This document shows positions 1 through 64,000 of a DNA stretch of 64,000 bases, one piece after another; position 1 is the stretch's first letter, and each line of letters opens with the position of its first letter. The notes under the pieces were generated by a model that worked only from the letters and a program-made list of their open reading frames with translations, was not told the DNA's origin and did no database searches. This DNA is from an uncultured Gammaproteobacteria bacterium. GTDB taxonomy: Bacteria; Patescibacteriota; Microgenomatia; Levybacterales; UBA12049. A program made the position numbers and the translations under genes. The stretch covers positions 7,688-71,687 of the forward strand of contig CAZWMJ010000002.1 in the NCBI GenBank assembly GCA_964635045.1, in the 5' to 3' direction.

Positions 1-350
1 TCTTTTGCCAAGAGGCCTTTTTTTTCTATTTTTTGTAAAACTCCTTTTAGCTCATCAAATAATTTTCCTACATATTGCAGGCTTTCTTTTCTCTTTTTCA
101 CTCGGGCAACCAATCTGACAGCTTCTATGTGTCTTTCTTTTAAGGCGCTGACTTCATCCTGCAAATTTTTTTCTTTTTTTTCTGCTAATTTAGCGCATTT
201 TAGAAGTCTGTCTGTCACGCCGCTAAAAGCGGATACCACCACCGCAATCTTTCCTTTTTGCGAAGCCGACATCGCTATCTTTCCCACTTTTTTTATTGTT
301 TGTGGTGTTCCGACAGAAGTCCCGCCAAATTTTAATACTTTTTTAAACAT
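1..350 (-). CDS. aspartate kinase, N-terminal part (gene continues past the left window edge)
   Basis: Missing from the ORF track only because the window edge cuts it. Minus-strand translation from ATG 350-348 gives MFKKVLKFGGTSVGTPQTIKKVGKIAMSASQKGKIAVVVSAFSGVTDRLLKCAKL... This carries the KFGGTSV and VVSAxxGVTD N-terminal signatures of aspartokinases. GGAGG lies at 366-362. Confidence 0.8.
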   Translation of the reverse strand, partial: MFKKVLKFGGTSVGTPQTIKKVGKIAMSASQKGKIAVVVSAFSGVTDRLLKCAKLAEKKEKNLQDEVSALKERHIEAVRLVARVKKRKESLQYVGKLFDELKGVLQKIEKKGLLAK

Positions 351-380
351 AAACAAAAAAACCTCCTGACATGGGAGGCT
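351..380 (-). terminator. intrinsic terminator inside the aspartokinase leader (also buries the SD)
   Basis: Minus strand reads AGCCTCC-CATGTCA-GGAGGTT (380-360, 7 bp including one G-U), then a T-run and GTTT directly before ATG 350. The GGAGG of the 3' arm is the only SD-like element for the gene. Confidence 0.5.
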
Positions 381-407
381 GTACACACATTACAATTACA
401 ACCTCCT

Positions 408-458
408 TTAACAAGGAGTAATTGTAATTACAATTTCTGCCAAACTTATTTTTTTCAT
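408..458 (-). CDS. putative attenuator leader peptide MKKISLAEIVITITPC
   Basis: ATG 458-456 to TAA 410-408, starting 13 nt after the TATACT box. Codons 9-14 are ATT GTA ATT ACA ATT ACT (IVITIT) and overlap hairpin segment 1. Below the ORF-track size cutoff. Confidence 0.45.
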   Translation of the reverse strand: MKKISLAEIVITITPC

Positions 459-511
459 ATAGACAGCATCTAGTATAACAAAACTAACATCAGCTTGTCA
501 ATAATTCTAAT

Positions 512-2095
512 TTATTTTATTAAAGGATCTGGAAACGGGATAGGCATAAGAGCTTTTATTTCCCCAATTTCTTCTCGTAAATATCTTTGTGCATTTACTT
601 TTTTTCCTGTTAAGGGGTCTATGATAGTTCTATCATTAACCCACAAAAACCAATGATTCATTCCCGTTTCCTTTCGTACTCCAAGAGCCATGTGAGGAGT
701 ATTAACGCGATAATCGGGACCAAATCTGTCTACCATATCCTCCGCGCCAATTAAAAAAAAGATACCGGCGGTACTGACGCCGCCTCCTTCTTCTACAAAC
801 TGATCCGGGGCATAACCTAACATTTCAAGGCATGCCTCCCCGCAAGTTTCTTCTTTCGACTGTTTCCGTACATAAATCTTATGTTTTCCATCTGATCCAG
901 TAAGTATAACTTCTCCTGTGGGCTTGCTGGTTTTGCTGGCCGTGTTTGCAAGTTGCAGAGAATCTCTAATTGCTTGTCCAATCAAATAAATTGCTCCTCC
1001 ATCTTCCGTTCCCCCCGCAATACGCACATTGCCGCTTCGATCATCCGGCCAAATTCTGGTTTCATTAAATCCAAAACTTTGTCCCAATTTACAAAAGTGT
1101 CTTATGACTGGATTATTCCATAGAATAGTTGTTATATCATAATGATCCAAACGATCATCTCTGGTAGCACCAATAAAAAGAACTGGCGACGCACCGAATG
1201 GAAATCTTTTATTCGCATATTCACTATTTGAATGCGAAGAAAGATTAGGATACATTACCACGAATGCACCTCCTGCTATTTCTGCTTCTTGCGCGGCTTC
1301 TGCCAATGAAAAGGTATTTTGAAGAGTTTGCAGATTTCTTCTATCAAACTCTTCTTTTGAGGGAGGTATAATCTTTGCAAGCTGTAAAACGGCTGAAGGC
1401 GATGGAGTAGGACCTCTTCGCTTACGTCTATCTAACAAGCGTTGTATGAGCTCTTCTTTGTTTGAATAAGCTACGCCCAGCATTTCTCGATTTAATCCGT
1501 AGTATTTTGTGCCACTCTCAACCACAATCACATCAAGATCTGTGCTATTCAATATTTCTCTCATTGGCAAGCCAGATGGCGTTGGGAGTGTGTTATCTAA
1601 AACAATAAGAGGATTTACTCTCTTTACTGTTTCGTGAGATAAAAATTCTTCAATAGGAAGTACCGACATGCTTTGAGAGTTTGCCACAGTTTCAAAAAAG
1701 ACGATATTGGGTCTATGTCGTCCTATGGCTCTTATGATGTCAGAAAGTGAACCGCCGTCAACCTGTACTGTTTTTACTCCTCTGCCTTTTAACTCCTGAG
1801 TAATGTACCAGTTTGATTGACTATACAGTCCGTCTCCATGCACAATAGTCGTTTCTGCAGTTGGACGAGTAAGTTCCAAAGTTTCAGCTACTGCCAGCAT
1901 TCCACTGGGATATAACACAACTCTCTGTGAGGGAATTCCTACAAGTTCGGCGATTGTATCTGTAAAAGCCGCCAATTTAAGAGTGCCATCCCGCGGATAC
2001 ATTTCTACAGGTTGCATGTTAGCTCTTCTTCGTTGTGCTTCAATCAAAGCCGGTACTGATACAAATGATGGAACTTCTGGTAATTTTACTGTCAT
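512..2095 (-). CDS. fusion protein: Cys/Met-metabolism PLP-dependent enzyme (CGS/OAH-sulfhydrylase-like) with C-terminal papain-fold peptidase C39-like domain
   Basis: 527 aa. Residues ~35-385 show YPSGMLAV, FETVANS, VLDNTLPTP and ESGTK197YYG (PLP-lysine position, codon 1505-1507). Residues ~395-527 show KQ412SKEETC418GEACLEMLGY (Cys codon 842-844) and NH481WFLWVNDRTIID493P, the Q/C/H/D layout of C39 peptidases. ATGA overlap with thrC (2092-2095). Confidence 0.6.
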   Translation of the reverse strand: MTVKLPEVPSFVSVPALIEAQRRRANMQPVEMYPRDGTLKLAAFTDTIAELVGIPSQRVVLYPSGMLAVAETLELTRPTAETTIVHGDGLYSQSNWYITQELKGRGVKTVQVDGGSLSDIIRAIGRHRPNIVFFETVANSQSMSVLPIEEFLSHETVKRVNPLIVLDNTLPTPSGLPMREILNSTDLDVIVVESGTKYYGLNREMLGVAYSNKEELIQRLLDRRKRRGPTPSPSAVLQLAKIIPPSKEEFDRRNLQTLQNTFSLAEAAQEAEIAGGAFVVMYPNLSSHSNSEYANKRFPFGASPVLFIGATRDDRLDHYDITTILWNNPVIRHFCKLGQSFGFNETRIWPDDRSGNVRIAGGTEDGGAIYLIGQAIRDSLQLANTASKTSKPTGEVILTGSDGKHKIYVRKQSKEETCGEACLEMLGYAPDQFVEEGGGVSTAGIFFLIGAEDMVDRFGPDYRVNTPHMALGVRKETGMNHWFLWVNDRTIIDPLTGKKVNAQRYLREEIGEIKALMPIPFPDPLIK

Positions 2096-3531
2096 CGTAG
2101 TAATTTAAGTCTTTCGGAAATAACTCTAACTATTTGATCAGCATCGGGCTCAACAGGAATTGGACGATTGGCAAAGGTGGAGACAATCTTTACTCCTCTG
2201 GGAGTAACTTGCGAAGATAAGTCAAACTCTTCATGAAGATTGTCTGCATGATAAAAAACAATATAATCAGGATCTTTAAGCATGTGTCCCGTTAAAATTG
2301 CCACAACTTCTTCATCTTTATCAAACATTACATCTGTTCCTTCTTCTACAATTCTCTTCAGTCCTGCAATAGCAAGAGCGGAAGCTGGTTCACAACCAAT
2401 GCCATCCCGACCAACAACCGCCTTGGCATCGGCTATTTGTTGTTCATTAACCTGTGTAACCCATCCATTAGTTTGTTTAATTCCATCCAGTGCTTTTTTC
2501 CAAGAAACGGGGTCGCCGATTTTGACAGCAGTTGCCAAAGTTCTAGCATGAACTGTAATAAGATGAGAATCGTCTCCGCTTGTTATTGTTTGATAAAGAG
2601 GATTCGCTCCCTGCGCTTGAACAACTGTAAGCTTTGGTAGTTTATCAATAAATCCCAACATCTTAAGTTCTCGCAAACCCTTCCACAGAGCGGCGGCATG
2701 TCCAAGATTGCCTCCAGCTACAATAATTCGATCTGGAACTCGCCACCCCCGTTGTTCCAAAAGTTCGGCAACTATTGTTTTTTGCCCTTCGATTCGAAAT
2801 GCGTTAAGCGAATTAACAATGTAAGCACCGACTCTCGGTGCTATTTGTCTTGTAAGATTCATGCATCCATCAAAATCAGTATCAACTTGAAGTGTTAATG
2901 CTCCATAGTCTAGCACCTGCGATAATTTTCCATACGAAATCTGTCCTTTTGGTAAAAGAACAATCCCAAGCATACCTGCTCTTCTTGCGTATGCCGCTTC
3001 CGAAGCAGAGGTATTACCTGTTGAACCGCAAAGAATAGCTCGCGTTCCTAAAATTCTTGCTTGTGTGGCGGCCGCGGCCATTCCCGGATCTTTGAAAGAA
3101 CCGGTTGGGTTCCAGCCTTGATGTTTTACCTGTAGGCGCTTGAGTCCAACATATTGGGCACATCCTGGCGCTTCAAGAAGTGGTGTGTTTCCTTCCCCCA
3201 GCGTTACCACTTGTGAGGAATCATCAACAAAAGGTATAAATTCACGGAATCTAAACACTCCACTTCTGTCTTCGGGCCTTTGCGATGTTCGGCGTAGAAC
3301 CCAAACATCTTTTAATTCTTCTGGGTCAAGATCAACTGGAAATCGATAGATGACGTCTAAAATATCACCATCTCTTGCACATTCGTAAACTGGGTCGGGT
3401 CTTGTGGGATATCGAACATCACAGGTAATACAGGCAAACTCCGCACGATCAGCAAAGCCGGGGTTTGCTTCCAAAACTCTGCGGGTGTTAACAATTGCTT
3501 CCTTAGCTAGACCTAACTGTTCTACCGACAT
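2092..3531 (-). CDS. thrC: threonine synthase
   Basis: 479 aa. Has the GSFKDPG PLP-lysine motif (SFKDRG type) and GSTGNTSAS. An N-terminal CITC...YEC looks like a remnant of the zinc-ribbon seen in long-form ThrC. Confidence 0.9.
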   Translation of the reverse strand: MSVEQLGLAKEAIVNTRRVLEANPGFADRAEFACITCDVRYPTRPDPVYECARDGDILDVIYRFPVDLDPEELKDVWVLRRTSQRPEDRSGVFRFREFIPFVDDSSQVVTLGEGNTPLLEAPGCAQYVGLKRLQVKHQGWNPTGSFKDPGMAAAATQARILGTRAILCGSTGNTSASEAAYARRAGMLGIVLLPKGQISYGKLSQVLDYGALTLQVDTDFDGCMNLTRQIAPRVGAYIVNSLNAFRIEGQKTIVAELLEQRGWRVPDRIIVAGGNLGHAAALWKGLRELKMLGFIDKLPKLTVVQAQGANPLYQTITSGDDSHLITVHARTLATAVKIGDPVSWKKALDGIKQTNGWVTQVNEQQIADAKAVVGRDGIGCEPASALAIAGLKRIVEEGTDVMFDKDEEVVAILTGHMLKDPDYIVFYHADNLHEEFDLSSQVTPRGVKIVSTFANRPIPVEPDADQIVRVISERLKLLR

Positions 3532-3556
3532 GTATGTTAGAGCAGGATGTGCCGCG

Positions 3557-3586
3557 ATTATACATCGCTGACAAACTGAAAGTCAA
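3557..3586 (-). promoter_or_regulatory. sigma70-type promoter for thrC operon
   Basis: Minus strand TTGACT (3586-3581), 18 nt, TATAAT (3562-3557). A 25-nt leader runs to ATG 3531. Confidence 0.5.
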
Positions 3587-3607
3587 ATTCTGTGCTACAC
3601 TAAAAAC

Positions 3608-3943
3608 ATGAGGCGGAGGAGTCGGCCAATTTGGCTTCTAATTGTAAGTCTAATGTTATTGGGTTCCTTGGTTTATCTAACCATCTTCTTCTCCCCCAAT
3701 TATTCAGTGCTAATCGTCAATTTCCACTTATCAATTACTATTGTTTTCTTTTTCCTTCTTTTTTTCTTTGTTAGCTGCCTAGCAATATATCTTTTGAAAA
3801 ATATCCGTCGGGGAATATTTGTGGCTTTGTTTGTGACCGCCTATCTTCTTTTTCGCCTTTGGCATTTAACCCACCCCTTTTTTCTCATCCTGTTGCTGGC
3901 CGTTTTTTTCACCCTTGAACTCTTTTCCTCCAACAGAAAATAA
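3608..3943 (+). CDS. small integral membrane protein, function unknown
   Basis: 111 aa with 3-4 hydrophobic helices. TACACT (3596-3601) lies 6 nt before the ATG. Confidence 0.5.
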   Translation: MRRRSRPIWLLIVSLMLLGSLVYLTIFFSPNYSVLIVNFHLSITIVFFFLLFFFVSCLAIYLLKNIRRGIFVALFVTAYLLFRLWHLTHPFFLILLLAVFFTLELFSSNRK

Positions 3944-3965
3944 CAACAACTTCATTTTCTTGCCG

Positions 3966-5558
3966 TCAGCTTTTAGGCCGTCCCAGCTTCTCTAATTTAT
4001 TACCAAATTTCTGCCATAATCTTGCTTCAATTTCTGTTCCCCAGCCGCCATGGGGAATTGCACCAATAAAACCCTGTGAAATTTTAGCAATCAACCTCCT
4101 GACTGTATAATGCCAAATCTTTCCATCTCTAGAAACATTTTTACCAACTTGAGCTGGTATTGGCAAAACTGATCCCAAAGTGGGGATAGCAGAAATTAAG
4201 GCTGCCAGTCTTAAATCAGTTTTTGTGATCAAACCCGTTGTGAGTGTTACTGCTGGGCGCAACTGGGGTAAAACCCGCCCTAGGAAAAATCCCAATGCAG
4301 CTGTTTCTAGTTTATCTTCAGCAAATAGAGCCGTTAAATATGCTGATCCCTCGATAAGATTAATTAAAATACTAGAAGCTATATAATATACCTGAAGACC
4401 CATCAGCGCATTAAGTTCTTTAGTAGTCAACTCTGCACGAGCAACGCGCCAAGCGTCAAGCCACTCTGGCTCACTAATGATTCCTTCTTTTTTAGCTCGT
4501 TGAACACCAGCAAGGACAAAGTTCTTATTAAATAAGAAAGCTCTGTAGGAAGGATATTTTAATATCCCAGCCAGAATTTCTAACTTCTCTTTTCTGAAAA
4601 GAGGATCGGCGAGAAATTTCCAGACAGACCGCTCTGTTAGTAAATCCGTGGCTACTTCACCTGCTGCTCTTGTGGCAGATTTGAAATCTTTATGAGGAGA
4701 AACAACATCAGCTTGCGTTTTGAGATTTTGATAAAGCTTAAGATCCGACATGACTTCGTTAAATTCTTCGTCCGAAAACAAAGATTTATGCTTAATAATC
4801 TCACTTAAAAAATAACCAACATGAATACTATTAAAAGTTCTTTCTTTTTGGAAAAACCAATGTCTTAACTGACCATGAGACTTGAAATGGAAAAACGGCC
4901 AAGTCCAGCCATTGTGAGGAATTGCCGGATCTGTATCCAACCAAATCCAAGGCTGTTTTTGATTTTGAGGATCAAACCACAAATTAGCCATACCAAAAGG
5001 GTTATCGGGATGAATTTGTCCTGCCTGCTCAAGGCCAAGGTTCAAAGCAAGCTCAAACAACTCCTGCTGGGCTTTTCTAAACTCGGAAAACTCATCAACT
5101 CCCAAATCAAATCTTGGTCCTCGGCCAACCATCTTTTCTTTAACTTGAGCATAACCTGTGGTAAGTTTTGTATAACCATAAGATGCGGGCGTACAAAATT
5201 TACCTCGTGAAACTATCGGCAATACTCTGTGAATAATTCGCGCTGTTAAATGCTCAAGCTGTGCCGCCGCTTCATCCTTGTTCGCCGGAAGATCTTCAAA
5301 ACCCCAGTTAACCACTCGCCAAAGGTGATGCCAAGCATCAGGCAAAGAAGTCTTGATAACACGATCGCCCTCTTTGGGAATTAAAACTTTCCCGAAGAAT
5401 CCTCCGCCGCGAACCTCGCCAATCGTCATCTGCTGCGGGTTTTCAACAACAGCGCCATCAAGTCCCAAAGTTTTTAAAGTAAATGTCAATTTTTGCCCGG
5501 GAGAAAACTCTTTGTAAGGACTTTGAGCTATCGATTCACTCCGTTCCGAATTTACCAT
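3966..5558 (-). CDS. protein-kinase-like fold protein with C-terminal membrane-spanning region
   Basis: Gly-rich loop plus Lys in GGGFFGKVLIPKEGDRVIKT. Catalytic-loop-like IHPDNPFGMANL, then IWLDTD. The last ~150 aa hold three hydrophobic helices. Start moved to ATG 5558 (MVNSERS...) because TATAAT (5571-5566) lies 7 nt upstream; the track start at 5585 is TTG. Confidence 0.45.
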   Translation of the reverse strand: MVNSERSESIAQSPYKEFSPGQKLTFTLKTLGLDGAVVENPQQMTIGEVRGGGFFGKVLIPKEGDRVIKTSLPDAWHHLWRVVNWGFEDLPANKDEAAAQLEHLTARIIHRVLPIVSRGKFCTPASYGYTKLTTGYAQVKEKMVGRGPRFDLGVDEFSEFRKAQQELFELALNLGLEQAGQIHPDNPFGMANLWFDPQNQKQPWIWLDTDPAIPHNGWTWPFFHFKSHGQLRHWFFQKERTFNSIHVGYFLSEIIKHKSLFSDEEFNEVMSDLKLYQNLKTQADVVSPHKDFKSATRAAGEVATDLLTERSVWKFLADPLFRKEKLEILAGILKYPSYRAFLFNKNFVLAGVQRAKKEGIISEPEWLDAWRVARAELTTKELNALMGLQVYYIASSILINLIEGSAYLTALFAEDKLETAALGFFLGRVLPQLRPAVTLTTGLITKTDLRLAALISAIPTLGSVLPIPAQVGKNVSRDGKIWHYTVRRLIAKISQGFIGAIPHGGWGTEIEARLWQKFGNKLEKLGRPKS

Positions 5559-5614
5559 AGAGGATATTATACCCCAACTTAGCAAGTACAGACGTTCTTT
5601 AATCTACTTTCATC

Positions 5615-5643
5615 TTGTCCCCAGCCTCATTTTCTGCTAGAAT
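5615..5643 (+). promoter_or_regulatory. metG promoter, predicted leaderless
   Basis: TTGTCC (5615-5620), 17 nt, TAGAAT (5638-5643), then 6 nt to ATG 5650. No SD. Confidence 0.5.
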
Positions 5644-5649
5644 TCATTC

Positions 5650-7095
5650 ATGGCTAAATTTTTTATCACCAATGCCATCCCCTATGTCAATGCCAAGCCG
5701 CACATCGGCCATGCTTTGGAATTTGTGCAATCAGATGTAATTGCCCGATATCACAGGCAAATTGGCGATGATACTTTACTTCTTTGTGGAGGAGATGAGA
5801 ATGCCATTAAAAATGTGCAGGCGGCAGAGCAGGCAAAAATACCAGTACAGGAGTTTATAGATAAAAATACAGAACTTTTTCGTCAGCTGGCGATTAAACT
5901 AAACATTCAATTTGATGTTTGGCAAAAGGGCAGCGACCCAAAACATCATTCTTCCTCACAAAAACTCTGGCAACTCTGCTTTGCAGAGGGCGATATTTAC
6001 AAAAAATCTTACGAGGGGCTTTATTGCGTGGGCTGCGAACTTTTTTACGAGAAAGAAGAGCTGGATAAAAAGGAAGAGTGTTTTGAGCATCCGGGGAAAA
6101 AATTAGAGAAAGTTTCGGAAGAAAATTATTTTTTTAGATTATCAAAATATCAGGACCGGTTATCAGAAATTATTAAAAAAGATGAGCTGTTAATTATTCC
6201 GCAGACTCGTAAAAACGAGGTAATGTCATTTCTCAAGCAAGGTCTAAAAGATATTAGTATTTCCAGAAGCAATGCTCGGGCCAAGAATTGGGGGGTTGAT
6301 GTGCCGGGAGATTCCTCACAAAAGATGTATGTTTGGTTTGACGCCCTAAACATTTATCAAAGCGGGGTGGGGTTTGGACTGAATGAAGCAAAATATCAAA
6401 AATGGTGGCCGGCGGATTTGCATGTAATTGGCAAGGGCATTTTGCGCTTCCACGCCATTTACTGGCCTGCATTTTTGCTTTCGGCTAAACTTCCTCTGCC
6501 AAAAGCCATTTTTGTTCATGAATATATTACTGTTGGCGGTCAGAAAATGAGTAAAAGTTTGGGAAATGTGATAGATCCAGAAGTTTTGATTGATAAATAT
6601 GGAGCAGAAGCCCTGCGATATTTTTTTCTGCGTCATATTTCTCCTTTTGTCGATGGAGATTTTTCCGAAGAAAAATTAAAAAGCGCATACAACGCAGATT
6701 TGGCAAATGGGCTGGGAAATTTGGCGGCCCGGGTGGCCAAGCTTTGCGAGAGCGCAAATTATACCCACATGGGCTCGAAAGAACGCGTTTCAGGTCACCT
6801 TATCGAAGTAGGAGAATATAGCGAGGCGTTTTCTGAATTTCGTTTTAATGATGCCCTCTCTTTTGTTTGGCAAAAAATAGCCTCTCTGGATAAGTTTATC
6901 AATGACGAAAAGCCGTGGGAGCTGGTGAAAAACAACAATCCCAAAATAAAAAGCATTCTCAACCACGCCGTTGATCAAATCCAGGAAATCGCCGCTCTTC
7001 TTGAGCCCTTTTTGCCGGAAACTGCTGCCAAAATTGAAAACCAATTCCAAGGCCCAAAGATCGTTAGCCAAAAACCGCTCTTCCCGAGAATATAA
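5650..7095 (+). CDS. metG: methionine--tRNA ligase (short form, no C-terminal tRNA-binding domain)
   Basis: 481 aa. HIGH motif (KPHIGHALE) and KMSKS motif (GQKMSKSLGN). CVGCELFY knuckle. Confidence 0.95.
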   Translation: MAKFFITNAIPYVNAKPHIGHALEFVQSDVIARYHRQIGDDTLLLCGGDENAIKNVQAAEQAKIPVQEFIDKNTELFRQLAIKLNIQFDVWQKGSDPKHHSSSQKLWQLCFAEGDIYKKSYEGLYCVGCELFYEKEELDKKEECFEHPGKKLEKVSEENYFFRLSKYQDRLSEIIKKDELLIIPQTRKNEVMSFLKQGLKDISISRSNARAKNWGVDVPGDSSQKMYVWFDALNIYQSGVGFGLNEAKYQKWWPADLHVIGKGILRFHAIYWPAFLLSAKLPLPKAIFVHEYITVGGQKMSKSLGNVIDPEVLIDKYGAEALRYFFLRHISPFVDGDFSEEKLKSAYNADLANGLGNLAARVAKLCESANYTHMGSKERVSGHLIEVGEYSEAFSEFRFNDALSFVWQKIASLDKFINDEKPWELVKNNNPKIKSILNHAVDQIQEIAALLEPFLPETAAKIENQFQGPKIVSQKPLFPRI

Positions 7096-7112
7096 AAGTT
7101 TTATTTATTGAA

Positions 7113-7154
7113 ATATTGGATATTGGTAGTATTTGTAGTATTGGTAGTATTATC
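7113..7154 (+). repeat. 42-nt ATATTGG/GTAGTATT tandem-repeat element (copy 1 of 2)
   Basis: ATATTGGATATTGGTAGTATTTGTAGTATTGGTAGTATTATC. Nearly identical to 35666-35708. Fills the metG-tatD spacer and supplies the TTGGTA and TAGTAT hexamers. Confidence 0.8.
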
Positions 7155-7156
7155 AT

Positions 7157-8014
7157 ATGATTGATACCCATTGCCACTTAAATTTTAATGCCTTCAAAGA
7201 CGACTATGACGAGGTGATTAAAAGAGCCTTTGAGGCGGGGGTAACCAAAATTATCAATGTTGGCACCAAGATTGATTCCAGTCAAAAGGCAGTGGAACTG
7301 GCGGAAAAATACGAAAATTTACATGCCATTGTCGGTATTCATCCTCATCACGCGGACAAACCGGACCCTTCGACAAGTCTTCGACTCCGAGGTCGCTCAG
7401 ACTCGAGGAGCTCAGGGCAAGACTGGATTGATGAACTGGAAGTTTTGGCAAAAAACCCAAAAGTGGTGGCTATTGGGGAAATCGGCATGGACTACTTCCG
7501 TTACAAGTCAAACGATATTGTTTCCCCCAAACTTCAGAAAGAAATTTTTATCAAACAAATTGAGCTTGCTCATAGGTTAAAATTACCTCTGCAAATTCAC
7601 AACCGCCATGCCGGCAAAGATATTCTGGAAATTTTGGCGCATCATAAATCATCTCTTTTAAACCCTCCCGGCATGTTTCATTGCATGTCGGGAAGCTTAG
7701 ATTTTTTAAAAAAAGTGCTGGATCTGGGATTTTATATCGGATTTGACGGCAATATTACTTATGAGGGTTTGGCTCCGGGCGAGGATACTTCTCTTGAAGA
7801 TTTAGTCAAAGCTTCTCCTATTAATCGAATAGTGGTTGAAACCGATAGTCCATTTTTGACGCCACAGCCTCACAGAGGTAGCAGAAACATGCCCGAATAT
7901 GCTATACTTGTAGGAAGGAAAATTGCCGAAATAAAAAATATCTCTTTTGAAAAAATGGAAGAAAAGACAATCCAAAATACCAACGACATTTTTAAAATAA
8001 ACGTTAATCTATGA
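7157..8014 (+). CDS. TatD-family metal-dependent hydrolase/DNase
   Basis: 285 aa. MIDTHCHLNF, GIHPHHA, AIGEIGMDY and ETDSPFL motifs. Carries a ~20-aa GC-rich insertion (see repeat 7365-7423). Confidence 0.9.
   Translation: MIDTHCHLNFNAFKDDYDEVIKRAFEAGVTKIINVGTKIDSSQKAVELAEKYENLHAIVGIHPHHADKPDPSTSLRLRGRSDSRSSGQDWIDELEVLAKNPKVVAIGEIGMDYFRYKSNDIVSPKLQKEIFIKQIELAHRLKLPLQIHNRHAGKDILEILAHHKSSLLNPPGMFHCMSGSLDFLKKVLDLGFYIGFDGNITYEGLAPGEDTSLEDLVKASPINRIVVETDSPFLTPQPHRGSRNMPEYAILVGRKIAEIKNISFEKMEEKTIQNTNDIFKINVNL
7365..7423 (+). repeat. GC-rich CCTTCGACAAG...CTCAGGGCAAG element inserted in-frame in tatD
   Basis: gacCCTTCGACAAGtcttcgactccgaggtcgctcagactcgaggagCTCAGGGCAAGac encodes PSTSLRLRGRSDSRSSGQD between the GIHPHHA and GEIGMDY motifs. 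The core matches 41845-41867 in reverse complement. Confidence 0.75.
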
Positions 8015-9504
8015 CAAATTTTTTCCAAAAAGTATTTACTCGCTATCCAATCAAAACCAGACGATTTTTAGAATTGTTACCGGGATTTTTTTCCTGGACA
8101 CTTATTTTGTCTCCAATCTGGGGGACGATCTTTGTCCCCTACGTAATTGCCTATTTCATAATTTTCTTCGATGTTTACTGGTTCTATAAATCTTTTTCTC
8201 TTGCTATAACGGCTTACATTGCATCAAAAAAGATCAAGGATGCTGAAAAACAAAACTGGCTCATGAAGGCTAAATCGCTTCAAAACTTTAAGAAAGTAAG
8301 TCATGTTATTATTATTCCAAATTATAAAGAAGGGATTAACAAATTACGCGCCTCTCTTGCTTCTATTGCCTCGCAAACATTTCCCAGAAAACAAATTTTT
8401 GTGGTTTTGGCAATGGAAGCAAGAGAGAACGATATAAAATCTAAAGCAAACATTATTATCAATGAATTCAAAAATACTTTTGGCAAAGTAATAGCCACCT
8501 TCCATCCTGATGTCGAGGGAGAAGTTAAAGGTAAATCATCTAATGAATCATACGCCTCAAAAGTGGCTTATAAAGAATTAATTGACAAAGGAATTATAAA
8601 TATTAATTTTGCGACAATTTCTTCTGTTGACGCAGATTCCATTTTTGATAAACAATATTTTTCTTATTTAACCTATAAATTTTTAAGCGATCCTCTTCGT
8701 TATAACAAGTTTTGGCAATCTGCCACTGTTTTTTATAATAATATCTGGAAAGTTCCCATTCCTACCAGGATTATATCTTTTTTCGGCAGCCTTTGGAGAA
8801 CCGCGGTTCTTGTTCAAAAAGATCGGCTGGTGGCAAACTCCACCTATTCCTTATCTTTTCTGATGCTTAAGGATATCGGTTTTTGGGATGTTGATGTTAT
8901 TCCTGAAGATTACAGAATATTTTTCAAAGCCTTCTATAAACTTGGAGGAAAACTATGGGTGGAACCTATATTTCTACAAACTTCGATGGATGCTCCATTG
9001 TCATCCGGTTTTATAAAAAGTTTAAATAATAAATACAATCAGGAAAGACGTTGGTCATGGGGAGTGTCTGATGATCCTTTATTTATAAAATGGTGGCTAA
9101 CAGTTCCTAATGTTCCTTTCGTCAGAAAAACTATCATGCTTTATAATGTGCTGCTTGATCACTTTCTCTGGCCTGTTAATTGGTTTATTATCACTATAGC
9201 GGCAAATATTATGCCTTTCATAAATCCCGTATTCTCTCGCACCACGCTTGGTTACAATCTGCCACGCCTGTCAGGACTAATTTTAACTTCCTGTCTTCTC
9301 GCACTAATGACAATGATTGTGGTAGATTTTAGAAATAGACATAAAAATAGTTCTTTATCGAAAGTCCATCAACTATTATTTCCTCTTGAATTTGTTCTCC
9401 TGCCAATTGTTGGTTTTTTCCTGTCCACTCTACCGGCTATTATATCTCATACGCAACTGATGCTTGGCAAAAGACTTGAATACAAAGTGACAGAAAAGCT
9501 ATGA
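8011..9504 (+). CDS. membrane-bound family-2 glycosyltransferase (processive, cellulose/chitin-synthase-like)
   Basis: 497 aa. VIIIPNYKEG, a VDADS DxD motif and QERRWSWG (Q-x-x-R-W). TM helices at both ends. ATGA overlap with tatD. Confidence 0.75.
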   Translation: MTNFFQKVFTRYPIKTRRFLELLPGFFSWTLILSPIWGTIFVPYVIAYFIIFFDVYWFYKSFSLAITAYIASKKIKDAEKQNWLMKAKSLQNFKKVSHVIIIPNYKEGINKLRASLASIASQTFPRKQIFVVLAMEARENDIKSKANIIINEFKNTFGKVIATFHPDVEGEVKGKSSNESYASKVAYKELIDKGIININFATISSVDADSIFDKQYFSYLTYKFLSDPLRYNKFWQSATVFYNNIWKVPIPTRIISFFGSLWRTAVLVQKDRLVANSTYSLSFLMLKDIGFWDVDVIPEDYRIFFKAFYKLGGKLWVEPIFLQTSMDAPLSSGFIKSLNNKYNQERRWSWGVSDDPLFIKWWLTVPNVPFVRKTIMLYNVLLDHFLWPVNWFIITIAANIMPFINPVFSRTTLGYNLPRLSGLILTSCLLALMTMIVVDFRNRHKNSSLSKVHQLLFPLEFVLLPIVGFFLSTLPAIISHTQLMLGKRLEYKVTEKL

Positions 9505-10964
9505 AGATACTTGCCCGTGTTGAAAAAACCAAAGATTTTTGGTTTCTGCTTGGTACTTCGATCATTTTCTTTTTTCTTCGTCTTCCATCTCTTTTTGAAC
9601 CATATTGGTATGGTGATGAGGGTATTTATCAGGTGCTTGGCATGGGTATTAATCAAGGAAGATTGTTATATAAAGATATCTGGGATAATAAACCGCCGCT
9701 TCTCTATATGCTGTACGCCATCTTCTCTTCCGATCAATTCACCATCCGATTAATATTTCTTATTACCGGAATTTTATCGCTAGTTGTTTTTTTTCTCCTT
9801 GCAAAAAGACTTTTTTCGCCGACAAAAAACCAACAAAAAACCATCATAGCAATCACATTATTATTTGCTCTTCTATTTGGCTTACCCATTATTGAAGGCA
9901 ACATCGCTAATTCGGAAAACATTATGCTCCTGCCAGTGCTCGGGGCCGCTTATATTTTTTTTAGAAAAACAGTGTTACCAACTAAGTTTTCTCTTTTTAT
10001 AGCCGGTTTTTTGCTAAGTATTGCTTTTCTTTTTAAGACCGTAGCAATTTTTGATTTTTCCGCTTTTTTTCTTTTTCTTGTTTTTACCTATTACCAAAAA
10101 ATGAAATATATTAAAACATTAATTTTCAAACTGATGCCTTTTTGGTCAGGATTTATTATTCCTATTTTAGCAACCGCCGCATTCTTTCTCGTAAAGGGAG
10201 TGTTTTTTGACTTTATTAAGGCCACTTTATCACAAAACGTCGGCTATGTTGACTATGGTAATCGTCTGATAATCCCACAGGGACTGCTTGTCATAAAACT
10301 TATTATACTTACTGCGGCTTGTGCTTTTCTTTTTATAAAACGAAAAACGCTTAAAAGTGAAGCTTTATTCATTCTACTCTGGTTTTTCTTCTCAATATTC
10401 AACGCCTTTTTTTCTCAAAGACCATACACACACTACCTGCTCGTACTTCTCCCCAGTTTTTGTCTTCTGTTAGGACTTATTTTCTGGGATAGGAAACATC
10501 AAAAAGTTATTTCAATAATTGCAATTATATCCTTTATTTTGGTACTTATGAACTTTACTTTTTATGGGAAAACCATTACCTATTACCAAAATTTCCTTGA
10601 ATTCATAGGCAGTAAAAAAAGCGTCGTCGACTACAGGCGTTTTTTTGACAGAAATACTCCAAAAGACTATCAATTGGCAGAATTTTTAAAAACACACACC
10701 GATGCTAAAGATAAGATATTTATCTGGGGAAATAACGCTCAAGTTTACAAACTGGTTTCTAAACTGCCTCCGGGCAGATATACAGTTGCATATCATATGA
10801 ATGCCTCAAAACAAACACTGATGGAAACGCAAAACGATCTATTTGCAGCCAAACCAAAATATATTGTAGTAAGCGATTCAAAAAATGGTATTCCTTATAT
10901 ACTAAGTGATTACAGACCGAGGATTATGATTGATAACAGTACTATTTATGAACGCATCTTTTAG
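9501..10964 (+). CDS. GT-C-fold membrane glycosyltransferase (ArnT/PMT-like)
   Basis: 487 aa, more than 10 TM helices. First-loop YWYGDEGIY acidic motif typical of GT-C enzymes. Confidence 0.6.
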   Translation: MKILARVEKTKDFWFLLGTSIIFFFLRLPSLFEPYWYGDEGIYQVLGMGINQGRLLYKDIWDNKPPLLYMLYAIFSSDQFTIRLIFLITGILSLVVFFLLAKRLFSPTKNQQKTIIAITLLFALLFGLPIIEGNIANSENIMLLPVLGAAYIFFRKTVLPTKFSLFIAGFLLSIAFLFKTVAIFDFSAFFLFLVFTYYQKMKYIKTLIFKLMPFWSGFIIPILATAAFFLVKGVFFDFIKATLSQNVGYVDYGNRLIIPQGLLVIKLIILTAACAFLFIKRKTLKSEALFILLWFFFSIFNAFFSQRPYTHYLLVLLPSFCLLLGLIFWDRKHQKVISIIAIISFILVLMNFTFYGKTITYYQNFLEFIGSKKSVVDYRRFFDRNTPKDYQLAEFLKTHTDAKDKIFIWGNNAQVYKLVSKLPPGRYTVAYHMNASKQTLMETQNDLFAAKPKYIVVSDSKNGIPYILSDYRPRIMIDNSTIYERIF

Positions 10965-11310
10965 AGATTATAGAACTCTTTTTACTGATAGGATTACTAC
11001 TCTAAGCTTTTTTGCAACAGTTATTTTTATTCTTATCACTTTATTTTTTATTCTTATGACACTTACTAAACTTCCCCCTTTTGTTCCTATTTTTAATCAG
11101 CTTCCTTGGGGAGAAGATAGAATTGGCACAAAAATACAAATATTTCTGCCCATGGTAATAACAGCGATAATTTTTATCATCAATTTTGTCTTGGCTAGTC
11201 TTATCTACAAAAAAATGCCGCTTCCGGCTCGCATACTTTGTATTACCAGTCTTTTGACCTCTTTTTTCGTACTTATTTTTTCTATTCGAACAATCTTACT
11301 TATTATTTAA
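10948..11310 (+). CDS. small membrane protein, unknown function
   Basis: About 120 aa with 3 TM helices. The track start at 10930 is TTG; ATG 10948 (MNASFRD) is preferred. Confidence 0.45.
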   Translation: MNASFRDYRTLFTDRITTLSFFATVIFILITLFFILMTLTKLPPFVPIFNQLPWGEDRIGTKIQIFLPMVITAIIFIINFVLASLIYKKMPLPARILCITSLLTSFFVLIFSIRTILLII

Positions 11311-11321
11311 TAGGAGTAAAA

Positions 11322-12383
11322 ATGTTTTTTCCTTTTATATTAGCCATTATTGCAACAATTATTGCCACCCCTCTTTCTCTTATTTTTATCAAAAAATATA
11401 AGTTGCTTGATGATCCAAAAAGTCATAAACATCCGGCGGTTATTCACAAAAAACCCATTCCCAGAGGCGGCGGGATACCGCTTTTTATTGGCATAGTTAT
11501 TTCCGGACTATTTTTTCTGCCAATAACAAAAATTACCATAGCGCTTTTTACGGCCTCGTTTATTGCCCTTGTTATTGGGATTTTAGACGACAAATTTGAT
11601 TTATCTCCGTATTTAAGATTTGCTGCCAATTTTGTTGTGGCAATGATAGTGGTTGGAAGTGGAATAGGAGTACCTTTTATAACCAGTCCGCTTGGCGGCA
11701 TATTGCATTTAGATACTTTTAGAATATCTTTCACTTTTTTGGGACAACATTCGCTATTAATATTTTCCGACCTTGTTGCTCTTATCTGGATTGTTTGGGT
11801 GATGAATATGCTTAATTGGAGTAAAGGAGTTGATGGTCAAATGCCGGGAATTGTGGCCATTTCCGCTCTGGTTATCGGCATGTTAAGTCTTCGTTTTTCA
11901 GTAAATGATACCAATGCCATGATAGCTGCCACACTATCGTTTATTATCGCAGGCAGCGCCATTGGTTTTCTACCATTTAATTTTTACCCGGCCAAGATTT
12001 TCCCGGGTTATGGAGCAACTTCCATATATCTTTTATTAAGTGCTGTATCTATTCTCTCCGGTGCAAAACTGGCAACGGCCATCCTGGTGATGGGAGTACC
12101 AATGATAGATGGCATATTCACTATTCTTAGAAGAATTCTTGAAGGGCGTTCCCCTTTTTGGCATGATAAAAAACATCTTCATCATCTTCTTTTACGCCTT
12201 GGTTTTGGACAAAGACGCATTGCATTGTTTTATTGGAGTATTTCTGCTATATTGGGAGCGGTTTCTCTAACGCTAACAAGCAGAGAAAAACTTTTTGCTA
12301 TTATTATGCTTATCGCAATTGCGGGGGGAGGATTGCTTTTTCTCCACTTTGCCTTAAGAAGTAATGAAAAAAATTCTGTTTAA
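11322..12383 (+). CDS. polyprenyl-phosphate N-acetylhexosamine-1-phosphate transferase (MraY/WecA family, GT4)
   Basis: Start at ATG 11322 (MFFPFILAI...), preceded by TAGGAG. GILDDKFDLSPYLRF and NMLNWSKGVDGQ motifs. The track's N-terminal extension (11238) overlaps the previous gene. Confidence 0.8.
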   Translation: MFFPFILAIIATIIATPLSLIFIKKYKLLDDPKSHKHPAVIHKKPIPRGGGIPLFIGIVISGLFFLPITKITIALFTASFIALVIGILDDKFDLSPYLRFAANFVVAMIVVGSGIGVPFITSPLGGILHLDTFRISFTFLGQHSLLIFSDLVALIWIVWVMNMLNWSKGVDGQMPGIVAISALVIGMLSLRFSVNDTNAMIAATLSFIIAGSAIGFLPFNFYPAKIFPGYGATSIYLLLSAVSILSGAKLATAILVMGVPMIDGIFTILRRILEGRSPFWHDKKHLHHLLLRLGFGQRRIALFYWSISAILGAVSLTLTSREKLFAIIMLIAIAGGGLLFLHFALRSNEKNSV

Positions 12384-13308
12384 TACGCTGAGGCTTTTGC
12401 GACCGAGGCAATGGATTAAAAACTTTGCCCTTTTTGCCGCCGTTGTATTTGCAGGAGAACTTTTTAATACACAAACGCTGTCTAAAGTCTTGCTGGGATT
12501 TATCATCTTTTGTTTATTATCCTCTTCTATCTATATCGTAAATGACATATTTGATTTAAAAAAAGATCGATTGCATCCGTTTAAAAAATTTAGGCCTCTT
12601 GCCCACCAAGATCTCCCTATTAATTTCGCCATTCTAGTTGCTTTTTGTTTAACAATTACTTCCCTTTGGCTAGCTTTTTTTGTAACTCCCGCCTTTTTTA
12701 TTTTAATAATTGCCTATCTAATATTACAATTCTCTTATTCAATAATGTTAAAACACATAGCTATTATTGATATTTTGGCCATCGCTGCCGGATACATCCT
12801 CAGAGTTTATGCGGGAGAATTTGCTTCCGGTTTCCATATTTCCGTTTGGCTGTTATTATCAACAATCGCCATCTCGCTTTTCCTGGCTGTTGGAAAAAGG
12901 CGATCTGAGATAACCTTAATTTCTCAATACTCGGATACGCAGAAAGCGGCAATTAGAAAATCTCTTTCTCATTATTCAGAAAGACTGCTGGACGTTTACG
13001 CCTCGATTTTTGCCACTTCCACCTTTATTTCCTACACTCTTTTCACTTTTTTGGAAAATCCTGTCGGTTCCAGATTCTCACTGGGAATATTTATGCCTGA
13101 TTTTTTACCGTCGTTTCTTCAAAGAAAATGGCTGATGATTACCATAATTCCGGTTGTTTATGGACTGATGCGGTATCTACAGGATATCTATGAAAAACAT
13201 GAGGGAGAAAGTCCTGAAAAAGTACTTTTTTCCGACATCCCCTTACTTTCCACCGTTGTTATCTGGATCATACTCGTTATTGTAATAATTTACGGTATCG
13301 GAGTTTAA
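12364..13308 (+). CDS. UbiA-family prenyltransferase, decaprenyl-phosphate phosphoribosyltransferase-like
   Basis: 314 aa. LRPRQWIKNFALFAAVVFAG and NDIFDLKKDRLHPFKKFRPLA closely follow the Rv3806c-type signature (RPRQWVKN, ND..D...D..HP.K..RP.A). Confidence 0.75.
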   Translation: MKKILFNTLRLLRPRQWIKNFALFAAVVFAGELFNTQTLSKVLLGFIIFCLLSSSIYIVNDIFDLKKDRLHPFKKFRPLAHQDLPINFAILVAFCLTITSLWLAFFVTPAFFILIIAYLILQFSYSIMLKHIAIIDILAIAAGYILRVYAGEFASGFHISVWLLLSTIAISLFLAVGKRRSEITLISQYSDTQKAAIRKSLSHYSERLLDVYASIFATSTFISYTLFTFLENPVGSRFSLGIFMPDFLPSFLQRKWLMITIIPVVYGLMRYLQDIYEKHEGESPEKVLFSDIPLLSTVVIWIILVIVIIYGIGV

Positions 13309-13311
13309 ATA

Positions 13312-14154
13312 TTATTCTTTTTTGGCGTATTGTGCACTGACCCAACCGGTTTTACCATTGACAAGCTTTATCTCAAACCAACCATTCTGCTCATCAATAA
13401 AATCAAATATTTCACCTGTAAAAACTTGATCTATTATTTTTCCGCTTAACGATGGGCTTTCGCGAACATTCAGATGATTATCCGTGGTTGGTGTTTGCAA
13501 GATTGTTACTTTAATCACTGCGGGCGTTGCCGAAGGAGACGCTATTGGGATAACTGGAACATTCGATGTGTTGTTCAAAGATTCGCTTACTCCAAGAAAA
13601 ACCAAAGCCTCAAGTTTATATCCTGCCGTTATTCTAATTCTAATAGTTTTTTGTTTATAGCCTTTTTTTTCCAAAGTAAGTATATGCTCTGAATCTGTAA
13701 TATTCTTAAGAAGAATTGGCGTCTTGCCTTTGGTGTTGCTATCCAGTAGCACTTCTGCTTCTTGCGGAAAAGAAAGTGTTAATAGCTCAAGCGACTTTTT
13801 ATCTAAGAGCGGTGTAAGGGTTATGATACTTCCTTCCCCCTCAGATCCTTTGCCAAATGTCCTATCAACAACCGTTAGAACAGACTTGGTAATTTTTATT
13901 TTTTGCTCAAAAGGAGAAAAATCGCCTTCCTGTGGAACAAGACGAATCGTATATTCTCCTGTTTTGAGCATATCAGCCGCTTCATATTTACCAAGCGGGG
14001 TTTCTCCCAATAATTTTCCATTTAAAAAAACTTTACTTTTGGGAACCGAGGTAATTTGCAGAGCTCCCTTTCCCCTGTCCGTGAAAAATGTAAAAAAGAC
14101 AAAAAGCAAGATCGCCAAAAGAAGCGGAAGAAAAAACAATAATACTTTTTTCAT
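13312..14154 (-). CDS. membrane-anchored PEGA-domain / bacterial SH3-domain protein
   Basis: 280 aa with an N-terminal TM helix. Two PEGA-like repeats (VFLNGKLLGETPL; VLLDSNTKGKTPI). C-terminal SH3b-like LNVRESPSLSGKIIDQVFTGEIFDFIDEQNGWFEIKL. Confidence 0.6.
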   Translation of the reverse strand: MKKVLLFFLPLLLAILLFVFFTFFTDRGKGALQITSVPKSKVFLNGKLLGETPLGKYEAADMLKTGEYTIRLVPQEGDFSPFEQKIKITKSVLTVVDRTFGKGSEGEGSIITLTPLLDKKSLELLTLSFPQEAEVLLDSNTKGKTPILLKNITDSEHILTLEKKGYKQKTIRIRITAGYKLEALVFLGVSESLNNTSNVPVIPIASPSATPAVIKVTILQTPTTDNHLNVRESPSLSGKIIDQVFTGEIFDFIDEQNGWFEIKLVNGKTGWVSAQYAKKE

Positions 14155-14257
14155 AGTAAAACATACTATACCACAGCATCCGCGCGTTTTCCAACGCCTG
14201 CCACCTTAAGAATTAGTTATTGACTTTTCCATTATAAAATATAAAATTGTTTTTGGC

Positions 14258-16147
14258 ATGGAAGATACTTCACTCATTATTGATTTTGACAGCACTTTTG
14301 TCACTGTTGAGGCTCTGGATGAGTTAGCCCGGATCGCCCTAAAAAATAATCCCCAAAAAAAATTAACACTTAAAAAGATTGCCAAAATTACCAGACTTGG
14401 CATGGAAGGAAAAATTCCTTTTTCCCAATCACTCTTCCAACGACTTGCTCTTTTTAAGACCAATAAACATCATGTCAAAAAACTGGTCTCGCTGCTTCAA
14501 AAAAACATCACTCCTTCTGTTAAGCGCAATAAAATGTTTATCAAGAAACATGCCAAGCAAGTTTATATTATTTCCGGAGGGTTTGCGGAATATATTTTAC
14601 CCATTGTTAAGACTTTTGGCATCCCCTCTTCCCATATACTTGCCAACAGCTTTATTTTTGATAAAAAGGGGAGTGTTACCGGCTACGACACAACCAATCC
14701 ATTAAGTAAAACAAACGGCAAAGCAAAAGCGGTTGCCAAATTAAAATTAAAAGGAAAAATCATTGTTGTGGGAGATGGCTATACGGATTATCAAATAGTG
14801 AAAACCGGATTTGCAAACAAATTTTTCGCCTTTACCGAGAACGTAAAACGAGCTTCTGTAATCAAAAACGCCGACATGACTTTAGAAAATTTTGATCAAC
14901 TCATAAGCCTTATGGAAGGCAAAAAACAGCTTTCATACCCTAAGGAAAAAATTAAAGTGCTGCTCTTGGAAAACATCCATCAGACGGCTTCGGACATCTT
15001 TACTGAAGAAGGATATCAAGTGACTACACTCCCGCGATCACTATCAGAAAAAGAATTAAAAACGGCAGTGGAAAATATTACTGTTCTTGGTATTCGCTCA
15101 CGAACAGAAATAACAGCAGATGTTCTATCTCACGCTAAGCATCTATTAGCAATTGGCACCTTCGCCATTGGTACCAATCAAGTTGACCTTAGCGCTTGCG
15201 CAAACAAAGGCACTGTTGTTTTTAACGCGCCCTACAGCAATACCCGCTCGGTAGTGGAACTTGCCATGGGAGAAATCATTATGCTTAAGCGCAAAATATT
15301 TGATAAGAGTCAAAAAATGCATCAAGGGATTTGGGACAAAAGTAGCGCCGGCGCTCATGAAATACGCGGAAAAAATCTCGGTATTATCGGCTACGGCAAC
15401 ATCGGATCGCAACTTTCTGTAATGGCAGAAGCCTTGGGAATGAACGTCTATTTCTATGATATTGCAGAAAGACTAACATTGGGAAATGCCAAAAAATGCA
15501 AAAGCTTAAACGAACTTCTAAAAATTGCCGATGTTGTGACATTACATGTAGATGGCAGAAAAACCAACAAACATTTAATAGGTAAAAACGAATTTTCCAA
15601 CATGAAAGACGGCGCGCTTTTTCTTAATCTAAGTCGCGGCTTCATTGTAGACATGGAAGCGCTCTCTCTTGCGCTGAAGAGCGGAAAATTGGCAGGATCT
15701 GCAGTCGATGTCTATCCTGAGGAACCAAAAAGCAATACCGATCCATTTATTTCCTCGCTTCAAAAATTGCCAAACGTTATCCTCACCCCTCATATTGGCG
15801 GCAGTACAGAAGAAGCACAACACAACATCGGTGAATTTGTGACAAATAGTATTATTCGCTTCATCAATACCGGATCTACCGAGCTGAGCGTAAATTTTCC
15901 CAACCTCTCTCTGCCAGACCAGCTAAATGCCCACCGGCTGATCCATATCCACAAAAATACTCCCGGCATTCTTGCCAATATCAACAAAATTCTTGCCAAG
16001 AATACAATCAATATCCTCGGACAATACCTGAAAACTAACGAAGAAGTGGGTTACGTGATAACCGATGTTGATATTAATTACAGCAAAAAAGCCATCGAAG
16101 ATCTTAAAAAAATTCCGCAAACAATACGGATGCGCGTACTTTATTAA
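14258..16147 (+). CDS. bifunctional phosphoserine phosphatase (HAD, SerB-like) / D-3-phosphoglycerate dehydrogenase (SerA) with ACT domain
   Basis: 629 aa. N-terminal IIDFDSTFVTVEALDELA, SGGF and GDGYTD are HAD motifs. From ~residue 230 the dehydrogenase part shows GIIGYGNIGSQ (NAD site) and PHIGGSTEEAQ, followed by a C-terminal ACT-like tail. Confidence 0.8.
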   Translation: MEDTSLIIDFDSTFVTVEALDELARIALKNNPQKKLTLKKIAKITRLGMEGKIPFSQSLFQRLALFKTNKHHVKKLVSLLQKNITPSVKRNKMFIKKHAKQVYIISGGFAEYILPIVKTFGIPSSHILANSFIFDKKGSVTGYDTTNPLSKTNGKAKAVAKLKLKGKIIVVGDGYTDYQIVKTGFANKFFAFTENVKRASVIKNADMTLENFDQLISLMEGKKQLSYPKEKIKVLLLENIHQTASDIFTEEGYQVTTLPRSLSEKELKTAVENITVLGIRSRTEITADVLSHAKHLLAIGTFAIGTNQVDLSACANKGTVVFNAPYSNTRSVVELAMGEIIMLKRKIFDKSQKMHQGIWDKSSAGAHEIRGKNLGIIGYGNIGSQLSVMAEALGMNVYFYDIAERLTLGNAKKCKSLNELLKIADVVTLHVDGRKTNKHLIGKNEFSNMKDGALFLNLSRGFIVDMEALSLALKSGKLAGSAVDVYPEEPKSNTDPFISSLQKLPNVILTPHIGGSTEEAQHNIGEFVTNSIIRFINTGSTELSVNFPNLSLPDQLNAHRLIHIHKNTPGILANINKILAKNTINILGQYLKTNEEVGYVITDVDINYSKKAIEDLKKIPQTIRMRVLY

Positions 16148-16159
16148 AACAAAAAAAGC

Positions 16160-18862
<2,703 letters not shown>

Positions 18863-18915
18863 TTAAAATATTTCAGCGATAAATCGAAAAAGACTTATCA
18901 CTTACTCCTATATTC

Positions 18916-19215
18916 TTATACTACTACTGCCAGGATATCTTTTTGTTCAACTATTACCCATTCAGCTCCCTCAACTTTAACCTCATTTCCGCCCCATTTT
19001 TTGTACATCACTTTTTGTCCAACCTTAACTGCCATTGGGATAAGTTTACCTTCATCATTTCTTGCTCCTTCTCCAACAGCCATAATTTTCCCTATCTGCG
19101 GTTTTTCTTTTGCGCTATCCGGTAGCACAATACCGCTGGCTGTTTTTTCTTCTGCCTCAAGAGGCTTAATTAAAACACTATCAAAAAGCGGTTGAATTTT
19201 TTTACTTCCTGCCAT
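18916..19215 (-). CDS. groS: co-chaperonin GroES
   Basis: 99 aa, sitting upstream of groEL. Sequence KIQPLFDSVLIKPLEAEEKTASGIVLPDSAKEKPQIGKIMAVG. Confidence 0.95.
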   Translation of the reverse strand: MAGSKKIQPLFDSVLIKPLEAEEKTASGIVLPDSAKEKPQIGKIMAVGEGARNDEGKLIPMAVKVGQKVMYKKWGGNEVKVEGAEWVIVEQKDILAVVV

Positions 19216-19228
19216 AATTATCTAAAAA

Positions 19229-19255
19229 ATATCACTCTGTGCAAGTGATTGCTAA
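19229..19255 (-). promoter_or_regulatory. CIRCE-like inverted repeat (HrcA operator candidate)
   Basis: Minus strand TTAGCAATC-ACTTGCACA-GAGTGATAT against consensus TTAGCACTC-N9-GAGTGCTAA (15/18 half-site matches). It abuts the -10 box. Confidence 0.5.
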
Positions 19256-19284
19256 TTTATACACCAAGCTGTTTCTCTTGTCAA
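19256..19284 (-). promoter_or_regulatory. groES-groEL promoter
   Basis: Minus strand TTGACA (19284-19279), 17 nt, TATAAA (19261-19256). Confidence 0.6.
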
Positions 19285-19310
19285 GAACCTATAGTATAAA
19301 TACTCCATAC

Positions 19311-19339
19311 TTGACACATATTGCTTTCTCATATACGAT
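19311..19339 (+). promoter_or_regulatory. promoter of 19346 gene, predicted leaderless
   Basis: TTGACA (19311-19316), 17 nt, TACGAT (19334-19339), then 6 nt to ATG 19346. Confidence 0.5.
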
Positions 19340-19345
19340 AAATTT

Positions 19346-20470
19346 ATGTCTGCTATTTCGGGTAAAAATCTGCTGATGTTAGGCTTTATTGTTGTACTTT
19401 TAGTCACAATACCAATTGTTGTCATCTTACTTAAGCAGCAACAGCAAACCAAAACCACCGCCGCCCCAACAACAACTCTTTCTTTTTCTCCATCTACCGC
19501 TACAGCCACTTCCGGAGCAATTGTTAATTTCGATGTTATTGTCAATCCCGGACAAAATCAAGTTTCTTTTGTAAAACTTGATATCATTTATGATAAAACG
19601 AAATTAGAAACATCATCAACGGGAACCTCGTGCGCAGATGCGCTCTGTCCAGCTACTGCATCATTTCCATCAACGCTTGAGGGACCAACCTACAATCAGG
19701 GAGAAATTCTGGTTAGTTTATCTGTAGGGGCTGATCCCACAAGAGTTGTCCAAACGACCACCAAAGTCGCTACCGTCACTTTTAAGACCATTGCCGTAAC
19801 GGGGGATACTCCGACACAAATTAAGTTTGGAAATCAAACGCAAGTCCTGTCAATTGCTACAGCCGATCAACCCAGTGAAAATGTCTGGATATCAAATCCA
19901 AATCCGGCATCAATAACTATTACGGGAATTACACCGACAGCCACCCCGGGACCCACCACTGCCAACCAACTACCGATCTGCACGGCTCTTAATATCGACA
20001 GGACGCCATCGGGAACAGCTCCATTTTCTATCACCTTTACCGTAAGCGGCAATGATCCTGACGGAACAATCAGTAAAACATCATTCAATTTTGGTGACGG
20101 GCCGGTACAGGATGTGACGCAAGGAGGCGGTATTGGCACAAAAACAGTCAGCGCTCAAATCGCTCACACCTATCATAATGCCGGTACCTTTACCGCCTCG
20201 GCCACCTTAACAGACGGCACCGGAGGTGTCAGTAACGCCGCAGCGGCATGTTCGCAGACAATAACTGTAACTGGGGGTCCAACCGGTACGTCTGGTACTA
20301 TCAGTCCAACATCATTACCAACTCCAACCTCTGTTGCAGTCCAAACTCAAACACCGACAAGCGCCGTTAATCCATCCCTAAGTCCGGGCCCCGAAGGATT
20401 GATCTTGGGCATTGGAGGCGTTGGAATCGCTTTAACAGTTCTAGGAGGACTAATCTTCTTAATTCTATAA
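19346..20470 (+). CDS. cell-surface protein with cohesin-like and PKD domains, N- and C-terminal TM helices
   Basis: 374 aa. The cohesin-like block runs FDVIVNPGQNQVSFVKLDIIYDKTKLE ... KVATVTFKTIAVTGDTPTQIKF. PKD block: FNFGDGPVQDV...HTYHNAGTFTASATLTDGTGG. T/P-rich linker, then the hydrophobic tail GLILGIGGVGIALTVLGGLIFLIL. Confidence 0.6.
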   Translation: MSAISGKNLLMLGFIVVLLVTIPIVVILLKQQQQTKTTAAPTTTLSFSPSTATATSGAIVNFDVIVNPGQNQVSFVKLDIIYDKTKLETSSTGTSCADALCPATASFPSTLEGPTYNQGEILVSLSVGADPTRVVQTTTKVATVTFKTIAVTGDTPTQIKFGNQTQVLSIATADQPSENVWISNPNPASITITGITPTATPGPTTANQLPICTALNIDRTPSGTAPFSITFTVSGNDPDGTISKTSFNFGDGPVQDVTQGGGIGTKTVSAQIAHTYHNAGTFTASATLTDGTGGVSNAAAACSQTITVTGGPTGTSGTISPTSLPTPTSVAVQTQTPTSAVNPSLSPGPEGLILGIGGVGIALTVLGGLIFLIL

Positions 20471-20482
20471 TCTAATTAATAT

Positions 20483-20513
20483 CACCCCAAACTTATCGTT
20501 AGCTCCTGCTTTT
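20483..20513 (+). repeat. left copy of ~30-nt direct repeat bracketing the TA cassette
   Basis: CACCCCAAACTTATCGTTAGCTCCTGCTTT compared with 21173-21200 CACCCAAACTTATCGGTAGCTCTGCTTT: one mismatch and two 1-nt indels. Confidence 0.75.
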
Positions 20514-20556
20514 TTTAACTTTTAAGTATGCTCAAAAATGCCTATTTATGCCACTA

Positions 20557-20603
20557 GACCCTGAGTTTATCGAAGGGTCAATACTGAGTGAAATTGAAGT
20601 ATT
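20557..20603 (+). repeat. two tandem hairpins of the GAG..TCGA-loop element family
   Basis: GACCCT-gagtttatcga-AGGGTC followed directly by AATACT-gagtgaaattga-AGTATT. Same loop design as TCCT-gagcttgtcga-AGGA at 41850-41868 and 53334-53352. Confidence 0.7.
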
Positions 20604-20629
20604 GACAAACCTAAGGAATATGTTATGAT
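20602..20629 (+). promoter_or_regulatory. promoter of the phd/relE-type operon, predicted leaderless
   Basis: TTGACA (20602-20607, overlapping the hairpin arm), 16 nt, TATGAT (20624-20629), then 6 nt to ATG 20636. Confidence 0.5.
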
Positions 20630-20635
20630 ATCCTT

Positions 20636-20929
20636 ATGCAATTAAGTAATATTTTAGATAAAAAATTTATAGGCACAGATGACTTTAGAAGAGATCTCAC
20701 TGATATTTTAAAGAAACTTTCCAAAGAAAGAGAGATGGTTATTACCCAACACGGTAAACCTAAAGGAGTACTTATGGATATTAAATCTTACCTTGAGATA
20801 GAAGAATTATATGAGCAACTAGCGGACTTAGATCCTAAACTAGTCAAAAAAGTCAATGCAGCCGTAGAAGATGTCAGAAAACATGGAGGTATTCCAGCAG
20901 AACAAGTCTGGAAGAAATTAGGTATTTAA
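20636..20929 (+). CDS. type II antitoxin, Phd/YefM family
   Basis: 97 aa. DDFRRDLTDILKKLSKEREMVITQHGKPKGVLMDIKSYLEIEE. Ends 1 nt before the toxin gene start. Confidence 0.75.
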   Translation: MQLSNILDKKFIGTDDFRRDLTDILKKLSKEREMVITQHGKPKGVLMDIKSYLEIEELYEQLADLDPKLVKKVNAAVEDVRKHGGIPAEQVWKKLGI

Positions 20930-20930
20930 C

Positions 20931-21191
20931 GTGTACCAAATTGTTTTTTCTAAAAAAGCCTTAAAATCTTTGAAAAAGATTCCAACACATTACCAAATCC
21001 AAATTAAGAAAAAATCGCAACAATTAAGTTTAGACCCATTTAAGTTAGACCTTAAAAAACTATCATCTGAATATACCGCTACTCATAGATTAAGAGTAGG
21101 TGATTATAGATTATTTTTGAAAATTGATTTTGAAAGTAAAACTGTTCAGATAGATGAAATTGAACGCCGCACCACCCAAACTTATCGGTAG
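20931..21191 (+). CDS. type II toxin, RelE/ParE family
   Basis: 86 aa with a GTG start. FSKKALKSLKKIP...HRLRVGDYRLFLKIDFESKTVQIDEIERR. Confidence 0.75.
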   Translation: MYQIVFSKKALKSLKKIPTHYQIQIKKKSQQLSLDPFKLDLKKLSSEYTATHRLRVGDYRLFLKIDFESKTVQIDEIERRTTQTYR

Positions 21192-21200
21192 CTCTGCTTT
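21173..21200 (+). repeat. right copy of the direct repeat bracketing the TA cassette (overlaps the relE stop)
   Basis: See 20483-20513. Confidence 0.75.
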
Positions 21201-21221
21201 AATGATTTAAATCATTAAAGC
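21196..21221. terminator. perfect palindromic hairpin between convergent genes
   Basis: GCTTTAATGAT-TTAA-ATCATTAAAGC (11-bp stem), between the relE-type stop (21191) and the stop of the minus-strand gene (21232). AT-rich with no clear U-tract. Confidence 0.45.
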
Positions 21222-21231
21222 AAAAAGTTAA

Positions 21232-21591
21232 TTAAAAATAATGCTTCTCATCCTGAAATCTATTTGGCCAAAAGTCTAACTGTTCTGGTGGAATATTTAA
21301 GGATTTACCATACTCAACAGCAGGTTGCCAACTAGAAGCATGCGTTTTTAGATGGAAGATTTTATTTTTAAATATCACTATTAATTCTTCATCATTATAT
21401 AAATGAGCATACCAAGGTTGATTTAATTTCATATTTTCTTGGATCTTGGAAATTACCCGATTTACTTTTCCGTTCTCCACTTCTATACCACAGAGTAACC
21501 AATCTCCATCTTGTTTTTTATTAAATATCTTAAAGAAATTTATAAAAGAAGGGTCTTTAAATTCCTGATCAATAATAATCCCGTGATACAT
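21232..21591 (-). CDS. hypothetical protein
   Basis: 119 aa with no motif I recognise. TGGTATAAT (extended -10) lies 9 nt before ATG 21591. Confidence 0.5.
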   Translation of the reverse strand: MYHGIIIDQEFKDPSFINFFKIFNKKQDGDWLLCGIEVENGKVNRVISKIQENMKLNQPWYAHLYNDEELIVIFKNKIFHLKTHASSWQPAVEYGKSLNIPPEQLDFWPNRFQDEKHYF

Positions 21592-21654
21592 ATTAGATTA
21601 ATTATACCAAACTCACGATTTCAGAATAGATAAAAATGCTTCTTGGGGGATTTT

Positions 21655-21680
21655 CCTTCGACTCACTTCGTTCGCTCAGG
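21655..21680 (+). repeat. GC-rich element copy (CCTTCGAC...CTCAGG type)
   Basis: CCTTCGACTCACTTCGTTCGCTCAGG, in the spacer after the lepA stop. Opposite orientation to the 20557 copy. Confidence 0.6.
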
Positions 21681-21698
21681 ATAAACCACCTCTTGCTC

Positions 21699-23483
21699 TT
21701 ATGATTTTAGGATGCTTAAGAAAGCCTCCTGTGGTATCTCTACCTTACCTATCATTTTCATTTTCTTTTTGCCTTTTTTCTGCTTTTCAAGCAATTTATC
21801 TTTTCTGGTTCTGTCTCCTCCGTAAAGTTTTGCTGTGACATCTTTTCTAAAGGGACTGATTGTTTCCCGGGCAATAATAGTCCCTCCGATGGCCGCTTGA
21901 ATAGCTATGGCAAAATTATGCCTTGGAAGAACTTCTTTTAATTTTTCTACCATTCTCCTGCCAAAGCTTTCCGCTTTAGTTTTCACAACAATAGTAGAAA
22001 GCGCGTCCACCTTTTCCCCACCTACCAAAATATCTACTCTTGCTACCTCCGCTTCCCTAAATTCCAAAAATTCCCAGTCAAGAGAAGCAAAACCCGAAGA
22101 AACCGATTTTAATTTATCGTAAAAATCAGTGATCATCTCTTGAAGCGGCATCTCAAACTTTAACTCCACTTGAATACCAAAATATTGCATATCCAAAAAC
22201 TTTCCCCTTTTGTCCTGAGTGAGTTCCATCACTTGACCAATAAAATTTTGAGGAACGAACACTTTTAAATTAACCCAAGGCTCTTTAATAATTTTGGCCA
22301 TAGGATCAAAATCAGCCGGATTATCAATAACTTTCTCATCCATCATATATTCTACCGATGGGGTTGTGGCAATCAAATCCACCCCAAATTCTCCCTGTAA
22401 TCTCTCCTGTACCACTTCCGCGTGCAGGAGTCCCAAAAAACCGCACCTAAAGCCAGTTCCCAAAGCCTGAGAATGTTCTGACTCAAAAGTGAAAGACGGA
22501 TCATTCAATCTGAATTTTTGCAGCGCTTCCTTAATATCTTGATACTTATCCTGCTCTATCGGATAAAGACCAACAAAAACCATTGGTTTTACAGTTTTAT
22601 ATCCGGGAAGCGGTACAGCAGTTTCTGTAGAAATAGTATCTCCCACCCTGACCAAATCCGGAATTTTAATTCCGGTGGCAATATAGCCGATTTCACCTGC
22701 TTTTAATCCATCGTTTGATGTCAATTGTGGGGTAAAAAAACCGGTTTCTAAAACTTGTCCCTCTGCATTAGTGCCCAAAAATAAAATCTTAGAGCCAGAT
22801 TTAGGAGTTTGTCCTTCAATAATTCTCACCTGTGCTATCACTCCCTTAAAACTGTCAAAAAAAGAATCGAAAATAAGAGCCCGCAGCGCGTGGGCGATAG
22901 ATTGTTTAGGCGCAGGAACTCTTTCTATCACCGCTTTTAAAACTTCTTCTACACCTTCCCCTGTTTTTCCGGAAGAGAGTAAAATCTCATTTTCATTAAA
23001 TCCAAAAGTTTCAGCCAGCTGCTTTTTAACTCCCGTAATATTAGAATTCGGCAAATCAATTTTGTTAATGACGGGAATTAAGGTTAAATTTTGCTCCACC
23101 GCAGCCAGACCATGAGCTAAGGTTTGGGCCTGAATTCCCGCTGTGGCGTCTACCAAAAGAATAGCCCCCTCAACCGCCGCCAAACTGCGGGATACTTCGT
23201 AGGAAAAATCCACATGCCCGGGAGTATCAATTAAATTTAGAGTATAGGGATAAGCGGCGAGGGTATAGTTAAGACGGACGGGAGCCAACTTGATTGTAAT
23301 ACCCCGCTCCCTCTCCAAGGCCAAAGAATCCAGTAATTGGGGTTTCATTTGAGAAGGCGGGACAGCATGACAAATTTCCAAAAAGCGATCAGCAAGCGTT
23401 GATTTACCATGATCAACATGGGCAATTATGCAAAAATTGCGGATAGATTTTATTTTTTCACGGATTAATTCTGGTGCCATCAA
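21699..23483 (-). CDS. lepA: translation elongation factor 4 (LepA)
   Basis: 594 aa. IIAHVDHGKSTLADR, DTPGHVDF and NKIDLP GTPase motifs, with the LepA-specific C-terminal region. Confidence 0.95.
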   Translation of the reverse strand: MMAPELIREKIKSIRNFCIIAHVDHGKSTLADRFLEICHAVPPSQMKPQLLDSLALERERGITIKLAPVRLNYTLAAYPYTLNLIDTPGHVDFSYEVSRSLAAVEGAILLVDATAGIQAQTLAHGLAAVEQNLTLIPVINKIDLPNSNITGVKKQLAETFGFNENEILLSSGKTGEGVEEVLKAVIERVPAPKQSIAHALRALIFDSFFDSFKGVIAQVRIIEGQTPKSGSKILFLGTNAEGQVLETGFFTPQLTSNDGLKAGEIGYIATGIKIPDLVRVGDTISTETAVPLPGYKTVKPMVFVGLYPIEQDKYQDIKEALQKFRLNDPSFTFESEHSQALGTGFRCGFLGLLHAEVVQERLQGEFGVDLIATTPSVEYMMDEKVIDNPADFDPMAKIIKEPWVNLKVFVPQNFIGQVMELTQDKRGKFLDMQYFGIQVELKFEMPLQEMITDFYDKLKSVSSGFASLDWEFLEFREAEVARVDILVGGEKVDALSTIVVKTKAESFGRRMVEKLKEVLPRHNFAIAIQAAIGGTIIARETISPFRKDVTAKLYGGDRTRKDKLLEKQKKGKKKMKMIGKVEIPQEAFLSILKS

Positions 23484-25116
23484 TAACCTCTTCGCTCTTG
23501 CCTAAAATCTCTTTCCAATTTCCAATTTTTTTGAAAAGCAGAATAAACATCATCGCCTCTTTCACATTGAAAAACCATGTGAGAAAAAGGTACAAACTCA
23601 ATCCAATTATACTCGAAATACCTGTCAAAAATAATAGATTTATTGTTCTGGTTGTATCAAAGACTAATTGATCAAGTAATTTAATCGGTATATACAACGC
23701 TATCCCCGTACATATTGTCGCTAAAGAAATCTTAATAAGCGGCAGAAAAAAAACTGTCTTTTTGAAACCGCCTATTTTATTATCCAAAAGCACCATCAAA
23801 ATAATAAAATTAGCCACACTTGTTACAGAATAAGCAATGGCAATACTTTCTACCCCAAAATGGTAATAAAGAATAAATATTGCGCTTAGCGCTATCATGG
23901 ATATTGTTGTTATTGTCCCTATAACAAGAGGAATTTTTGTATCGTGGAGGGCATAAAATCCACGATAAACAAGAGCTGTCAGCGCTTGGGCAAAAAGTGA
24001 AACAGAAAAGAAAGCCAGGGTTCTTCCGGTCAAAACAGTTGCCCCCCAATCAAACTGGGCGGCTCCATATATCAATCTGACAATGGGAATACGAAGGACT
24101 AAAAAAAGTACAGAAACCGGCAGAATTAAATAAAACATTTGTGTAAAACTGGTGATAAATGTTATCTTAAACTCTTCCGGCTGTTCCCGCTCTCTGGACA
24201 AAATAGGAAAAGCCGCTTGAGCAATGGTCTGGCCAAAAAGACCAATGGGAGCAAAAGCAAGAGTCTGTGCGTAATCAAAAATTACGTAATTTCTGCCGGG
24301 CGAGGAAAGAAAGGAAATAAGAATGACAGTGGCCAGAGATCCCAGCTGAAAAACGGCGATAGAAAGAGTACGCGGCCACATTAATTTTAGTATTTCCGAA
24401 ACGCCTTTTGAGGCAAACTTAAACGATGGAATAAAAATAAATCCAACTTTTTTGACCAAAGGCAATTGGAATAAAATAAAAAAAAGCGCTCCCAAAAGCG
24501 CGCCAACCACCGGAGCAAAAATCCCAAGTACCGAAGAAAAACCGACTATCCCTATTATGATTCCTAAATTGTAAAGGGAGGCCGCAATGCCCGGAACGAA
24601 AAAATGACTATATGACTGGAGAAGGGCGGAAAAAAATGTCCCCACGATAAAGAGAAATTGGCTAAAAATTAGAACTCTCATTAAGTTTGCCATCAACGCA
24701 ATCTCACTTGGAGAAAATCCCGATCCGAGATTTATCAGCTGCAAAAAAAATGGCGCAAAAATAAAAAGAATTACTGCTAGGAGAGAAAAAACAAGACAGC
24801 CTAACATCAGCAGTGCGGAAGCCACCCTATGAGCCTCTTCGTTTCTACCCTTTGCTAAATAATCGGAGAAGACCGGAATAAAAGAAGACGACAATGCGCC
24901 TGCAATAATAAGCTGGAACAACAGATCTGGCAGTTTGGCAGACGCTAAATATACTCCAAGTATATCTGATGGACCAAAAATAGAAACTAAAAGCCTTTGT
25001 CTTATCAAACCAAGTGTTTGGGAAAAAATGACAGTTGCCATAATGACAAATGCTGCGGAAAGAATGTTAGTCTGACGCCTTGATAAAATATCGAAGCCTT
25101 TTTGGATAAAATTCAT
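23458..25116 (-). CDS. murJ: lipid II flippase MurJ (MviN family)
   Basis: 552 aa with about 14 TM helices. N-terminal ...SQTLGLIRQRLLVSIFG is typical of MurJ. Confidence 0.85.
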   Translation of the reverse strand: MNFIQKGFDILSRRQTNILSAAFVIMATVIFSQTLGLIRQRLLVSIFGPSDILGVYLASAKLPDLLFQLIIAGALSSSFIPVFSDYLAKGRNEEAHRVASALLMLGCLVFSLLAVILFIFAPFFLQLINLGSGFSPSEIALMANLMRVLIFSQFLFIVGTFFSALLQSYSHFFVPGIAASLYNLGIIIGIVGFSSVLGIFAPVVGALLGALFFILFQLPLVKKVGFIFIPSFKFASKGVSEILKLMWPRTLSIAVFQLGSLATVILISFLSSPGRNYVIFDYAQTLAFAPIGLFGQTIAQAAFPILSREREQPEEFKITFITSFTQMFYLILPVSVLFLVLRIPIVRLIYGAAQFDWGATVLTGRTLAFFSVSLFAQALTALVYRGFYALHDTKIPLVIGTITTISMIALSAIFILYYHFGVESIAIAYSVTSVANFIILMVLLDNKIGGFKKTVFFLPLIKISLATICTGIALYIPIKLLDQLVFDTTRTINLLFLTGISSIIGLSLYLFLTWFFNVKEAMMFILLFKKIGNWKEILGKSEEVIDGTRINP

Positions 25117-25124
25117 AATCTGGC

Positions 25125-25153
25125 TTGTTTTTTACAGTATATCATGCTAAAAT
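25125..25153 (+). promoter_or_regulatory. rpsT promoter, predicted leaderless
   Basis: TTGTTT (25125-25130), 17 nt, TAAAAT (25148-25153), then 6 nt to ATG 25160. Confidence 0.45.
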
Positions 25154-25159
25154 ACGTCC

Positions 25160-25423
25160 ATGCCAGTAACAAAATCAGCCAAGAAAAAATTACGCAAGGA
25201 TAAAAAAAGAACGCTTCGCAACAAAAAGATAAAAGATCTTCTTAAAATTATTGTCAAAAAAGCCAAAAAGACTGCTCGCGAAAAAACTATACAAGAGGCC
25301 ATAAAAGCAATTGATAGGGCGTCTTCCAAGCATCTTATCCATAAAAACAAAGCGGCAAGACTAAAATCAAGCCTGTCAAAGCTCCTGATTAAAAAAGTAA
25401 AAAAACAAACCGCAAAAAAATAA
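25160..25423 (+). CDS. rpsT: 30S ribosomal protein S20
   Basis: 87 aa. MPVTKSAKKKLRKDKKRTLRNK... followed by ...HKNKAARLKSSLSK. Confidence 0.9.
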   Translation: MPVTKSAKKKLRKDKKRTLRNKKIKDLLKIIVKKAKKTAREKTIQEAIKAIDRASSKHLIHKNKAARLKSSLSKLLIKKVKKQTAKK

Positions 25424-25466
25424 CCTCTTTGACAAAAAGCAAAAATTCTCCTAGACTTAGGTTATC

Positions 25467-26006
25467 ATGCCCAATCAGACATCTTCAATAAATCTACTAA
25501 AAAAACAAGAAGTTAATTTTTTTGAAAAATTTATCAGTTGGGCTCTTACCATCGGACGAATTATTGTTATTATCACCGAAATAGTAGCGCTGTCGGCATT
25601 TATATATCGGTTTTCTCTTGATAGAAAGCTGATTGATTTACATAGTAAAATTAAGCAAGAGCAAACCATAGTCGGTCTCTCTAAAGCAAATGAGGAAAAA
25701 TACCGCAATCTTCAAGATAGACTTGCTCTGGCGGCAAAATATGATGAAAACGGAAAACAAACAGTGCAAATTTTTAAAGATGTCCTCAAACTGGCGCCGC
25801 AGGATTTTATCTTTGATACCGTAATAGTTTCTGAAAAAAATATCAGGATTGAAGCTCATGTACAAAGCGTCTTATCGCTGACAACATTTGTTAATCAGCT
25901 TAGAAACTATCCAAAAACAGAAACCGTAAGTATTGATAAAATAGAAAACAAAACTTCAAATGCAACAATTGTAGTTGTCATGACGGCGCTTATTAAAAAT
26001 AAATAA
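25467..26006 (+). CDS. PilN-like pilus/pseudopilus assembly protein
   Basis: 179 aa. INLLKKQ near the N-terminus, a single TM helix and a coiled segment. Confidence 0.5.
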   Translation: MPNQTSSINLLKKQEVNFFEKFISWALTIGRIIVIITEIVALSAFIYRFSLDRKLIDLHSKIKQEQTIVGLSKANEEKYRNLQDRLALAAKYDENGKQTVQIFKDVLKLAPQDFIFDTVIVSEKNIRIEAHVQSVLSLTTFVNQLRNYPKTETVSIDKIENKTSNATIVVVMTALIKNK

Positions 26007-26010
26007 TTAT

Positions 26011-26625
26011 ATGCAAATAAATAAAAGTCTTTTGAAGCTGTTGCCAAAAAAGAAATATCTGGAAATGCTACCCGACTTCAAACAGGAAAAAACACAAGCA
26101 TTTACCACGCTGGTGTTAACGCTTATTGCGCTTTCTATTTTTGTATTTTTTGCTATTAGCCCAACACTTTCCACCATCGCCCAATTAAAAAAAGAACTGG
26201 AAGACAATACTTTTATAGATCAACAACTGGTGCAAAAAATTGCCAATCTCTCTTTGCTTGGACAAAAATACAGTTTCCTCGCAAATGATATGCCAATTAT
26301 ACTTTCTGCTTTGCCTCAAAAACCGACTGTTCCGCTTTTAGCCGGTCAGATTCAGTCTCTTGCCAAAAAATATAACGTAAAGATAACAAGACTGCAATTG
26401 TTTCAAGTAGATATTTACCCACCAGTTAAAAATAGCGACAAAAGTCTATCTTTTGCCTTTTCTATTGAAAGTCAAGGTAATTCTTCTGATCTTTCCGCAT
26501 TTCTATCTTCGCTTGTTAACTTCGAGAGAGTTATTACCGTAGATACCATTTCCTTAAGTAAAGATTCCATCAGAAACGAACTACAAAAACTAAGTATTAG
26601 AGGCAGGGCTTATTTTAAAGAATAA
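26011..26625 (+). CDS. PilO-like assembly protein
   Basis: 204 aa with a TM helix, then a coiled coil (QLKKELEDNTFIDQQL) and an alpha/beta domain. Placement after the PilN-like gene supports the call. Confidence 0.45.
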   Translation: MQINKSLLKLLPKKKYLEMLPDFKQEKTQAFTTLVLTLIALSIFVFFAISPTLSTIAQLKKELEDNTFIDQQLVQKIANLSLLGQKYSFLANDMPIILSALPQKPTVPLLAGQIQSLAKKYNVKITRLQLFQVDIYPPVKNSDKSLSFAFSIESQGNSSDLSAFLSSLVNFERVITVDTISLSKDSIRNELQKLSIRGRAYFKE

Positions 26626-26633
26626 GTATCACT

Positions 26634-27002
26634 ATGAAACGTAATGATGTAATTTTTCTATTAGTATCAACTTTTGCTCTTGTCTTAGCTTGGATGTCAT
26701 TTAACATATACCATGCGTCTGTAAATTCAACTATCACTCCTGTTCAAAACATCCAGATTAAACCTATAAACCCAACCTTTGATATGAAAATCGTTGAGAA
26801 GATCAAAAAAAGAGAAAATGCGCCGCCAATATTTGAGGTAGAGAAGGGCAGCCAGGAACAAATTTCAACTCCTTCTGTTTTATTATCATCGCCAAATATA
26901 TCTTCACCAAGCGCAACTCCCACTCCTAATGTAACCCCCATTCCTAATGAACTGAAAATTGCAACATCGACAGGGAATATAATAATAAATCCAAATCCAT
27001 GA
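26634..27002 (+). CDS. membrane-anchored S/T/P-rich protein, unknown function
   Basis: 122 aa with an N-terminal TM helix. ATGA overlap with the next gene. Confidence 0.45.
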   Translation: MKRNDVIFLLVSTFALVLAWMSFNIYHASVNSTITPVQNIQIKPINPTFDMKIVEKIKKRENAPPIFEVEKGSQEQISTPSVLLSSPNISSPSATPTPNVTPIPNELKIATSTGNIIINPNP

Positions 27003-28390
27003 GAAATAGTTTTTGGAACAAACGAATGCCAACATTACTGGGAATCTTCATGATTACCATTGGTATCGGCATTACATCAATTCTGGTCAAAAACGGAGTT
27101 ATTGTTATCGGAAGGGCAGCTGGCGGAGAAATTCCACAGAATATACGCATCAGTAATATTCAAGATTCCTCATTCACTGTATCTTACACCACGGCGCAAA
27201 GCAATTTAGGCTCTATTTCTTTTGGCAAAGACAAAATAATGGGCAAGATCGCGCTTGACGACAGAGACCAACCAACAGGACTTGTAAAACCCTATCTGAC
27301 ACATCACGTCGCGATAAAAAATCTTGAACCCCAAACAAAATATTTTTTCTCTATTATCAGCGGGCAAACGACATTTCAAAACACGGAAAACTCTGATAAT
27401 CCTTTTGAAGTAACAACGGGACCAAGCCTTAAAAATCCACCTCCGACTCAACAGCCAATGGCGGGAAAAATCATTCTGGCAGACGGAAGTAATCCAAATG
27501 AAGCAATTGTGTATATAAGTATCCAGAACGCCCAAACAATATCTACCCTTGTAAAATCGGATGGCAGCTATATCCTGCCTTTAAATAATCTTTTAAAACA
27601 AGATTTTACCGCGTTTTTTTCTTTATCGCCTACTACTATTATACAAATGCTTGTCGTTGGACCATCAGGCGAGTCGAATATAAGACTTTTGGCAAATCAG
27701 ATTAACCCGGTGCCTATCATAACCCTGTCAAAAAATTATGATTTTACGAGTAGCACCTCTCCTGTGGCCACCAGCGATGCTTCTTTGAACTCAACAAAAA
27801 CTTCCTTTCCCAGTTTTTCAATAAATCCTAAAGAAAACACTGCGCCTCAGATCATAGCGCCTAAAAAGGATGAAAAATTTTCTGATCAGCAACCGCAATT
27901 TAGCGGCGCCGCTTCTCCCGGTGCAAAAATCAAAATCATTATTCATTCGGATGAAAACATACAAACACAAGTAGTTGTCGACCAAAACGGTCGCTGGACA
28001 TATCGACCCGGCAGTAAACTTTCTCCCGGTCAGCATACTATCCTGGTTTCCGCGCCCGATCAATTTGGTATTCTTAAAACAATAAGTCAAACCTTTACTG
28101 TCTACGCTGCCGGTACACAAGTTAATGAATCTGCCACTCCTTCCGCAACTCCAATGCTTACAATTACCCCAACAGTTATCGCAACTGCGTCCATCACCGT
28201 CTCTCCCACACCATCTTCTACTCCCACACCCACGCTGACCACAATACCAACTCCAACTAACACCACAATACATCCCACAATTTCCCCGCCCGGCAGTTCG
28301 ACTCTTATTACCGGCGGGATAGCGGCCGCGGCCAGCATCACACTGGGGCTTCTTCTTTTCCTCGTAACCCGTGGCAGAAAAGCTTTATGA
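26999..28390 (+). CDS. large surface protein (Fn3-like, CarboxypepD_reg-like and Ig-like domains) with C-terminal TM anchor
   Basis: 463 aa. ISNIQDSSFTVSYTT...LEPQTKYFFSI is Fn3-like. GKIILADGSNPNEAIVYIS...SDGSYILP is CarboxypepD_reg-like. PGAKIKIIIHSDENIQTQVVVDQNGRWTY is Ig-like. T/P-rich linker, then PPGSSTLITGGIAAAASITLGLLLFLVTRGRKAL. Confidence 0.55.
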   Translation: MRNSFWNKRMPTLLGIFMITIGIGITSILVKNGVIVIGRAAGGEIPQNIRISNIQDSSFTVSYTTAQSNLGSISFGKDKIMGKIALDDRDQPTGLVKPYLTHHVAIKNLEPQTKYFFSIISGQTTFQNTENSDNPFEVTTGPSLKNPPPTQQPMAGKIILADGSNPNEAIVYISIQNAQTISTLVKSDGSYILPLNNLLKQDFTAFFSLSPTTIIQMLVVGPSGESNIRLLANQINPVPIITLSKNYDFTSSTSPVATSDASLNSTKTSFPSFSINPKENTAPQIIAPKKDEKFSDQQPQFSGAASPGAKIKIIIHSDENIQTQVVVDQNGRWTYRPGSKLSPGQHTILVSAPDQFGILKTISQTFTVYAAGTQVNESATPSATPMLTITPTVIATASITVSPTPSSTPTPTLTTIPTPTNTTIHPTISPPGSSTLITGGIAAAASITLGLLLFLVTRGRKAL

Positions 28391-29673
28391 AAATTGCAAT
28401 TATCGGCGCTGGATTTACCGGACTGGCTGCTTCCTATCAATTAACAAAAAAAGGGCATGCTGTTACTATTTTTGAGAAAGATTCTGCCCCGGGCGGACTG
28501 GCTCTTGGCTACAAAGAAAAAAACTGGCAATGGTCTTTGGAAAAACATTATCATCACTTCTTTACCAATGATAAAAATATCTTACAATTAGCAAAAGAAA
28601 TAAAACATAACATTTTTACAAAACGCGCCAAAACCTCCGTTTATGTAAACGGCTCTATAGAAAGATTTGATTCTCCGCTTGATGTATTGACAACTTCTTT
28701 GCTATCCCCGATTGAACGTCTGCGAATGGGCCTTTTTTTAGGGCTTATGAAATACAATCCTCTATGGCGGCCATTGGAAAAATTTAAAGCCGCCGATATA
28801 TTGCCAAAATTGATGGGAAATAATCCTTATAAAACGCTTTGGCAGCCTCAACTTTTTAATAAATTTGGAGAATTTACAAATGATATTTCTCTTGCCTGGT
28901 TTTGGGCAAGAATAAAAAAAAGAACAAGAAGCCTTGCTTATCCGCAAGAAGGATTTCTGCATTTCGCCAATGCCCTTGTCAAAAGAATTGAACAAAACGG
29001 AGGAAAAATATTGTTTAATACAGAAGTGCAAGAAATAAAGAACGACGGTAAGGTAAAGGTTGCGTTTAAAACAATTGGAAATTGGAAATTGGAAATTGGA
29101 AATTACGACGCAGTCATTGTCACTCTTCCCTCTTTTCTGTTTATAAAAATTGCTCCCGGTCTGCCTATCGATTATCAAAACAAGCTGAAGCTTCTTAAGG
29201 GTCTTGGCGCAACCAATCTGATTCTCCGCCTAAAGAAACCCTTTTTAACCGATGGCACATACTGGCTGAGCATTTGTCAAAAAAACTCTCCCTTTGTGGC
29301 AATTGTTGAACATACCAACTTTATGGACAAAAAATATTACAACAACGAGCATATTGTCTATATCGGTAATTATTTACCTGCTAACCACCCTTACATGAAA
29401 ATGACTACTCCAGAACTTCTAAGAGTTTACCATCCATATTTAAAAAAAATAAATCCCAATTATGAATTCTCAATTATCGATTCTAAACTATTCTCTGTTC
29501 CCTTTGCTCAACCGATTATTCCCACCAACTACTCTAAAATCATTCCTTCATTTGAAACTCCTCTGCCAAATATATATCTTGCTAATATTCAACAAGTTTA
29601 TCCTTGGGATAGAGGAACCAACTACGCAGTTGAATTGGGAGAAAAAATAGCAGCACTGATTGCAGATCAATAA
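28387..29673 (+). CDS. NAD(P)/FAD-dependent oxidoreductase (amine-oxidase/phytoene-desaturase-like Rossmann fold)
   Basis: 428 aa. MKIAIIGAGFTGLAASYQL dinucleotide-binding motif and SLAYPQEGF. Contains the in-frame heptamer array at 29074-29104. Confidence 0.7.
   Translation: MKIAIIGAGFTGLAASYQLTKKGHAVTIFEKDSAPGGLALGYKEKNWQWSLEKHYHHFFTNDKNILQLAKEIKHNIFTKRAKTSVYVNGSIERFDSPLDVLTTSLLSPIERLRMGLFLGLMKYNPLWRPLEKFKAADILPKLMGNNPYKTLWQPQLFNKFGEFTNDISLAWFWARIKKRTRSLAYPQEGFLHFANALVKRIEQNGGKILFNTEVQEIKNDGKVKVAFKTIGNWKLEIGNYDAVIVTLPSFLFIKIAPGLPIDYQNKLKLLKGLGATNLILRLKKPFLTDGTYWLSICQKNSPFVAIVEHTNFMDKKYYNNEHIVYIGNYLPANHPYMKMTTPELLRVYHPYLKKINPNYEFSIIDSKLFSVPFAQPIIPTNYSKIIPSFETPLPNIYLANIQQVYPWDRGTNYAVELGEKIAALIADQ
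29074..29104 (+). repeat. (ATTGGAA)4ATT heptamer array, in-frame in the oxidoreductase gene
   Basis: A 31-nt string identical to 32818-32848. Encodes IGNWKLEIGN. Confidence 0.9.
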
Positions 29674-29683
29674 ATTTTAAAAC

Positions 29684-29714
29684 ATTGAAAATTGAAAATT
29701 ATAAATTGAAAATT
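29684..29714 (+). repeat. (ATTGAAA)-type heptamer array at the 5' end of the GT-C gene
   Basis: ATTGAAA ATTGAAA ATTATAA ATTGAAA ATT, the same 4-unit+ATT layout as 29074-29104. Shares the left flank TTTAAAACA with that copy. Confidence 0.85.
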
Positions 29715-31241
29715 ATTCTTTTATTAATCATCATTGGTATTTTCTTTCGTTTCTATAATCTTAACTGGGGTTCTCCTTTTTATTTTCACCCGGACGAGAG
29801 AAACATTGCTTCTGCCGTTTCTCAATTACAATTTCCCCAAAATCTAAATCCCCACTTTTTCGCCTATGGCTCATTTCCGATCTATATTATTTATATAGTA
29901 GGAGTCTTCTATAATCTGTTCTCCCATTTTCCAGCTTTCGCCGTTTCTTTTGAGCAGGCCATTTTGATCTCCCGATTTTTTTCTGCGATATTAAGTGTCG
30001 CTCTTATCCCAATGGTTTATCTCATTGGTAAACAAATCAAAGATAATACCACAGGACTTTTGGCGGCATTTTTAACAGTAACAAGTATTGGTCTTATTCA
30101 ATTTGCACATTTCGGCACATTCGAAATTTTGCTTACCTTTTTAGGTGTTTTACTTTTTTATTTCTCAATCAAACGAAACCTCGTTTTCACTGGCATAATT
30201 TTGGGGCTTTTACTCGCTACAAAAGTTTCAAGCATTGTTCTTTTGCCAATCCCCATTTTATCATTTCTACTTTACTTGGGAAAAAATAAGAAGATACGAA
30301 TTTATAAAATAACGACAAATATACTAACTTTTTGTGCCGCTACCCTGACAGCTTTTATTATCACCTCTCCTTTTGTATTAATAGATTTTCCATCATTTAT
30401 CGCAAGCATGAGATATGAATCATCTGTGGCTTTTGGCAGTCTTCCCGTTTTCTATACTGGTGAGTTTTTTAATACGGTACCGGTATTATTTCAATTTCTG
30501 CACATCTATCCATTTATCTTGAATCCTATCTTAACAATATTATTCATCCCGTCCTTACTTTACGTATCCCGCGGTGCTTTACAGAAAAAAAATGATTTTT
30601 ATTTATTGCTTATTGTTTCTTACTTATTATTATTTTTTTCTCAAAGCTTCTTGTTTGCAAAGTGGACAAGATATATGGTTCCCGGCTTACCGTTTATGTA
30701 TTTGATAATTGCTATCGGTATTAAAGACTGGTTAAACAGACAAGGCAGATATCTGATGTTGGGAATTATATTATTCGTGAGCGCTCTTTTTACCATCGCC
30801 TATTTCATAACTGTCCACGCAAAACCCGATACCAGAATTACGGCCGGCCTTTGGGCTGGGGAAAATATCCCCAGTAATAGTAAAATTTTAAGCGAAGTTT
30901 ATGATTTAGGCATTACCCCATTCAATCCCTATTTCAGTAATATCAAACTTTTTAATTTTTATGATGAACTTTTGCCAATTACTAATAATTACGATTATAT
31001 TATTCTTACCAGTCAACGCTTGTTAAAAACTCGTTTAACAAAAAAAATAAAATTTCCGCAGGGAAATAAGTTTTATGACTCGTTATTAAATGGGGCATTA
31101 AGATTTAAAAAAGTTTATGAAACTCCCTGTGATATTTTTTGCAAAATTACTTACTTGGGAGATCCGGTTTTTTCACTCGAAGAAACCGCAAACGTATTTG
31201 ATCGCCCTACAGTATTTGTTTTTAAAAAATTAAAAGAATGA
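29685..31241 (+). CDS. GT-C-fold membrane glycosyltransferase (ArnT/PMT_2-like), paralogue 1
   Basis: 518 aa, multi-TM. FYFHPDERNIA first-loop motif, shared with the paralogue's FHLHPDERAIV. The only candidate start codons are TTG 29685 or TTG 29706, both inside the heptamer array. Confidence 0.65.
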   Translation: MKIENYKLKIILLLIIIGIFFRFYNLNWGSPFYFHPDERNIASAVSQLQFPQNLNPHFFAYGSFPIYIIYIVGVFYNLFSHFPAFAVSFEQAILISRFFSAILSVALIPMVYLIGKQIKDNTTGLLAAFLTVTSIGLIQFAHFGTFEILLTFLGVLLFYFSIKRNLVFTGIILGLLLATKVSSIVLLPIPILSFLLYLGKNKKIRIYKITTNILTFCAATLTAFIITSPFVLIDFPSFIASMRYESSVAFGSLPVFYTGEFFNTVPVLFQFLHIYPFILNPILTILFIPSLLYVSRGALQKKNDFYLLLIVSYLLLFFSQSFLFAKWTRYMVPGLPFMYLIIAIGIKDWLNRQGRYLMLGIILFVSALFTIAYFITVHAKPDTRITAGLWAGENIPSNSKILSEVYDLGITPFNPYFSNIKLFNFYDELLPITNNYDYIILTSQRLLKTRLTKKIKFPQGNKFYDSLLNGALRFKKVYETPCDIFCKITYLGDPVFSLEETANVFDRPTVFVFKKLKE

Positions 31242-32947
31242 AAATTAATTTACCACTTATAATTATATTATTACTTGCTTCTCTCCTTAGATTGTATGGA
31301 TTCAATTGGGATCAAGGATTCCATCTTCACCCAGATGAAAGAGCCATTGTCATGTTTACCACTCCTTTACAATTCCCCCAAAGTATTATCGAATTTCTCT
31401 CACCGCAAAGCAGCTTTAATCCGCATTTTTTTGCCTATGGCAGTTTTCCTCTATATTTTCTTAAAATTGCCGGAAATATAGCCGGTATCATCAACCCTCT
31501 TTTTACCCAATATGGCCATATAAATCTTTTGGGGCGAGTCCTATCGGCAATTTTTGATCTTTCAAGTCTAACTCTTCTCTTTTTCCTTGGCAAAAAACTT
31601 TTTAATAAAAATATCGCTCTTTTGGCGGCATTTTTTTATGCCATAAGTGTCCTGCCTATTCAACTGTCTCACTTTTATGCCGTTGACACGCCTCTAACAT
31701 TTTTTGTCTTGTTGACTCTCTATCAATTAATCAATTTTTATCAAAAACCAACTGTTGGAAAATCGATGCTGGTCGGTTTTTTCTTTGGACTATCTCTTGC
31801 TACCAAAACAAGCGCCATAGTGCTACTTACATCTATTGGCATGGCTCTCGTGATTGACTTTTTACTCATAATTCTTAAAAATCCTCATCGCCCGCATATA
31901 TGGCTTCCGCATATGCCAACCTTTATCAAAAAACTGCTTGTTGATTTGGTAATCATAATGTCTACGGCCTTTATAACTTTTATAATCTTTGAGCCATACG
32001 CTCTTATCGACTTTAAGGCCTTCTGGGAACAAAATATGCAGCAGTACCGTATGACTCACGATGCTTTTACCTTTCCCTATACCCTTCAATATGTTGGAAA
32101 AATTCCGTATTGGTACGAGCTAAAAAATATTTTTCTCTGGGGTCTGGGACCATTCATCGCTACATTTTCTTTTTTAGGAACAATCTTTGTAGTCTTTCAA
32201 ACAATAAAACAATCCAACAATAGAACAATAATTGTCTTAACTTTTTTTTGGACTTATTTTCTGACAGTTGGTAATTTTGCCATCGGTTTTATGCGCTACA
32301 TGCTCCCCCTTTACCCACTTCTTTGCCTCTTCGCCGCAGCGTTTTTCTTTCGATTATATAATCGTCTTCCTGCTCATTTAGGTAAACTAGTTGCTAGTGG
32401 CTATTTGCTAGTTGCTATTATTTGGCCTTTATCTTTTGTTAATATCTATCAAAAACCCAACACCCGCGTTCTCGCATCGGAGTGGATAAATAATAATATT
32501 TCTCAAGGTTTAACTATTGCCATTGAACATTGGGATGACTCTCTTCCTCTTTTTGGTCAAGAAAAATATCACATGATAACTTTGCCTCTTTATGATCCCG
32601 ATACAGAATCAAAATGGGCAATAATCAATCAACAACTGTCAAAAACTGATTACATTGTCATTGCCTCAAATCGTCTTTATGTACCTTTACAAAAACTTAC
32701 AAATTGTCAAACACTTCCCCCAGGCAAGTGTTATCCATTAACTACAAAATATTATCAAACTCTTTTTAATAGTTCTTTGGGATTTAAAAAGGTTGCAGAG
32801 TTTTCGGTTTATCCTACATTGGAAATTGGAAATTGGAAATTGGAAATTCGCGACGACGTCGCGGATGAGTCCTTCACCGTCTACGATCACCCAAAGGTAA
32901 TGATTTTTAAAAACATTGGGAAAAAATATCCTCCAATGATACAATAG
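31238..32947 (+). CDS. GT-C-fold membrane glycosyltransferase (ArnT/PMT_2-like), paralogue 2
   Basis: 569 aa. MKINLPLIIILLL...FHLHPDERAIV and a C-terminal ADESFTVYDHPKVMIF. Contains the arrays at 32391-32418 and 32818-32848. Confidence 0.65.
   Translation: MKINLPLIIILLLASLLRLYGFNWDQGFHLHPDERAIVMFTTPLQFPQSIIEFLSPQSSFNPHFFAYGSFPLYFLKIAGNIAGIINPLFTQYGHINLLGRVLSAIFDLSSLTLLFFLGKKLFNKNIALLAAFFYAISVLPIQLSHFYAVDTPLTFFVLLTLYQLINFYQKPTVGKSMLVGFFFGLSLATKTSAIVLLTSIGMALVIDFLLIILKNPHRPHIWLPHMPTFIKKLLVDLVIIMSTAFITFIIFEPYALIDFKAFWEQNMQQYRMTHDAFTFPYTLQYVGKIPYWYELKNIFLWGLGPFIATFSFLGTIFVVFQTIKQSNNRTIIVLTFFWTYFLTVGNFAIGFMRYMLPLYPLLCLFAAAFFFRLYNRLPAHLGKLVASGYLLVAIIWPLSFVNIYQKPNTRVLASEWINNNISQGLTIAIEHWDDSLPLFGQEKYHMITLPLYDPDTESKWAIINQQLSKTDYIVIASNRLYVPLQKLTNCQTLPPGKCYPLTTKYYQTLFNSSLGFKKVAEFSVYPTLEIGNWKLEIRDDVADESFTVYDHPKVMIFKNIGKKYPPMIQ
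32391..32418 (+). repeat. (TTGCTAR/TGGCTAT)4 heptamer array inside the GT-C gene
   Basis: TTGCTAG TGGCTAT TTGCTAG TTGCTAT encodes VASGYLLVAI. Related to 34004-34026. Confidence 0.75.
32818..32848 (+). repeat. (ATTGGAA)4ATT heptamer array, in-frame near the 3' end of the GT-C gene
   Basis: Identical to 29074-29104. Encodes LEIGNWKLEI, which is absent from the aligned C-terminus of the paralogue 29685-31241. Followed by the palindrome CGCGACGACGTCGCG. Confidence 0.9.
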
Positions 32948-32956
32948 CTTTTACAC

Positions 32957-34003
32957 ATGCAGAAAAAAAATGTATTTATTACCGGCGGGGCTGGGTTTTT
33001 GGGCGTGCACTTGGCCAGAAGATTTTTGAAAGACGGTAACAAAGTAACTCTTTTTGATTTAGCGGATTTAGACGCGCAAGATCTTATCGGAAAAGTGGAC
33101 TTTGTCAAAGGCGACATAAGAAACACCAAAGCCCTGCAAAAAGCGTTGAAAAACCAACACTTCGTTGTGCATGCGGCCGCCGCCTTGCCTATCCAACAAT
33201 CCAAAAAACTTATTTTCAGCGTTAACGTCGATGGGACAAAAAATGTCTTAGATTCTGCTTTGCAGAATAAAATAATGCGTTTGGTTTTTATTTCCACAAC
33301 GGCTGTATATGGAGTTCCCAAACACCTACCAGAAACAGAGGAAGCGCCGCTTGATCCAATTGGTTACTACGGAGAATCAAAAATAGCAGGAGAAAACCTT
33401 TGTAGGGATTATATAAAAAAAGGATTGCAGATAAATATTATTCGTCCAAAAACCTTTTTAGGACCGGAGCGACTCGGCGTTTTTGAATTATGGTTTGAAG
33501 CAATTTATTCCGGCAAAAAAGTATTTATTTTAGGAGACGGAAATAATCCATATCAGCTTTTGGCTGTCTCCGATGTTGTTGATGCGATAGAAAAAGCTCT
33601 CTCAAGCAGAATCCACGGAGAAATTTTTAATATAGGAGCCAAAGAATTTGGCACATGGAAAACCGATCTTGGGGCAGTAATTAAAGAAGCAAAATCAAAA
33701 TCAAGAATTTTCGGGTTCCCTGTTTTACCCTCTCAAATAATACTGGGGATTCTTGAATCAGTGCACCTTTCTCCCATCGCCGCCTGGCATTACAAAACAA
33801 TAGCTGTTCCCTCATATGTATCTACTGAAAAAGCAGAAAAATTACTAAATTGGCATCCCAAAAAATCAAATAAGGATCTTCTTATCGAGAGCTACAAATG
33901 GTATTCTAAACACAGAGGTGAAATTATCGGAAAAGTAGGTACGGGGCATCGCGTCGGCTGGAATTTTAAGGTACTAAATTTAATAAAACGCTTTTTTAAC
34001 TAA
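32957..34003 (+). CDS. NAD-dependent epimerase/dehydratase (extended SDR)
   Basis: 348 aa. VFITGGAGFLGVHLARRF and the YGESK catalytic Y-x3-K. Confidence 0.85.
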   Translation: MQKKNVFITGGAGFLGVHLARRFLKDGNKVTLFDLADLDAQDLIGKVDFVKGDIRNTKALQKALKNQHFVVHAAAALPIQQSKKLIFSVNVDGTKNVLDSALQNKIMRLVFISTTAVYGVPKHLPETEEAPLDPIGYYGESKIAGENLCRDYIKKGLQINIIRPKTFLGPERLGVFELWFEAIYSGKKVFILGDGNNPYQLLAVSDVVDAIEKALSSRIHGEIFNIGAKEFGTWKTDLGAVIKEAKSKSRIFGFPVLPSQIILGILESVHLSPIAAWHYKTIAVPSYVSTEKAEKLLNWHPKKSNKDLLIESYKWYSKHRGEIIGKVGTGHRVGWNFKVLNLIKRFFN

Positions 34004-34026
34004 TGGCTAGTTGCTAATTGCTAATG
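34004..34026 (+). repeat. (TTGCTAA)-type heptamer array filling an intergenic spacer
   Basis: TGGCTAG TTGCTAA TTGCTAA TG, lying between stop 34003 and ATG 34028. Confidence 0.75.
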
Positions 34027-34027
34027 T

Positions 34028-34567
34028 ATGAACTTAGGTTTTGATTTTGATAAAATTTTGATCAATTATCCGCCGTTTATTCCGCACGGACTTATTGATA
34101 GATTATACAAACAAAAGAAAAACGGCATTCTTTTATACAGAATTCCTTCAAGACCGGAACAATTACTAAGACTGATTACTCATCAGCCAATCTTCAGACC
34201 TCCCATCATCGAAAATATACTGTTTGTAAAAAAAATCTCCAAACAAAGACAATATAGATGTTATCTCCTGTCAAGCAGATTTAGTTTCCTAAAAAATGTC
34301 ACCGACAAACTTATTAAGCAACACCAGTTTCATAAAATTTTTGACGGCTTATACTTTAATTTTAAAAATAATCAACCTCATCTATTCAAAAACGAGTCGA
34401 TAAAGAAATTAAAAATCGACCGCTACGTAGATGACGATTTGCCTCTTTTGGAATTTGTGGCGGGGAATAATCCAAAAACAATATTCTTCTGGCTAAATAA
34501 AACAAAATCTAAAAAACTAAAAAAGAATCTTTTTGCCATTACGGAACTTTCCCAAATCTTTACCTAG
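34028..34567 (+). CDS. HAD-like hydrolase (weak call)
   Basis: 179 aa. N-terminal GFDFDKIL (DxD motif I), LLSSR (motif II-like) and DRYVDDDLPLL (motif IV-like). Confidence 0.4.
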   Translation: MNLGFDFDKILINYPPFIPHGLIDRLYKQKKNGILLYRIPSRPEQLLRLITHQPIFRPPIIENILFVKKISKQRQYRCYLLSSRFSFLKNVTDKLIKQHQFHKIFDGLYFNFKNNQPHLFKNESIKKLKIDRYVDDDLPLLEFVAGNNPKTIFFWLNKTKSKKLKKNLFAITELSQIFT

Positions 34568-34571
34568 TTAT

Positions 34572-36653
34572 ATGTATCTGTCTGATCTATTATTCGTTAT
34601 TCAGTGGTGGATCGTGTTCTTCATAATTGGCATAATTTTTTTGCCTTTAATTAGTTTTATATTTTCGGAGTTTTTCGACCGGGGATACATATTTGCCAAA
34701 ATAATAGGAATCGCAAGTCTCACCTACGCTGTTTTTTTATTTGGGGTTCTAAAAATTCTTCCCTTTACCCAACTGACAGTAATTTTACTTTTAAGTATTG
34801 CCTTAATCCTTAATCTTTTAATATTTTCTTATCATAATGTTTTTTCTCTCTTTAAAAAACATTGGAGAATTTTTATTTTTGAGGAATTTTTATTTTTGGG
34901 AGGATTGCTCTTTTGGTCATTCATCAGAGCTCACCAGCCGGACATTCATGGATTGGAAAAATACATGGATTTTGGTTTCATCAATTCCATATTGCGAAGT
35001 GAGTTCTTCCCCCCGCTTGATATGTGGTTCCCTCCACTTTCTATCAACTATTATTATTTTGGACATCTGATCACTGCTGTCTTAACAAAATTATCCAACA
35101 TCCCCTCTCCCATAACATTTAACCTGATGGTGGCAGCAATCTTCGCTTTTACTTTTACCGGCTCATTTTCTATAGGTTTTAATCTTATTACTCAAATTAA
35201 ACTAAACGCTAAACGCTCTACCCTATACACTATCATTGGTGGATTATTTACAGCCTTTTTAGTAACATTAACCGGTAATCTTCACACCATCTATACTTTC
35301 TTTAAGCCGTACGATACTCAAAACCCTCTTCCTTTTTGGCAACTAATCTTTTCGCCATCAACCTTTCCCAATAATTACTGGTATCCAAACGCCACTCGCT
35401 TTATCCCTTTTACCATTCATGAATTTCCGCTTTATTCCTTTGTGGTGTCAGACTTGCACGGTCATGTTCTTGATATACCTGTTGTCTTATTAACAATAGC
35501 CTTCTTATTTAATATCTTAATATCTAAATCTCTTAACATCTTTAAAATCTTATTATTGTCGCTCCTGATGGCAGTTATGTACATGACTAATGCTTGGGAC
35601 GGTATAATTTATTTCGGATTAACCGCTTTGATATTATTTTATTTGTTAAGAAAATCCCCATTGAGATATTTGATATTGGTAGTATTGGTACTTATTGGTA
35701 GTATTATCTTCTCTCTTCCTTTTAATCTTAATTTTAAACCATTCGTAGCCGGCATTGGCGTCCTTTGCGCCCCACAATTTATGGCCAATATTGGCAAGTT
35801 AGGACCGTTCCTCTTTGAAGTAAATCACTGCCAAAAATCACCCTGGTGGCAAATTTTCATTCTCTATGGGTTTTTTTATTTTTGGGTGGTGACCTTTATA
35901 TTTTTCCTGATTAAAAAAAGATCGGATAAACGTCAGATTTTCCCCTCCGACATTTTTATATTTTTATTGATTATTTTCTCCAGTATTTTAATCGTCATTC
36001 CCGAATTTATCTATGCCAAAGATATTTACCCTGCTCACTACAGAGCAAACACCATGTTTAAGCTGGTCTATCAATCTTTTATCATGCTGTCGATCTCATC
36101 GGGATACATTATTTTTAAAGTGGCAATAAATATAAAGAAAAAAATATTGGCTGTCTGTCTTTTATCTTTAGTTGCCATTTATTCTTTTTTTGCCATCAAT
36201 TCATATTATGGAAATTTGGAAAAATACAAAGGACTTGACGGACTTTCATATCTTGCTAATTTATATCCAACCGATTATAAAACAATTCTTTGGATCAGAG
36301 ATAACATAAAAAACCAACCAATTATTCTTGAAGCAAACGGAGACAGTTATACCGATTACGCCAGAGTCTCAGCCAACACCGGATTGCCAACGGTGATCGG
36401 CTGGCCGGTCCATGAATGGCTGTGGAGAGGAAGTTATGATGTGGCGGCTCCCCGAATTGCCGATGTGCAAAAACTCTATGAAACAGCGGATCTTAATATT
36501 ACTAAGCAATTAATAAACAAATATAAAATTTCCTTAATTTTTGTTGGCGATATGGAATATCAAAAATACCCCAATCTGGATGAACAAAAATTCGAAGCCC
36601 TAGGGAAAATTATCTTTCAGAGTAAAAACACCAAAGTTTATCAGCTAAAGTGA
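34572..36653 (+). CDS. large polytopic membrane protein, DUF2298 / Chlor_Arch_YYY-type (putative GT-C-like glycosyltransferase)
   Basis: LSINYYYFGHLITAVL matches the YYY-domain signature. More than 15 TM helices, with a soluble C-terminal domain. ATG 34572 is preferred over the track start at 34533, which overlaps the previous gene. Confidence 0.6.
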   Translation: MYLSDLLFVIQWWIVFFIIGIIFLPLISFIFSEFFDRGYIFAKIIGIASLTYAVFLFGVLKILPFTQLTVILLLSIALILNLLIFSYHNVFSLFKKHWRIFIFEEFLFLGGLLFWSFIRAHQPDIHGLEKYMDFGFINSILRSEFFPPLDMWFPPLSINYYYFGHLITAVLTKLSNIPSPITFNLMVAAIFAFTFTGSFSIGFNLITQIKLNAKRSTLYTIIGGLFTAFLVTLTGNLHTIYTFFKPYDTQNPLPFWQLIFSPSTFPNNYWYPNATRFIPFTIHEFPLYSFVVSDLHGHVLDIPVVLLTIAFLFNILISKSLNIFKILLLSLLMAVMYMTNAWDGIIYFGLTALILFYLLRKSPLRYLILVVLVLIGSIIFSLPFNLNFKPFVAGIGVLCAPQFMANIGKLGPFLFEVNHCQKSPWWQIFILYGFFYFWVVTFIFFLIKKRSDKRQIFPSDIFIFLLIIFSSILIVIPEFIYAKDIYPAHYRANTMFKLVYQSFIMLSISSGYIIFKVAINIKKKILAVCLLSLVAIYSFFAINSYYGNLEKYKGLDGLSYLANLYPTDYKTILWIRDNIKNQPIILEANGDSYTDYARVSANTGLPTVIGWPVHEWLWRGSYDVAAPRIADVQKLYETADLNITKQLINKYKISLIFVGDMEYQKYPNLDEQKFEALGKIIFQSKNTKVYQLK
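35666..35708 (+). repeat. 43-nt ATATTTG/GTAGTATT element (copy 2 of 2), inside a CDS
   Basis: ATATTTGATATTGGTAGTATTGGTACTTATTGGTAGTATTATC, compared with 7113-7154. Encodes RYLILVVLVLIGSII. Confidence 0.8.
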
Positions 36654-37718
36654 ACATTTACCGCTACTAATCTCGCATTTGACATATTTTTGAATCTCGG
36701 AAAAATTACCGTTACCAATTTTGGGAATAAGTACCCACAGACCGTTATAATCTCTGCTAATCGGCGGATTAATCAAAAGACCGGACTTGTTGTTTTCTGA
36801 ATCCCCAAAATCCAAAACCGAACTTTTAATTTTGGCAGTTTTCATCTTTTGAGCCAGTCTAATAAAATCATCAAACTCATCCTGTTTAATATCCGTATCG
36901 ATGCTTTTTTGTAAAATCTCATAAAAACTTAACACCTTGGCCGGATTAAGCAGTGTACCCACAGAAAAAACCTTATCCTTAAAAGCTTTTATGACTAATT
37001 CTTGTCTTTTACTTCTGGCAAAATCCGTACCCTCCTCCCCTTCTGCATGACGGGAACGAACAAATTGTAAAGCTTTCTGTCCATCCATATGCTGTAATCC
37101 TTCGTCAAAGCGGATGTGAGTGTAACGACAGGGAAACGCCTCAAGCTGAGAAGAAGCGGTAGCAAGTGTTACCAATTCTTCATCTGTATGTCCACAAGAA
37201 TCATCTTCTTTCCCGGCGATTGGATACTCATAATCGTCAAGTGCTTTCTCCACCTTAATATCCAATCCTCCTGCCAGATCAATTGCCTTAACAAATCCCT
37301 CGAAATCTACTCTAATTCCATAATCAACCGGTTGATCGAGAATTTTTGCCACAACTGCCTTGGTTAGAATCAAACCTCCTCCTTTTTTCTTGCTTTCACC
37401 AAAGGCATAAGAATAGTTAATTTTTTGCTTAAGATCTTCTATCCATAAATCACGGGGGATTGACACCAGTGTTACATCGTTTTTTATAGGACTTAAACTG
37501 GCAAAAATAACCGTATCTGTCAACTCAGGGCCCTGATGCTTTTCTCCACCAATCCCCAAAAGTAAGATATTAATTCTATCATCAGTTTTTTTAAGTGTGA
37601 TATCGCGGTTGAAAATAAGCTGAAACATAACGGGAGTTAGCTTAATGGTCGTGCCAATAAATCTGACAATAAAAATAAGCAGTAACAGCCCAAGAATAAT
37701 AAATACTTTTTTACGCAT
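36645..37718 (-). CDS. LytR-CpsA-Psr (LCP) family glycopolymer-to-peptidoglycan ligase
   Basis: 357 aa with an N-terminal TM helix. INILLLGIGGEKHQGPELTDTVIFASL...VSIPRDLWI. Confidence 0.8.
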   Translation of the reverse strand: MRKKVFIILGLLLLIFIVRFIGTTIKLTPVMFQLIFNRDITLKKTDDRINILLLGIGGEKHQGPELTDTVIFASLSPIKNDVTLVSIPRDLWIEDLKQKINYSYAFGESKKKGGGLILTKAVVAKILDQPVDYGIRVDFEGFVKAIDLAGGLDIKVEKALDDYEYPIAGKEDDSCGHTDEELVTLATASSQLEAFPCRYTHIRFDEGLQHMDGQKALQFVRSRHAEGEEGTDFARSKRQELVIKAFKDKVFSVGTLLNPAKVLSFYEILQKSIDTDIKQDEFDDFIRLAQKMKTAKIKSSVLDFGDSENNKSGLLINPPISRDYNGLWVLIPKIGNGNFSEIQKYVKCEISSGKCSL

Positions 37719-38382
37719 TTTTGACTATATCGGCAAATTCTTCGGGATTAAGGCTTGCTCTACCAACTACAACACCGTCAATGCTTGGCATTTTTGTAAA
37801 GCCGGCAATATTTTCCGAAGTGACACTCCCGCCATATAAAACGCTGGCATTACTATCTTTTTCTTTTATAAATTTTGCTACATTTTGCGCATTTTCCGGC
37901 GTATCGGGAATTCCAGGACTAATCGAAGAAGGGGGTTCGTAAACTACTAATGACATATCTTTTGGGATCGGAGTTGTTTCATTCTGAATAAAAAAAACTG
38001 AAGCAATTCCATATTTTCTCGCCATTGCAACCTTTTTGATAATCATAGCGTTGTCTTCATGGAAATTAGTTTTCCTTTCTGAATGGCCTATTAAAACATA
38101 ATCAGCAAATTCTTTTATTTGTCTGCCATAAATCTCTCCCGTATAAGCTCCCTCATCAAAAGGCGAAATATCCTGCGCCCCGAATTTTATTGGCAGTTTC
38201 AGATTTTCCGAGCAGTAACGGACGTGTTCAAAAAGAGTAAAGGACGGACAAAGTATTATCTCTTTGTTTTTAAGGTCCGGCCTATTAAGCCGTAATTTTT
38301 GAGCGAGGCCATGTAGCCACTTTTCTGCCTCGTCAATGGTTTTATTAGATTTCCAGTTTGCAATGATAAAAATCTTTTTCAT
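37711..38382 (-). CDS. tpiA: triosephosphate isomerase (short, divergent loop 6)
   Basis: 223 aa. ANWKSNK, GAQDIS...GAYTGEI, IGHSERK, VYEPP and YGGSV motifs. Confidence 0.85.
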   Translation of the reverse strand: MKKIFIIANWKSNKTIDEAEKWLHGLAQKLRLNRPDLKNKEIILCPSFTLFEHVRYCSENLKLPIKFGAQDISPFDEGAYTGEIYGRQIKEFADYVLIGHSERKTNFHEDNAMIIKKVAMARKYGIASVFFIQNETTPIPKDMSLVVYEPPSSISPGIPDTPENAQNVAKFIKEKDSNASVLYGGSVTSENIAGFTKMPSIDGVVVGRASLNPEEFADIVKNA

Positions 38383-38421
38383 ACTTGAGCCCCGCCAAGC
38401 GGAATGTTATTATTATACGGC

Positions 38422-40239
38422 ATGAATAGAGGTTTTCTCAATGACTTAAACCCGGAACAACAAAAAGCGGTTGCGCAAAGCGAGGGATCAATGGTCATTT
38501 TGGCCGGCGCAGGCAGTGGAAAAACCAGGGTTATTACATACAAAATACTGCATCTAATACATCAGGGAATAAATCCGCTGAATATCTTAGCTTGTACTTT
38601 CACAAACAAGGCAGCTTTGGAGATGAAAGAAAGAGTGCAAAAATTTATGACCGGTGTCAAATCACCGCTTATTTCCACTTTCCACTCTCTTTGCGCCAAG
38701 ATACTTAGAATTGACGGCAAACATATCGGGATTTTTGAAAACTTTGCTATTTATGACGACCAAGACCAGATTGCCGCTATCAAAGAAGCAATGACGAGAT
38801 TAAATCTTTCCATCAAAGATTTTAAACCGTATTCCGTCTTATCTGCCATCTCTCAGGCTAAAAATGAATTGATAGGAGAATTGGAATATCCAAATTATGC
38901 CAGAGGTTATTTCCAAGAAGCGGTAGCCCAAATTTATCCCATGTATCAAAACGTGCTAAAGGAAAATCACGCTTTGGATTTTGATGACCTGCTCATAAAA
39001 ACCATACAGCTTTTGAAAAACAACCCGGAAGTTTTAGAGAAATATCAAAATCGTTTCCATTATATTTTGATTGACGAGTATCAGGACACAAACCACGCCC
39101 AATACATATTGACAAAAATGCTCTCCCAGAAATGGAAGAATATCTGCGTGGTCGGAGATTTTTCCCAAAGCATTTACAGTTGGCGGGGGGCGGATTTTAG
39201 AAATCTCACCAAATTCAAACAAGATTTTCAAAATACAAAAACCTTTTCTCTTTCGCAAAACTACCGCTCAACACAAAAAATTCTTGATGGAGCCACCTCC
39301 GTCATCCAAAACAATACCACCCACCCCATACTCTCTCTTTGGACGGAAAACCCGAAGGGAGACGAAATAACAATTTATGAATCAAGAAACGAGCAGGATG
39401 AGGCAGAATATATCGCGGACAAAATTCAAAATTTATCTTATTCCGACATCGCTGTTCTTTATCGAACCAATGCTCAATCCCGCGTTATCGAGGAAGTATT
39501 TTTGCATCGGGGAATTCCTTATATGTTAATCGGAGGAACGAGATTTTATGAGAGAAAAGAAATAAAAGACATTTTAGCCTATCTTCGCATTATTGCTAAC
39601 CCAAAGGATAAAATTTCCCGCCAACGCGTGGAAAAACTGGGAAAAGGCAGATTCGTAAAGTTCCAAACATTCCAAGACAAACTGACTGAGAAAAACACTC
39701 TCGCAACGCTTCAACTTTTGGATCAAGTTGTACAAGCAACGGATTATCTAAGTTTATATGACGAAAAAGACGAGGAAGACAGACAAAGACTGGAAAATAT
39801 AAAAGAACTGCGCAGTGTCGCCATAGAATTTCCCAATCTTATTCAATTTTTGGAAAATGTTTCTTTGGTTGAACAGGAATATTTGCCTGACAAACCTGCC
39901 AATAATGACAAAAAAGACGCGGTAACCCTGATGACCATCCATGCCGCCAAAGGACTGGAATTTCCAGTAGTTTTTATGATCGGCATGGAAGAAGGATTAT
40001 TTCCTCACAGCAGATCTGTGATGGATAAAAACGAATTGGAAGAAGAACGAAGACTCTGTTATGTCGGGATGACTCGCGCCAAAGAAAAATTATTTTTTAC
40101 TTATGCCCGCCGCCGTCTTTTTTTTGGTCAAAGATCATCAAATACCATCTCCCGATTTATTTTGGAACTGCCAGAAAACGTTATCAATCAAAACATGCAT
40201 ATAATACAAAAGGATCCGGATGTGCCGGAATTTTTATGA
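38422..40239 (+). CDS. pcrA: UvrD/PcrA-family ATP-dependent DNA helicase
   Basis: LNPEQQKAV, AGAGSGKT, DEYQDTN, and the HAAKGLEF and YVGMTRA motifs. ATG 38422 (MNRGFLNDLN) is preferred; the track start is 38404. Confidence 0.9.
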   Translation: MNRGFLNDLNPEQQKAVAQSEGSMVILAGAGSGKTRVITYKILHLIHQGINPLNILACTFTNKAALEMKERVQKFMTGVKSPLISTFHSLCAKILRIDGKHIGIFENFAIYDDQDQIAAIKEAMTRLNLSIKDFKPYSVLSAISQAKNELIGELEYPNYARGYFQEAVAQIYPMYQNVLKENHALDFDDLLIKTIQLLKNNPEVLEKYQNRFHYILIDEYQDTNHAQYILTKMLSQKWKNICVVGDFSQSIYSWRGADFRNLTKFKQDFQNTKTFSLSQNYRSTQKILDGATSVIQNNTTHPILSLWTENPKGDEITIYESRNEQDEAEYIADKIQNLSYSDIAVLYRTNAQSRVIEEVFLHRGIPYMLIGGTRFYERKEIKDILAYLRIIANPKDKISRQRVEKLGKGRFVKFQTFQDKLTEKNTLATLQLLDQVVQATDYLSLYDEKDEEDRQRLENIKELRSVAIEFPNLIQFLENVSLVEQEYLPDKPANNDKKDAVTLMTIHAAKGLEFPVVFMIGMEEGLFPHSRSVMDKNELEEERRLCYVGMTRAKEKLFFTYARRRLFFGQRSSNTISRFILELPENVINQNMHIIQKDPDVPEFL

Positions 40240-41186
40240 CAGTTCATCCGCTTCAATCAAAAGAATGGGGAGAATTTAGAAAAAAAACCGGAGTTAAATT
40301 TATGATAGAGGAAGGGTTTATACTTTCAATTCATAAAATTCCTCACACTCCATGGACTATTGGATATTTACCTAAAGGAACTTTACCGACTAAAGAAACA
40401 GTTAAAAAACTTTCCGAAATTGGCAAGCAGGAAAACTGCATATTTATTCAGTTGGAACCAAACATACAATTAACGCAAAACGCAAAACGCAAAACGCAAA
40501 ACTACAACTCAAAACTTAAAAGTTATGGACTAAATTCTTCACCTCATCCTCTTTTTACTAAGTATACTTTTCAGCTTGATTTAACACAAAGCGAAGATGA
40601 GTTGCTGAAAAATATGCATCCCAAAACCCGCTATAACATCAGAGTTGCTCAAAAACACGGGGTGGAAGTGACAGAAGATAACTCGGATAAAGCTTTTGAA
40701 ATATATTTAAAACTAACCAGAGAAACAACGACCAGACAGAAATTTTATGCCCACGATGAAAAATACCACCGAGTAATGTGGCAAACTCTAAAACCTGCCG
40801 GAATTGCCCATTTGTTAATAGCAAAATATAAAAAAGAGCCACTAGTTGCTTGGGTTGTTTTTATCTACGATGATGTTCTCTATTATCCTTATGGAGCCTC
40901 AAGCGATAAATACCGCGAAGTAATGGCCAGCAACCTAATGATGTGGGAAGCGATAAGATTTGGCAAGAAAATGGGTTGCAAAGTTTTTGACATGTGGGGA
41001 AGCTTGGGACCAAATCCAGATAAAAACGACCCATGGTATGGATTTCACAGGTTCAAACTTGGGTATGGGGGAAAGCTGGTGGAATTTGTGGGCAGCTTCG
41101 ACCTGGTCATTAACCCTTTTCTTTACGAGCTTTACAAAATCGCCGATAAACTGCGCTGGCTCTTATTAAGAATTAAAAAACTATAA
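40236..41186 (+). CDS. FemAB-family peptidoglycan interpeptide-bridge aminoacyltransferase-like protein
   Basis: 316 aa. MHPKTRYNIRVAQKHGVEV and the YYPYGASSDKYREVMASNLMMWEAI blocks. Contains the heptamer array 40473-40521. Confidence 0.7.
   Translation: MTVHPLQSKEWGEFRKKTGVKFMIEEGFILSIHKIPHTPWTIGYLPKGTLPTKETVKKLSEIGKQENCIFIQLEPNIQLTQNAKRKTQNYNSKLKSYGLNSSPHPLFTKYTFQLDLTQSEDELLKNMHPKTRYNIRVAQKHGVEVTEDNSDKAFEIYLKLTRETTTRQKFYAHDEKYHRVMWQTLKPAGIAHLLIAKYKKEPLVAWVVFIYDDVLYYPYGASSDKYREVMASNLMMWEAIRFGKKMGCKVFDMWGSLGPNPDKNDPWYGFHRFKLGYGGKLVEFVGSFDLVINPFLYELYKIADKLRWLLLRIKKL
40473..40521 (+). repeat. (ACGCAAA)4 heptamer array plus three degenerate units, in-frame in the FemAB-like gene
   Basis: ACGCAAA x4, then ACTACAA CTCAAAA CTTAAAA. 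Encodes NAKRKTQNYNSKLK. Confidence 0.9.
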
Positions 41187-41705
41187 TTTGTAAAGAAAAA
41201 GTTGATTTTCCTTATCTTCTCCAACTTTCTTCATTGAAAATTGATATTTGTAAGTAATAACTCTTGTTCCCGCACGTAGTTCTTTTATTAATTTTGGTTT
41301 AAGCCTCTCCAGGGCTTTTGGGACAAGATATAAAAAAACAATTGTGGCCTCTGTTATATTTTGTTTATTGAAATTGTCTTTTATTATTGTGACTTTCTTT
41401 TCAACGCCATTTTTTTTAATCAAAAACTTGGCCATAAAAAAACGCAGCGGGTCTATTTCAATCCCAATCCCTCCGGCGCCGATTTCTTTTGCGGCGAGCA
41501 TGAGAAGTCGTCCGTTGCCGCATCCGAGATCATAAATTACATCTTCTTTAGTGACTTTTGCCAGTTTGAATGCCGCACGTATTTGTTCGTCTTTGATTGT
41601 CCACCACGGCGCCCAAGGGCTGTCAGGCGGCCACACCCATGACAAAATAATAAACAGAAAAACAATCATGAATATTAATATCAGATTGAAAAATAAAAAA
41701 TTCAT
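41181..41705 (-). CDS. class I SAM-dependent methyltransferase with N-terminal TM helix
   Basis: 174 aa with the VIYDLGCGNGRLLMLAA motif I. Confidence 0.7.
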   Translation of the reverse strand: MNFLFFNLILIFMIVFLFIILSWVWPPDSPWAPWWTIKDEQIRAAFKLAKVTKEDVIYDLGCGNGRLLMLAAKEIGAGGIGIEIDPLRFFMAKFLIKKNGVEKKVTIIKDNFNKQNITEATIVFLYLVPKALERLKPKLIKELRAGTRVITYKYQFSMKKVGEDKENQLFLYKL

Positions 41706-42014
41706 TTATATCACTTTTCCTATTATCTCTTTATTGGTAATCCAGCCAAAATCCTTGCTGTCGGTACTCTGTTTGGGATTATCCCCCACCACAAAATATT
41801 CCTCTTTTCGCTTTTTGTCAATTCTTTTTAATAACAACCGTCCACCTTGTCCTGAGCTTGTCGAAGGATCGCGCGGATCTTTGACTACGACCACCTCGCC
41901 CACTTTCGGTTCTCGGAAAAAATAAGGAATCGAGCTAACCAGAAGCGTTTGATTAGGCTTAAAAGTCGGCTCCATGCTGCGGCCTGAAACTACAAATCGC
42001 ATGAGGAGAATCAT
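41706..42014 (-). CDS. sodX: S26-type signal-peptidase-like protease, Ni-SOD maturation protease (SodX-like)
   Basis: 102 aa. SGRSMEPT (Ser nucleophile) and LLLKRI (Lys). Immediately downstream of sodN with an ATGA overlap. Carries an 8-aa PSTSSGQG insertion. Confidence 0.7.
   Translation of the reverse strand: MILLMRFVVSGRSMEPTFKPNQTLLVSSIPYFFREPKVGEVVVVKDPRDPSTSSGQGGRLLLKRIDKKRKEEYFVVGDNPKQSTDSKDFGWITNKEIIGKVI
41845..41867 (-). repeat. GC-rich element CCTTCGACAAGCTCAGGACAAGG inserted in-frame in sodX
   Basis: The plus strand reads CCTTGTCCTGAGCTTGTCGAAGG. On the coding strand it encodes PSTSSGQG, between the VVVKDPRD and RLLLKRI blocks. Confidence 0.75.
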
Positions 42015-42442
42015 TTTGAAGCTTTAACCCTGTTAAAGATATCGGCGATTTTATCAACTGCCGAAACTAACTCCGCCGCTTTGCTCTCATCAACCGCTCG
42101 CTTATTGTCACTACAGAGTTTGGTTGTTTTCCAAACAAGATCATGAAGATCGGGGAATTTTCCCAAATGCTCCGTCTTAAAATAGTCTGTCCATAAAATC
42201 AGTACTTCTTTTTTACAAAGCTCCGCGTGCTGTTCTTTGGTAAGTACCATTCGCACAAATGAATTTCTATCATTGACTGCCGGATTTTCTTTGGGCAGGG
42301 CGTTTATCTTTTGCACCATGGCAAGAACAGTTTTTGCGGCTATTTGCGCTGTGTTAGGATCATAAATACCGCACGGCACATCACAATGGGCATAAACCAC
42401 CTTAGTTGGCAAAAATTTTGCCACCAGTTTACCAATATTCAT
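42011..42442 (-). CDS. sodN: nickel superoxide dismutase precursor
   Basis: 143 aa. The 18-aa propeptide MNIGKLVAKFLPTKVVYA is followed by HCDVPCGIYDP, the Ni-hook (HCDxPCGxY). Confidence 0.9.
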   Translation of the reverse strand: MNIGKLVAKFLPTKVVYAHCDVPCGIYDPNTAQIAAKTVLAMVQKINALPKENPAVNDRNSFVRMVLTKEQHAELCKKEVLILWTDYFKTEHLGKFPDLHDLVWKTTKLCSDNKRAVDESKAAELVSAVDKIADIFNRVKASK

Positions 42443-42455
42443 ATCTCACAAGACT

Positions 42456-42668
42456 CTACTTGCCTTTACAAACTTTGCAATCGTTTTTGTGGGTAACAAA
42501 AACGTATATGGCTGATGCTCCTATTAAAATATAAACTATTTGCCCCAGTTGACTTCCTTCACCCAAAATTGTGTCGACCAAATTAAACTTATTAAAAAGG
42601 GCGATAAGTCCCCAATTGAGCGCACCAATCATTGCTAAGGTAAAAGCTACTATGTGTAATATTTTCAA
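42456..42668 (-). CDS. DUF378-type small membrane protein
   Basis: 70 aa. IGALNWGLIALFNKFNLV. TTG start preceded by GGAGGTGA. Confidence 0.65.
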   Translation of the reverse strand: MKILHIVAFTLAMIGALNWGLIALFNKFNLVDTILGEGSQLGQIVYILIGASAIYVFVTHKNDCKVCKGK

Positions 42669-42700
42669 CTAAGATCACCTCCTTCCGCTTTTGATCCATC

Positions 42701-43468
42701 TTAAGTGTAAACATGTTTCTGTAGTTTAGTCAAGTAGTAAACAATATTACCCAGAAGAAGAGAGGATAGTAAAACGTCGGGGAAAATATTGATTCTGCTT
42801 ATCATAATTGCCATAATTGCCGTGAGCGGGCCGAAAAGATATTTCCAATAACCATTTGCCGGGCTGGTGATCGGTTCAGGCAGCATCACGGCGGCAAACA
42901 AAAATACCGTTGGGTCCCAAAGCATGGGCAGGACGGCATTCTGCCCCACAGCGATAAAAAAATACAAACCATAAGCAAAAAGAAAGGTAACAGGCAAAAT
43001 TAACCGCTTAAGCCTAAAAAGGGTGTAAGAAACTCCCAGAATGACAATAATAATCCACGAACTCCAGGATACCGCCCACCAGGAAATCGGCGCATGAAGG
43101 ATAAAACCGGTAGATAAAATACCAAAGGCGGCCGGATTAAAAATATGCCGATGTTCGCCTGTTCGAATAAATTGTTTGGAAAAAGAAGCCAGAAAAGCGG
43201 CAAGGATAAAGACAAAGACGGATTGTTGCGGCGAAAAAATAAGTCCGATGAGAAATCCGCTGACTAATGATGAGGCCGGAAAATACCAAACCTTTTTCCT
43301 AAAATAGGTTATGAGAAGATCAAAAAAAGAAACGAGAAACACGGAAAATATTGGCATAAAAAATGCCTGGACGCTGAAATGAAAAATAAGTGTAACTAAC
43401 CAAATTGCGGCCAGGACAGAAGCGATACGAACTCTCGTGTTGCCAATAAGAAAACTCAGTCTATTCAT
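42701..43468 (-). CDS. polytopic membrane protein, RnfD/NqrB-like (weak)
   Basis: 255 aa with about 8 TM helices. The HIFNPAAFGI motif resembles the RnfD/NqrB family. Confidence 0.35.
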   Translation of the reverse strand: MNRLSFLIGNTRVRIASVLAAIWLVTLIFHFSVQAFFMPIFSVFLVSFFDLLITYFRKKVWYFPASSLVSGFLIGLIFSPQQSVFVFILAAFLASFSKQFIRTGEHRHIFNPAAFGILSTGFILHAPISWWAVSWSSWIIIVILGVSYTLFRLKRLILPVTFLFAYGLYFFIAVGQNAVLPMLWDPTVFLFAAVMLPEPITSPANGYWKYLFGPLTAIMAIMISRINIFPDVLLSSLLLGNIVYYLTKLQKHVYT

Positions 43469-43508
43469 CCTGTATTAATTTTGGAGAAAAAGAAACCAAA
43501 AAGCAAGA

Positions 43509-44663
43509 TTATGCGATGAAGTAACCGTGGGAGAAAAACATGAGTAAGATAAACAAGAGAACAAAAGAAACTATAATATAAAGAATTTTCCATAATCTCC
43601 GTTTAATAAGAGCAAGCGCTATAAACATTGGAAAGAGGACCAAAACGTAACGGGGAAGACCGTTAAATGTTCCGGAAAGCGTTGAAATCAGGAAAGCAAA
43701 CACCCCAAATAAAAGATACGAATCGCGGATTTTCTTTTTCCAGGCAATAAATAACAATACTGACGCAACAAGAAAAGCGCTAACTTCAAGAAAGGCAACC
43801 CAGAAAACAAACTGCGACGTCGGAACCGTCGCTAAAATCTTGCCGTAGCGAAACACCACCTGCAAAGGAAAAGTGAGTGTCTCAACCGATCTATTATTAG
43901 CCATCTGTCCTTGGGCCAAGAAAAACCACAGCGCGTTTCCCCATTTGGCAAGATTAAACAACATATAAGCAATAAGACCAAGAGGAATAAGAACAAGAAA
44001 AAATATATTCCTAAACCGGGGCTTCTCCCCTTTGTCTCCCCGTAAATATTCATAGATAAGGGCCGGCAATATCGCTATGCCCACCACCCGCGTTGCGCAA
44101 AGCAGTAAACCAAGAAAAGAGGCGGTAAACCATTTTCCTCTCCTCGCAAAATAAAAAGACAAAAGTAAAAGAAGAAAAAACAAACTTTCCGAATAGATAC
44201 TGGCAAAAAAGAACGAGGTGGGGAAAAGAAGCAGAAACAAAATTGACGTTGTTGCTATAAAATGAGGGTAATCGAGCCGAATGAGTTTATAGAAAACGAT
44301 TAGTGCCAGCAAGAAAAACAGATTAGACAAAAAAAGTCCACTGAAAAATTGAACTGCGCCAAAGGTTGCCCCTCCACCAAAAATTTGTGATAAACCGCCA
44401 ACAATCATCGGGAAAAGCGGGAAAAAACGGGCGTTTGAACCATCAAGAGCATAGCCATTGCCGGCAATTGATAAATAATGTACTCCGTCAGAATTGGCCC
44501 AGGGAAAAAGCAGAAAACTGTCAACGGGTGCGTATGGCTTGGTAAAATTCCAAATACTAGTGTACGAAACATTTGTATTGTAGGCAAGAAATAAATAACC
44601 GACAGCCAGTGGAATAAAAAGAACTATCCGCCAAGTAATAAATAAGAAAAAAGTCCTCTTCAT
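43509..44663 (-). CDS. polytopic membrane protein, GT-C/PIG-V-like mannosyltransferase candidate
   Basis: 384 aa with more than 10 TM helices. First-loop WANSDGVHYLSIAGNGY. Confidence 0.4.
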   Translation of the reverse strand: MKRTFFLFITWRIVLFIPLAVGYLFLAYNTNVSYTSIWNFTKPYAPVDSFLLFPWANSDGVHYLSIAGNGYALDGSNARFFPLFPMIVGGLSQIFGGGATFGAVQFFSGLFLSNLFFLLALIVFYKLIRLDYPHFIATTSILFLLLFPTSFFFASIYSESLFFLLLLLSFYFARRGKWFTASFLGLLLCATRVVGIAILPALIYEYLRGDKGEKPRFRNIFFLVLIPLGLIAYMLFNLAKWGNALWFFLAQGQMANNRSVETLTFPLQVVFRYGKILATVPTSQFVFWVAFLEVSAFLVASVLLFIAWKKKIRDSYLLFGVFAFLISTLSGTFNGLPRYVLVLFPMFIALALIKRRLWKILYIIVSFVLLFILLMFFSHGYFIA

Positions 44664-45094
44664 TGCCCTAGTTTTACTTGTTCTAGAATGGCTGTTTTTT
44701 CTCCAGGTTGCTGACTTACTAAAATAGTCACCGTGGTTTTATTTTTGACGACCCGGAAAGCCGCTCCTGTCTGTTGGATAACTTGCCAGCCGTTTTTGAC
44801 AGCGTTCTTTAGTAAATATTGATAAATTGGAGCTGGCTTGTCTTGGCTGGCAAACACTACGGCAAAATCTGTGGGGGGCATGCTCTCCATTCTAATTACC
44901 TCGCTCTTAGGATAAACCGGAAAGTCAACCGGCGCCAATTTTGGCAGTTCCGGCGGCCGGCCAGGAATTGCCTGGTTGGGAGTGGCTGGCACTCTCGGCT
45001 GTTTATTATTTAGTAAGCTTATACCAAACAGCACCACTGCGGCGCCAATCACGATTACCACAATGTATTTGTTCTTGAAAAAACTTAAAAGCAT
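44660..45094 (-). CDS. membrane-anchored hypothetical protein
   Basis: 144 aa with an N-terminal TM helix, a P-rich linker and a small alpha/beta domain. Confidence 0.45.
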   Translation of the reverse strand: MLLSFFKNKYIVVIVIGAAVVLFGISLLNNKQPRVPATPNQAIPGRPPELPKLAPVDFPVYPKSEVIRMESMPPTDFAVVFASQDKPAPIYQYLLKNAVKNGWQVIQQTGAAFRVVKNKTTVTILVSQQPGEKTAILEQVKLGQ

Positions 45095-46404
45095 TTTTTC
45101 ATTCCTCCATTTTCCATTAAATCAAATTCTATCTTTTGGCCAATAGCGGAAGAGGCATAAATCCGCAGTGGCGGTACTGACCCGTCTTGGCTAATCTCCT
45201 TAAGGGGAAGAGAAAATTGGACCGAGCTGGCAGACTTTTTCGCATTTAGGGGCTGCCAATTTTGCTGATTGCCAGGCGTTTCTTTAAATCCTCGAATGCC
45301 CTCTTTAGCAAAGTCAACTACATATAAAATATCAGCCCCATTTCTGGGAGTAAGCGGATTACTACCTCCGCCGCCACGGTCAAAACCTATCTCATAAGCT
45401 TGGGAACTATTTTCATCAAGCGCCGGTATGGGACCAGCCGCCTCAATATAAATATTGAGTAGGTCACCTGTTTTGGTAATTCTGGCAAAGCGAAGATCAG
45501 AGCTGGCAATGGCGCCATTACTACCTGTTATAAAATCTATATGATCACCACTAGCATCAGTCAGAGTACAGCTGGGAGTTTCTGCCGCCGGCTTAACTGC
45601 CTCATCCAACTTTTTGAATACTTCATCTCCTCTTTGAATATCAATATTATATTTAGCCTTTAAATTATTATTAAAAGTTTCATCAAAAAAATTGGCCACT
45701 GCGACCTGGCTTTTTTGTTCTAAAATCTTCCAGTCAATTCGAATGTCAGTTGCTTTAGTCGTGGGAGAGGGGCTCTTCTCGTGACAATTCCAGCGGGTCA
45801 ATAAAAAGTTAGCGGAAAAATCATAATCGGTACTCTTTTCTCCCGCCTTTTCCTCCTCTTGCGAGAATAAACCTTCCAGCCTAAAATCAGCTCGGCGGAT
45901 AATGATGTCGTCTTGCGGTCCTTGCTTGTCTGGGATGTCGCAGTCTCGCGGACCGTGAATAGTGTCACTGGCGGAAAAAAAGCTATCGTTTGGCTGTTTT
46001 TGAAAAATATTTATTAGCGGATCTGTAACGGCATTGATGCCGTCTTCCAATTTATGCCACAACCGAGCCAGTCCTTTGGCTTCGTCTCTGGCAATTTGCC
46101 TGGTTCTTATTTTTTCATCAAGAGCCAGAATTGCTTCTTTATCTGCCAGATTAGTCGCCCCACTCATTTTTCTGGTTAAAGACCAGTTGCGCTGGTCTTT
46201 AACCGACAGCAGAATTTTAGCCTGTTCTGCCTCAACTGCCCGTAGAAATGGCTGTGGCCAGCGCTGGAGATTTTCCGGCTTACCATGATAACCCCAGGAG
46301 GTGGGAGGATTATCTATCCCCAAAAAATTATCAGCCCGGGCAGACTGAACAGCAACTAAGAATAAAAAGACAACAATGAGTAATCCTTTCCCTAGAACAA
46401 TCAC
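45085..46404 (-). CDS. secreted hypothetical protein
   Basis: 439 aa with a signal-like N-terminus (...VAVQSARADN). No recognisable motif. Confidence 0.5.
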   Translation of the reverse strand: MIVLGKGLLIVVFLFLVAVQSARADNFLGIDNPPTSWGYHGKPENLQRWPQPFLRAVEAEQAKILLSVKDQRNWSLTRKMSGATNLADKEAILALDEKIRTRQIARDEAKGLARLWHKLEDGINAVTDPLINIFQKQPNDSFFSASDTIHGPRDCDIPDKQGPQDDIIIRRADFRLEGLFSQEEEKAGEKSTDYDFSANFLLTRWNCHEKSPSPTTKATDIRIDWKILEQKSQVAVANFFDETFNNNLKAKYNIDIQRGDEVFKKLDEAVKPAAETPSCTLTDASGDHIDFITGSNGAIASSDLRFARITKTGDLLNIYIEAAGPIPALDENSSQAYEIGFDRGGGGSNPLTPRNGADILYVVDFAKEGIRGFKETPGNQQNWQPLNAKKSASSVQFSLPLKEISQDGSVPPLRIYASSAIGQKIEFDLMENGGMKKCF

Positions 46405-46489
46405 ACTACTCCATTAAAACACTTTTTATTTTATATGTAAATAGCTCGTCTGCTTACGGCGAGGGGAAGTCACAAATTAATCCAGTGTT

Positions 46490-47017
46490 TTAAAACCCCA
46501 GCTTTTCTTTAACGAAAATAACAGTGATTCTTTCAGGGCTTACTTCTTTGTTAATGATGAGAATTTTGTTGACAGCCGAAGGCATACCATAAGCTTGTCT
46601 GGCCCGCTCATCCTCCAAAGGCAGGGAGTATTCGTAAATTCTTTTTAGGCCTTCTGCCGTATCTTGGACAATCTTTTGTGTTCCTACCACAAAGATAATC
46701 TTACCTGCCGCATAAGCTTCGGCTGAAAGCTGGCTGCCGGTATTACTGGCAATCAGCAAATGCCCGTCTTCTGTAACTGCATGAACAGAAGCCACCACCC
46801 AGTCAGGGGCAGCTCCCAGTTTGGCCATATCCCTACTTTGTGTTTTTCTATCCATGACCATCAGTTTTGGACGGACCGCATTATATTGACCGGATTCGTT
46901 AATTTCCTTGTCTAATCCAATAGTTTCCAATGTTTGAGAAGTCATGGTAAAAACCTCTGCTCCCTGGGGTAATAATTCTAAAGCTTTCTTTTTGGCTTCT
47001 TCTCCATTTTCCACCAC
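46490..47017 (-). CDS. LUD-domain (lactate-utilisation LutB/C-like, DUF162) protein; true start probably upstream
   Basis: VVENGEEAKKKALELLPQGAEVFTMTSQTLETIGL and AVTEDGHLLIASNTGSQ...IIFVVGTQKIV blocks. The frame is open up to 47134 and encodes family-typical ...NEKYGQLASEETIQKTVQALQANNFQVEV, but with no ATG/GTG/TTG. Confidence 0.6.
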   Translation of the reverse strand: MVENGEEAKKKALELLPQGAEVFTMTSQTLETIGLDKEINESGQYNAVRPKLMVMDRKTQSRDMAKLGAAPDWVVASVHAVTEDGHLLIASNTGSQLSAEAYAAGKIIFVVGTQKIVQDTAEGLKRIYEYSLPLEDERARQAYGMPSAVNKILIINKEVSPERITVIFVKEKLGF

Positions 47018-47106
47018 TTCTACCTGAAAATTATTTGCCTGTAAGGCCTGAACTGTTTTTTGAATAGTCTCTTCGCTGGCCAGCTGGCCATATTTTTCAT
47101 TTGGTT

Positions 47107-47400
47107 TTATATTAATCCACCTCCTTTCGTAAGATTAACTATCTTGTGAATATCTATTCCCAACTTCTTTAAATACTGATAATTAATGCTATAGATATGA
47201 CTTACTCCCTCTTTTCGTTCATTTAATATATGCGCATCAATCATTTTATTGAAATGATGAGAGAGGGTTGGTTGGGAAAGGGGAAAATTGGTTAATAATT
47301 CTTTACAAGCAATCTCCTTTTTCCCCAGAAGAAGGCGCAGAATATCTATTCTTGTTTCATCGGAAAGCGCTTTAAAAACATCAACAATAAGACTATTCAT
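47107..47400 (-). CDS. ArsR/SmtB-family transcriptional regulator
   Basis: 97 aa. ALSDETRIDILRLLL...CKELL...LSQPTLSHHFNKM...RKEG winged-helix pattern. Confidence 0.85.
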   Translation of the reverse strand: MNSLIVDVFKALSDETRIDILRLLLGKKEIACKELLTNFPLSQPTLSHHFNKMIDAHILNERKEGVSHIYSINYQYLKKLGIDIHKIVNLTKGGGLI

Positions 47401-47407
47401 ATTTATT

Positions 47408-47425
47408 GATATATTTGAATATATC
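47408..47425. promoter_or_regulatory. candidate ArsR operator palindrome
   Basis: GATATAT-TTGA-ATATATC, 8-25 nt upstream of the arsR-type ATG (47400). Overlaps the -10-like TATATC. Confidence 0.4.
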
Positions 47426-47602
47426 TATATTAGAATAGGAATAGTTATTTGTCAAGTGATTTTAATGGTGAGCACTTCGGTTCTACTCAGTGTAAACTTC
47501 GTCGAACCACTTTTTTGCGGCCCGCCTAGACTCGGCAGGGCAGGCTAATTTCCAGAATAAAATTCCTCGGAGATTGGGAGAGAGCAATAAATCATTAGTG
47601 GT

Positions 47603-47631
47603 TTGACTATGTAGATTTTTTTACTTATAAT
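47603..47631 (+). promoter_or_regulatory. promoter of 47639 gene, predicted leaderless
   Basis: TTGACT (47603-47608), 17 nt, TATAAT (47626-47631), then 7 nt to ATG 47639. Confidence 0.55.
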
Positions 47632-47638
47632 CCCTACC

Positions 47639-48193
47639 ATGCCTAATCTAGAATATATGCACGCCCGAGAAATTGGTCTTCGTGCAAATGCTATTGAACC
47701 ATCTGCATGTGTGGGAGATGGAGCTTGTTGCACGTCACAGGTGCCGCTAACAAAAGGCGATGTAGGAATCATTATAGAAGATATTCGCAGAGGAAGAATT
47801 TCCCGTGAAGTCGTTGATGCCACTATAGATAGGAGTCAAGATCCTGAAAGAAGTGAGCAGTGCCCATTTTTGGATACGGAAAACAGATGTTCAATTTATG
47901 AAAGCAGACCACTTATTTGTATCATTTGGGGAGTTGGAGGACCTCCATCTCCAATGGGTCACATTGACTTGGGAGATTTAGTTGAGAAGACAGGACCAGA
48001 TAGGATTCGCAATATGGATTTGGAACAAACAACTTGCTTTAAATGTCATCTAATGACAGCTTTTGATACAACGTCCGTAGAAGCAAATAAACTAGCACGG
48101 GAAGCTAGTTTGCAAACGGCGCCGGTTTTAATGAAGAGGGGACGGCAGTATACAACTACAGAATTTGTTAAAAGAGAATTGCCTTATATCTAA
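47639..48193 (+). CDS. YkgJ/UPF0153-family Cys-rich (Fe-S/Zn) protein
   Basis: 184 aa. CVGDGACCTSQVPLT and CPFLDTENRCSIYESRPLIC motifs. Confidence 0.55.
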   Translation: MPNLEYMHAREIGLRANAIEPSACVGDGACCTSQVPLTKGDVGIIIEDIRRGRISREVVDATIDRSQDPERSEQCPFLDTENRCSIYESRPLICIIWGVGGPPSPMGHIDLGDLVEKTGPDRIRNMDLEQTTCFKCHLMTAFDTTSVEANKLAREASLQTAPVLMKRGRQYTTTEFVKRELPYI

Positions 48194-48200
48194 ACAGGTA

Positions 48201-48268
48201 CTCCCTAGCCCTCAGATTATTAGAGTTGTGATTGACAAGAATGAGATGAGAGGAGCTTAGAATACAAG
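48201..48268 (+). repeat. ~67-nt dispersed element, copy 1
   Basis: CTCCCTAGCCCTCAGATTATTAGAG..ATTGACAAGA...AGAATACAAG, compared with 51838-51904 CTCCCTAACCCTGAGATTATTATAG..ATTGAGAAGA...GAGAATACCAAC. Confidence 0.65.
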
Positions 48269-48739
48269 TTTATTTACCCATTTGGGGATTTTAGCATTTT
48301 TAACCTCGTCATATTGGGGAGTGTAGGGTTTAATATCAATAATTGGGGTGCCGCTGACAATATCCAAACCTTTAACTGTTAATTTATTTCCTGATCTTTT
48401 GATAAGCTCCACTGTGGACATGGCAATACGGTTCGGCCGCTGGGGACAGCGGCAGGCAAAAATCCCTATAAATGGAATATCTTGCCTTCCCTGCGGATGA
48501 TGTTTGAGATGACATTCATGCTCTTTATCCATCCAATAGACAATGATGACATGAGAATAATCTTCAATCCCGTCCAAACCCAGGGCATACTTTTTATCAA
48601 TGACAATTTCTGTAATAACATCTTTCCAGCCGGGCAGAGTGGGTTGTTTAACCTTGTTTTTAGCAAAACCCAGAGGTTTAAATTTTATTGTTCCGTCTTT
48701 GTCCTGCCTGTCCAGAAACTCACCAAAAATCGTTTTCAT
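48257..48739 (-). CDS. TsaA/TrmO-family (YaeB-like) SAM-dependent methyltransferase
   Basis: 160 aa. IEDYSHVIIVYWMD, RPNRIAMSTVELI and GLDIVSGTPIIDIKPYTPQYD. Confidence 0.75.
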   Translation of the reverse strand: MKTIFGEFLDRQDKDGTIKFKPLGFAKNKVKQPTLPGWKDVITEIVIDKKYALGLDGIEDYSHVIIVYWMDKEHECHLKHHPQGRQDIPFIGIFACRCPQRPNRIAMSTVELIKRSGNKLTVKGLDIVSGTPIIDIKPYTPQYDEVKNAKIPKWVNKLVF

Positions 48740-48742
48740 TAT

Positions 48743-49615
48743 TTATTTTGGGTTGCCGAAAATGGGAATGACATAATTGCCATAGCGCCATTCACGCGCG
48801 CTATTTTCCGCAGCGGACACAAAAGTATTGCCGATTGATGTAGCCCTTGATTTGGGATCAATATAAACGCCGTCTCCGCAATTTGTAATGGTATTATTTC
48901 TAATAATCTGCGACCCGGCCATAGAGGCGATGCCGGTATGGCAGTCTTCGATAATATTGCCGGCGACTTCTTGATTGCCGTTAAATTTAAGATCAATTCC
49001 CTCATGCCCAGCATCAGATAAATGATTGTTTATTATTTTAATATTTGAATTAGCCGCAGATATTGCCCCCCACATTGAATGGCGGGAGATACTGTTTTGA
49101 ATAACGCTATTTGGTTGTTTACCGATAGGATTAAGGCCATTGCGGGTATATTCCGCCACCACATTATCTAAAACACTCCCGTCACCCTGCCAAACTATCG
49201 CTTCCCAATCAGCCAAGTAGGGTTTGGGGGCGTTTGAGGTAAAAATAATCTGTTTATCTTTTGTTCCTTGAGCCATTAACTTTTGCAGGACAAAAAGACT
49301 TGAGTGTGTGGTCGTATACGATTTAAGTCGTGTCGGGTCATTATCGTTGAAACCATCTTTTTCTACTTCATCCCCTTTTTTTTGATCATCGCCAACTTCA
49401 AATTTAACAATAGTCCCGGGCAAAACAGTCAGGTTTCCCAAAATTTCCGTATCTCCGGTAATAATAATCTCCCCGCTCCAAATTTGATTACCAAAATATG
49501 CACCGCTAATTTTTGCATTTGAAATCTGCTCTGTGGAGAAAAATTTAAAAGCAAAAAATCCCGCGGCTAAAAACAAAACAAAGAAAAACAAAAAAATAAT
49601 CTTTTTCTTGCTCAC
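48743..49615 (-). CDS. secreted right-handed parallel beta-helix (PbH1) repeat protein
   Basis: 290 aa with an N-terminal TM/signal. Repeated G-x-I-x-x-N-x-I units (IINNHLSDAGHEGIDL, AGNIIEDCHTGIA, IIRNNTITNCGDGVYI). Confidence 0.6.
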   Translation of the reverse strand: MSKKKIIFLFFFVLFLAAGFFAFKFFSTEQISNAKISGAYFGNQIWSGEIIITGDTEILGNLTVLPGTIVKFEVGDDQKKGDEVEKDGFNDNDPTRLKSYTTTHSSLFVLQKLMAQGTKDKQIIFTSNAPKPYLADWEAIVWQGDGSVLDNVVAEYTRNGLNPIGKQPNSVIQNSISRHSMWGAISAANSNIKIINNHLSDAGHEGIDLKFNGNQEVAGNIIEDCHTGIASMAGSQIIRNNTITNCGDGVYIDPKSRATSIGNTFVSAAENSAREWRYGNYVIPIFGNPK

Positions 49616-49690
49616 TCTATTATTCTAACAATAATCGGAGAGATATTAAAGGCTTCATTTTTTTCATGCTATAATTAATCTGCTTAAAAT

Positions 49691-51229
49691 ATGCCGATTA
49701 AAAGTTATCTTAAAAAAATTACTTCTTATAAAACAGAAATCATTTTATCCGCTGCGGCTATTTTTATTTATTTTGTAATACGGCTTGTAACAATTAAATC
49801 ATTCCCTATTTTTATAGACGAGGCAACTTATGCCTGGTGGGCGGAACTGGGAAAATTTGACGCTTATCAACGGCTGGTGTCTCTTTCCGATGGAAAACAA
49901 CCTCTTTTTATCTGGATTACCACATTTGCAATGAACTACAACGCAAATCCCGTAGCCGCCGGAAGACTTGTTTCTGTTTTTGCCGGTTTTATAACTTTGA
50001 TAGGACTTTTCTTTCTAGGAAAGGAGCTTTTTAAGGATAAATTTGTAGGCATAATTTCTGCTCTGATATATGCTTTTTTCCCGTTTGCTCTTGTCTATAA
50101 CAGACTGGCGCTTTACGAAAGTCTTGTCGGTATGTTTTTTATATGGAGTATTTATTTTGAAGTTCTTCTTATCAAACATCGAAGACTTGACCTTTCTTTT
50201 ACTCTGGCTCTTGTCTTAGGAGGAGGACTTTTAACTAAAACGACAGGAATTTTTAATATTGTTATTATTCCTTTAAGTTTAATTCTTTTCCCTTTCAAAA
50301 CTTTTAAAAGAAGAATAATTATTAAAAAATTTCTTTTTTGGCTGATACTTATTCTTTTTTCACTAGCTCTCTCTTATCTTTATTATTCTGTTTTATTTTT
50401 ATCTCCCGACGTTTTTAATATTGGCTTTAAAAACGATGTGTTTTCATATAAACTCGCAGATATTCTAACTTTCAGCATAATCCCTCATACTCTACTTAAC
50501 ATCAAGACTTTCTCGGAATGGATATTTTCTTATACAACACTGCCTTTTCTTCTTCTTGTATTATTGTCTCTTTTTAATAAGAAATTTTTGAAGGAAAATC
50601 TTTATCTTATTTTATGTTTTTTAATTCCTTTTCTGATTCTGGCTGTATTGGGAAAACTTATCCATCCCCGTTATTTATTTTTTGTCACTCTTCCGCTTAT
50701 TATTCTTTCAGCGGAATGTATTGTTTTTTATTACCGCCGCTTAAATACACGAGTTTATGCATGCATTCTTTCGGTTATTCTGCTTTTAATTTTTTCCTTT
50801 AATGATTTCAAGATTCTTTATGATTTTCCTCGCTCTTTACTGCCTGAAGATGACCTTTTTCAATATGCGAATGGCTGGTCGGCTGGATATGGCATGAGAG
50901 AGATTGTGAGTTTCTTGCAAAATGAATTATCAAATAATCCCATTTATGCCGTAACCGATGGAAACTACAATAGCCCCACAGGAGGATTGGCCACCATGAT
51001 GTTAAAAATTTATTTCATGAAAGATCCGCGTATCGAAGAACACACTCTCTGGCCGGTGCCAAAAAATATGCCGGAAGAATATGGAGAAATCGCCAAAGCA
51101 AAATCGGTATATATAATTTTTAATCAAACTCAATCTATTCCTGCTTGGCCGATGGATCTTGTTTTGGAATTCAGAAAAGGCGTAGGCGATTATTTCGTCC
51201 GCCTGTATAAGATAAAAACTCCAAACTAG
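49691..51229 (+). CDS. GT-C-fold membrane glycosyltransferase (family 39-like)
   Basis: 512 aa, multi-TM, with first-loop PIFIDEATYAWWA. Confidence 0.65.
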   Translation: MPIKSYLKKITSYKTEIILSAAAIFIYFVIRLVTIKSFPIFIDEATYAWWAELGKFDAYQRLVSLSDGKQPLFIWITTFAMNYNANPVAAGRLVSVFAGFITLIGLFFLGKELFKDKFVGIISALIYAFFPFALVYNRLALYESLVGMFFIWSIYFEVLLIKHRRLDLSFTLALVLGGGLLTKTTGIFNIVIIPLSLILFPFKTFKRRIIIKKFLFWLILILFSLALSYLYYSVLFLSPDVFNIGFKNDVFSYKLADILTFSIIPHTLLNIKTFSEWIFSYTTLPFLLLVLLSLFNKKFLKENLYLILCFLIPFLILAVLGKLIHPRYLFFVTLPLIILSAECIVFYYRRLNTRVYACILSVILLLIFSFNDFKILYDFPRSLLPEDDLFQYANGWSAGYGMREIVSFLQNELSNNPIYAVTDGNYNSPTGGLATMMLKIYFMKDPRIEEHTLWPVPKNMPEEYGEIAKAKSVYIIFNQTQSIPAWPMDLVLEFRKGVGDYFVRLYKIKTPN

Positions 51230-51241
51230 AAGTTTTTTATT

Positions 51242-51802
51242 TTAAGGTTTGATAAACAACGAAGCAGAAACTACCAAAAATATCCCAATGGCGTTAAGAA
51301 GAAATGAAACAGCTATAAATTGGTAAGTTCTCATTTTGGAAATTACCAGTAAGCTTACCCCCATCTCATCGGGCAAGGGCGAGGCGATAATAATTGCCCC
51401 AATAACAGGTAGTGTCCAACTAAAATATTTGCTGTGGAGGATTTTTATGAAATGATGCCTGTGATCAAGGTGATTATAAATATCTTCTAATTCATTTGCC
51501 AAATGGTCTTTAACAAACCTAAAAATTGTCAAGTCTCCCAAAACTGCACCAGCACCCGCTATAATTCCAATCTCGAAGGCAGACATGGTTTCTGCCAAAA
51601 TTAAAAGAATCACTACTCCAGTGACCGCAGAAAATGTGGAAACAAAAAGCATCCCCGCCACAAAAGCTCCTATATATCCAAAACTTCCCAAATGAAGTAA
51701 AAACTGATGGAGAGCATCAACTTGCGACAATATGAGGGCGGCTATTAATCCACCAAAAACAAGTGTGAGATTTTTATACTTCCACAACCGCCAAAAAGTC
51801 AT
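51242..51802 (-). CDS. integral membrane protein, unknown function
   Basis: 186 aa with about 5 TM helices. Confidence 0.5.
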   Translation of the reverse strand: MTFWRLWKYKNLTLVFGGLIAALILSQVDALHQFLLHLGSFGYIGAFVAGMLFVSTFSAVTGVVILLILAETMSAFEIGIIAGAGAVLGDLTIFRFVKDHLANELEDIYNHLDHRHHFIKILHSKYFSWTLPVIGAIIIASPLPDEMGVSLLVISKMRTYQFIAVSFLLNAIGIFLVVSASLFIKP

Positions 51803-51837
51803 ACATAGTCAGTATATCAAATCAAATCTGTTCCTGG

Positions 51838-51904
51838 CTCCCTAACCCTGAGATTATTATAGCAACTATTGAGAAGATTATTCAGGACTTTTGAGAATAC
51901 CAAC
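51838..51904 (+). repeat. ~67-nt dispersed element, copy 2
   Basis: See 48201-48268. Confidence 0.65.
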
Positions 51905-51927
51905 CCGCCTCTGGATGATTATTAATC

Positions 51928-52050
51928 TTATTGGCGGCGGCGTTTACTGGCTCTCTGCGCCAGCATTTGACGCTTTATCTCAAGCCTTTTTTTGGTTTTG
52001 TGTGAATGGGATCTTTTTTTCTTCCCAACCCCCGTAGCTCTTTTTGCCAT
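51928..52050 (-). CDS. unannotated 40-aa highly basic peptide
   Basis: Minus strand ATG 52050-52048 to TAA 51930-51928 gives MAKRATGVGKKKRSHSHKTKKRLEIKRQMLAQRASKRRRQ. It starts 8 nt after the stop of the STAS-like gene. Below the ORF-track cutoff. Confidence 0.35.
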   Translation of the reverse strand: MAKRATGVGKKKRSHSHKTKKRLEIKRQMLAQRASKRRRQ

Positions 52051-52058
52051 ATATTCAA

Positions 52059-52328
52059 TTATACACTATTTTCAGCAAGCGTTGCCAAAGTTGCTTTAAT
52101 TGAAGCATTATCAGTATTAATTAATTTTACTGTTTTAAAGCGATTGCAAAGTGGAGTCAAAAATTCGTCCGCCCAGGACGGTGTCAATACAACAATATCA
52201 GAAAAATCTACAATTATCTCTTCGTTTTCTGAGATATTATTAAGCGTTGGTTGAAAAGCTAACCAAGCCTCTTTGCCGGCAGGACGTGAAACTAAAGTTG
52301 TTCCAAATTTTTTCAATTCTATAATCAT
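52059..52328 (-). CDS. STAS-like protein (DUF4325-type)
   Basis: 89 aa. LVSRPAGKEAW...IIVDFSDIVVLTPSWADEFLTPL follows the DUF4325 pattern (sR..G......v.lDF.gV....sFadEf). ATGA overlap with the upstream ATPase gene. Confidence 0.6.
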   Translation of the reverse strand: MIIELKKFGTTLVSRPAGKEAWLAFQPTLNNISENEEIIVDFSDIVVLTPSWADEFLTPLCNRFKTVKLINTDNASIKATLATLAENSV

Positions 52329-53065
52329 ATTGACTCCTCAAAGCCTATTATAGCAAAACAACCTTGAATAAATGTGTTTGTTTCAGTTATAACAATATCG
52401 CTATCTTTTTGTTTTAAGTACAAGCGCGCGTTGCCTGTTTGAAAACTAAGAGTAAACGGATTATCAACTATGACTGATCTAACAAATTTTAATCCATTTC
52501 CACGAGCCTCAGGCATTCGACCGGAAATTATTTCCGTGAAGGCTACTTTAAGAGCCTCACTTGCATTATTTAACTCTGGTTTTACTCGTCTAAGAGTAGC
52601 AAATATTCCTTGACCACGATCGGCTAATACAACCTTTCTGCTTCTGATAGAATACGAGAAGAAAATACCGGGAATATCAGGCCAATTGCCCAAGTTATGA
52701 TCAAACGAATTATTGCCAATTTCTCCGGCGACAGCGGTGACAAGCGATACTGTTGTTAACGGTGAAATACGGCTAAGTCCTGCTTGGAACGTTTCGAGTC
52801 GGGCTTGAAACACATCACGTGTTTGACAATACATATTGGATGCCGGCTCCATTGCCTGATGTGCTGCCGCCCATTGTTGCGCCCAGTCTACAATATGTTT
52901 CTCGTGAAAAACCTGTTCAATATCTGATTGCAAATAATATCTATGACCCCGCGGACTGCTTCGAACTGACTTAAGCCGCCCTGCCAAATCCCACCTTCGA
53001 AGAGTATCAATTGAAATACCAAGCATCTGCGCGGTTTTTCCTATTGAAATAAGTGTGCTTTGCAT
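52325..53065 (-). CDS. MerR/excisionase-type HTH fused to a GHKL (RsbW/SpoIIAB-like) ATPase/kinase domain
   Basis: Start set at ATG 53065 (MQSTLISIGKTAQMLGISIDTLRRWDLAGRL...RGHRYY is the HTH). N-box EIGNNSFDH, G1 DRGQGI and G2 GNGLKF. The track's 18-codon extension overlaps a GIY-YIG gene fragment. Confidence 0.6.
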   Translation of the reverse strand: MQSTLISIGKTAQMLGISIDTLRRWDLAGRLKSVRSSPRGHRYYLQSDIEQVFHEKHIVDWAQQWAAAHQAMEPASNMYCQTRDVFQARLETFQAGLSRISPLTTVSLVTAVAGEIGNNSFDHNLGNWPDIPGIFFSYSIRSRKVVLADRGQGIFATLRRVKPELNNASEALKVAFTEIISGRMPEARGNGLKFVRSVIVDNPFTLSFQTGNARLYLKQKDSDIVITETNTFIQGCFAIIGFEESI

Positions 53066-53111
53066 AGGTTTAGATATCAAATCTATGTATATTCTATAAG
53101 AATATGTAAAT

Positions 53112-53177
53112 CTATGCAAGTATTAGATTATAGATGAAGTTTTTAAGAAGATGAACGTAAACGTAGCAGAATTTCAT
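53112..53177 (-). pseudogene. 5' fragment of a small GIY-YIG nuclease gene
   Basis: The minus strand encodes MKFCYVYVHLLKNFIYNLILA*, compared with the intact copy (56465 downward) MKFYYVYVLQNPSKNFIYIGFSE. Nucleotide identity is clear over the first ~60 nt and then lost. Confidence 0.6.
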
Positions 53178-53295
53178 CCTTTGGGACGTACCATGCGGTA
53201 CATCCCTCACTTACCTTCGGTTTATGGCGAAGCCATGCACCAAATGGTGCGTGGCTCGAGAATCGTAACTCTAATATAACCACGAGTTTATCGCA

Positions 53296-53352
53296 TATTA
53301 TAAAGGCTTTTTCTAACCTTAGGATTGCTATAGTCCTGAGCTTGCCGAAGGA
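53296..53352 (+). repeat. partial third copy of the IIKAF-module joined to a GAGCTTGCCGA hairpin element
   Basis: ATTATAAAGGCTTTTT matches 54524-54539. It is followed by TCCTGAGCTTGCCGAAGGA (53334-53352). Confidence 0.55.
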
Positions 53353-53411
53353 TAGCTCAAATCAAGAAAGAGATCGAAAAAGTTAAATCTAAAAACTGTA
53401 TAATATAAACA

Positions 53412-53996
53412 ATGGATTATAAAACAAAAACCTCACTTATTCTTCCATTTAATGGTATTTGGCTTGTAAGTAATGGCGGAAGAACACCGGAAACAAATAA
53501 TCATGTACGACCAGCAGAACAAGGTCCTCAAAATCAACTGTACGCATATGATTTTCGAATGGAAAGTATGGGAAAAGAAACAAAACTTGAAGAGTTTGAG
53601 GTTTATGGGAAGGAAGTATTAGCTCCTGCAGATGGAATAATCATACAAGTTATTGACGGATCAATTGATGTACTCCCAGGAGAGCGTGATAGAAGCGTTG
53701 GTGTGGGTAATGCGATTATTATCGACCATCAGAACGGAGAATATAGCTTACTTTGTCACTTCAAATTTAATTCAATAAAAATAAAGGTTGGCGACAAAGT
53801 AAAACGGGGAGAAGTAATTGGATTATGTGGAAATACTGGGAATACACAGCAACCGCACATTCACTTTAATCTGCAAGACGAACCTTTGATGCATAGGGCA
53901 AAAGCGTTACCGGCGCAGTTTTCCAAAATATTGGTTGATGGAAAAGAAAAACTGAAATACGAACCCATTCGTGGAGAAAAAGTATCCAATCCTTAA
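53412..53996 (+). CDS. M23-family metallopeptidase (no signal peptide seen)
   Basis: 194 aa. IIDHQNGEYSLLCHF and GLCGNTGNTQQPHIHFNL motifs. TGTATAAT lies 7 nt before the ATG. Confidence 0.8.
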   Translation: MDYKTKTSLILPFNGIWLVSNGGRTPETNNHVRPAEQGPQNQLYAYDFRMESMGKETKLEEFEVYGKEVLAPADGIIIQVIDGSIDVLPGERDRSVGVGNAIIIDHQNGEYSLLCHFKFNSIKIKVGDKVKRGEVIGLCGNTGNTQQPHIHFNLQDEPLMHRAKALPAQFSKILVDGKEKLKYEPIRGEKVSNP

Positions 53997-54211
53997 TAAT
54001 CAGATAGGCCAATTTAGTATATTAAGCGCCACTTAGCTCAAACGATGGTATGATTATATCCCATCAGCAGAACTATTTGTAGAACCATTTAGATGAGTAA
54101 AAACAAACACTTCTCCACCACTATTATTCACAATTGTATATCGGTCGTTATCAGAACTTGTGTTGGGGCTAAAGCATAAAAGACTATGCTATACTCAATT
54201 CAAACGGCTTT

Positions 54212-54454
54212 ATGTTAAAAATTTTCATTGTAATTTTATCTCTCTTCATCTCTATATGGTTAGTTGGTAGTGATGACTGGGTAAAATTGGTGGTAACAAT
54301 TTTCTATGCTCTTTGGCTCTCCGCCCCAGCATTGGTGATAAAAGATAACGCAAAAACAATTCTCTTAGGATATGTTATATGGGTAGTCGTGCAGGTTTTA
54401 ATATATAGATGGGGATTAGGTCCTCCAGAGGGAATGGGAATCCCTCATTTTTAG
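54212..54454 (+). CDS. small membrane protein; frame continues beyond an in-frame TAG
   Basis: 80 aa with 3 TM helices. After TAG 54452-54454 the same frame stays open for 57 more codons, to TAA 54623-54625. Confidence 0.45.
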   Translation: MLKIFIVILSLFISIWLVGSDDWVKLVVTIFYALWLSAPALVIKDNAKTILLGYVIWVVVQVLIYRWGLGPPEGMGIPHF

Positions 54455-54532
54455 ATACCTATCTATTGGGGTAGATTTTGGCTCCGTAATCCTCGGATTA
54501 ATCTGACTGATGCTTTCAATTGTATTATAAAG

Positions 54533-54625
54533 GCTTTTCAAAATCCGATATGGGCGGAACAAGCTCGTCAAAGATTGAATCAAGTAAAAACACTAACTAG
54601 AGCGTTTACTGTAATAACGCCATAA
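54533..54625 (+). repeat. repeated coding module AFQNPIWAEQARQRLNQVKTLTRAFTVITP* (copy A)
   Basis: 52 of 72 nt are identical to copy B over 24 aligned codons, and many differences are synonymous. Overlaps the 3' end of the minus-strand gene 54593-55222. Confidence 0.7.
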
Positions 54626-55222
54626 AGCGTAATCAAGCTGTCTTGCTTTAACATTAAGCTGTTTGGCTGTTTCTTCAACAATCTGGACAACTTCTTCCAA
54701 AGATAGATTTTTACCCGTACCGTCTTTTACAGCTCTTTTCAAATGGATGTCGGGCTTTATGGTATCTGCACCACACATTAATCTTAGGTATTGAAAAGTA
54801 GTAAAACCAAAACCCTTAACATTAAATTTCTTATAATCCCTAATTGTTGACTGCTTACCCCAAGCCTGTAAGGCTGTTAACCCATCATTAATTTTCAATT
54901 CTTTTTTAATCTCAATACATTTATTTATTAGTCTTTTTAGTATCTCTACTCTATCGGGATGATTGTAGTTCCAAATCCTGCAGAATCCTTTTACTCCTTC
55001 GTCTTCAATAGTTTGTAATGCTTGTTCTAATGTTTTAATGCCACTTTTTCTTATAAGCTCAACCCTGGGAACAACAAAAGAATCATATTTTCTGTTCATT
55101 GAAAGAACAGCGTCAACCAATATCAAAACTAGATTATCGTAATTAAATTCATTGGGAGCCTGATTGAAATCAAGATTTAAAGAATTAACGTAATGAAGAA
55201 AAATATTAACGGGCGTTTGCAT
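54593..55222 (-). CDS. hypothetical protein with helix-hairpin-helix-like segment (DNA-glycosylase-like, weak)
   Basis: 209 aa. VKGFGFTTFQYLRLMCGADTIKPDIHLKRAV resembles the HhH-GPD segment (GiG..tA...L...g..d..pvDvHv.R). Confidence 0.35.
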   Translation of the reverse strand: MQTPVNIFLHYVNSLNLDFNQAPNEFNYDNLVLILVDAVLSMNRKYDSFVVPRVELIRKSGIKTLEQALQTIEDEGVKGFCRIWNYNHPDRVEILKRLINKCIEIKKELKINDGLTALQAWGKQSTIRDYKKFNVKGFGFTTFQYLRLMCGADTIKPDIHLKRAVKDGTGKNLSLEEVVQIVEETAKQLNVKARQLDYALWRYYSKRSS

Positions 55223-55240
55223 AAATCATTTATATGATAG

Positions 55241-55324
55241 GCTTTTCAAAATCTTGTATGGGCGGGACAGACTCGCAATAGACTAAATGAAATCAAGATG
55301 CTAACAAGAGCCATAACTCCTTAA
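55241..55324 (+). repeat. repeated coding module AFQNLVWAGQTRNRLNEIKMLTRAITP* (copy B)
   Basis: Preceded by stop codons in frame, so only the tail is present. Its TAA (55322-55324) interlocks with the TAA of the minus-strand gene (55321-55323) in the palindrome TTAA. Confidence 0.7.
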
Positions 55325-56079
55325 AATATTTTTCTCCAACGCTTAAATACTTTGACATCAGAAATACTCAGTTTAAACCATTCATTTTTTGGCTTGTCGG
55401 GATAAAGTCGCTTACTGCTAAATCTATTTAGCCAGTATTGTTCTATACCACCAATGTCATCAGTTTTTATCGGGTGAATTAATTCTTCAATATTTGAGGG
55501 TTGACGAAGTTGCTTTAACCTCTGTTCCAAATTCTTTGTTTTCCCTATTTTATAAGCTACAGCGTTATTCAATGAGCTTTTTAGCAAATATACATATCCA
55601 ATACCACCACCTTTATCTAAATTTGCGGCTTCTGTTGCATTGCTTTCAAATTTAGCTAGAGCTGAATTGCAAATTTCGGCGACATTATCATATCCTTGTT
55701 TATCTTCAATGAAGTCGAGAATTCCTAACGCTAACTCTTTAACCTGACCAAGATTTTTGTAAAAGGTTGAAGAATCGGGAAAATTTTTATTTCTAAAGTG
55801 TCTAATGTCCAATAAACCTCTTGTCGGCCACTTGTCCTCTTCACGAATAACCTTAATAAAGAGCTTGCGTAATTGGTCAGGGTTATATTTAGTTTTGTCA
55901 AACTTATTGGGAAGTAATCCTACGTCGCGTACTAACTCACCATAATTAGGATAACCACCCTTTTTCAAATCGTATATTCCTATTTCTGCGTACTCATAAA
56001 ATACTTTTTCGCTTGGTGTTTTACCAAGTTCTTTTGCACATTTAAGAATTTTCTTTTTAATATCGTCCTTGGTCGACAT
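55321..56079 (-). CDS. T5orf172/MUG113-type GIY-YIG-superfamily protein with N-terminal homing-endonuclease-associated-like repeats
   Basis: 252 aa. The C-terminus reads GYVYLLKS...AYKIGKTKNLEQRLKQL...IEQYWLNRF...EWFKL. The N-terminal repeats end in ...NYGELVRDVGL and ...FYKNLGQVKELALG. Confidence 0.6.
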   Translation of the reverse strand: MSTKDDIKKKILKCAKELGKTPSEKVFYEYAEIGIYDLKKGGYPNYGELVRDVGLLPNKFDKTKYNPDQLRKLFIKVIREEDKWPTRGLLDIRHFRNKNFPDSSTFYKNLGQVKELALGILDFIEDKQGYDNVAEICNSALAKFESNATEAANLDKGGGIGYVYLLKSSLNNAVAYKIGKTKNLEQRLKQLRQPSNIEELIHPIKTDDIGGIEQYWLNRFSSKRLYPDKPKNEWFKLSISDVKVFKRWRKIF

Positions 56080-56195
56080 ATTATATAGAGCAAAAATTTG
56101 GTCAGATTAAGACAAACTCAGTTCCACAATATTAACACACTTCGGAAGGATTTTCTAATTTCCGAAATATTCCTTTAGCATTGTCAGATACAATT

Positions 56196-56465
56196 CTATA
56201 TCTGATTCATGCTAAAATAATCCTTTAGCATGGTCATTAATGTCGTTCTTCCACGATTTGATTTCAAGTATAGCTCGCGACGTTTTGCATCCTGCATGTT
56301 TTTATACGCTTCGTAATGAATAAGTTCAAGAGGTAAATATGATTTTGTGGATTTATTTTCCCCTTTATTGTGAGAAATAACACGGCTTTTTAGATCTTCA
56401 GAAAAACCGATGTAGATAAAATTCTTTGAAGGATTTTGAAGAACATAAACGTAGTAGAATTTCAT
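56196..56465 (-). CDS. small GIY-YIG nuclease-family protein
   Basis: Start taken at ATG 56465: MKFYYVYVLQNPSKNFIYIGFSEDLKSRVISHNKG...RRELYLKS. The track's extension to 56531 runs into the GC-rich spacer next to the tRNA. Confidence 0.8.
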   Translation of the reverse strand: MKFYYVYVLQNPSKNFIYIGFSEDLKSRVISHNKGENKSTKSYLPLELIHYEAYKNMQDAKRRELYLKSNRGRTTLMTMLKDYFSMNQI

Positions 56466-56550
56466 GAACTGGCACAGGCACCAGTCGGCGCCTGGCTGCG
56501 GTCCAATTCTTTCCTTGCATGGCGACAGCAAAGTGCAGAATTGTACCTTG

Positions 56551-56622
56551 CTCCGCGGGTAGGACTCGAACCTACGGCCAATCGCTTAACAGGCGACCGC
56601 TCTACCACTGAGCTACCGCGGA
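56551..56622 (-). tRNA. tRNA-Asn (anticodon GTT)
   Basis: Folded by hand on the minus strand: acceptor TCCGCGG/CCGCGGA, D arm GCTC-AGTGGTA-GAGC, anticodon arm GTCGC-CTGTTAA-GCGAT, variable TGGCC, T arm GTAGG-TTCGAGT-CCTAC, discriminator G. No encoded CCA. Confidence 0.9.
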
Positions 56623-56702
56623 ACGTCAAACGTTCCTGCCAAGTCTGACTCGGCGGAATGTAGTATTTATTTTACCATCAAAAAGAGTATAAATCTATAC
56701 AC

Positions 56703-57422
56703 ATGCCCAATATCTGTTATAATAAGCTTGCTATGGTAGTGGAAACAGCTCATTCGAGTCCTCCACAAGAAGGAATAACACGTCCGGATATTCATAATGT
56801 TGTGCCGGAAGGGACATTTTTTGCCGGAGAATACACACCACAGCGGCTAGCTGCTATCCGAAAGGCTGTAGCGTTAGGAAGAAGACTTGCGGCTTCTCAT
56901 CCGGAGGTAGCAGATTTATATAGAGAAATGAACCCTAGTCCAACTAGATATATTGATATAGCACGAAGAGTTATTCCTCCAATGGCGCAAGACAGTCCAG
57001 AAATAGCTTCAAGGGCAGTCGGTTATGCGGTAAGAAGATTAATTCCGCCCGATGAGCAAGCTCAATTAACAGCGGCGCATCGAGGGCGCCATCTTCGTCA
57101 ACGAATGGCAAAACTTACCCCTGCTCAATTAACTGATCATCAAAGAACGGCTGCGGCAAGAAGACATGAAATACACGGGGTAGATACGCAAGTAATGATT
57201 CGTGCGAGAGGAAGAACTCCGTGGGGAGAGGAAGAACGAGAATTGGTTTTACAGCTTCTCGTAAACGACCCTGAATATAAACATACAAGTGGAAGTATAG
57301 AAGGAACTCCAAACCATCAAAAGATTGCTGACCTTTTAAACGAGATTTTTCATGACGATAAGCCGGTAAGATACGCAAATAGCGTTGCCAGTCTTATCAG
57401 AGACGCAAGGAGGAAAAAATAG
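56703..57422 (+). CDS. hypothetical protein (GC-richer than surroundings)
   Basis: 239 aa, Arg/Ala-rich. A possible Myb/SANT-like RTPWGEEERELVLQLL segment. Confidence 0.5.
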   Translation: MPNICYNKLAMVVETAHSSPPQEGITRPDIHNVVPEGTFFAGEYTPQRLAAIRKAVALGRRLAASHPEVADLYREMNPSPTRYIDIARRVIPPMAQDSPEIASRAVGYAVRRLIPPDEQAQLTAAHRGRHLRQRMAKLTPAQLTDHQRTAAARRHEIHGVDTQVMIRARGRTPWGEEERELVLQLLVNDPEYKHTSGSIEGTPNHQKIADLLNEIFHDDKPVRYANSVASLIRDARRKK

Positions 57423-57441
57423 GCTCTGATATAATATATCT

Positions 57442-57813
57442 ATGCTGAGAAATATTTCCTCTGTGCTTATTTGGTCGCAAAACTATCGGAAACTGGCCAA
57501 TTGGTATCAGGAAAAACTTGGTCTTACTCCCATTGATGAACTTAATCATCCCCAAGACACCGGAGTGGGATTTCAGGTGGGAAAGGTTTATCTTTGGATT
57601 GGACAACATTCAAAAGTAAAAGGCAAAAACAAAGATATCCACAGACACATGTTCAATTTCGAAGTAAACTCCGTCACAAAAACATACGAAGCGCTTAAAG
57701 CAAAAGGAGTTAAATTCTTTGCCAAACCATTTAAGGCGCCGACCTTTGATAAATATTTTGCCACCTTTTATGACTTTGATAATAATCTGGTGCAGTTAAT
57801 TGGAGATAAATAA
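57442..57813 (+). CDS. VOC-family (glyoxalase/bleomycin-resistance fold) protein
   Basis: 123 aa. VLIWSQNYRKLANWYQEKLGL... and a C-terminal FYDFDNNLVQL. TATAAT (57430-57435) lies 6 nt before the ATG. Confidence 0.65.
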   Translation: MLRNISSVLIWSQNYRKLANWYQEKLGLTPIDELNHPQDTGVGFQVGKVYLWIGQHSKVKGKNKDIHRHMFNFEVNSVTKTYEALKAKGVKFFAKPFKAPTFDKYFATFYDFDNNLVQLIGDK

Positions 57814-57816
57814 TAA

Positions 57817-58566
57817 TTAACGTGAAGGGCGGGCCGAGGGCGTAGCTGAAATAGTTTCCTTAAAATCAACTCTTAATCTGCCGATGTCGTGGCGTATTTG
57901 AGCAAATTCCGATCTGACAGAGGCCAAATCCTTCCTCACCTGCGAGAGCGTTGTCTGCGGATTGGGGCTTGAGATACCGACACCCAACACAGTCGTCTTA
58001 TCCTGCGTCAATTTGTTATTTATTGTCTCAAGTCTATTGTTGATATCGTTAACCAGCAATTGAAAATTGGTCACATCTGCGCCTTGCGACTTTAAATCAT
58101 TAATTTTATTCTGAAGTTTTGGAACTAAGGGCGCCACTTTTGCCGCTAACGCCTGCAGGTTGTCTATTATAATAAGCAGCCTGATTTTGGGCACAAATAT
58201 GGCATTTATCTTAAAATTTGTGATAACCTGTTTGGCATCCAAGCGGGCAGTGGCTAAATCGTTACCCGCATCTATTTTTGCCTTAAGTCTCATCAGTTCA
58301 TTAATGGTCGCTGTCACATTGGCGGAAAGAGAGACCTTTTCATCGGCAGAAAGTTTTTTGTCGGCTTGAATACGAGACAGCAATCTATTGAGTTCATTTA
58401 CTCTATTATTAATCATCTTATCTGCTCGCTTTTTCAAATTATCCAGATTATTTTCTTGTTTTGCCGCCGCCCTACTGGCTTGATTTTCCACATTATTGCG
58501 GGCAAAAGCGGGACTAACACCTATTAAAAATATGCCCGCCATAATTAAAATTAATATTTTTTTCAT
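57817..58566 (-). CDS. secreted coiled-coil protein, unknown function
   Basis: 249 aa with a signal-like N-terminus (...GVSPAFARNN) and long heptad-rich helices. Confidence 0.5.
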   Translation of the reverse strand: MKKILILIMAGIFLIGVSPAFARNNVENQASRAAAKQENNLDNLKKRADKMINNRVNELNRLLSRIQADKKLSADEKVSLSANVTATINELMRLKAKIDAGNDLATARLDAKQVITNFKINAIFVPKIRLLIIIDNLQALAAKVAPLVPKLQNKINDLKSQGADVTNFQLLVNDINNRLETINNKLTQDKTTVLGVGISSPNPQTTLSQVRKDLASVRSEFAQIRHDIGRLRVDFKETISATPSARPSR

Positions 58567-58847
58567 AAGCTATTTACCGAATCTGCGCTGTCCTCAGAAG
58601 CATCAATTTGATCTAAAACTTTAAAATCCGCCTCTGTCTGATTACTTCCATCGCTAATAACCGCATCCGTCTCTTGAAGCGCTTGATCGATATTCTGGCC
58701 GCTCCCCGTTTGTGAAGATTGCTGTTGGGGAATGGTTGGTTGCAAAGTTTGTTGGGAAGAAGGCTGTTTTTGACCGGAAGAAGACATCAACGCTATGATG
58801 ATAATTGCCCCTGCGATAATTCCTATTGGTATGACTTTTCTTAACAT
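58563..58847 (-). CDS. small membrane-anchored Q/S-rich protein
   Basis: 94 aa. Promoter TTGACT (58902-58897), 17 nt, TACAAT (58879-58874) upstream. Confidence 0.45.
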   Translation of the reverse strand: MLRKVIPIGIIAGAIIIIALMSSSGQKQPSSQQTLQPTIPQQQSSQTGSGQNIDQALQETDAVISDGSNQTEADFKVLDQIDASEDSADSVNSL

Positions 58848-58947
58848 AGACTAATAATTAAGTTTCCTTTAATATTGTAACTCTCATTTCCTAACCAGTC
58901 AAGTATAGTAAAGTAAAAACGACCAAACCTCTTTTAAGATTATTCTA

Positions 58948-60030
58948 TTAAGCAAGATAGTCTTTTAGTTTGTTGCCGCGGGAGGGATGGCGAAGCTTGC
59001 GAAGGGCTTTGGCTTCAATTTGTCTGATCCGCTCTCTGGTTACCGCAAACATCCGTCCAACCTCTTCCAGAGTTTTTGCCCTGCCGTCTTTGAGACCAAA
59101 ACGCTCTTCCAACACTCTTCGTTCTCTGTCTGAAAGAGTGGAAAGCACCTGTTCAACCTGCTCTTTCAATAATTCTCTGCTTGCCGTATCAAAAAGAGTG
59201 GGAGCGGTTGTATCGTGAATAAAATCACCAAGTCTGCTATCTTCTTCATCTCCAACCGGAGACTCAAGGCTGGCCGGCTCTTGAGATATTTTGATAATCT
59301 CCAGAGCCTTGTCCGGATCTATCCCTAAAACCTTTGCCACCTCTTCCGGAGTTGGCTCGCGTCCAAGTTCCTGCATCAGTTTTCGAGAAGTCCGCAAAAA
59401 TCGATTAATATTCTCAACCATGTGTACCGGAATACGGATGGTACGGGCCTGATCTGCAATTGCCCGGGTGATCGATTGTCTAATCCACCATGTGGCATAG
59501 GTTGAGAACTTAAAACCCCGTCTCCAATCATATTTCTCCACCGCCCGTATCAGCCCCTGATTACCTTCTTGAATCAGATCCAACAGCGTCAGTCCCCGTC
59601 CAACATATTTTTTGGCTATTGACACCACCAAACGCAAATTTGAATTGACCAAAGTTTTCTTTGCTTCTTTATCTTTCTTCTCTACCCGTTTTGCCAAAGA
59701 AATTTCCTGATCAAAAGTCAAAAGAGAAATTCTGCCAATTTCTTTAAGATACATCCGCACCGGGTCGGAAACCGTTCCCTCTGTCAGAACAGTCAGAGCC
59801 TCCAATTCTTTTTCTAAAACTTCTATTGGTTTCTCCTGATCCTCCTCTTCCGCCACGCTTTCAAAAACATCTATGTTGGCGCGCAAAAATCGATTATAAA
59901 GCTCGTCAAGCTCTCCTATATGATCTTCCGGCTTTGGGAAAATGGAGAGAATCTCCTCCTGAGTAATGTATCCCCTCTTTTTTGCCAAAGACACAACATT
60001 TGACATAATCGGTGATAATTTCTGTTTCAT
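58948..60030 (-). CDS. rpoD: RNA polymerase primary sigma factor (sigma-70 family)
   Basis: 360 aa. [35 protein letters not shown] and a region 4 ending LRKLRHP. Confidence 0.95.
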
Positions 60031-60057
60031 ATCTTAAGCAATCCAAGTATTATTTTA

Positions 60058-61815
60058 TCATAATCTCTTTATCCACAAACTCACTTCTTTCTTAAGTTGG
60101 GCCACCTCGCTCTCATTATTGTCTTTTTCTTGATCCTTAAGTTTTCTCTCTATGTCTTTTATTTTCTGACGCGTATAAAGCGTTTTTAATTCTTCCGCCA
60201 CTTTAATCGCTTCTTTTTCATACTCTTTGGCATCGGAAAATTTTGGCAATGGCAACAAAAAACAGGTATCAAAAGCCGCAATAAGTTCTTGGGGAATAAG
60301 GTTTAAAAACTTTTTACTGTCAAAGCTTCCGATTGATTCAAAATAGGATAATAAGTTGACTAAAATTTTTTGATAAGCCGGAAACTTAAGTGTAAAATCG
60401 GATAAAATTGAGTTAACTTTTTCTAATAGAAAATGCACGTCCTCCGCTTGAAGAATAAGGGAAATAAGATATTCCTCTAAAACTTCTTCTCTTTGTCTGT
60501 TTTTCGGCGAAGAAATTGCCGTTTTTTCCACCTGTTTGCTTTTTAATTTTTCAACTTCCTTCACTATCCCCTCGTAAGAGGTATCAAGCTCATGGGCCAG
60601 TTTTTTAAGATAAAATTCTTTAACAATCTCATTCTCAATTCCGGCAAATAAGGGCAAGAGGACGGCGCTGATATTTTTTTTACCATCTGCCGTTTCTTTA
60701 TCAAACCGTCCAGCTGTTTGAGTTAACAGATAATCATATACCGAAACATCGTCTTTCACCGCCTTTTTAAAAGCGAATATATTTTTTTTTAATGACTCAT
60801 CAGGATCTTTTTCATTTAAAACAACTATCATGGTGGTCATGTTTTTTTTCTCTAAAATCGGCAGGCTTCTTTTTATAGCTTCTTGCCCGGGGCTGTCCTG
60901 GTCAAAACAAAGACTGATCTTTTGAGTATATCGGGATAGAAGTTGAACCTGATTTTCCGTCAGGGCGGTTCCTTTTACGGCCACCACGTTTGTTATTCCG
61001 TTTTGGAAACAGGACATAACATCAAACTCTCCCTCCACCACAATTGCCTTACCATTCTCTTTTATTGCATCTCTGGCAATATTAAGCCCAAAAAAAAGAT
61101 TTCCTTTGTGATAAGCAACTGTTTCTTTGGTGTTAATATATTTCCCGATTGCGGAAACTGACTCATCAATGGTTCTGCCGGAAAATCCAACTATGTTATC
61201 CCGATGATCAAAAAGGGGGAACATAAGTCGATTGGCAAAAAAATCAACCAACTCCCCATCTCTAAAGTTGGCAAGACCGGCGTCTATCAAATCTTCTTTG
61301 GTGTATCCTTTCTTTTTAGTCAGATAAGAACAAAGAGAAACCGCTCCCTTAGGAGCAAAACCCAGCATAAATGTGTCAATAACTTTGCGCCTTATCCCCC
61401 TTTCTTTTTCCAGATATAAAAGCGCCTTTTTACCGGCCGGATGCTTTGTTAAAACATAATGATAAAACTCGCAAGATAGACGATTGATGCCGTATATCCT
61501 TTCTTTTTTTGACGATATTCCTTTCTCAAAAGACGAGGATATCAATTCTATTCCCGCCTTTTTTGCTAAAATTCTCAGAGCTTCGGGAAACTCCAAATTT
61601 TCATATTCCATTAAAAATGTAAAACAATCTCCGCCTTTTGAACACCCAAAACAATGCCAAATCTGCCGCTCGGGAGACACCACAAAAGAAGGAGATTTCT
61701 CGCTGTGAAAAGGGCAAACTACCTTGAAGTTTCTGCCTGTTTTCTTAAGCGGAATGTACTCCGATATTAATGACACTATATCTATTTTTTCTCTAATCTG
61801 CGCTACTTGATCCAT
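60058..61815 (-). CDS. dnaG: DNA primase
   Basis: CPFHSEKSPSFVVSPERQIWHCFGCSKGGD zinc finger and the TOPRIM VVEGEFDVMS. ATG 61815 (MDQVAQIREKIDIV) is preferred over the track start at 61872. Confidence 0.92.
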   Translation of the reverse strand: MDQVAQIREKIDIVSLISEYIPLKKTGRNFKVVCPFHSEKSPSFVVSPERQIWHCFGCSKGGDCFTFLMEYENLEFPEALRILAKKAGIELISSSFEKGISSKKERIYGINRLSCEFYHYVLTKHPAGKKALLYLEKERGIRRKVIDTFMLGFAPKGAVSLCSYLTKKKGYTKEDLIDAGLANFRDGELVDFFANRLMFPLFDHRDNIVGFSGRTIDESVSAIGKYINTKETVAYHKGNLFFGLNIARDAIKENGKAIVVEGEFDVMSCFQNGITNVVAVKGTALTENQVQLLSRYTQKISLCFDQDSPGQEAIKRSLPILEKKNMTTMIVVLNEKDPDESLKKNIFAFKKAVKDDVSVYDYLLTQTAGRFDKETADGKKNISAVLLPLFAGIENEIVKEFYLKKLAHELDTSYEGIVKEVEKLKSKQVEKTAISSPKNRQREEVLEEYLISLILQAEDVHFLLEKVNSILSDFTLKFPAYQKILVNLLSYFESIGSFDSKKFLNLIPQELIAAFDTCFLLPLPKFSDAKEYEKEAIKVAEELKTLYTRQKIKDIERKLKDQEKDNNESEVAQLKKEVSLWIKRL

Positions 61816-61881
61816 AAGTTTTTCTGAGTCTGGATGTAAAAGCAGGGCTATTGTATCACGTGTATAATACACTTGCTACTT

Positions 61882-62382
61882 ATGCTTATCATTCTATTCG
61901 GATTACCCGGGGCCGGCAAAACATACATCGGCAATATTTTCCAAAAGGCTTTTGGTTTTTATTTTTATGATGGAGATAATGATTTAACGGAGGATATCAA
62001 TGCCGCTGTGGCCAAAAAACTGGTTATCAATGATTGGATGAGAGATGAATATTTTGCCAAACTTTTCAAAAGAATTAAAAAAGAAACATTAAAACACCAA
62101 AAATTGGTAGTTGCCCAAACATTTATCAAAGAAAAATATAGAAAAGCTTTTCTTAAAAACTTTCCGCAGACCAGATTTATTTTGGTAAAAACCGCAAAAT
62201 CGCTTCGAGAATTACGTCTCAACAGAAGAAAAATATATCCTATTGATAAACTGTATGCGCAAAAAATGTCTGTTATCTTTGAACAACCGCGCTTGAAACA
62301 TGAAGTTATCATAAATGATGCTCCAAGAGAAGAAAAAGTTAAACAGCAAATAGCTTGCATTTTAGACAAAGTTTTTGTATAA
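61882..62382 (+). CDS. gluconokinase-family P-loop kinase
   Basis: LFGLPGAGKTYIG Walker A and FYDGDNDLTEDINAAV...NDWMRDEYF, which parallels GntK (DGDxxH..N..KM..G.pL.D.DR..W). ATG 61882 is preferred over TTG 61873. TGTATAAT at 61862-61869. Confidence 0.55.
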   Translation: MLIILFGLPGAGKTYIGNIFQKAFGFYFYDGDNDLTEDINAAVAKKLVINDWMRDEYFAKLFKRIKKETLKHQKLVVAQTFIKEKYRKAFLKNFPQTRFILVKTAKSLRELRLNRRKIYPIDKLYAQKMSVIFEQPRLKHEVIINDAPREEKVKQQIACILDKVFV

Positions 62383-62392
62383 TATAATCCAG

Positions 62393-63397
62393 ATGCAATA
62401 TGCAATTGCTACAATTGCTTCTCATACCTGTCTCCAAATCTTAAAGGGAGGAAGGGATGAAGGATTAAAAACAATTGCTATAGTCACGCCAAAAATTAAA
62501 AAGTTTTATCAGCAATTCCCCTTTATTGACCAAATTATCACCATCAAAAACTTCTCGCATCTTCTTAAACTTGAACAGCAACTCATAAAAGAAAAGGCTA
62601 TTCTTGTTCCGCATGGTTCTTTTGTGGCATACCTTAGTCTTTCCGACCATAAAAAAATGAAAACATTATACTTTGGCAATAAAGATGTGCTTGATTGGGA
62701 GGCCAACCGGCAAAAACAGCGTGAATGGCTGATTAAGGCTGGAATACGCGTGCCGCGTCAATTCAAGCGCGTCAATAAAATCGACGCGCCGGTCATAGTC
62801 AAATCTTATGGGGCGGCCGGGGGTAAAGGATACTTTTTTGCTAAAAACAAAGAAGAGTTTGTTAAAAGAATAGCTACTTTTAAGAGTAAAAACTATGTTA
62901 TACAAGAATACATCATCGGCGTTCCTTTATTTATCCATTATTTTTACTCACCCCTTACCAAAAAACTGGAAATCTTAAGTATTGACAGACGATATGAAAC
63001 AAACGTTGATTCGTTAGGACGTATTCCGTCACAAAATCAGGAAGGATTGGGTATTGAACCATCGTTTGTGGTAGTAGGAAATAGTCCTTTAACTCTTAGA
63101 GAATCGCTTATGCCGGTGGCTTTTGAAATGGGAGAAAGGGTGGTTAAAATATCGCAGAAATTGATGCCTCCAAAAGGGTTAATCGGACCATTTTGTATTG
63201 AAACGATTATTACCCCCAATCAGGAATTTTTTGTGGTAGAAATTTCCTGCCGCATTGTGGCCGGAACGAATCTATTTATAGAGGGCTCTCCCTACTCTCA
63301 GCTTTTGTATGATGAACCCATGTCTACAGGCAGAAGAATTGCCAGAGAGATAAAAATTGCAATAAAAAATGATGGATTGAATAAGATATTGGATTAA
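62393..63397 (+). CDS. purP: 5-formaminoimidazole-4-carboxamide ribonucleotide (FAICAR) synthetase, archaeal-type ATP-grasp PurP
   Basis: IATIASHTCLQILKGGRDEGLKTIAI matches the PurP N-terminal signature, followed by an ATP-grasp body. ATG 62393 is preceded by TGTATAAT (62376-62383) plus 9 nt. Confidence 0.8.
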   Translation: MQYAIATIASHTCLQILKGGRDEGLKTIAIVTPKIKKFYQQFPFIDQIITIKNFSHLLKLEQQLIKEKAILVPHGSFVAYLSLSDHKKMKTLYFGNKDVLDWEANRQKQREWLIKAGIRVPRQFKRVNKIDAPVIVKSYGAAGGKGYFFAKNKEEFVKRIATFKSKNYVIQEYIIGVPLFIHYFYSPLTKKLEILSIDRRYETNVDSLGRIPSQNQEGLGIEPSFVVVGNSPLTLRESLMPVAFEMGERVVKISQKLMPPKGLIGPFCIETIITPNQEFFVVEISCRIVAGTNLFIEGSPYSQLLYDEPMSTGRRIAREIKIAIKNDGLNKILD

Positions 63398-63403
63398 ACC
63401 AAA

Positions 63404-64000
63404 ATGAAAAAATACGCGCTGATCAGTGTTTACAACAAAAATGGTCTTGAGAAACTGGCTAAAACATTGCAAAAACTGGGATTAATTATTATCGCAACGG
63501 GAGGAACAGCCAAATTTTTACAGGATCATGGTATTTCGTATATTCCGATAGGAAAAATAACGGGAAATCCGGAAATTTTTGACGGCAGAATGAAAACCAT
63601 CAGTTTTGAAATAGAAGCGGGAATTCTTTTTGATAGGTCGAAAAAAGAGCACGCTTGGAGAGCGCAAAAGTTAAAAATTCCAAGCATTGATGTGGTTGTT
63701 TGCAATTTTTATCCCTTTTGGGAAAAACAAACGGCAGAAATGATTGATGTGGGCGGACCAACTATGGTAAGAGCCGCTGCCAAAAATTTTAAAGATGTTA
63801 CTGTTTTGGTGGATCCCGCAGATTATGATACGGCTAAAGAAGAAATAACTCAAGATACAAGAAAACGATTAGCGGCTAAAGCTTTCTCTTATGTTGCCGA
63901 TTATGATGTGTTAATCAGCAATTACTTTTCGCAAGAAACAGGACTAAAAGACAGACACTTTATTACCATGGATCGCGGAGTAGCGCTTAGATATGGAGAA
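63404..64000 (+). CDS. purH: bifunctional IMP cyclohydrolase/AICAR transformylase PurH, N-terminal part (runs off the right edge)
   Basis: My own translation from ATG 63404: MKKYALISVYNKNGLEKLAKTLQKLGLIIIATGGTAKFLQDHGI...VVCNFYPF...IDVGGPTMVRAAAKNF...ALRYGE. No stop before the window end. Confidence 0.85.
   Translation, partial: MKKYALISVYNKNGLEKLAKTLQKLGLIIIATGGTAKFLQDHGISYIPIGKITGNPEIFDGRMKTISFEIEAGILFDRSKKEHAWRAQKLKIPSIDVVVCNFYPFWEKQTAEMIDVGGPTMVRAAAKNFKDVTVLVDPADYDTAKEEITQDTRKRLAAKAFSYVADYDVLISNYFSQETGLKDRHFITMDRGVALRYGE

Follow-up and report, generated by a model that had tools for sequence, protein, structure and literature searches.

Does the interval between a PLP-domain gene and an aspartokinase gene in an uncultured, CPR-like bacterium encode a leader-peptide attenuator, and if so, does it stand alone? 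The first-pass annotation of the 64,000-nucleotide stretch of DNA analysed here (the window) had proposed an Ile/Thr-rich leader peptide with 1:2, 2:3 and 3:4 alternative hairpins in front of aspartokinase; all of the coordinates and pairings that it listed are found at their positions on the minus strand. The region is considered, with good confidence, to be a ribosome-mediated leader-peptide transcription attenuator of a (probably ThrA-type) aspartokinase, sensing charged tRNA-Ile and tRNA-Thr and possibly tRNA-Val. All positions given below are those of the window.

The leader region and its genomic context

A sigma-70-type promoter, identified by direct reading and a promoter scan, occupies 472-501 on the minus strand; it is composed of a -35 element TTGACA at 501-496, a spacer of 18 nt and a -10 element TATACT at 477-472, with an extended -10 TG at 480-479 (TGtTATACT, 480-472). 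This promoter had been described as strong and as lying 13 nt ahead of a 16-codon ORF; it agrees with the consensus at 11 of 12 positions. The leader ORF encodes MKKISLAEIVITITPC and spans 16 codons plus a stop at 408-458 on the minus strand (direct reading), with its ATG at 458, its TAA at 410-408 and 13 nt between the -10 box and the ATG. Codons 9-14 (434-417), AUU GUA AUU ACA AUU ACU, are the candidate regulatory codons and read I V I T I T, giving three Ile, two Thr and one Val. The mini-ORF has no SD and its 5' UTR is probably 5-9 nt long; given the missing SD and the 13-nt gap after the -10 box, initiation on the mini-ORF would have to be SD-independent.

The 5' part of the aspartokinase gene (1-350, minus strand; Pfam AA_kinase) starts with an ATG at 350 and exceeds the window edge, so that 116 aa are contained in the window; an SD, GGAGG at 366-362, and a T-rich spacer precede the start codon. 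The protein is probably a bifunctional aspartokinase-homoserine dehydrogenase of the ThrA type, judging by its relatives. The product of the upstream gene, 527 aa in length, has a Cys/Met-metabolism PLP domain (Pfam), and the gene ends at 512 on the minus strand; threonine synthase (thrC, 2092-3531) is located two genes upstream of aspartokinase on the same strand. The thrC and PLP enzyme genes have a promoter of their own, and no terminator was found in the interval from 512 to the leader promoter.

Searching for exact copies of the PLP enzyme and of ThrC yielded only two short Logan contigs, both of which carry a leader identical to that of the window and extend the aspartokinase side by 39 nt. 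The population itself occurs in SRR12113383 and SRR12113384. A second mini-ORF at 390-343 (MCVQPPMSGGFFVYV), located behind GGAGG 406-402, was considered and rejected as a by-product, as it is not conserved in L015 or other relatives; its SD-like box, GGAGG 406-402, is paired in both conformations of the leader. The parts of the window outside long genes were also scanned for further mini-ORFs containing codon runs, and none was convincing. The host is a Levybacteria-like member of the CPR by sequence: proteins labelled Candidatus Levybacteria, Microgenomates or Patescibacteria share 85-90% identity with the window-encoded GroEL (17210-18844), an identical copy of which is carried by an NCBI contig of 79,430 nt; this level of identity shows that the CPR-like label assigned earlier to this genome was right.

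Alternative pairings of the leader RNA

Four segments of the leader RNA, all on the minus strand, can enter mutually exclusive helices. Segment 1 (413-434, from the minimum-energy fold) lies within the Ile/Val/Thr/Pro codons and provides the 5' arm of a 1:2 anti-antiterminator. Segment 2 (389-408, from folding) is the partner of segment 1 or, via 406-395, of segment 3; segment 3 (374-386, from folding) contributes the 3' arm to the 2:3 antiterminator, and its portion 380-374 doubles as the terminator 5' arm. Segment 4 (351-366, from a terminator scan) consists of the terminator 3' arm, GGAGGUU at 366-360, and a U-rich tract.

The 11-bp 1:2 pairing that had been named earlier is real: 428-418 (ATTACAATTAC) pairs perfectly with 399-389, at -9.6 kcal/mol alone and -15.1 kcal/mol with an inner UCCUU/AAGGA helix. 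The preferred register is a different one, however, as the minimum-energy fold uses the neighbouring pairings 434-421 with 402-389 and 418-413 with 408-403; the resulting hairpin is near-continuous over 20 bp, reaches -17.5 kcal/mol and places the stop codon in its apical loop. The codon repeat, with its period of 6, allows for this alternative register. The core of the 2:3 helix, GGAGGTTGTA at 406-397 with TACAGCCTCC at 383-374, is the 10-bp alternative of the first-pass annotation and can be extended; the best fold pairs 406-395 with 386-385 and 383-374 at -14.7 kcal/mol.

The 3:4 helix joins AGCCUCC (380-374) to GGAGGUU (366-360) at -9.3 kcal/mol, and the terminator scan flags it as seven pairs around a 7-nt loop, with a T-rich tail; the earlier proposal of a CCTCC hairpin with the SD, followed by a T-run before the ATG, is thereby supported. 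The stem is short, with five core pairs plus a G-U and an A-U pair; U7 (361-355), then G, UUU and the ATG at 350 lie 3' of it, and the aspartokinase SD (366-362) sits inside its 3' arm. In the free RNA the combination of 1:2 and 3:4 is the winning fold at -26.8 kcal/mol. Once segment 1 is masked, 2:3 (-14.7 kcal/mol) outcompetes 3:4 (-9.3 kcal/mol), so the antiterminator is energetically competitive, as had been supposed.

Ribosome position and the predicted switch

The effect of a ribosome was modelled through footprint-masked folding, an equilibrium in-silico test in which the leader was refolded for each codon with everything between the 5' end and the position 12 nt beyond the A-site codon's first nucleotide kept unpaired. 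The minimum-energy fold retains the terminator while the A site is on codons 1-7, has the 2:3 antiterminator in its place from codon 8 to codon 14 (E I V I T I T) and regains the terminator on Pro, Cys and the stop (codons 15-17). This pattern is unchanged across footprint extensions of +9 to +16 nt. The model thus favours the earlier suggestion that stalling on Ile/Thr codons would promote 2:3.

Chance controls relied on shuffled sequences. Of 500 dinucleotide shuffles of 458-381, 12 (2.4%) showed the terminator/antiterminator/terminator pattern; the folding of the whole leader has a z of -2.83 against shuffles, 2 of 200 being equally good, and the 1:2 and 2:3 duplex energies of the window were each matched by 0 of 300. 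Taken by itself, the abundance of Ile/Thr codons in the mini-ORF is not significant, since at least five Ile/Thr in eight codons occur in 6.4% of shuffles; of 426 tiles (300 nt each) taken from the window, 19 reach the same density (the sequence having 38.5% GC). The case consequently rests on the combination of features and on the relatives.

The 6.4% figure is one of several observations that could be taken to mean that the arrangement is a coincidence, in which an AT-rich, structured 5' UTR with a hairpin (a constitutive SD mask or the terminator of the thrC-PLP operon) simply follows a promoter, the mini-ORF is untranslated and the pairings derive from a low-complexity repeat. The period-6 repeat gives several pairing registers, the mini-ORF has neither an SD nor a close relative, and the match of the relatives' covariance model to the window is non-significant (see below). 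A terminator between a near-consensus promoter and its own gene would nevertheless amount to silencing unless it is regulated; furthermore, the switch coincides exactly with the I/V/T codons, and the four-part architecture precedes the orthologous gene in ~80% of related CPR loci with differing sequences. Coincidence is therefore considered quite improbable.

Under the same footprint-masked folding, 13 of 24 loci are predicted to lose the terminator, namely the window and 12 of 23 relatives. E. coli thrL, an attenuator proven by experiment and equipped with a terminator of -20 kcal/mol, fails the test, which indicates that it is conservative and that a negative outcome means little; the window clears it cleanly because its terminator is weak.

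Leaders of related CPR loci

The N-terminus of the aspartokinase has its best relatives at 57-60% identity in all collections searched, and no relative closer than 60% protein identity was found in them. The exact Ile-rich leader is accordingly confined, in these collections, to the present population (L001 and L002 have one and the same sequence), and covariation at the sequence level is not measurable for it. The closest loci come from MAGs labelled Harrisonbacteria, Parcubacteria, Saccharibacteria or Patescibacteria group, with some unclassified; aspartokinase loci of Microgenomates, Peregrinibacteria and Kaiserbacteria follow at 40-53% identity, and those of Bacteroidota, Ignavibacteria, Treponema and Bdellovibrionota come next at 36-45%. 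A synteny search with the upstream PLP protein found no relative among species-representative genomes.

A comparison set was assembled from 28 non-redundant CPR-clade aspartokinase loci at 47-60% identity, and the 300 nt upstream of each were scanned. A mini-ORF with at least five Thr in eight codons, sometimes containing Ile, is present upstream in 22 of the 28; on the reverse strand the count is 0 of 28, and in shuffles such ORFs reach 0.2%. A 23rd leader (L010), positioned a little farther upstream, was recovered through a covariance model search. The conserved mini-ORF that the first-pass annotation would have expected thus exists in a Thr-rich form, but its Ile-rich version is found in no close relative; as the relatives would sense mainly Thr, the Ile/Val-rich version of the window is an outlier.

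The first relative inspected displays MELNLTTTTTCLATV followed by GCCCCGaccGGGGCUUUUUU; in the second, MNKVVFTTTTTTTSL leads into a CCGGC..GCCGG hairpin, after which comes a run of U. Two groups of leaders are distinguished: group A encodes MNKVVFTTTTTTTSP up to the stop codon, followed by CCGAGGUUGUAGUUAAAG..UAACUAAACCCCGGCCGAAAGUCGGGGUUU, and group B encodes peptides of the form ...TTTTTR..AGEF, whose stop codon falls within segment 2. A promoter equivalent to that of the window directly precedes the leader ORF of the relatives, and the leader ATG mostly lies 6-9 nt after the -10 box. This spacing implies leaderless or nearly leaderless mRNAs; promoter geometry thus hints that the leader ORFs of the relatives are leaderless.

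The aspartokinase ORFs of the relatives are 778-828 aa long, and in L006 and L015 Pfam identifies AA_kinase, two ACT, NAD_binding_3 and Homoserine_dh domains. By domain content the regulated gene of the relatives is of the bifunctional ThrA type, as is the gene behind thrL in E. coli; the pathway logic proposed for the window, in which an enzyme feeding Thr and Ile synthesis is placed under Ile/Thr control, is in keeping with this.

Conserved structure and paired changes

The structural set comprised 24 loci, i.e., the 23 relatives and the window. Per-locus duplex tests against shuffles were used in place of alignment-based covariation, and the pairing potential of the leader proved to be conserved: a hairpin with a U tail follows the ORF at every locus (24/24), a significant antiterminator overlaps the terminator 5' arm at 19/24, and pairing between the Thr codons and segment 2, the equivalent of 1:2, is significant at 15/24. 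Segments 2, 3 and 4 vary in sequence among loci yet remain mutually complementary (GGAGG/CCUCC/GGAGG in the window, CCGAGG/CCCCGG/CCGGGG in group A and CGGGG/CCCCG/CGGGG in L005), which is what an antiterminator/terminator switch requires. L015 has a terminator/SD/start geometry like that of the window, its 3' end reading GACCUCG..CGAGGUUUUUGUUUAUAUG with an SD-like box in the terminator 3' arm.

The segment-2 core of the window, GAGGUUGUAAUU, resembles that of group A, GAGGUUGUAGUU, apart from a G to A difference; the segment-1 partner is AAUUACAAU in the window versus AACUACAAC in group A, C to U. Taken together, window AAUUACAAU/GUUGUAAUU and group A AACUACAAC/GUUGUAGUU exhibit a two-sided change from C-G to U-A, through which ACU (Thr) is turned into AUU (Ile) with the pairing kept. 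RNAalifold on group A recovers the antiterminator without two-sided changes, since the sequences of this group are too similar; for group B, MAFFT misaligns the variable terminators and RNAalifold then yields nothing useful.

The relatives also bear on the output of the switch. If control were translational only, stalling would still operate the switch, with 3:4 acting as an SD-sequestering hairpin of the ermC/cat type and the U run serving as a spacer between SD and ATG. Such a reading draws on the aspartokinase SD forming the 3' arm of the hairpin, on the U run stopping 4 nt short of the ATG, and on a -9.3 kcal/mol stem being weak for a terminator. Most relatives, however, carry a strong GC-rich terminator stem with a U tail located 19-117 nt upstream of the start codon, where the SD is untouched, which argues that termination is the conserved output; moreover, U7 directly after a stem with a GC core is the standard signature of a terminator. 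Translational control as the sole output is for these reasons held to be unlikely. Transcriptional and translational outputs are compatible with one another, and the best explanation includes SD occlusion.

Family models and literature

Searched at gathering score over the whole window, Rfam gives nothing except a tRNA. In positions 1-4000 the Thr_leader family (RF00506) has no match even at E up to 10, and the T-box and Lysine riboswitch models have none at E up to 10 or at gathering score; the sole leader-family match there is Phe_leader at 23.6 bits, compared with a gathering score of 55 (E ~1). No family was matched at gathering score by 20 CPR loci. The short ORFs and terminators of CPR leaders are currently unannotated.

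A covariance model, R1, was constructed from 11 group A loci with the window left out. It scores 22-44 bits (E 3e-8 to 6e-3) against group B and other CPR leaders; the window aligns over its full length at 458-355 with 16.0 bits (E ~0.11), the second-best match in the window, and E. coli thrL scores 18.8 bits. The similarity of the thrL and window scores suggests that R1 mostly rewards runs of Thr codons, which are absent from the window, rather than ancestry. Homology between the window leader and those of the relatives is thus plausible but unproven.

T-box leaders and the lysine riboswitch are the usual RNA controls of aspartokinase (lysC) and aminoacyl-tRNA genes in Firmicutes. Control in trans at the present locus could involve a tRNA or metabolite bound by RNAs of these kinds, or a protein bound to the 14-bp palindrome ATTGTAATTACAAT (434-421) as a DNA operator or RNA hairpin; this palindrome has no mismatch and follows shortly after the promoter. 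It is, however, single in the 64 kb, without a second site at two mismatches (chance expectation 0.83), and is missing from the relatives, whose segment 1 is ACAACUACAAC; against the RNA variants speaks that, up to E 10, Rfam yielded neither a T-box nor a lysine riboswitch nor a match to another family. A trans-acting mechanism is regarded as highly improbable.

Vitreschak et al. 2004 reportedly described leader-peptide attenuation in Proteobacteria, some Firmicutes and Bacteroidetes/Chlorobi. The first-pass annotation was not aware of such attenuators in CPR-like genomes, and this agrees with the literature searched, in which no paper links leader-peptide attenuation with CPR or Patescibacteria. 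In Actinobacteria this type of control is documented or predicted (PMC1262725), and clues for it have been found before amino-acid operons in F. psychrophilum (PMC9723704).

Proposed mechanism

Sequence elements, folding energies, the computed switch and the recurrence of this architecture at related CPR loci are shown by the analysis, whereas we infer that the SD-less mini-ORF is translated, that translation is coupled to RNA polymerase, that termination takes place at the U tract and that the codon run confers amino-acid specificity. Transcription would start ~5-9 nt before the mini-ORF, and MKKISLAEIVITITPC would be translated by a ribosome during synthesis of the leader by RNA polymerase. 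With ample Ile and Thr, the ribosome would reach the UAA (410-408) in the 1:2 loop and cover GGAGGUUGUA of segment 2 (406-397), leaving segment 3 free for segment 4; 3:4 and U7 would then end transcription 4-10 nt before the aspartokinase ATG. In any read-through RNA the SD would be locked in the 3:4 hairpin.

When Ile-tRNA or Thr-tRNA is scarce, the ribosome is expected to stall on codons 9-14 (434-417), where it would cover segment 1 and leave segment 2 exposed; 2:3 could then form, no terminator would arise, the SD would be free and the gene would be expressed. Without translation, 1:2 and 3:4 would form and the gene would be off. As there is no terminator between 512 and the promoter, the 1:2 and 3:4 hairpins would also block read-in from the thrC-PLP genes. 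The placement of the SD within the terminator 3' arm makes a second, translational layer of control through SD occlusion likely.

Implications for CPR bacteria

The window leader appears to belong to a wider set of CPR thrA leaders; such attenuators seem to lack an earlier description in this lineage. These leaders are seen in MAG loci labelled Harrisonbacteria, Parcubacteria, Saccharibacteria, Peregrinibacteria and other Patescibacteria, in unclassified loci, and in the Levybacteria-like window. It is somewhat probable that leader-peptide attenuation of thrA constitutes a widespread, so far undescribed class of regulatory RNA in CPR/Patescibacteria, with mostly leaderless or nearly leaderless leader ORFs, and that the window was retuned from Thr to Ile/Thr(/Val) through paired changes in segments 1 and 2. 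Ribosome-mediated attenuation would thereby be extended to the Candidate Phyla Radiation, where neither an Rfam family nor a paper in the searched literature covers it. The mechanism itself is that of the textbook, and the understanding of attenuation is unchanged.

A leader-peptide attenuator needs a ribosome close behind the polymerase, and transcription-translation coupling varies between bacterial phyla. Because of this requirement, the leaders can be read as indirect evidence for such coupling in uncultivated CPR; if they are functional, ultra-small and supposedly auxotrophic bacteria would couple translation tightly to transcription and would regulate de novo synthesis of aspartate-family amino acids through tRNA charging. 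Some CPR genomes, at least, keep and would regulate a ThrA-type gene, and the window also has threonine synthase; the picture of CPR as wholly dependent on a host for amino acids is thereby qualified. The ~25 CPR leaders collected could seed a new RNA family and improve the annotation of MAGs.

Comparison with known systems

A close functional parallel is E. coli thrL-thrABC (Thr_leader, RF00506), which likewise features a Thr/Ile-rich leader peptide (MKKISLAEIVITITPC in the window), 1:2/2:3/3:4 hairpins, an intrinsic terminator before a bifunctional aspartokinase-homoserine dehydrogenase and the same stalling logic. There is no detectable sequence or covariance-model similarity to Thr_leader, however. 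The E. coli peptide is longer and has eight Thr and four Ile, versus three Ile, two Thr and one Val in the window; its terminator is stronger, at -20 kcal/mol compared with -9.3 kcal/mol. The window differs further in that the SD of the gene under control forms the 3' arm of its terminator, in that its leader ORF has no SD and in that its host is a CPR bacterium.

Leader ORFs with Thr runs also precede the thrA genes of Bacteroidota/Flavobacterium, whose aspartokinases are the nearest non-CPR homologues (40-45% identity). These leaders, which were compared by ORF only, encode longer peptides of 30-37 aa with a conserved PFGV tail (...TTTTTTPFGV), unlike the leader of the window.

In mycobacteria, leaderless short polycysteine ORFs described by Canestrari et al. 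2020 are said to attenuate cysteine genes, reportedly without classical terminator hairpins. They concern another amino acid and other phyla, and the 5' UTR of the window is probably 5-9 nt rather than zero; they are alike in being SD-less and in having start codons that coincide with, or lie close to, the transcript 5' end, and the -10-to-ATG distance of the CPR relatives points to the same arrangement in them.

The CPR/Patescibacteria thrA leaders differ from that of the window in their runs of 5-8 Thr codons (e.g., MNKVVFTTTTTTTSP), their GC-rich terminators and an ATG 6-9 nt after the -10 box, whereas in the window the run is a mixture of I, V and T, the gap measures 13 nt and the relatives' model gives a non-significant 16 bits. 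Position, promoter, short ORF, the segment-2 core GAGGUUGUA(G/A)UU, an antiterminator overlapping the terminator and a gene of the ThrA type are common to both, and L015 additionally shares the geometry of terminator, SD and start codon.

Transcription and Small ORFs of the Leader

The best -10 box ends 6-9 nt before the ATG of the leader ORF in 22 of 24 loci (mode 7), the set being the regions upstream of the leader ATG in the aspartokinase relatives L003-L015, L026, and L085-L101 together with positions 472-458 of the window; at so short a distance the mRNA of the leader peptide would be leaderless or would carry a 5′ UTR of only 0-3 nt. These -10 boxes are often TGnTATAAT-like across the 24 loci, and a properly spaced SD precedes the leader ORF in none of them. 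The window is an outlier in this spacing, with 13 nt between the -10 box and the ATG (472-458).

Two further small ORFs overlap the leader of the window. A second mini-ORF read from the sequence, MCVQPPMSGGFFVYV (343-390, minus strand), starts 11 nt past a GGAGG at 406-402, a spacing equal to that between the real SD and the ATG of aspartokinase, and its end (345-343) overlaps the aspartokinase start; its SD-like box is base-paired in either conformation of the leader, and the mini-ORF is not conserved among the relatives compared. The ORF scan also returned an antisense ORF with its own T/I run, MGGCTHITITTSFNKE (371-421, plus strand), which mirrors segment 2, the stretch complementary to segment 1; it is probably a by-product, because no gene follows it on the plus strand.

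Genomic Context

The gene upstream of the leader (512-2095, minus strand) encodes a Cys/Met-metabolism PLP domain identified by Pfam (residues 28-298), joined to a C-terminal part of roughly 230 aa; its ATG overlaps the stop codon of threonine synthase (2092-2095). The "C39" in the first-pass annotation of this gene as PLP/C39 could not be confirmed, as Pfam matched nothing in the last 148 aa at E values up to 0.1. No relatives of the PLP protein turned up in species-representative genomes.

On the plus strand (14258-17380), domain content identifies a 629 aa SerB-SerA-like fusion protein, in which a HAD phosphatase is joined to a D-2-hydroxyacid dehydrogenase and an ACT domain, and whose gene is followed by that of a class-V aminotransferase (SerC-like). 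With these genes, thrC, and thrA, this CPR genome retains a larger share of amino-acid biosynthesis than is typical of CPR.

Distribution of the Leader

L008 (2900-3000) and L088 (1000-1090), two of the nearest CPR relatives of the aspartokinase at 59% identity, lack a leader ORF or attenuator; apart from an upstream terminator and a promoter, a short 5′ UTR is all that precedes the gene. The thrA leader element has therefore been lost or gained within the CPR clade. No leader is present in L016 (2740-3000; labelled Candidatus Microgenomates) or L096 (940-1195; an unlabelled metagenome contig). In both, the match to the N-terminus of aspartokinase follows immediately on coding sequence that resembles the last part of an amino-acid-kinase domain (..TLGRGGSDYSA..ANVLDANEVILW..), which points to a gene that has been duplicated, permuted, or mis-assembled.

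The best match in the window to the group A leader model, a covariance model of 11 CPR leaders, lies at 29989-30097 (minus strand; 19.7 bits, E 0.015), antisense within a long ORF and without a Thr-run ORF; this top-scoring match is most likely due to chance, and the specificity of the model is therefore limited.

Nearly all Bacteroidota thrA loci (L021, L024, L039, L051-L083; Flavobacterium/Bacteroidota) have leader ORFs of 30-37 aa ending in ...TTTTTTPFGV; Chryseobacterium has TSIIITITITTPFLG, and marine metagenome contigs (L121-L164) have leader ORFs with ...TTTTTTITL. These Thr or Thr/Ile leaders are a separate large family.

Follow-up and report, generated by a model that had tools for sequence, protein, structure and literature searches.

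Heptanucleotide arrays of a known kind, translated in three frames within two cell-envelope genes of a Patescibacteria genome

We have analysed a 64-kb stretch of a Patescibacteria genome (the window), in which a cell-envelope gene cluster carries the 31-mer ATTGGAAATTGGAAATTGGAAATTGGAAATT at two sites 3.7 kb apart. The sequence check confirms that both copies, each (ATTGGAA)4ATT on the plus strand, are perfect and in frame, as the sequence-only reading had reported. The copy at 29074–29104 encodes residues 230–240 of an FAD-dependent oxidoreductase of the Amino_oxidase/DAO family (Pfam; ORF 28387–29673, plus strand, 428 aa), where it reads IGNWKLEIGN(Y). The copy at 32818–32848 encodes residues 527–537 of a GT-C fold glycosyltransferase (PMT_2/PMT in Pfam, GT39-like; ORF 31238–32947, plus strand, 569 aa), called GT-C paralogue 2, where it reads (T)LEIGNWKLEI. 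At both sites TRF gives a period of 7, 4.4–4.6 copies and 100% matches, with uninterrupted perfect stretches of 32 nt at the first and 31 nt at the second. The pattern of two ATTGGAA units has 7 matches in the window against 0.18 expected, and none of 100 shuffles gave 7. Judged by eye, nothing in the sequence convincingly resembles a promoter within the gene or a slippery site for −1 frameshifting. Rfam and ARAGORN, applied to the whole window, returned a tRNA-Asn (56550–56622) as the sole match and nothing at or near the arrays; since this tRNA is far off, an association of the arrays with structured RNA or tRNA was rejected.

In total, the window contains two ATTGGAA arrays, one AACGCAA array, and three degenerate period-7 arrays, and its relatives reuse units with an AATT core. 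The AACGCAA array, (AACGCAA)4AAC, is also perfect over 31 nt (40472–40502, plus strand, 4.4 units) and lies in frame in a FemAB-family gene (40236–41186) with the peptide TQNAKRKTQN. Among the degenerate ones, an ATTGAAA-type array made of a 14-nt unit in two copies (29684–29716, plus strand) spans the start of GT-C paralogue 1; an in-frame TGA is abolished by its deviating unit, and the L121, L207, and L208 orthologues lack this array. The CTAGTTG-type array (32387–32417, plus strand) is within GT-C paralogue 2 (KLVASGYLLVA), with its deviations located where TAG would come from a perfect unit. The CTAATTG-type array (34000–34025, unstranded) spans the stop codon of ORF 32957–34003 and extends into the spacer before ORF 34028–34567. 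With at least three perfect copies as the threshold, the window has three arrays of period 7, one of period 4, and none of periods 5, 6, or 8–12.

As a control, we used a two-unit match, ATTGGAAATTGGAA, at 23513–23526 on the minus strand, in the MurJ C-terminal tail (KKIGNWKEIL). The MurJ orthologues keep the peptide K[VL]GNW[KR]EIL with variable codons (GGC, GGA, GGG). Since the codons differ among orthologues, this copy was rejected as an array and is regarded as a conserved peptide. It had not been mentioned in the sequence-only reading.

The ATTGGAA arrays are heptamer repeats at the DNA level that are read in three frames, and the unit is indeed free of stops in all six frames. The latter property, however, is shared by 35% of composition-weighted heptamers, and was rejected as distinctive. 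Common flanks (ACA on the left and ACGACG on the right) had also been claimed, but these are out of register, since the actual flanking letters differ between the two copies: ATTGG is preceded by AAAACA at one and by CCTAC at the other, and the final ATT is followed by ACGACGCAG and CGCGACGACG, respectively. The claimed letters are part of coding sequence that is conserved at each locus (YDAV and RDDV). In addition, paralogue 1 had been said to lack the segment, while BLASTP pairs the non-repetitive PCDIFCKITYLGD, of about equal length, with PTLEIGNWKLEIRD. Orthologues of the GT-C protein and the oxidoreductase likewise have a hairpin of similar length at the array site. With a counterpart segment present in paralogue 1 and in the orthologues, the idea of a clean insertion was rejected.

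Modelling of the inserts, which the sequence-only reading had suggested, locates both arrays in beta-hairpins. The oxidoreductase array is modelled as the loop and one strand of a hairpin (pLDDT about 90), and the GT-C array as a strand TLEI, a GN turn, and a strand WKLE. That is, the models place both arrays as small beta-hairpins, and the arrays are best read as structural filler (hairpin cassettes), not as switches.

We then turn to related Patescibacteria, using an unbiased set of 800 kb of orthologue loci picked irrespective of repeats and counting arrays with at least three perfect copies. Period 7 is represented by 20 arrays against 0.1 expected, an excess of about 200-fold, and periods 5, 6, and 8 by 3, 2, and 2 arrays. 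The 20 arrays comprise 18 different units, none of them ATTGGAA, and about 16 of the 20 are within ORFs longer than 1 kb. ATTGGAA arrays are not a special element but one of many heptamer types. A genome-wide scan seeded with the ATTGGAA pattern covered at least 120 loci, and the abundance of ATTGGAA in it is not comparable to that of other units. Among the matches listed, ATTGGAA arrays occur on more than 120 genome contigs, mostly from Patescibacteria and from many of its classes, and about 80% of the arrays are inside long ORFs. The seeded loci have 70 further period-7 arrays with 42 units, versus 1–5 arrays for periods 5, 6, 8, and 9. In a scan of viral sequences, the pattern turned up on just 11 contigs.

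The arrays are rather uniform in size. A typical one has four full units plus a few bases (30–34 nt), and a count over the window and five relatives puts 19 of 26 arrays at 30–35 nt. Among the matches listed, the commonest form is ATT...ATT of 31 nt, the right boundary is ...GGAAATT in 75 of 125 arrays while the phase of the left boundary varies, and the orientation relative to transcription is about 79 antisense to 21 sense elsewhere, with all arrays of the window in sense. Array sites recur in LeuRS, MnmA, PolA, GT4, and GT2 genes, and there is no sign of an enrichment in envelope genes. Among DUF2298 orthologues, arrays are present in some and absent in others. When the two copies of the window and 123 arrays among the matches listed were compared, their flanks shared nothing in register, and no hallmarks of mobile elements (termini, target duplications) were found at the arrays compared. 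The idea of a dispersed element thus holds in one sense, as ATTGGAA recurs at many unrelated loci and forms a dispersed class, but not in the sense of a discrete mobile element.

At orthologous sites, the array DNA of the oxidoreductase is identical in L205 and L206, and 30 nt of the GT-C array are identical in L207, L208, and L086. Within the arrays 9 of 9 codons match, compared with 47–52% over the whole genes (P about 1e-3 per pair), and synonymous sites are saturated elsewhere in the two array-bearing genes. The orthologous sites are occupied in genomes that are 58–68% identical for these proteins, which speaks against a recent insertion, and distant lineages share the array peptide, an outcome that the sequence-only reading itself had listed as a refutation, since it means an ancestral sequence. 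Every orthologue examined that carries the array has 4.4 units, and each cluster of array-bearing orthologue proteins is a single sequence across 2–7 contigs. Judged from these alignments, the ATTGGAA arrays appear to be old and of fixed length; a dispersed mobile element and phase variation are not supported.

On the other hand, not all sites are kept in this way. L211 has a decayed array with synonymous changes, and L209 and L210 have ATTGAAA-type units, with a single deviant unit exactly where TGA would appear. The closest oxidoreductase relative, L121 (82% identity), has a different and longer loop at the array site. Other lineages have GTCAGGA ×5.4, AATCAGC ×4.4, or GTCAAAA/GCCAAAA at the oxidoreductase site, and the local sequence and the unit are both different in L137 and L130. 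At the FemAB site, AACGCAA in the window corresponds to ATTGGAA or ATTTCAA arrays in orthologues. Arrays of opposite orientation at one site were rejected as proof of insertion, since AATTGGA and AATTTCA are two substitutions apart in register. Perfect arrays are found in two separate clades, and decayed arrays in both too. In an NJ ordering of the GT-C orthologues the array-bearing sequences look scattered, although this crude tree gives a hint only. A palindromic insert, ATTCTGG-N5-CCAGAAT, was also seen in the oxidoreductase loop of other lineages; it is absent from the window.

Overall, we consider it fairly probable that the two ATTGGAA arrays are independent members of a lineage-wide class of heptanucleotide repeats, akin to the cyanobacterial STRRs and the LSSRs of Mrazek, made by slippage, probably re-homogenised, and filtered by selection. 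Slipped-strand mispairing or out-of-register repair in a 7-base register would create the arrays and repeatedly re-homogenise them. Selection would then retain arrays whose unit has no stops in the three frames read, whose net length preserves the frame (e.g., a 1.4-unit seed plus three units, i.e., 21 nt or 7 aa, making 31 nt), and whose site tolerates a hairpin. Once a heptamer array is homogenised, each of its bases would serve as codon position 1, 2, and 3, and no unit-wide change would be silent, while the near neighbours ATTGAAA, ATTTGAA, and ATTAGAA would all yield stops. Taken together, these two properties would make ATTGGAA a viable attractor, and such an attractor would explain why one perfect unit recurs in both genes of the window and across separate clades. 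As a counterpoint to slippage, stepwise gain of single units means a frameshift, so that neither a three-unit gain nor homogenisation free of lethal intermediates is accounted for. Some arrays, such as that of L211, decay as ordinary sequence, which means that homogenisation, if it is real, does not reach every array.

The kind of repeat is already known, and on the best reading it is the nucleotide-perfect persistence that is of interest. Two observations are not explained by the simple decay of slippage products, namely that arrays at orthologous sites stay nucleotide-perfect although the synonymous background is saturated, and that the four-unit regularity holds without G-quadruplex capacity. 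We suggest tentatively, and with more doubt than belief, that an ongoing process at the DNA level in Patescibacteria, either slippage or out-of-register repair with a 7-base register, creates arrays and keeps them nucleotide-perfect in essential genes past synonymous saturation. If so, a sequence read in all three frames would be evolving in concert, and a stop-codon filter would narrow the arrays down to a few attractor units, ATTGGAA among them. As ready-made beta-hairpin cassettes, the arrays would reshape protein surface loops, and something other than the G-quadruplex would underlie the general preference for four units in bacterial heptamer repeats.

The perfect conservation could also have other sources: the DNA or RNA itself may be under selection, or a conserved seed may have expanded again and again. 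Under the latter, the arrays would not be retained ancient ones but independent recent expansions, e.g., from ATTGGAAATT, which lies in the conserved I-G-N-Y codons immediately ahead of the YD.V.VTLP motif. The array does adjoin and overlap the conserved motif (IxN[YF]D is family-wide), the commonest 31-nt form, ATT...ATT, equals a 10-nt seed plus 21 nt, the unit differs where the local sequence differs (L137, L130), and the two clades with perfect arrays hold decayed ones as well. We regard this as unlikely, however, since the non-array members have a hairpin of similar length with a 7-aa periodicity ([MI]xNx[KQ][WS]x[MI]xN[FY]D), which looks like an old decayed array and not a bare seed; no seed-only orthologue, exactly 7 aa shorter, was seen, and the GT-C site has no obvious seed. 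If instead the nucleotides and not the peptide were selected, the array DNA or its transcript would itself be functional, e.g., as a platform for a heptamer-reading protein of the cold-shock/OB-fold or nucleoid type. That the arrays have no synonymous differences, while about 50% of codons mismatch over the remainder of both genes, is in line with this, as are the spread of ATTGGAA over many Patescibacteria classes, the preferred right boundary (...GGAAATT in 75 of 125 among the matches listed), and CspB, which reportedly binds heptamer repeats with one protein per unit (discussed in PMC4679880). But the unit is not generally conserved (18 units in the 20 unbiased arrays, none ATTGGAA), the same gene site holds different heptamers, and the orientation is inconsistent (about 79 antisense to 21 sense elsewhere among the matches listed, all sense in the window). 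The array density is also low, and arrays are left to decay in sister lineages. We therefore judge a functional DNA or transcript to be quite unlikely.

The sequence-only reading had proposed an insertable dispersed heptamer element in envelope genes, with slipped-strand phase variation of surface glycans as the outcome. Two identical 31-mers within one cell-envelope cluster, a unit length that is not a multiple of 3, the presence and absence of arrays among DUF2298 orthologues, and a precedent for coding heptanucleotide phase variation in NeuO (PMC13001214) all fit with it. However, the conservation among orthologues largely refutes this model and leaves it very unlikely: the flanks differ in register, and the arrays have just 4.4 units, fixed orthologously in relatives at synonymous saturation, with a single sequence in each array-bearing protein cluster. 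They are located late in the genes (residues 230/428 and 528/569), and the same arrays occur in essential or housekeeping genes such as LeuRS, MnmA, and PolA. As for mobility, the same gene sites carry GTCAGGA, AATCAGC, AACGCAA, or ATTTCAA in other lineages, and about 42 other units exist in the same genomes. It is hardly credible, finally, that the DNA periodicity is incidental to conservation of a hairpin at the protein level combined with codon bias. The peptide is indeed conserved in many orthologues and modelled as a hairpin, but selection on a peptide cannot produce three identical 7-mers (21 nt) in three frames. True peptide conservation, as in GNW[KR]EIL of MurJ, uses GGC, GGA, and GGG codons, the gene-wide codon identity is about 50% only, and period 7 is in 200-fold excess.

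Across the candidate phyla radiation, conserved proteins pervasively contain translated heptamer repeats of this type. The orthologous arrays form a natural data set on repeat birth, homogenisation, and decay, and let one ask whether a property of replication or repair fixes the 7-base register. In practice, the recurrent low-complexity peptides that the arrays encode (such as IGNWKLE, FPISNFQ, and KSQIPNP) can mislead homology searches, alignments, and the annotation of Patescibacteria, and heptamer arrays in Patescibacteria genes should not be taken for contingency loci.

Reports of heptanucleotide repeats go back to 1990 and 2007, when they stood as a puzzling feature of certain bacterial genomes, located for the most part in intergenic DNA. 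Our search, covering part of the literature, found no report on the exact sequence or on heptamer repeats in Patescibacteria. The palindromic elements of Rickettsia, reportedly described by Ogata and colleagues in 2000 as in-frame selfish DNA in protein-coding genes, are similar in being repeats tolerated in frame at surface-permissive positions of conserved proteins. They are, however, palindromic, mobile, about 100–150 bp long, and of conserved sequence, while the window arrays are 31-nt tandem heptamers without termini. SSR contingency loci, including neuO, share a non-triplet unit in coding sequence, with three units making one protein heptad. The tracts of those loci are long, vary between strains, and sit close to the promoter or 5′ end of genes for surface or virulence traits, whereas the window arrays have 4.4 units, invariant in orthologues and late in the gene, and their like occur in housekeeping genes too.

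A close likeness is also seen to the LSSRs of Mrazek, Guo & Shah 2007, as they are presented in PMC4679880 and PMC4692102: a 7-nt unit, period 7 above the neighbouring periods, and tandem arrays of few units scattered through the genome. Heptanucleotides are the commonest class of long SSRs there, and polymerase slippage with a contact of roughly 7 nt is the proposed cause (Mrazek 2007, summarised in PMC4679880; PMC4692102). According to the same accounts, these LSSRs come from Burkholderia, Xanthomonas, cyanobacteria, and actinobacteria, with non-triplet units disfavoured in coding regions, while the Patescibacteria arrays are mostly in frame within genes of tiny genomes, some nucleotide-perfect across deep divergence. 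The cyanobacterial STRR sequences and the GGGNATC and GGGGA(C/T)T arrays of Xanthomonas and Nostoc are described as G-rich, G-quadruplex-capable, mainly intergenic, and scarce in ORFs (Rehm et al. 2015, PMC4692102). GGGNATC arrays reportedly favour four units, which is ascribed there to G4 formation (PMC4692102), but ATTGGAA, AACGCAA, ACTTATC, and similar units cannot form a G4 and show the same regularity. The TAACTGA repeats of Beggiatoaceae, cyanobacteria, and Bacteroidetes (MacGregor 2015, PMC4679880) are likewise heptamers, with 2–6 copies per set, one unit at many loci in distant phyla, a mechanism given as unknown, and a translated form predicted to be antiparallel beta structure. As reported there, TAACTGA has forward stops and lies mostly in intergenic positions just upstream of start codons, suggesting translational regulation (PMC4679880), while the Patescibacteria arrays are intragenic and translated. 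The main departure from the described STRR and LSSR cases is one of location: those are mainly intergenic, and these arrays are not.

The 31-mer ATTGGAAATTGGAAATTGGAAATTGGAAATT is found, perfect and in frame, at both 29074-29104 and 32818-32848, as the sequence-only reading had stated, and for each site TRF gives a period of 7, 4.4-4.6 copies and matches of 100%. With a two-unit probe, 7 overlapping matches are obtained in the window, against a mean of 0.18 in dinucleotide-preserving shuffles, none of 100 shuffles reaching 7. The first array lies in the FAD oxidoreductase ORF (28387-29673, 428 aa; Pfam Amino_oxidase, DAO and NAD_binding_8), where it reads ..FKTIGNWKLEIGNYDAVIVTLP.., and the second in that of GT-C paralogue 2 (31238-32947, 569 aa; Pfam PMT_2 and PMT, GT-C fold), where it reads ..YPTLEIGNWKLEIRDDVADESF.. 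in the protein. The best named homologues belong to Candidatus Levybacteria and the Patescibacteria group, which makes the source of the window a candidate-phyla-radiation bacterium.

The two copies had also been said to share their flanks, but these are out of register (AAAACA versus CCTAC before the first ATT; ACGACGCAG versus CGCGACGACG after the last ATT), and those of each array are locally conserved coding sequence. Nor does GT-C paralogue 1 cleanly lack the segment, since BLASTP puts its non-repetitive PCDIFCKITYLGD opposite PTLEIGNWKLEIRD. The claimed freedom from stops in six frames is true of ATTGGAA but not distinctive, being shared by 35% of composition-weighted heptamers. A two-unit copy absent from that reading lies on the minus strand at 23513-23526, in the MurJ tail KKIGNWKEIL; we rejected it as an array, for its orthologues keep the peptide K[VL]GNW[KR]EIL with differing codons (GGC, GGA and GGG; AGA for AAA). 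It is ordinary protein conservation, and serves as a control.

The gene order of 25160-36653 is common to the window and the relatives L122, L124, L207, L208 and L211 (L numbers denote loci of other genomes, P numbers orthologous proteins): MurJ, S20, PilN/PilO-like, Big_13 protein, FAD oxidoreductase, GT-C/PMT_2 paralogues (varying from one to three), epimerase, DUF2298, LytR-CpsA-Psr, TIM, UvrD and FemAB. GC skew on the plus strand of 1-64000 is negative nearly throughout (cumulative -2.7), and since this covers 25-41 kb too, where genes are plus-strand, the coding strands here have more C than G.

Both array-bearing proteins were modelled by AlphaFold with family alignments as input, and both arrays are predicted to lie in beta-hairpins of soluble domains. 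In the oxidoreductase model (mean pLDDT 80.8, ~90 over the array), strand 223-229 is followed by loop 230-234 (IGNWK) and strand 235-240 (LEIGNY). In that of GT-C paralogue 2 (mean pLDDT 83.4, 81-84 over the array), strands 527-530 (TLEI) and 533-536 (WKLE) are joined by a two-residue GN turn, and the array is placed in the C-terminal domain, past the last transmembrane helix.

Occupancy of both sites is old. The array peptide is exact in the oxidoreductase orthologues P0031 and P0044 (66% and 63% identical overall), and in many others it is decayed yet recognisable (IGNSKLEIGN, IGNLKFKIEN, IENLKLKIEN, IGNLKFEIRN). A hairpin of about this length is present even in ordinary members of this family, and it repeats every 7 residues, [MI]xNx[KQ][WS]x[MI]xN[FY]D. 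In the closest relative (82% identity) the loop differs and is longer. Of the GT-C family, P0123, P0127, P0150, P0179, P0211, P0231 and the scan match L086 have LEIGNWKLEI or a close variant; the majority have TIPFLNIPIND, about two residues shorter, and some LSTFNFQLSI. Distant orthologues do share the peptide, which the sequence-only reading had named as the sign of an ancestral sequence and as evidence against itself.

In addition, the identity extends to the nucleotides. At the oxidoreductase site, L205 has exactly the window's ATT GGA AAT TGG AAA TTG GAA ATT GGA AAT, and L206 differs solely in the first codon (TTT); at the GT-C site, L207, L208 and L086 have exactly TTG GAA ATT GGA AAT TGG AAA TTG GAA ATT. 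Gene-wide, the window shares the same codon with these orthologues at just 47-52% of identical amino acids, and synonymous sites are therefore saturated. Within the arrays codon identity is 9/9 (8/8 for L206), with P ~1e-3 to 2e-3 per pair in several independent pairs, for orthologues picked by the exact peptide, a choice that sets no condition on synonymous sites but favours little-changed arrays. This array identity is beyond what protein-level selection can explain. Perfect arrays occur in two separate oxidoreductase sub-clades (the window; L205/L206), with decayed ones in each as well. The L211 array has synonymous GGT and TTA changes and also W>S and G>E, and in L210 and L209 the units drift to ATTGAAA, with a single deviant unit, ATTTAAA, exactly where ATTGAAA would give an in-frame TGA. 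Among GT-C orthologues, the array-bearing members seem scattered in a neighbour-joining ordering, a crude and incomplete tree.

The same positions also hold other repeats. Exactly where the window's oxidoreductase has its array, other lineages have (GTCAGGA)5.4, (AATCAGC)4.4, alternating GTCAAAA/GCCAAAA, or ATTAGAA units. One site in the FemAB family (after IFIQLEPN..) has a heptamer array in all 4 genomes examined, with a different unit each time: a perfect 31-nt (AACGCAA)4AAC, in frame, in the window (40472-40502); EIGNWKLEIGN (ATTGGAA) in L124, where a second array (ISNFKFQISN) stands further on (20269-20304 and 20573-20604); ISNFKFQISN (ATTTCAA) in L208 (17450-17482); and in L020 a composite of KSQISNPKSQN, then DWKLEIGNWKL. 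DUF2298 relatives bear composite insertions of ~33 residues from several adjoining heptamer arrays (ATTTGGA twice, AAATCAC, ATTGGAA), at 18303-18334, 18625-18656 and 18718-18749 in L122 and at 13944-14062 in L207; the DUF2298 proteins of the window (34533-36653) and of L205 are without them.

An in-frame palindrome, ATTCTGG-N5-CCAGAAT (peptide ..DSGQARM.., often after PRHSGKPKAHPES), was seen in other Patescibacteria and nowhere within the 64-kb window. The oxidoreductase hairpin loop bears it in L126 (1260-1278), L135 (8731-8749), P0056, P0106, P0033, P0051 and P0068, and the L129 copy (2981-2999) is outside the oxidoreductase match. As a hairpin-type insert, it recalls the Rickettsia palindromic elements.

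Tandem arrays of a class specific to period 7 are abundant in this lineage. If perfect arrays with 3 or more copies are counted, the window, covering 64 kb of this genome, has three of period 7, none of periods 5, 6 or 8-12, and one of period 4. Degenerate arrays were also found, of ATTGAAA type spanning the start of GT-C paralogue 1 (29684-29716) and of CTAGTTG type within paralogue 2 (32387-32417), and a CTAATTG-type array lies at 34000-34025. To guard against ascertainment bias, we took 80 metagenomic loci with oxidoreductase orthologues (800 kb), picked by two peptides that are conserved and have no relation to the repeat. With the same cut-off of 3 copies, perfect period-7 arrays number 20 in this sample, against 0.1 expected from first-order Markov simulations, with 3, 2 and 2 for periods 5, 6 and 8 and none for periods 9-12. 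The 20 arrays comprise 18 different units, ATTGGAA not among them, and ~16 lie in open frames >1 kb; the phenomenon is therefore general, period-7-specific, for the most part intragenic and independent of any one sequence. Of the 26 period-7 arrays in the window together with five related loci, 19 have a length of 30-35 nt (four full units and a few bases). A 9-nt unit, TATTGGTAG, repeated 3.4 times with ~45 nt of similar surroundings, was noted at 7121-7151, directly upstream of ORF 7157-8014, and at 35674-35705 within the DUF2298 ORF, where it reads ILVVLVLIGSII in a transmembrane segment.

An exact (ATTGGAA)3 scan of one genome per species matched at least 120 contigs; being seeded with this pattern, it does not allow unit frequencies to be compared. 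The matches listed, to which the following refers, are overwhelmingly from Patescibacteria, spread over many classes (Levy-, Woese-, Moran-, Falkow-, Saccharibacteria and others). The length of the perfect runs is 22-45 nt, with modes at 31 and 27; 75 of 125 terminate in ...GGAAATT, and ATT...ATT of 31 nt is the commonest form. Long ORFs contain ~80% of the arrays, ~79 antisense (coding strand AATTTCC, FPISNFQ) versus ~21 sense (IGNWKLE). The hosts are ordinary proteins, such as MnmA, LeuRS (two different sites), DNA polymerase I, and GT4 and GT2 glycosyltransferases, and the sites recur across different genomes. Arrays often run on into adjoining degenerate heptamers, giving peptides like KSQIQNS and KIPNSKSQIPN, and the listed loci hold 70 more perfect period-7 arrays of 42 other units, with just 1-5 for periods 5, 6, 8 and 9. 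Intergenic ATTGGAA arrays directly adjoin a short GC-rich hairpin (..ccgttcacgg..) in L038 (two arrays), L049, L066, L087 and L119, and at other loci, e.g. the Saccharibacteria LeuRS sites, the array is followed by a hairpin such as cctcgcat..atgcgagg; hairpin and heptamers may form a composite repeat. In the viral collection (IMG/VR), (ATTGGAA)3 occurs in 11 contigs (L212-L222).

The sequence-only reading was right that the arrays arose at the DNA level, code independently of frame and are more than a local accident. Its reading of them as an element lacks support, as there are no termini or shared flanks, the units are many, and other heptamers take the same sites. Its phase variation of surface-glycan genes lacks support too, given a unit number invariant among orthologues, arrays that are short and late in genes, and their presence in essential housekeeping genes. 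The arrays are translated in three frames and sited in permissive hairpins. They would be born by slipped-strand mispairing in a 7-base register, which Mrazek and colleagues, in the summary of PMC4679880, put forward to explain the excess of heptanucleotide repeats in general. An array would survive if its unit is stop-free in the three frames read, if the net length preserves the frame (the modal 31 nt would result when three units, 21 nt or 7 residues, are added to a 10-nt seed such as ATTGGAAATT), and if the hairpin is tolerated at the site.

Some arrays would then stay homogeneous by ongoing out-of-register exchange among units. Because each base of a homogenised heptamer array is codon position 1, 2 and 3, no unit-wide change is silent, and stops arise in each of the one-step neighbours ATTGAAA, ATTTGAA and ATTAGAA. 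This makes ATTGGAA a viable end-state, which would account for one perfect unit being found both at two genes of the window and in separate clades. Some arrays whose consensus unit contains a stop deviate exactly at the stop-creating position (window 29684-29716 and 32387-32417; L209), and selection-limited homogenisation fits such arrays better than insertion of a finished block. The slippage model has two less probable rivals: selection acting directly on the motif as DNA or RNA, and a conserved seed from which arrays re-expand repeatedly. Its own weak points are real: one-unit steps frameshift the gene, and the array is left to decay in some lineages.

Our literature search, partial in coverage, found no paper on heptamer arrays in Patescibacteria or on the (ATTGGAA)n sequence. 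The closest known systems are the cyanobacterial STRRs, the heptanucleotide long SSRs of Mrazek et al., the GGGNATC arrays of Xanthomonas and Nostoc, in which four units are preferred (PMC4692102), and the TAACTGA arrays of Beggiatoaceae, cyanobacteria and Bacteroidetes (PMC4679880), all described as mainly intergenic. The four-unit preference of GGGNATC has been ascribed to G-quadruplex formation (PMC4692102), a cause that cannot apply to ATTGGAA, AACGCAA or ACTTATC. The main interest of the present arrays is their location within genes, their recurrent hot spots and their nucleotide-perfect persistence.
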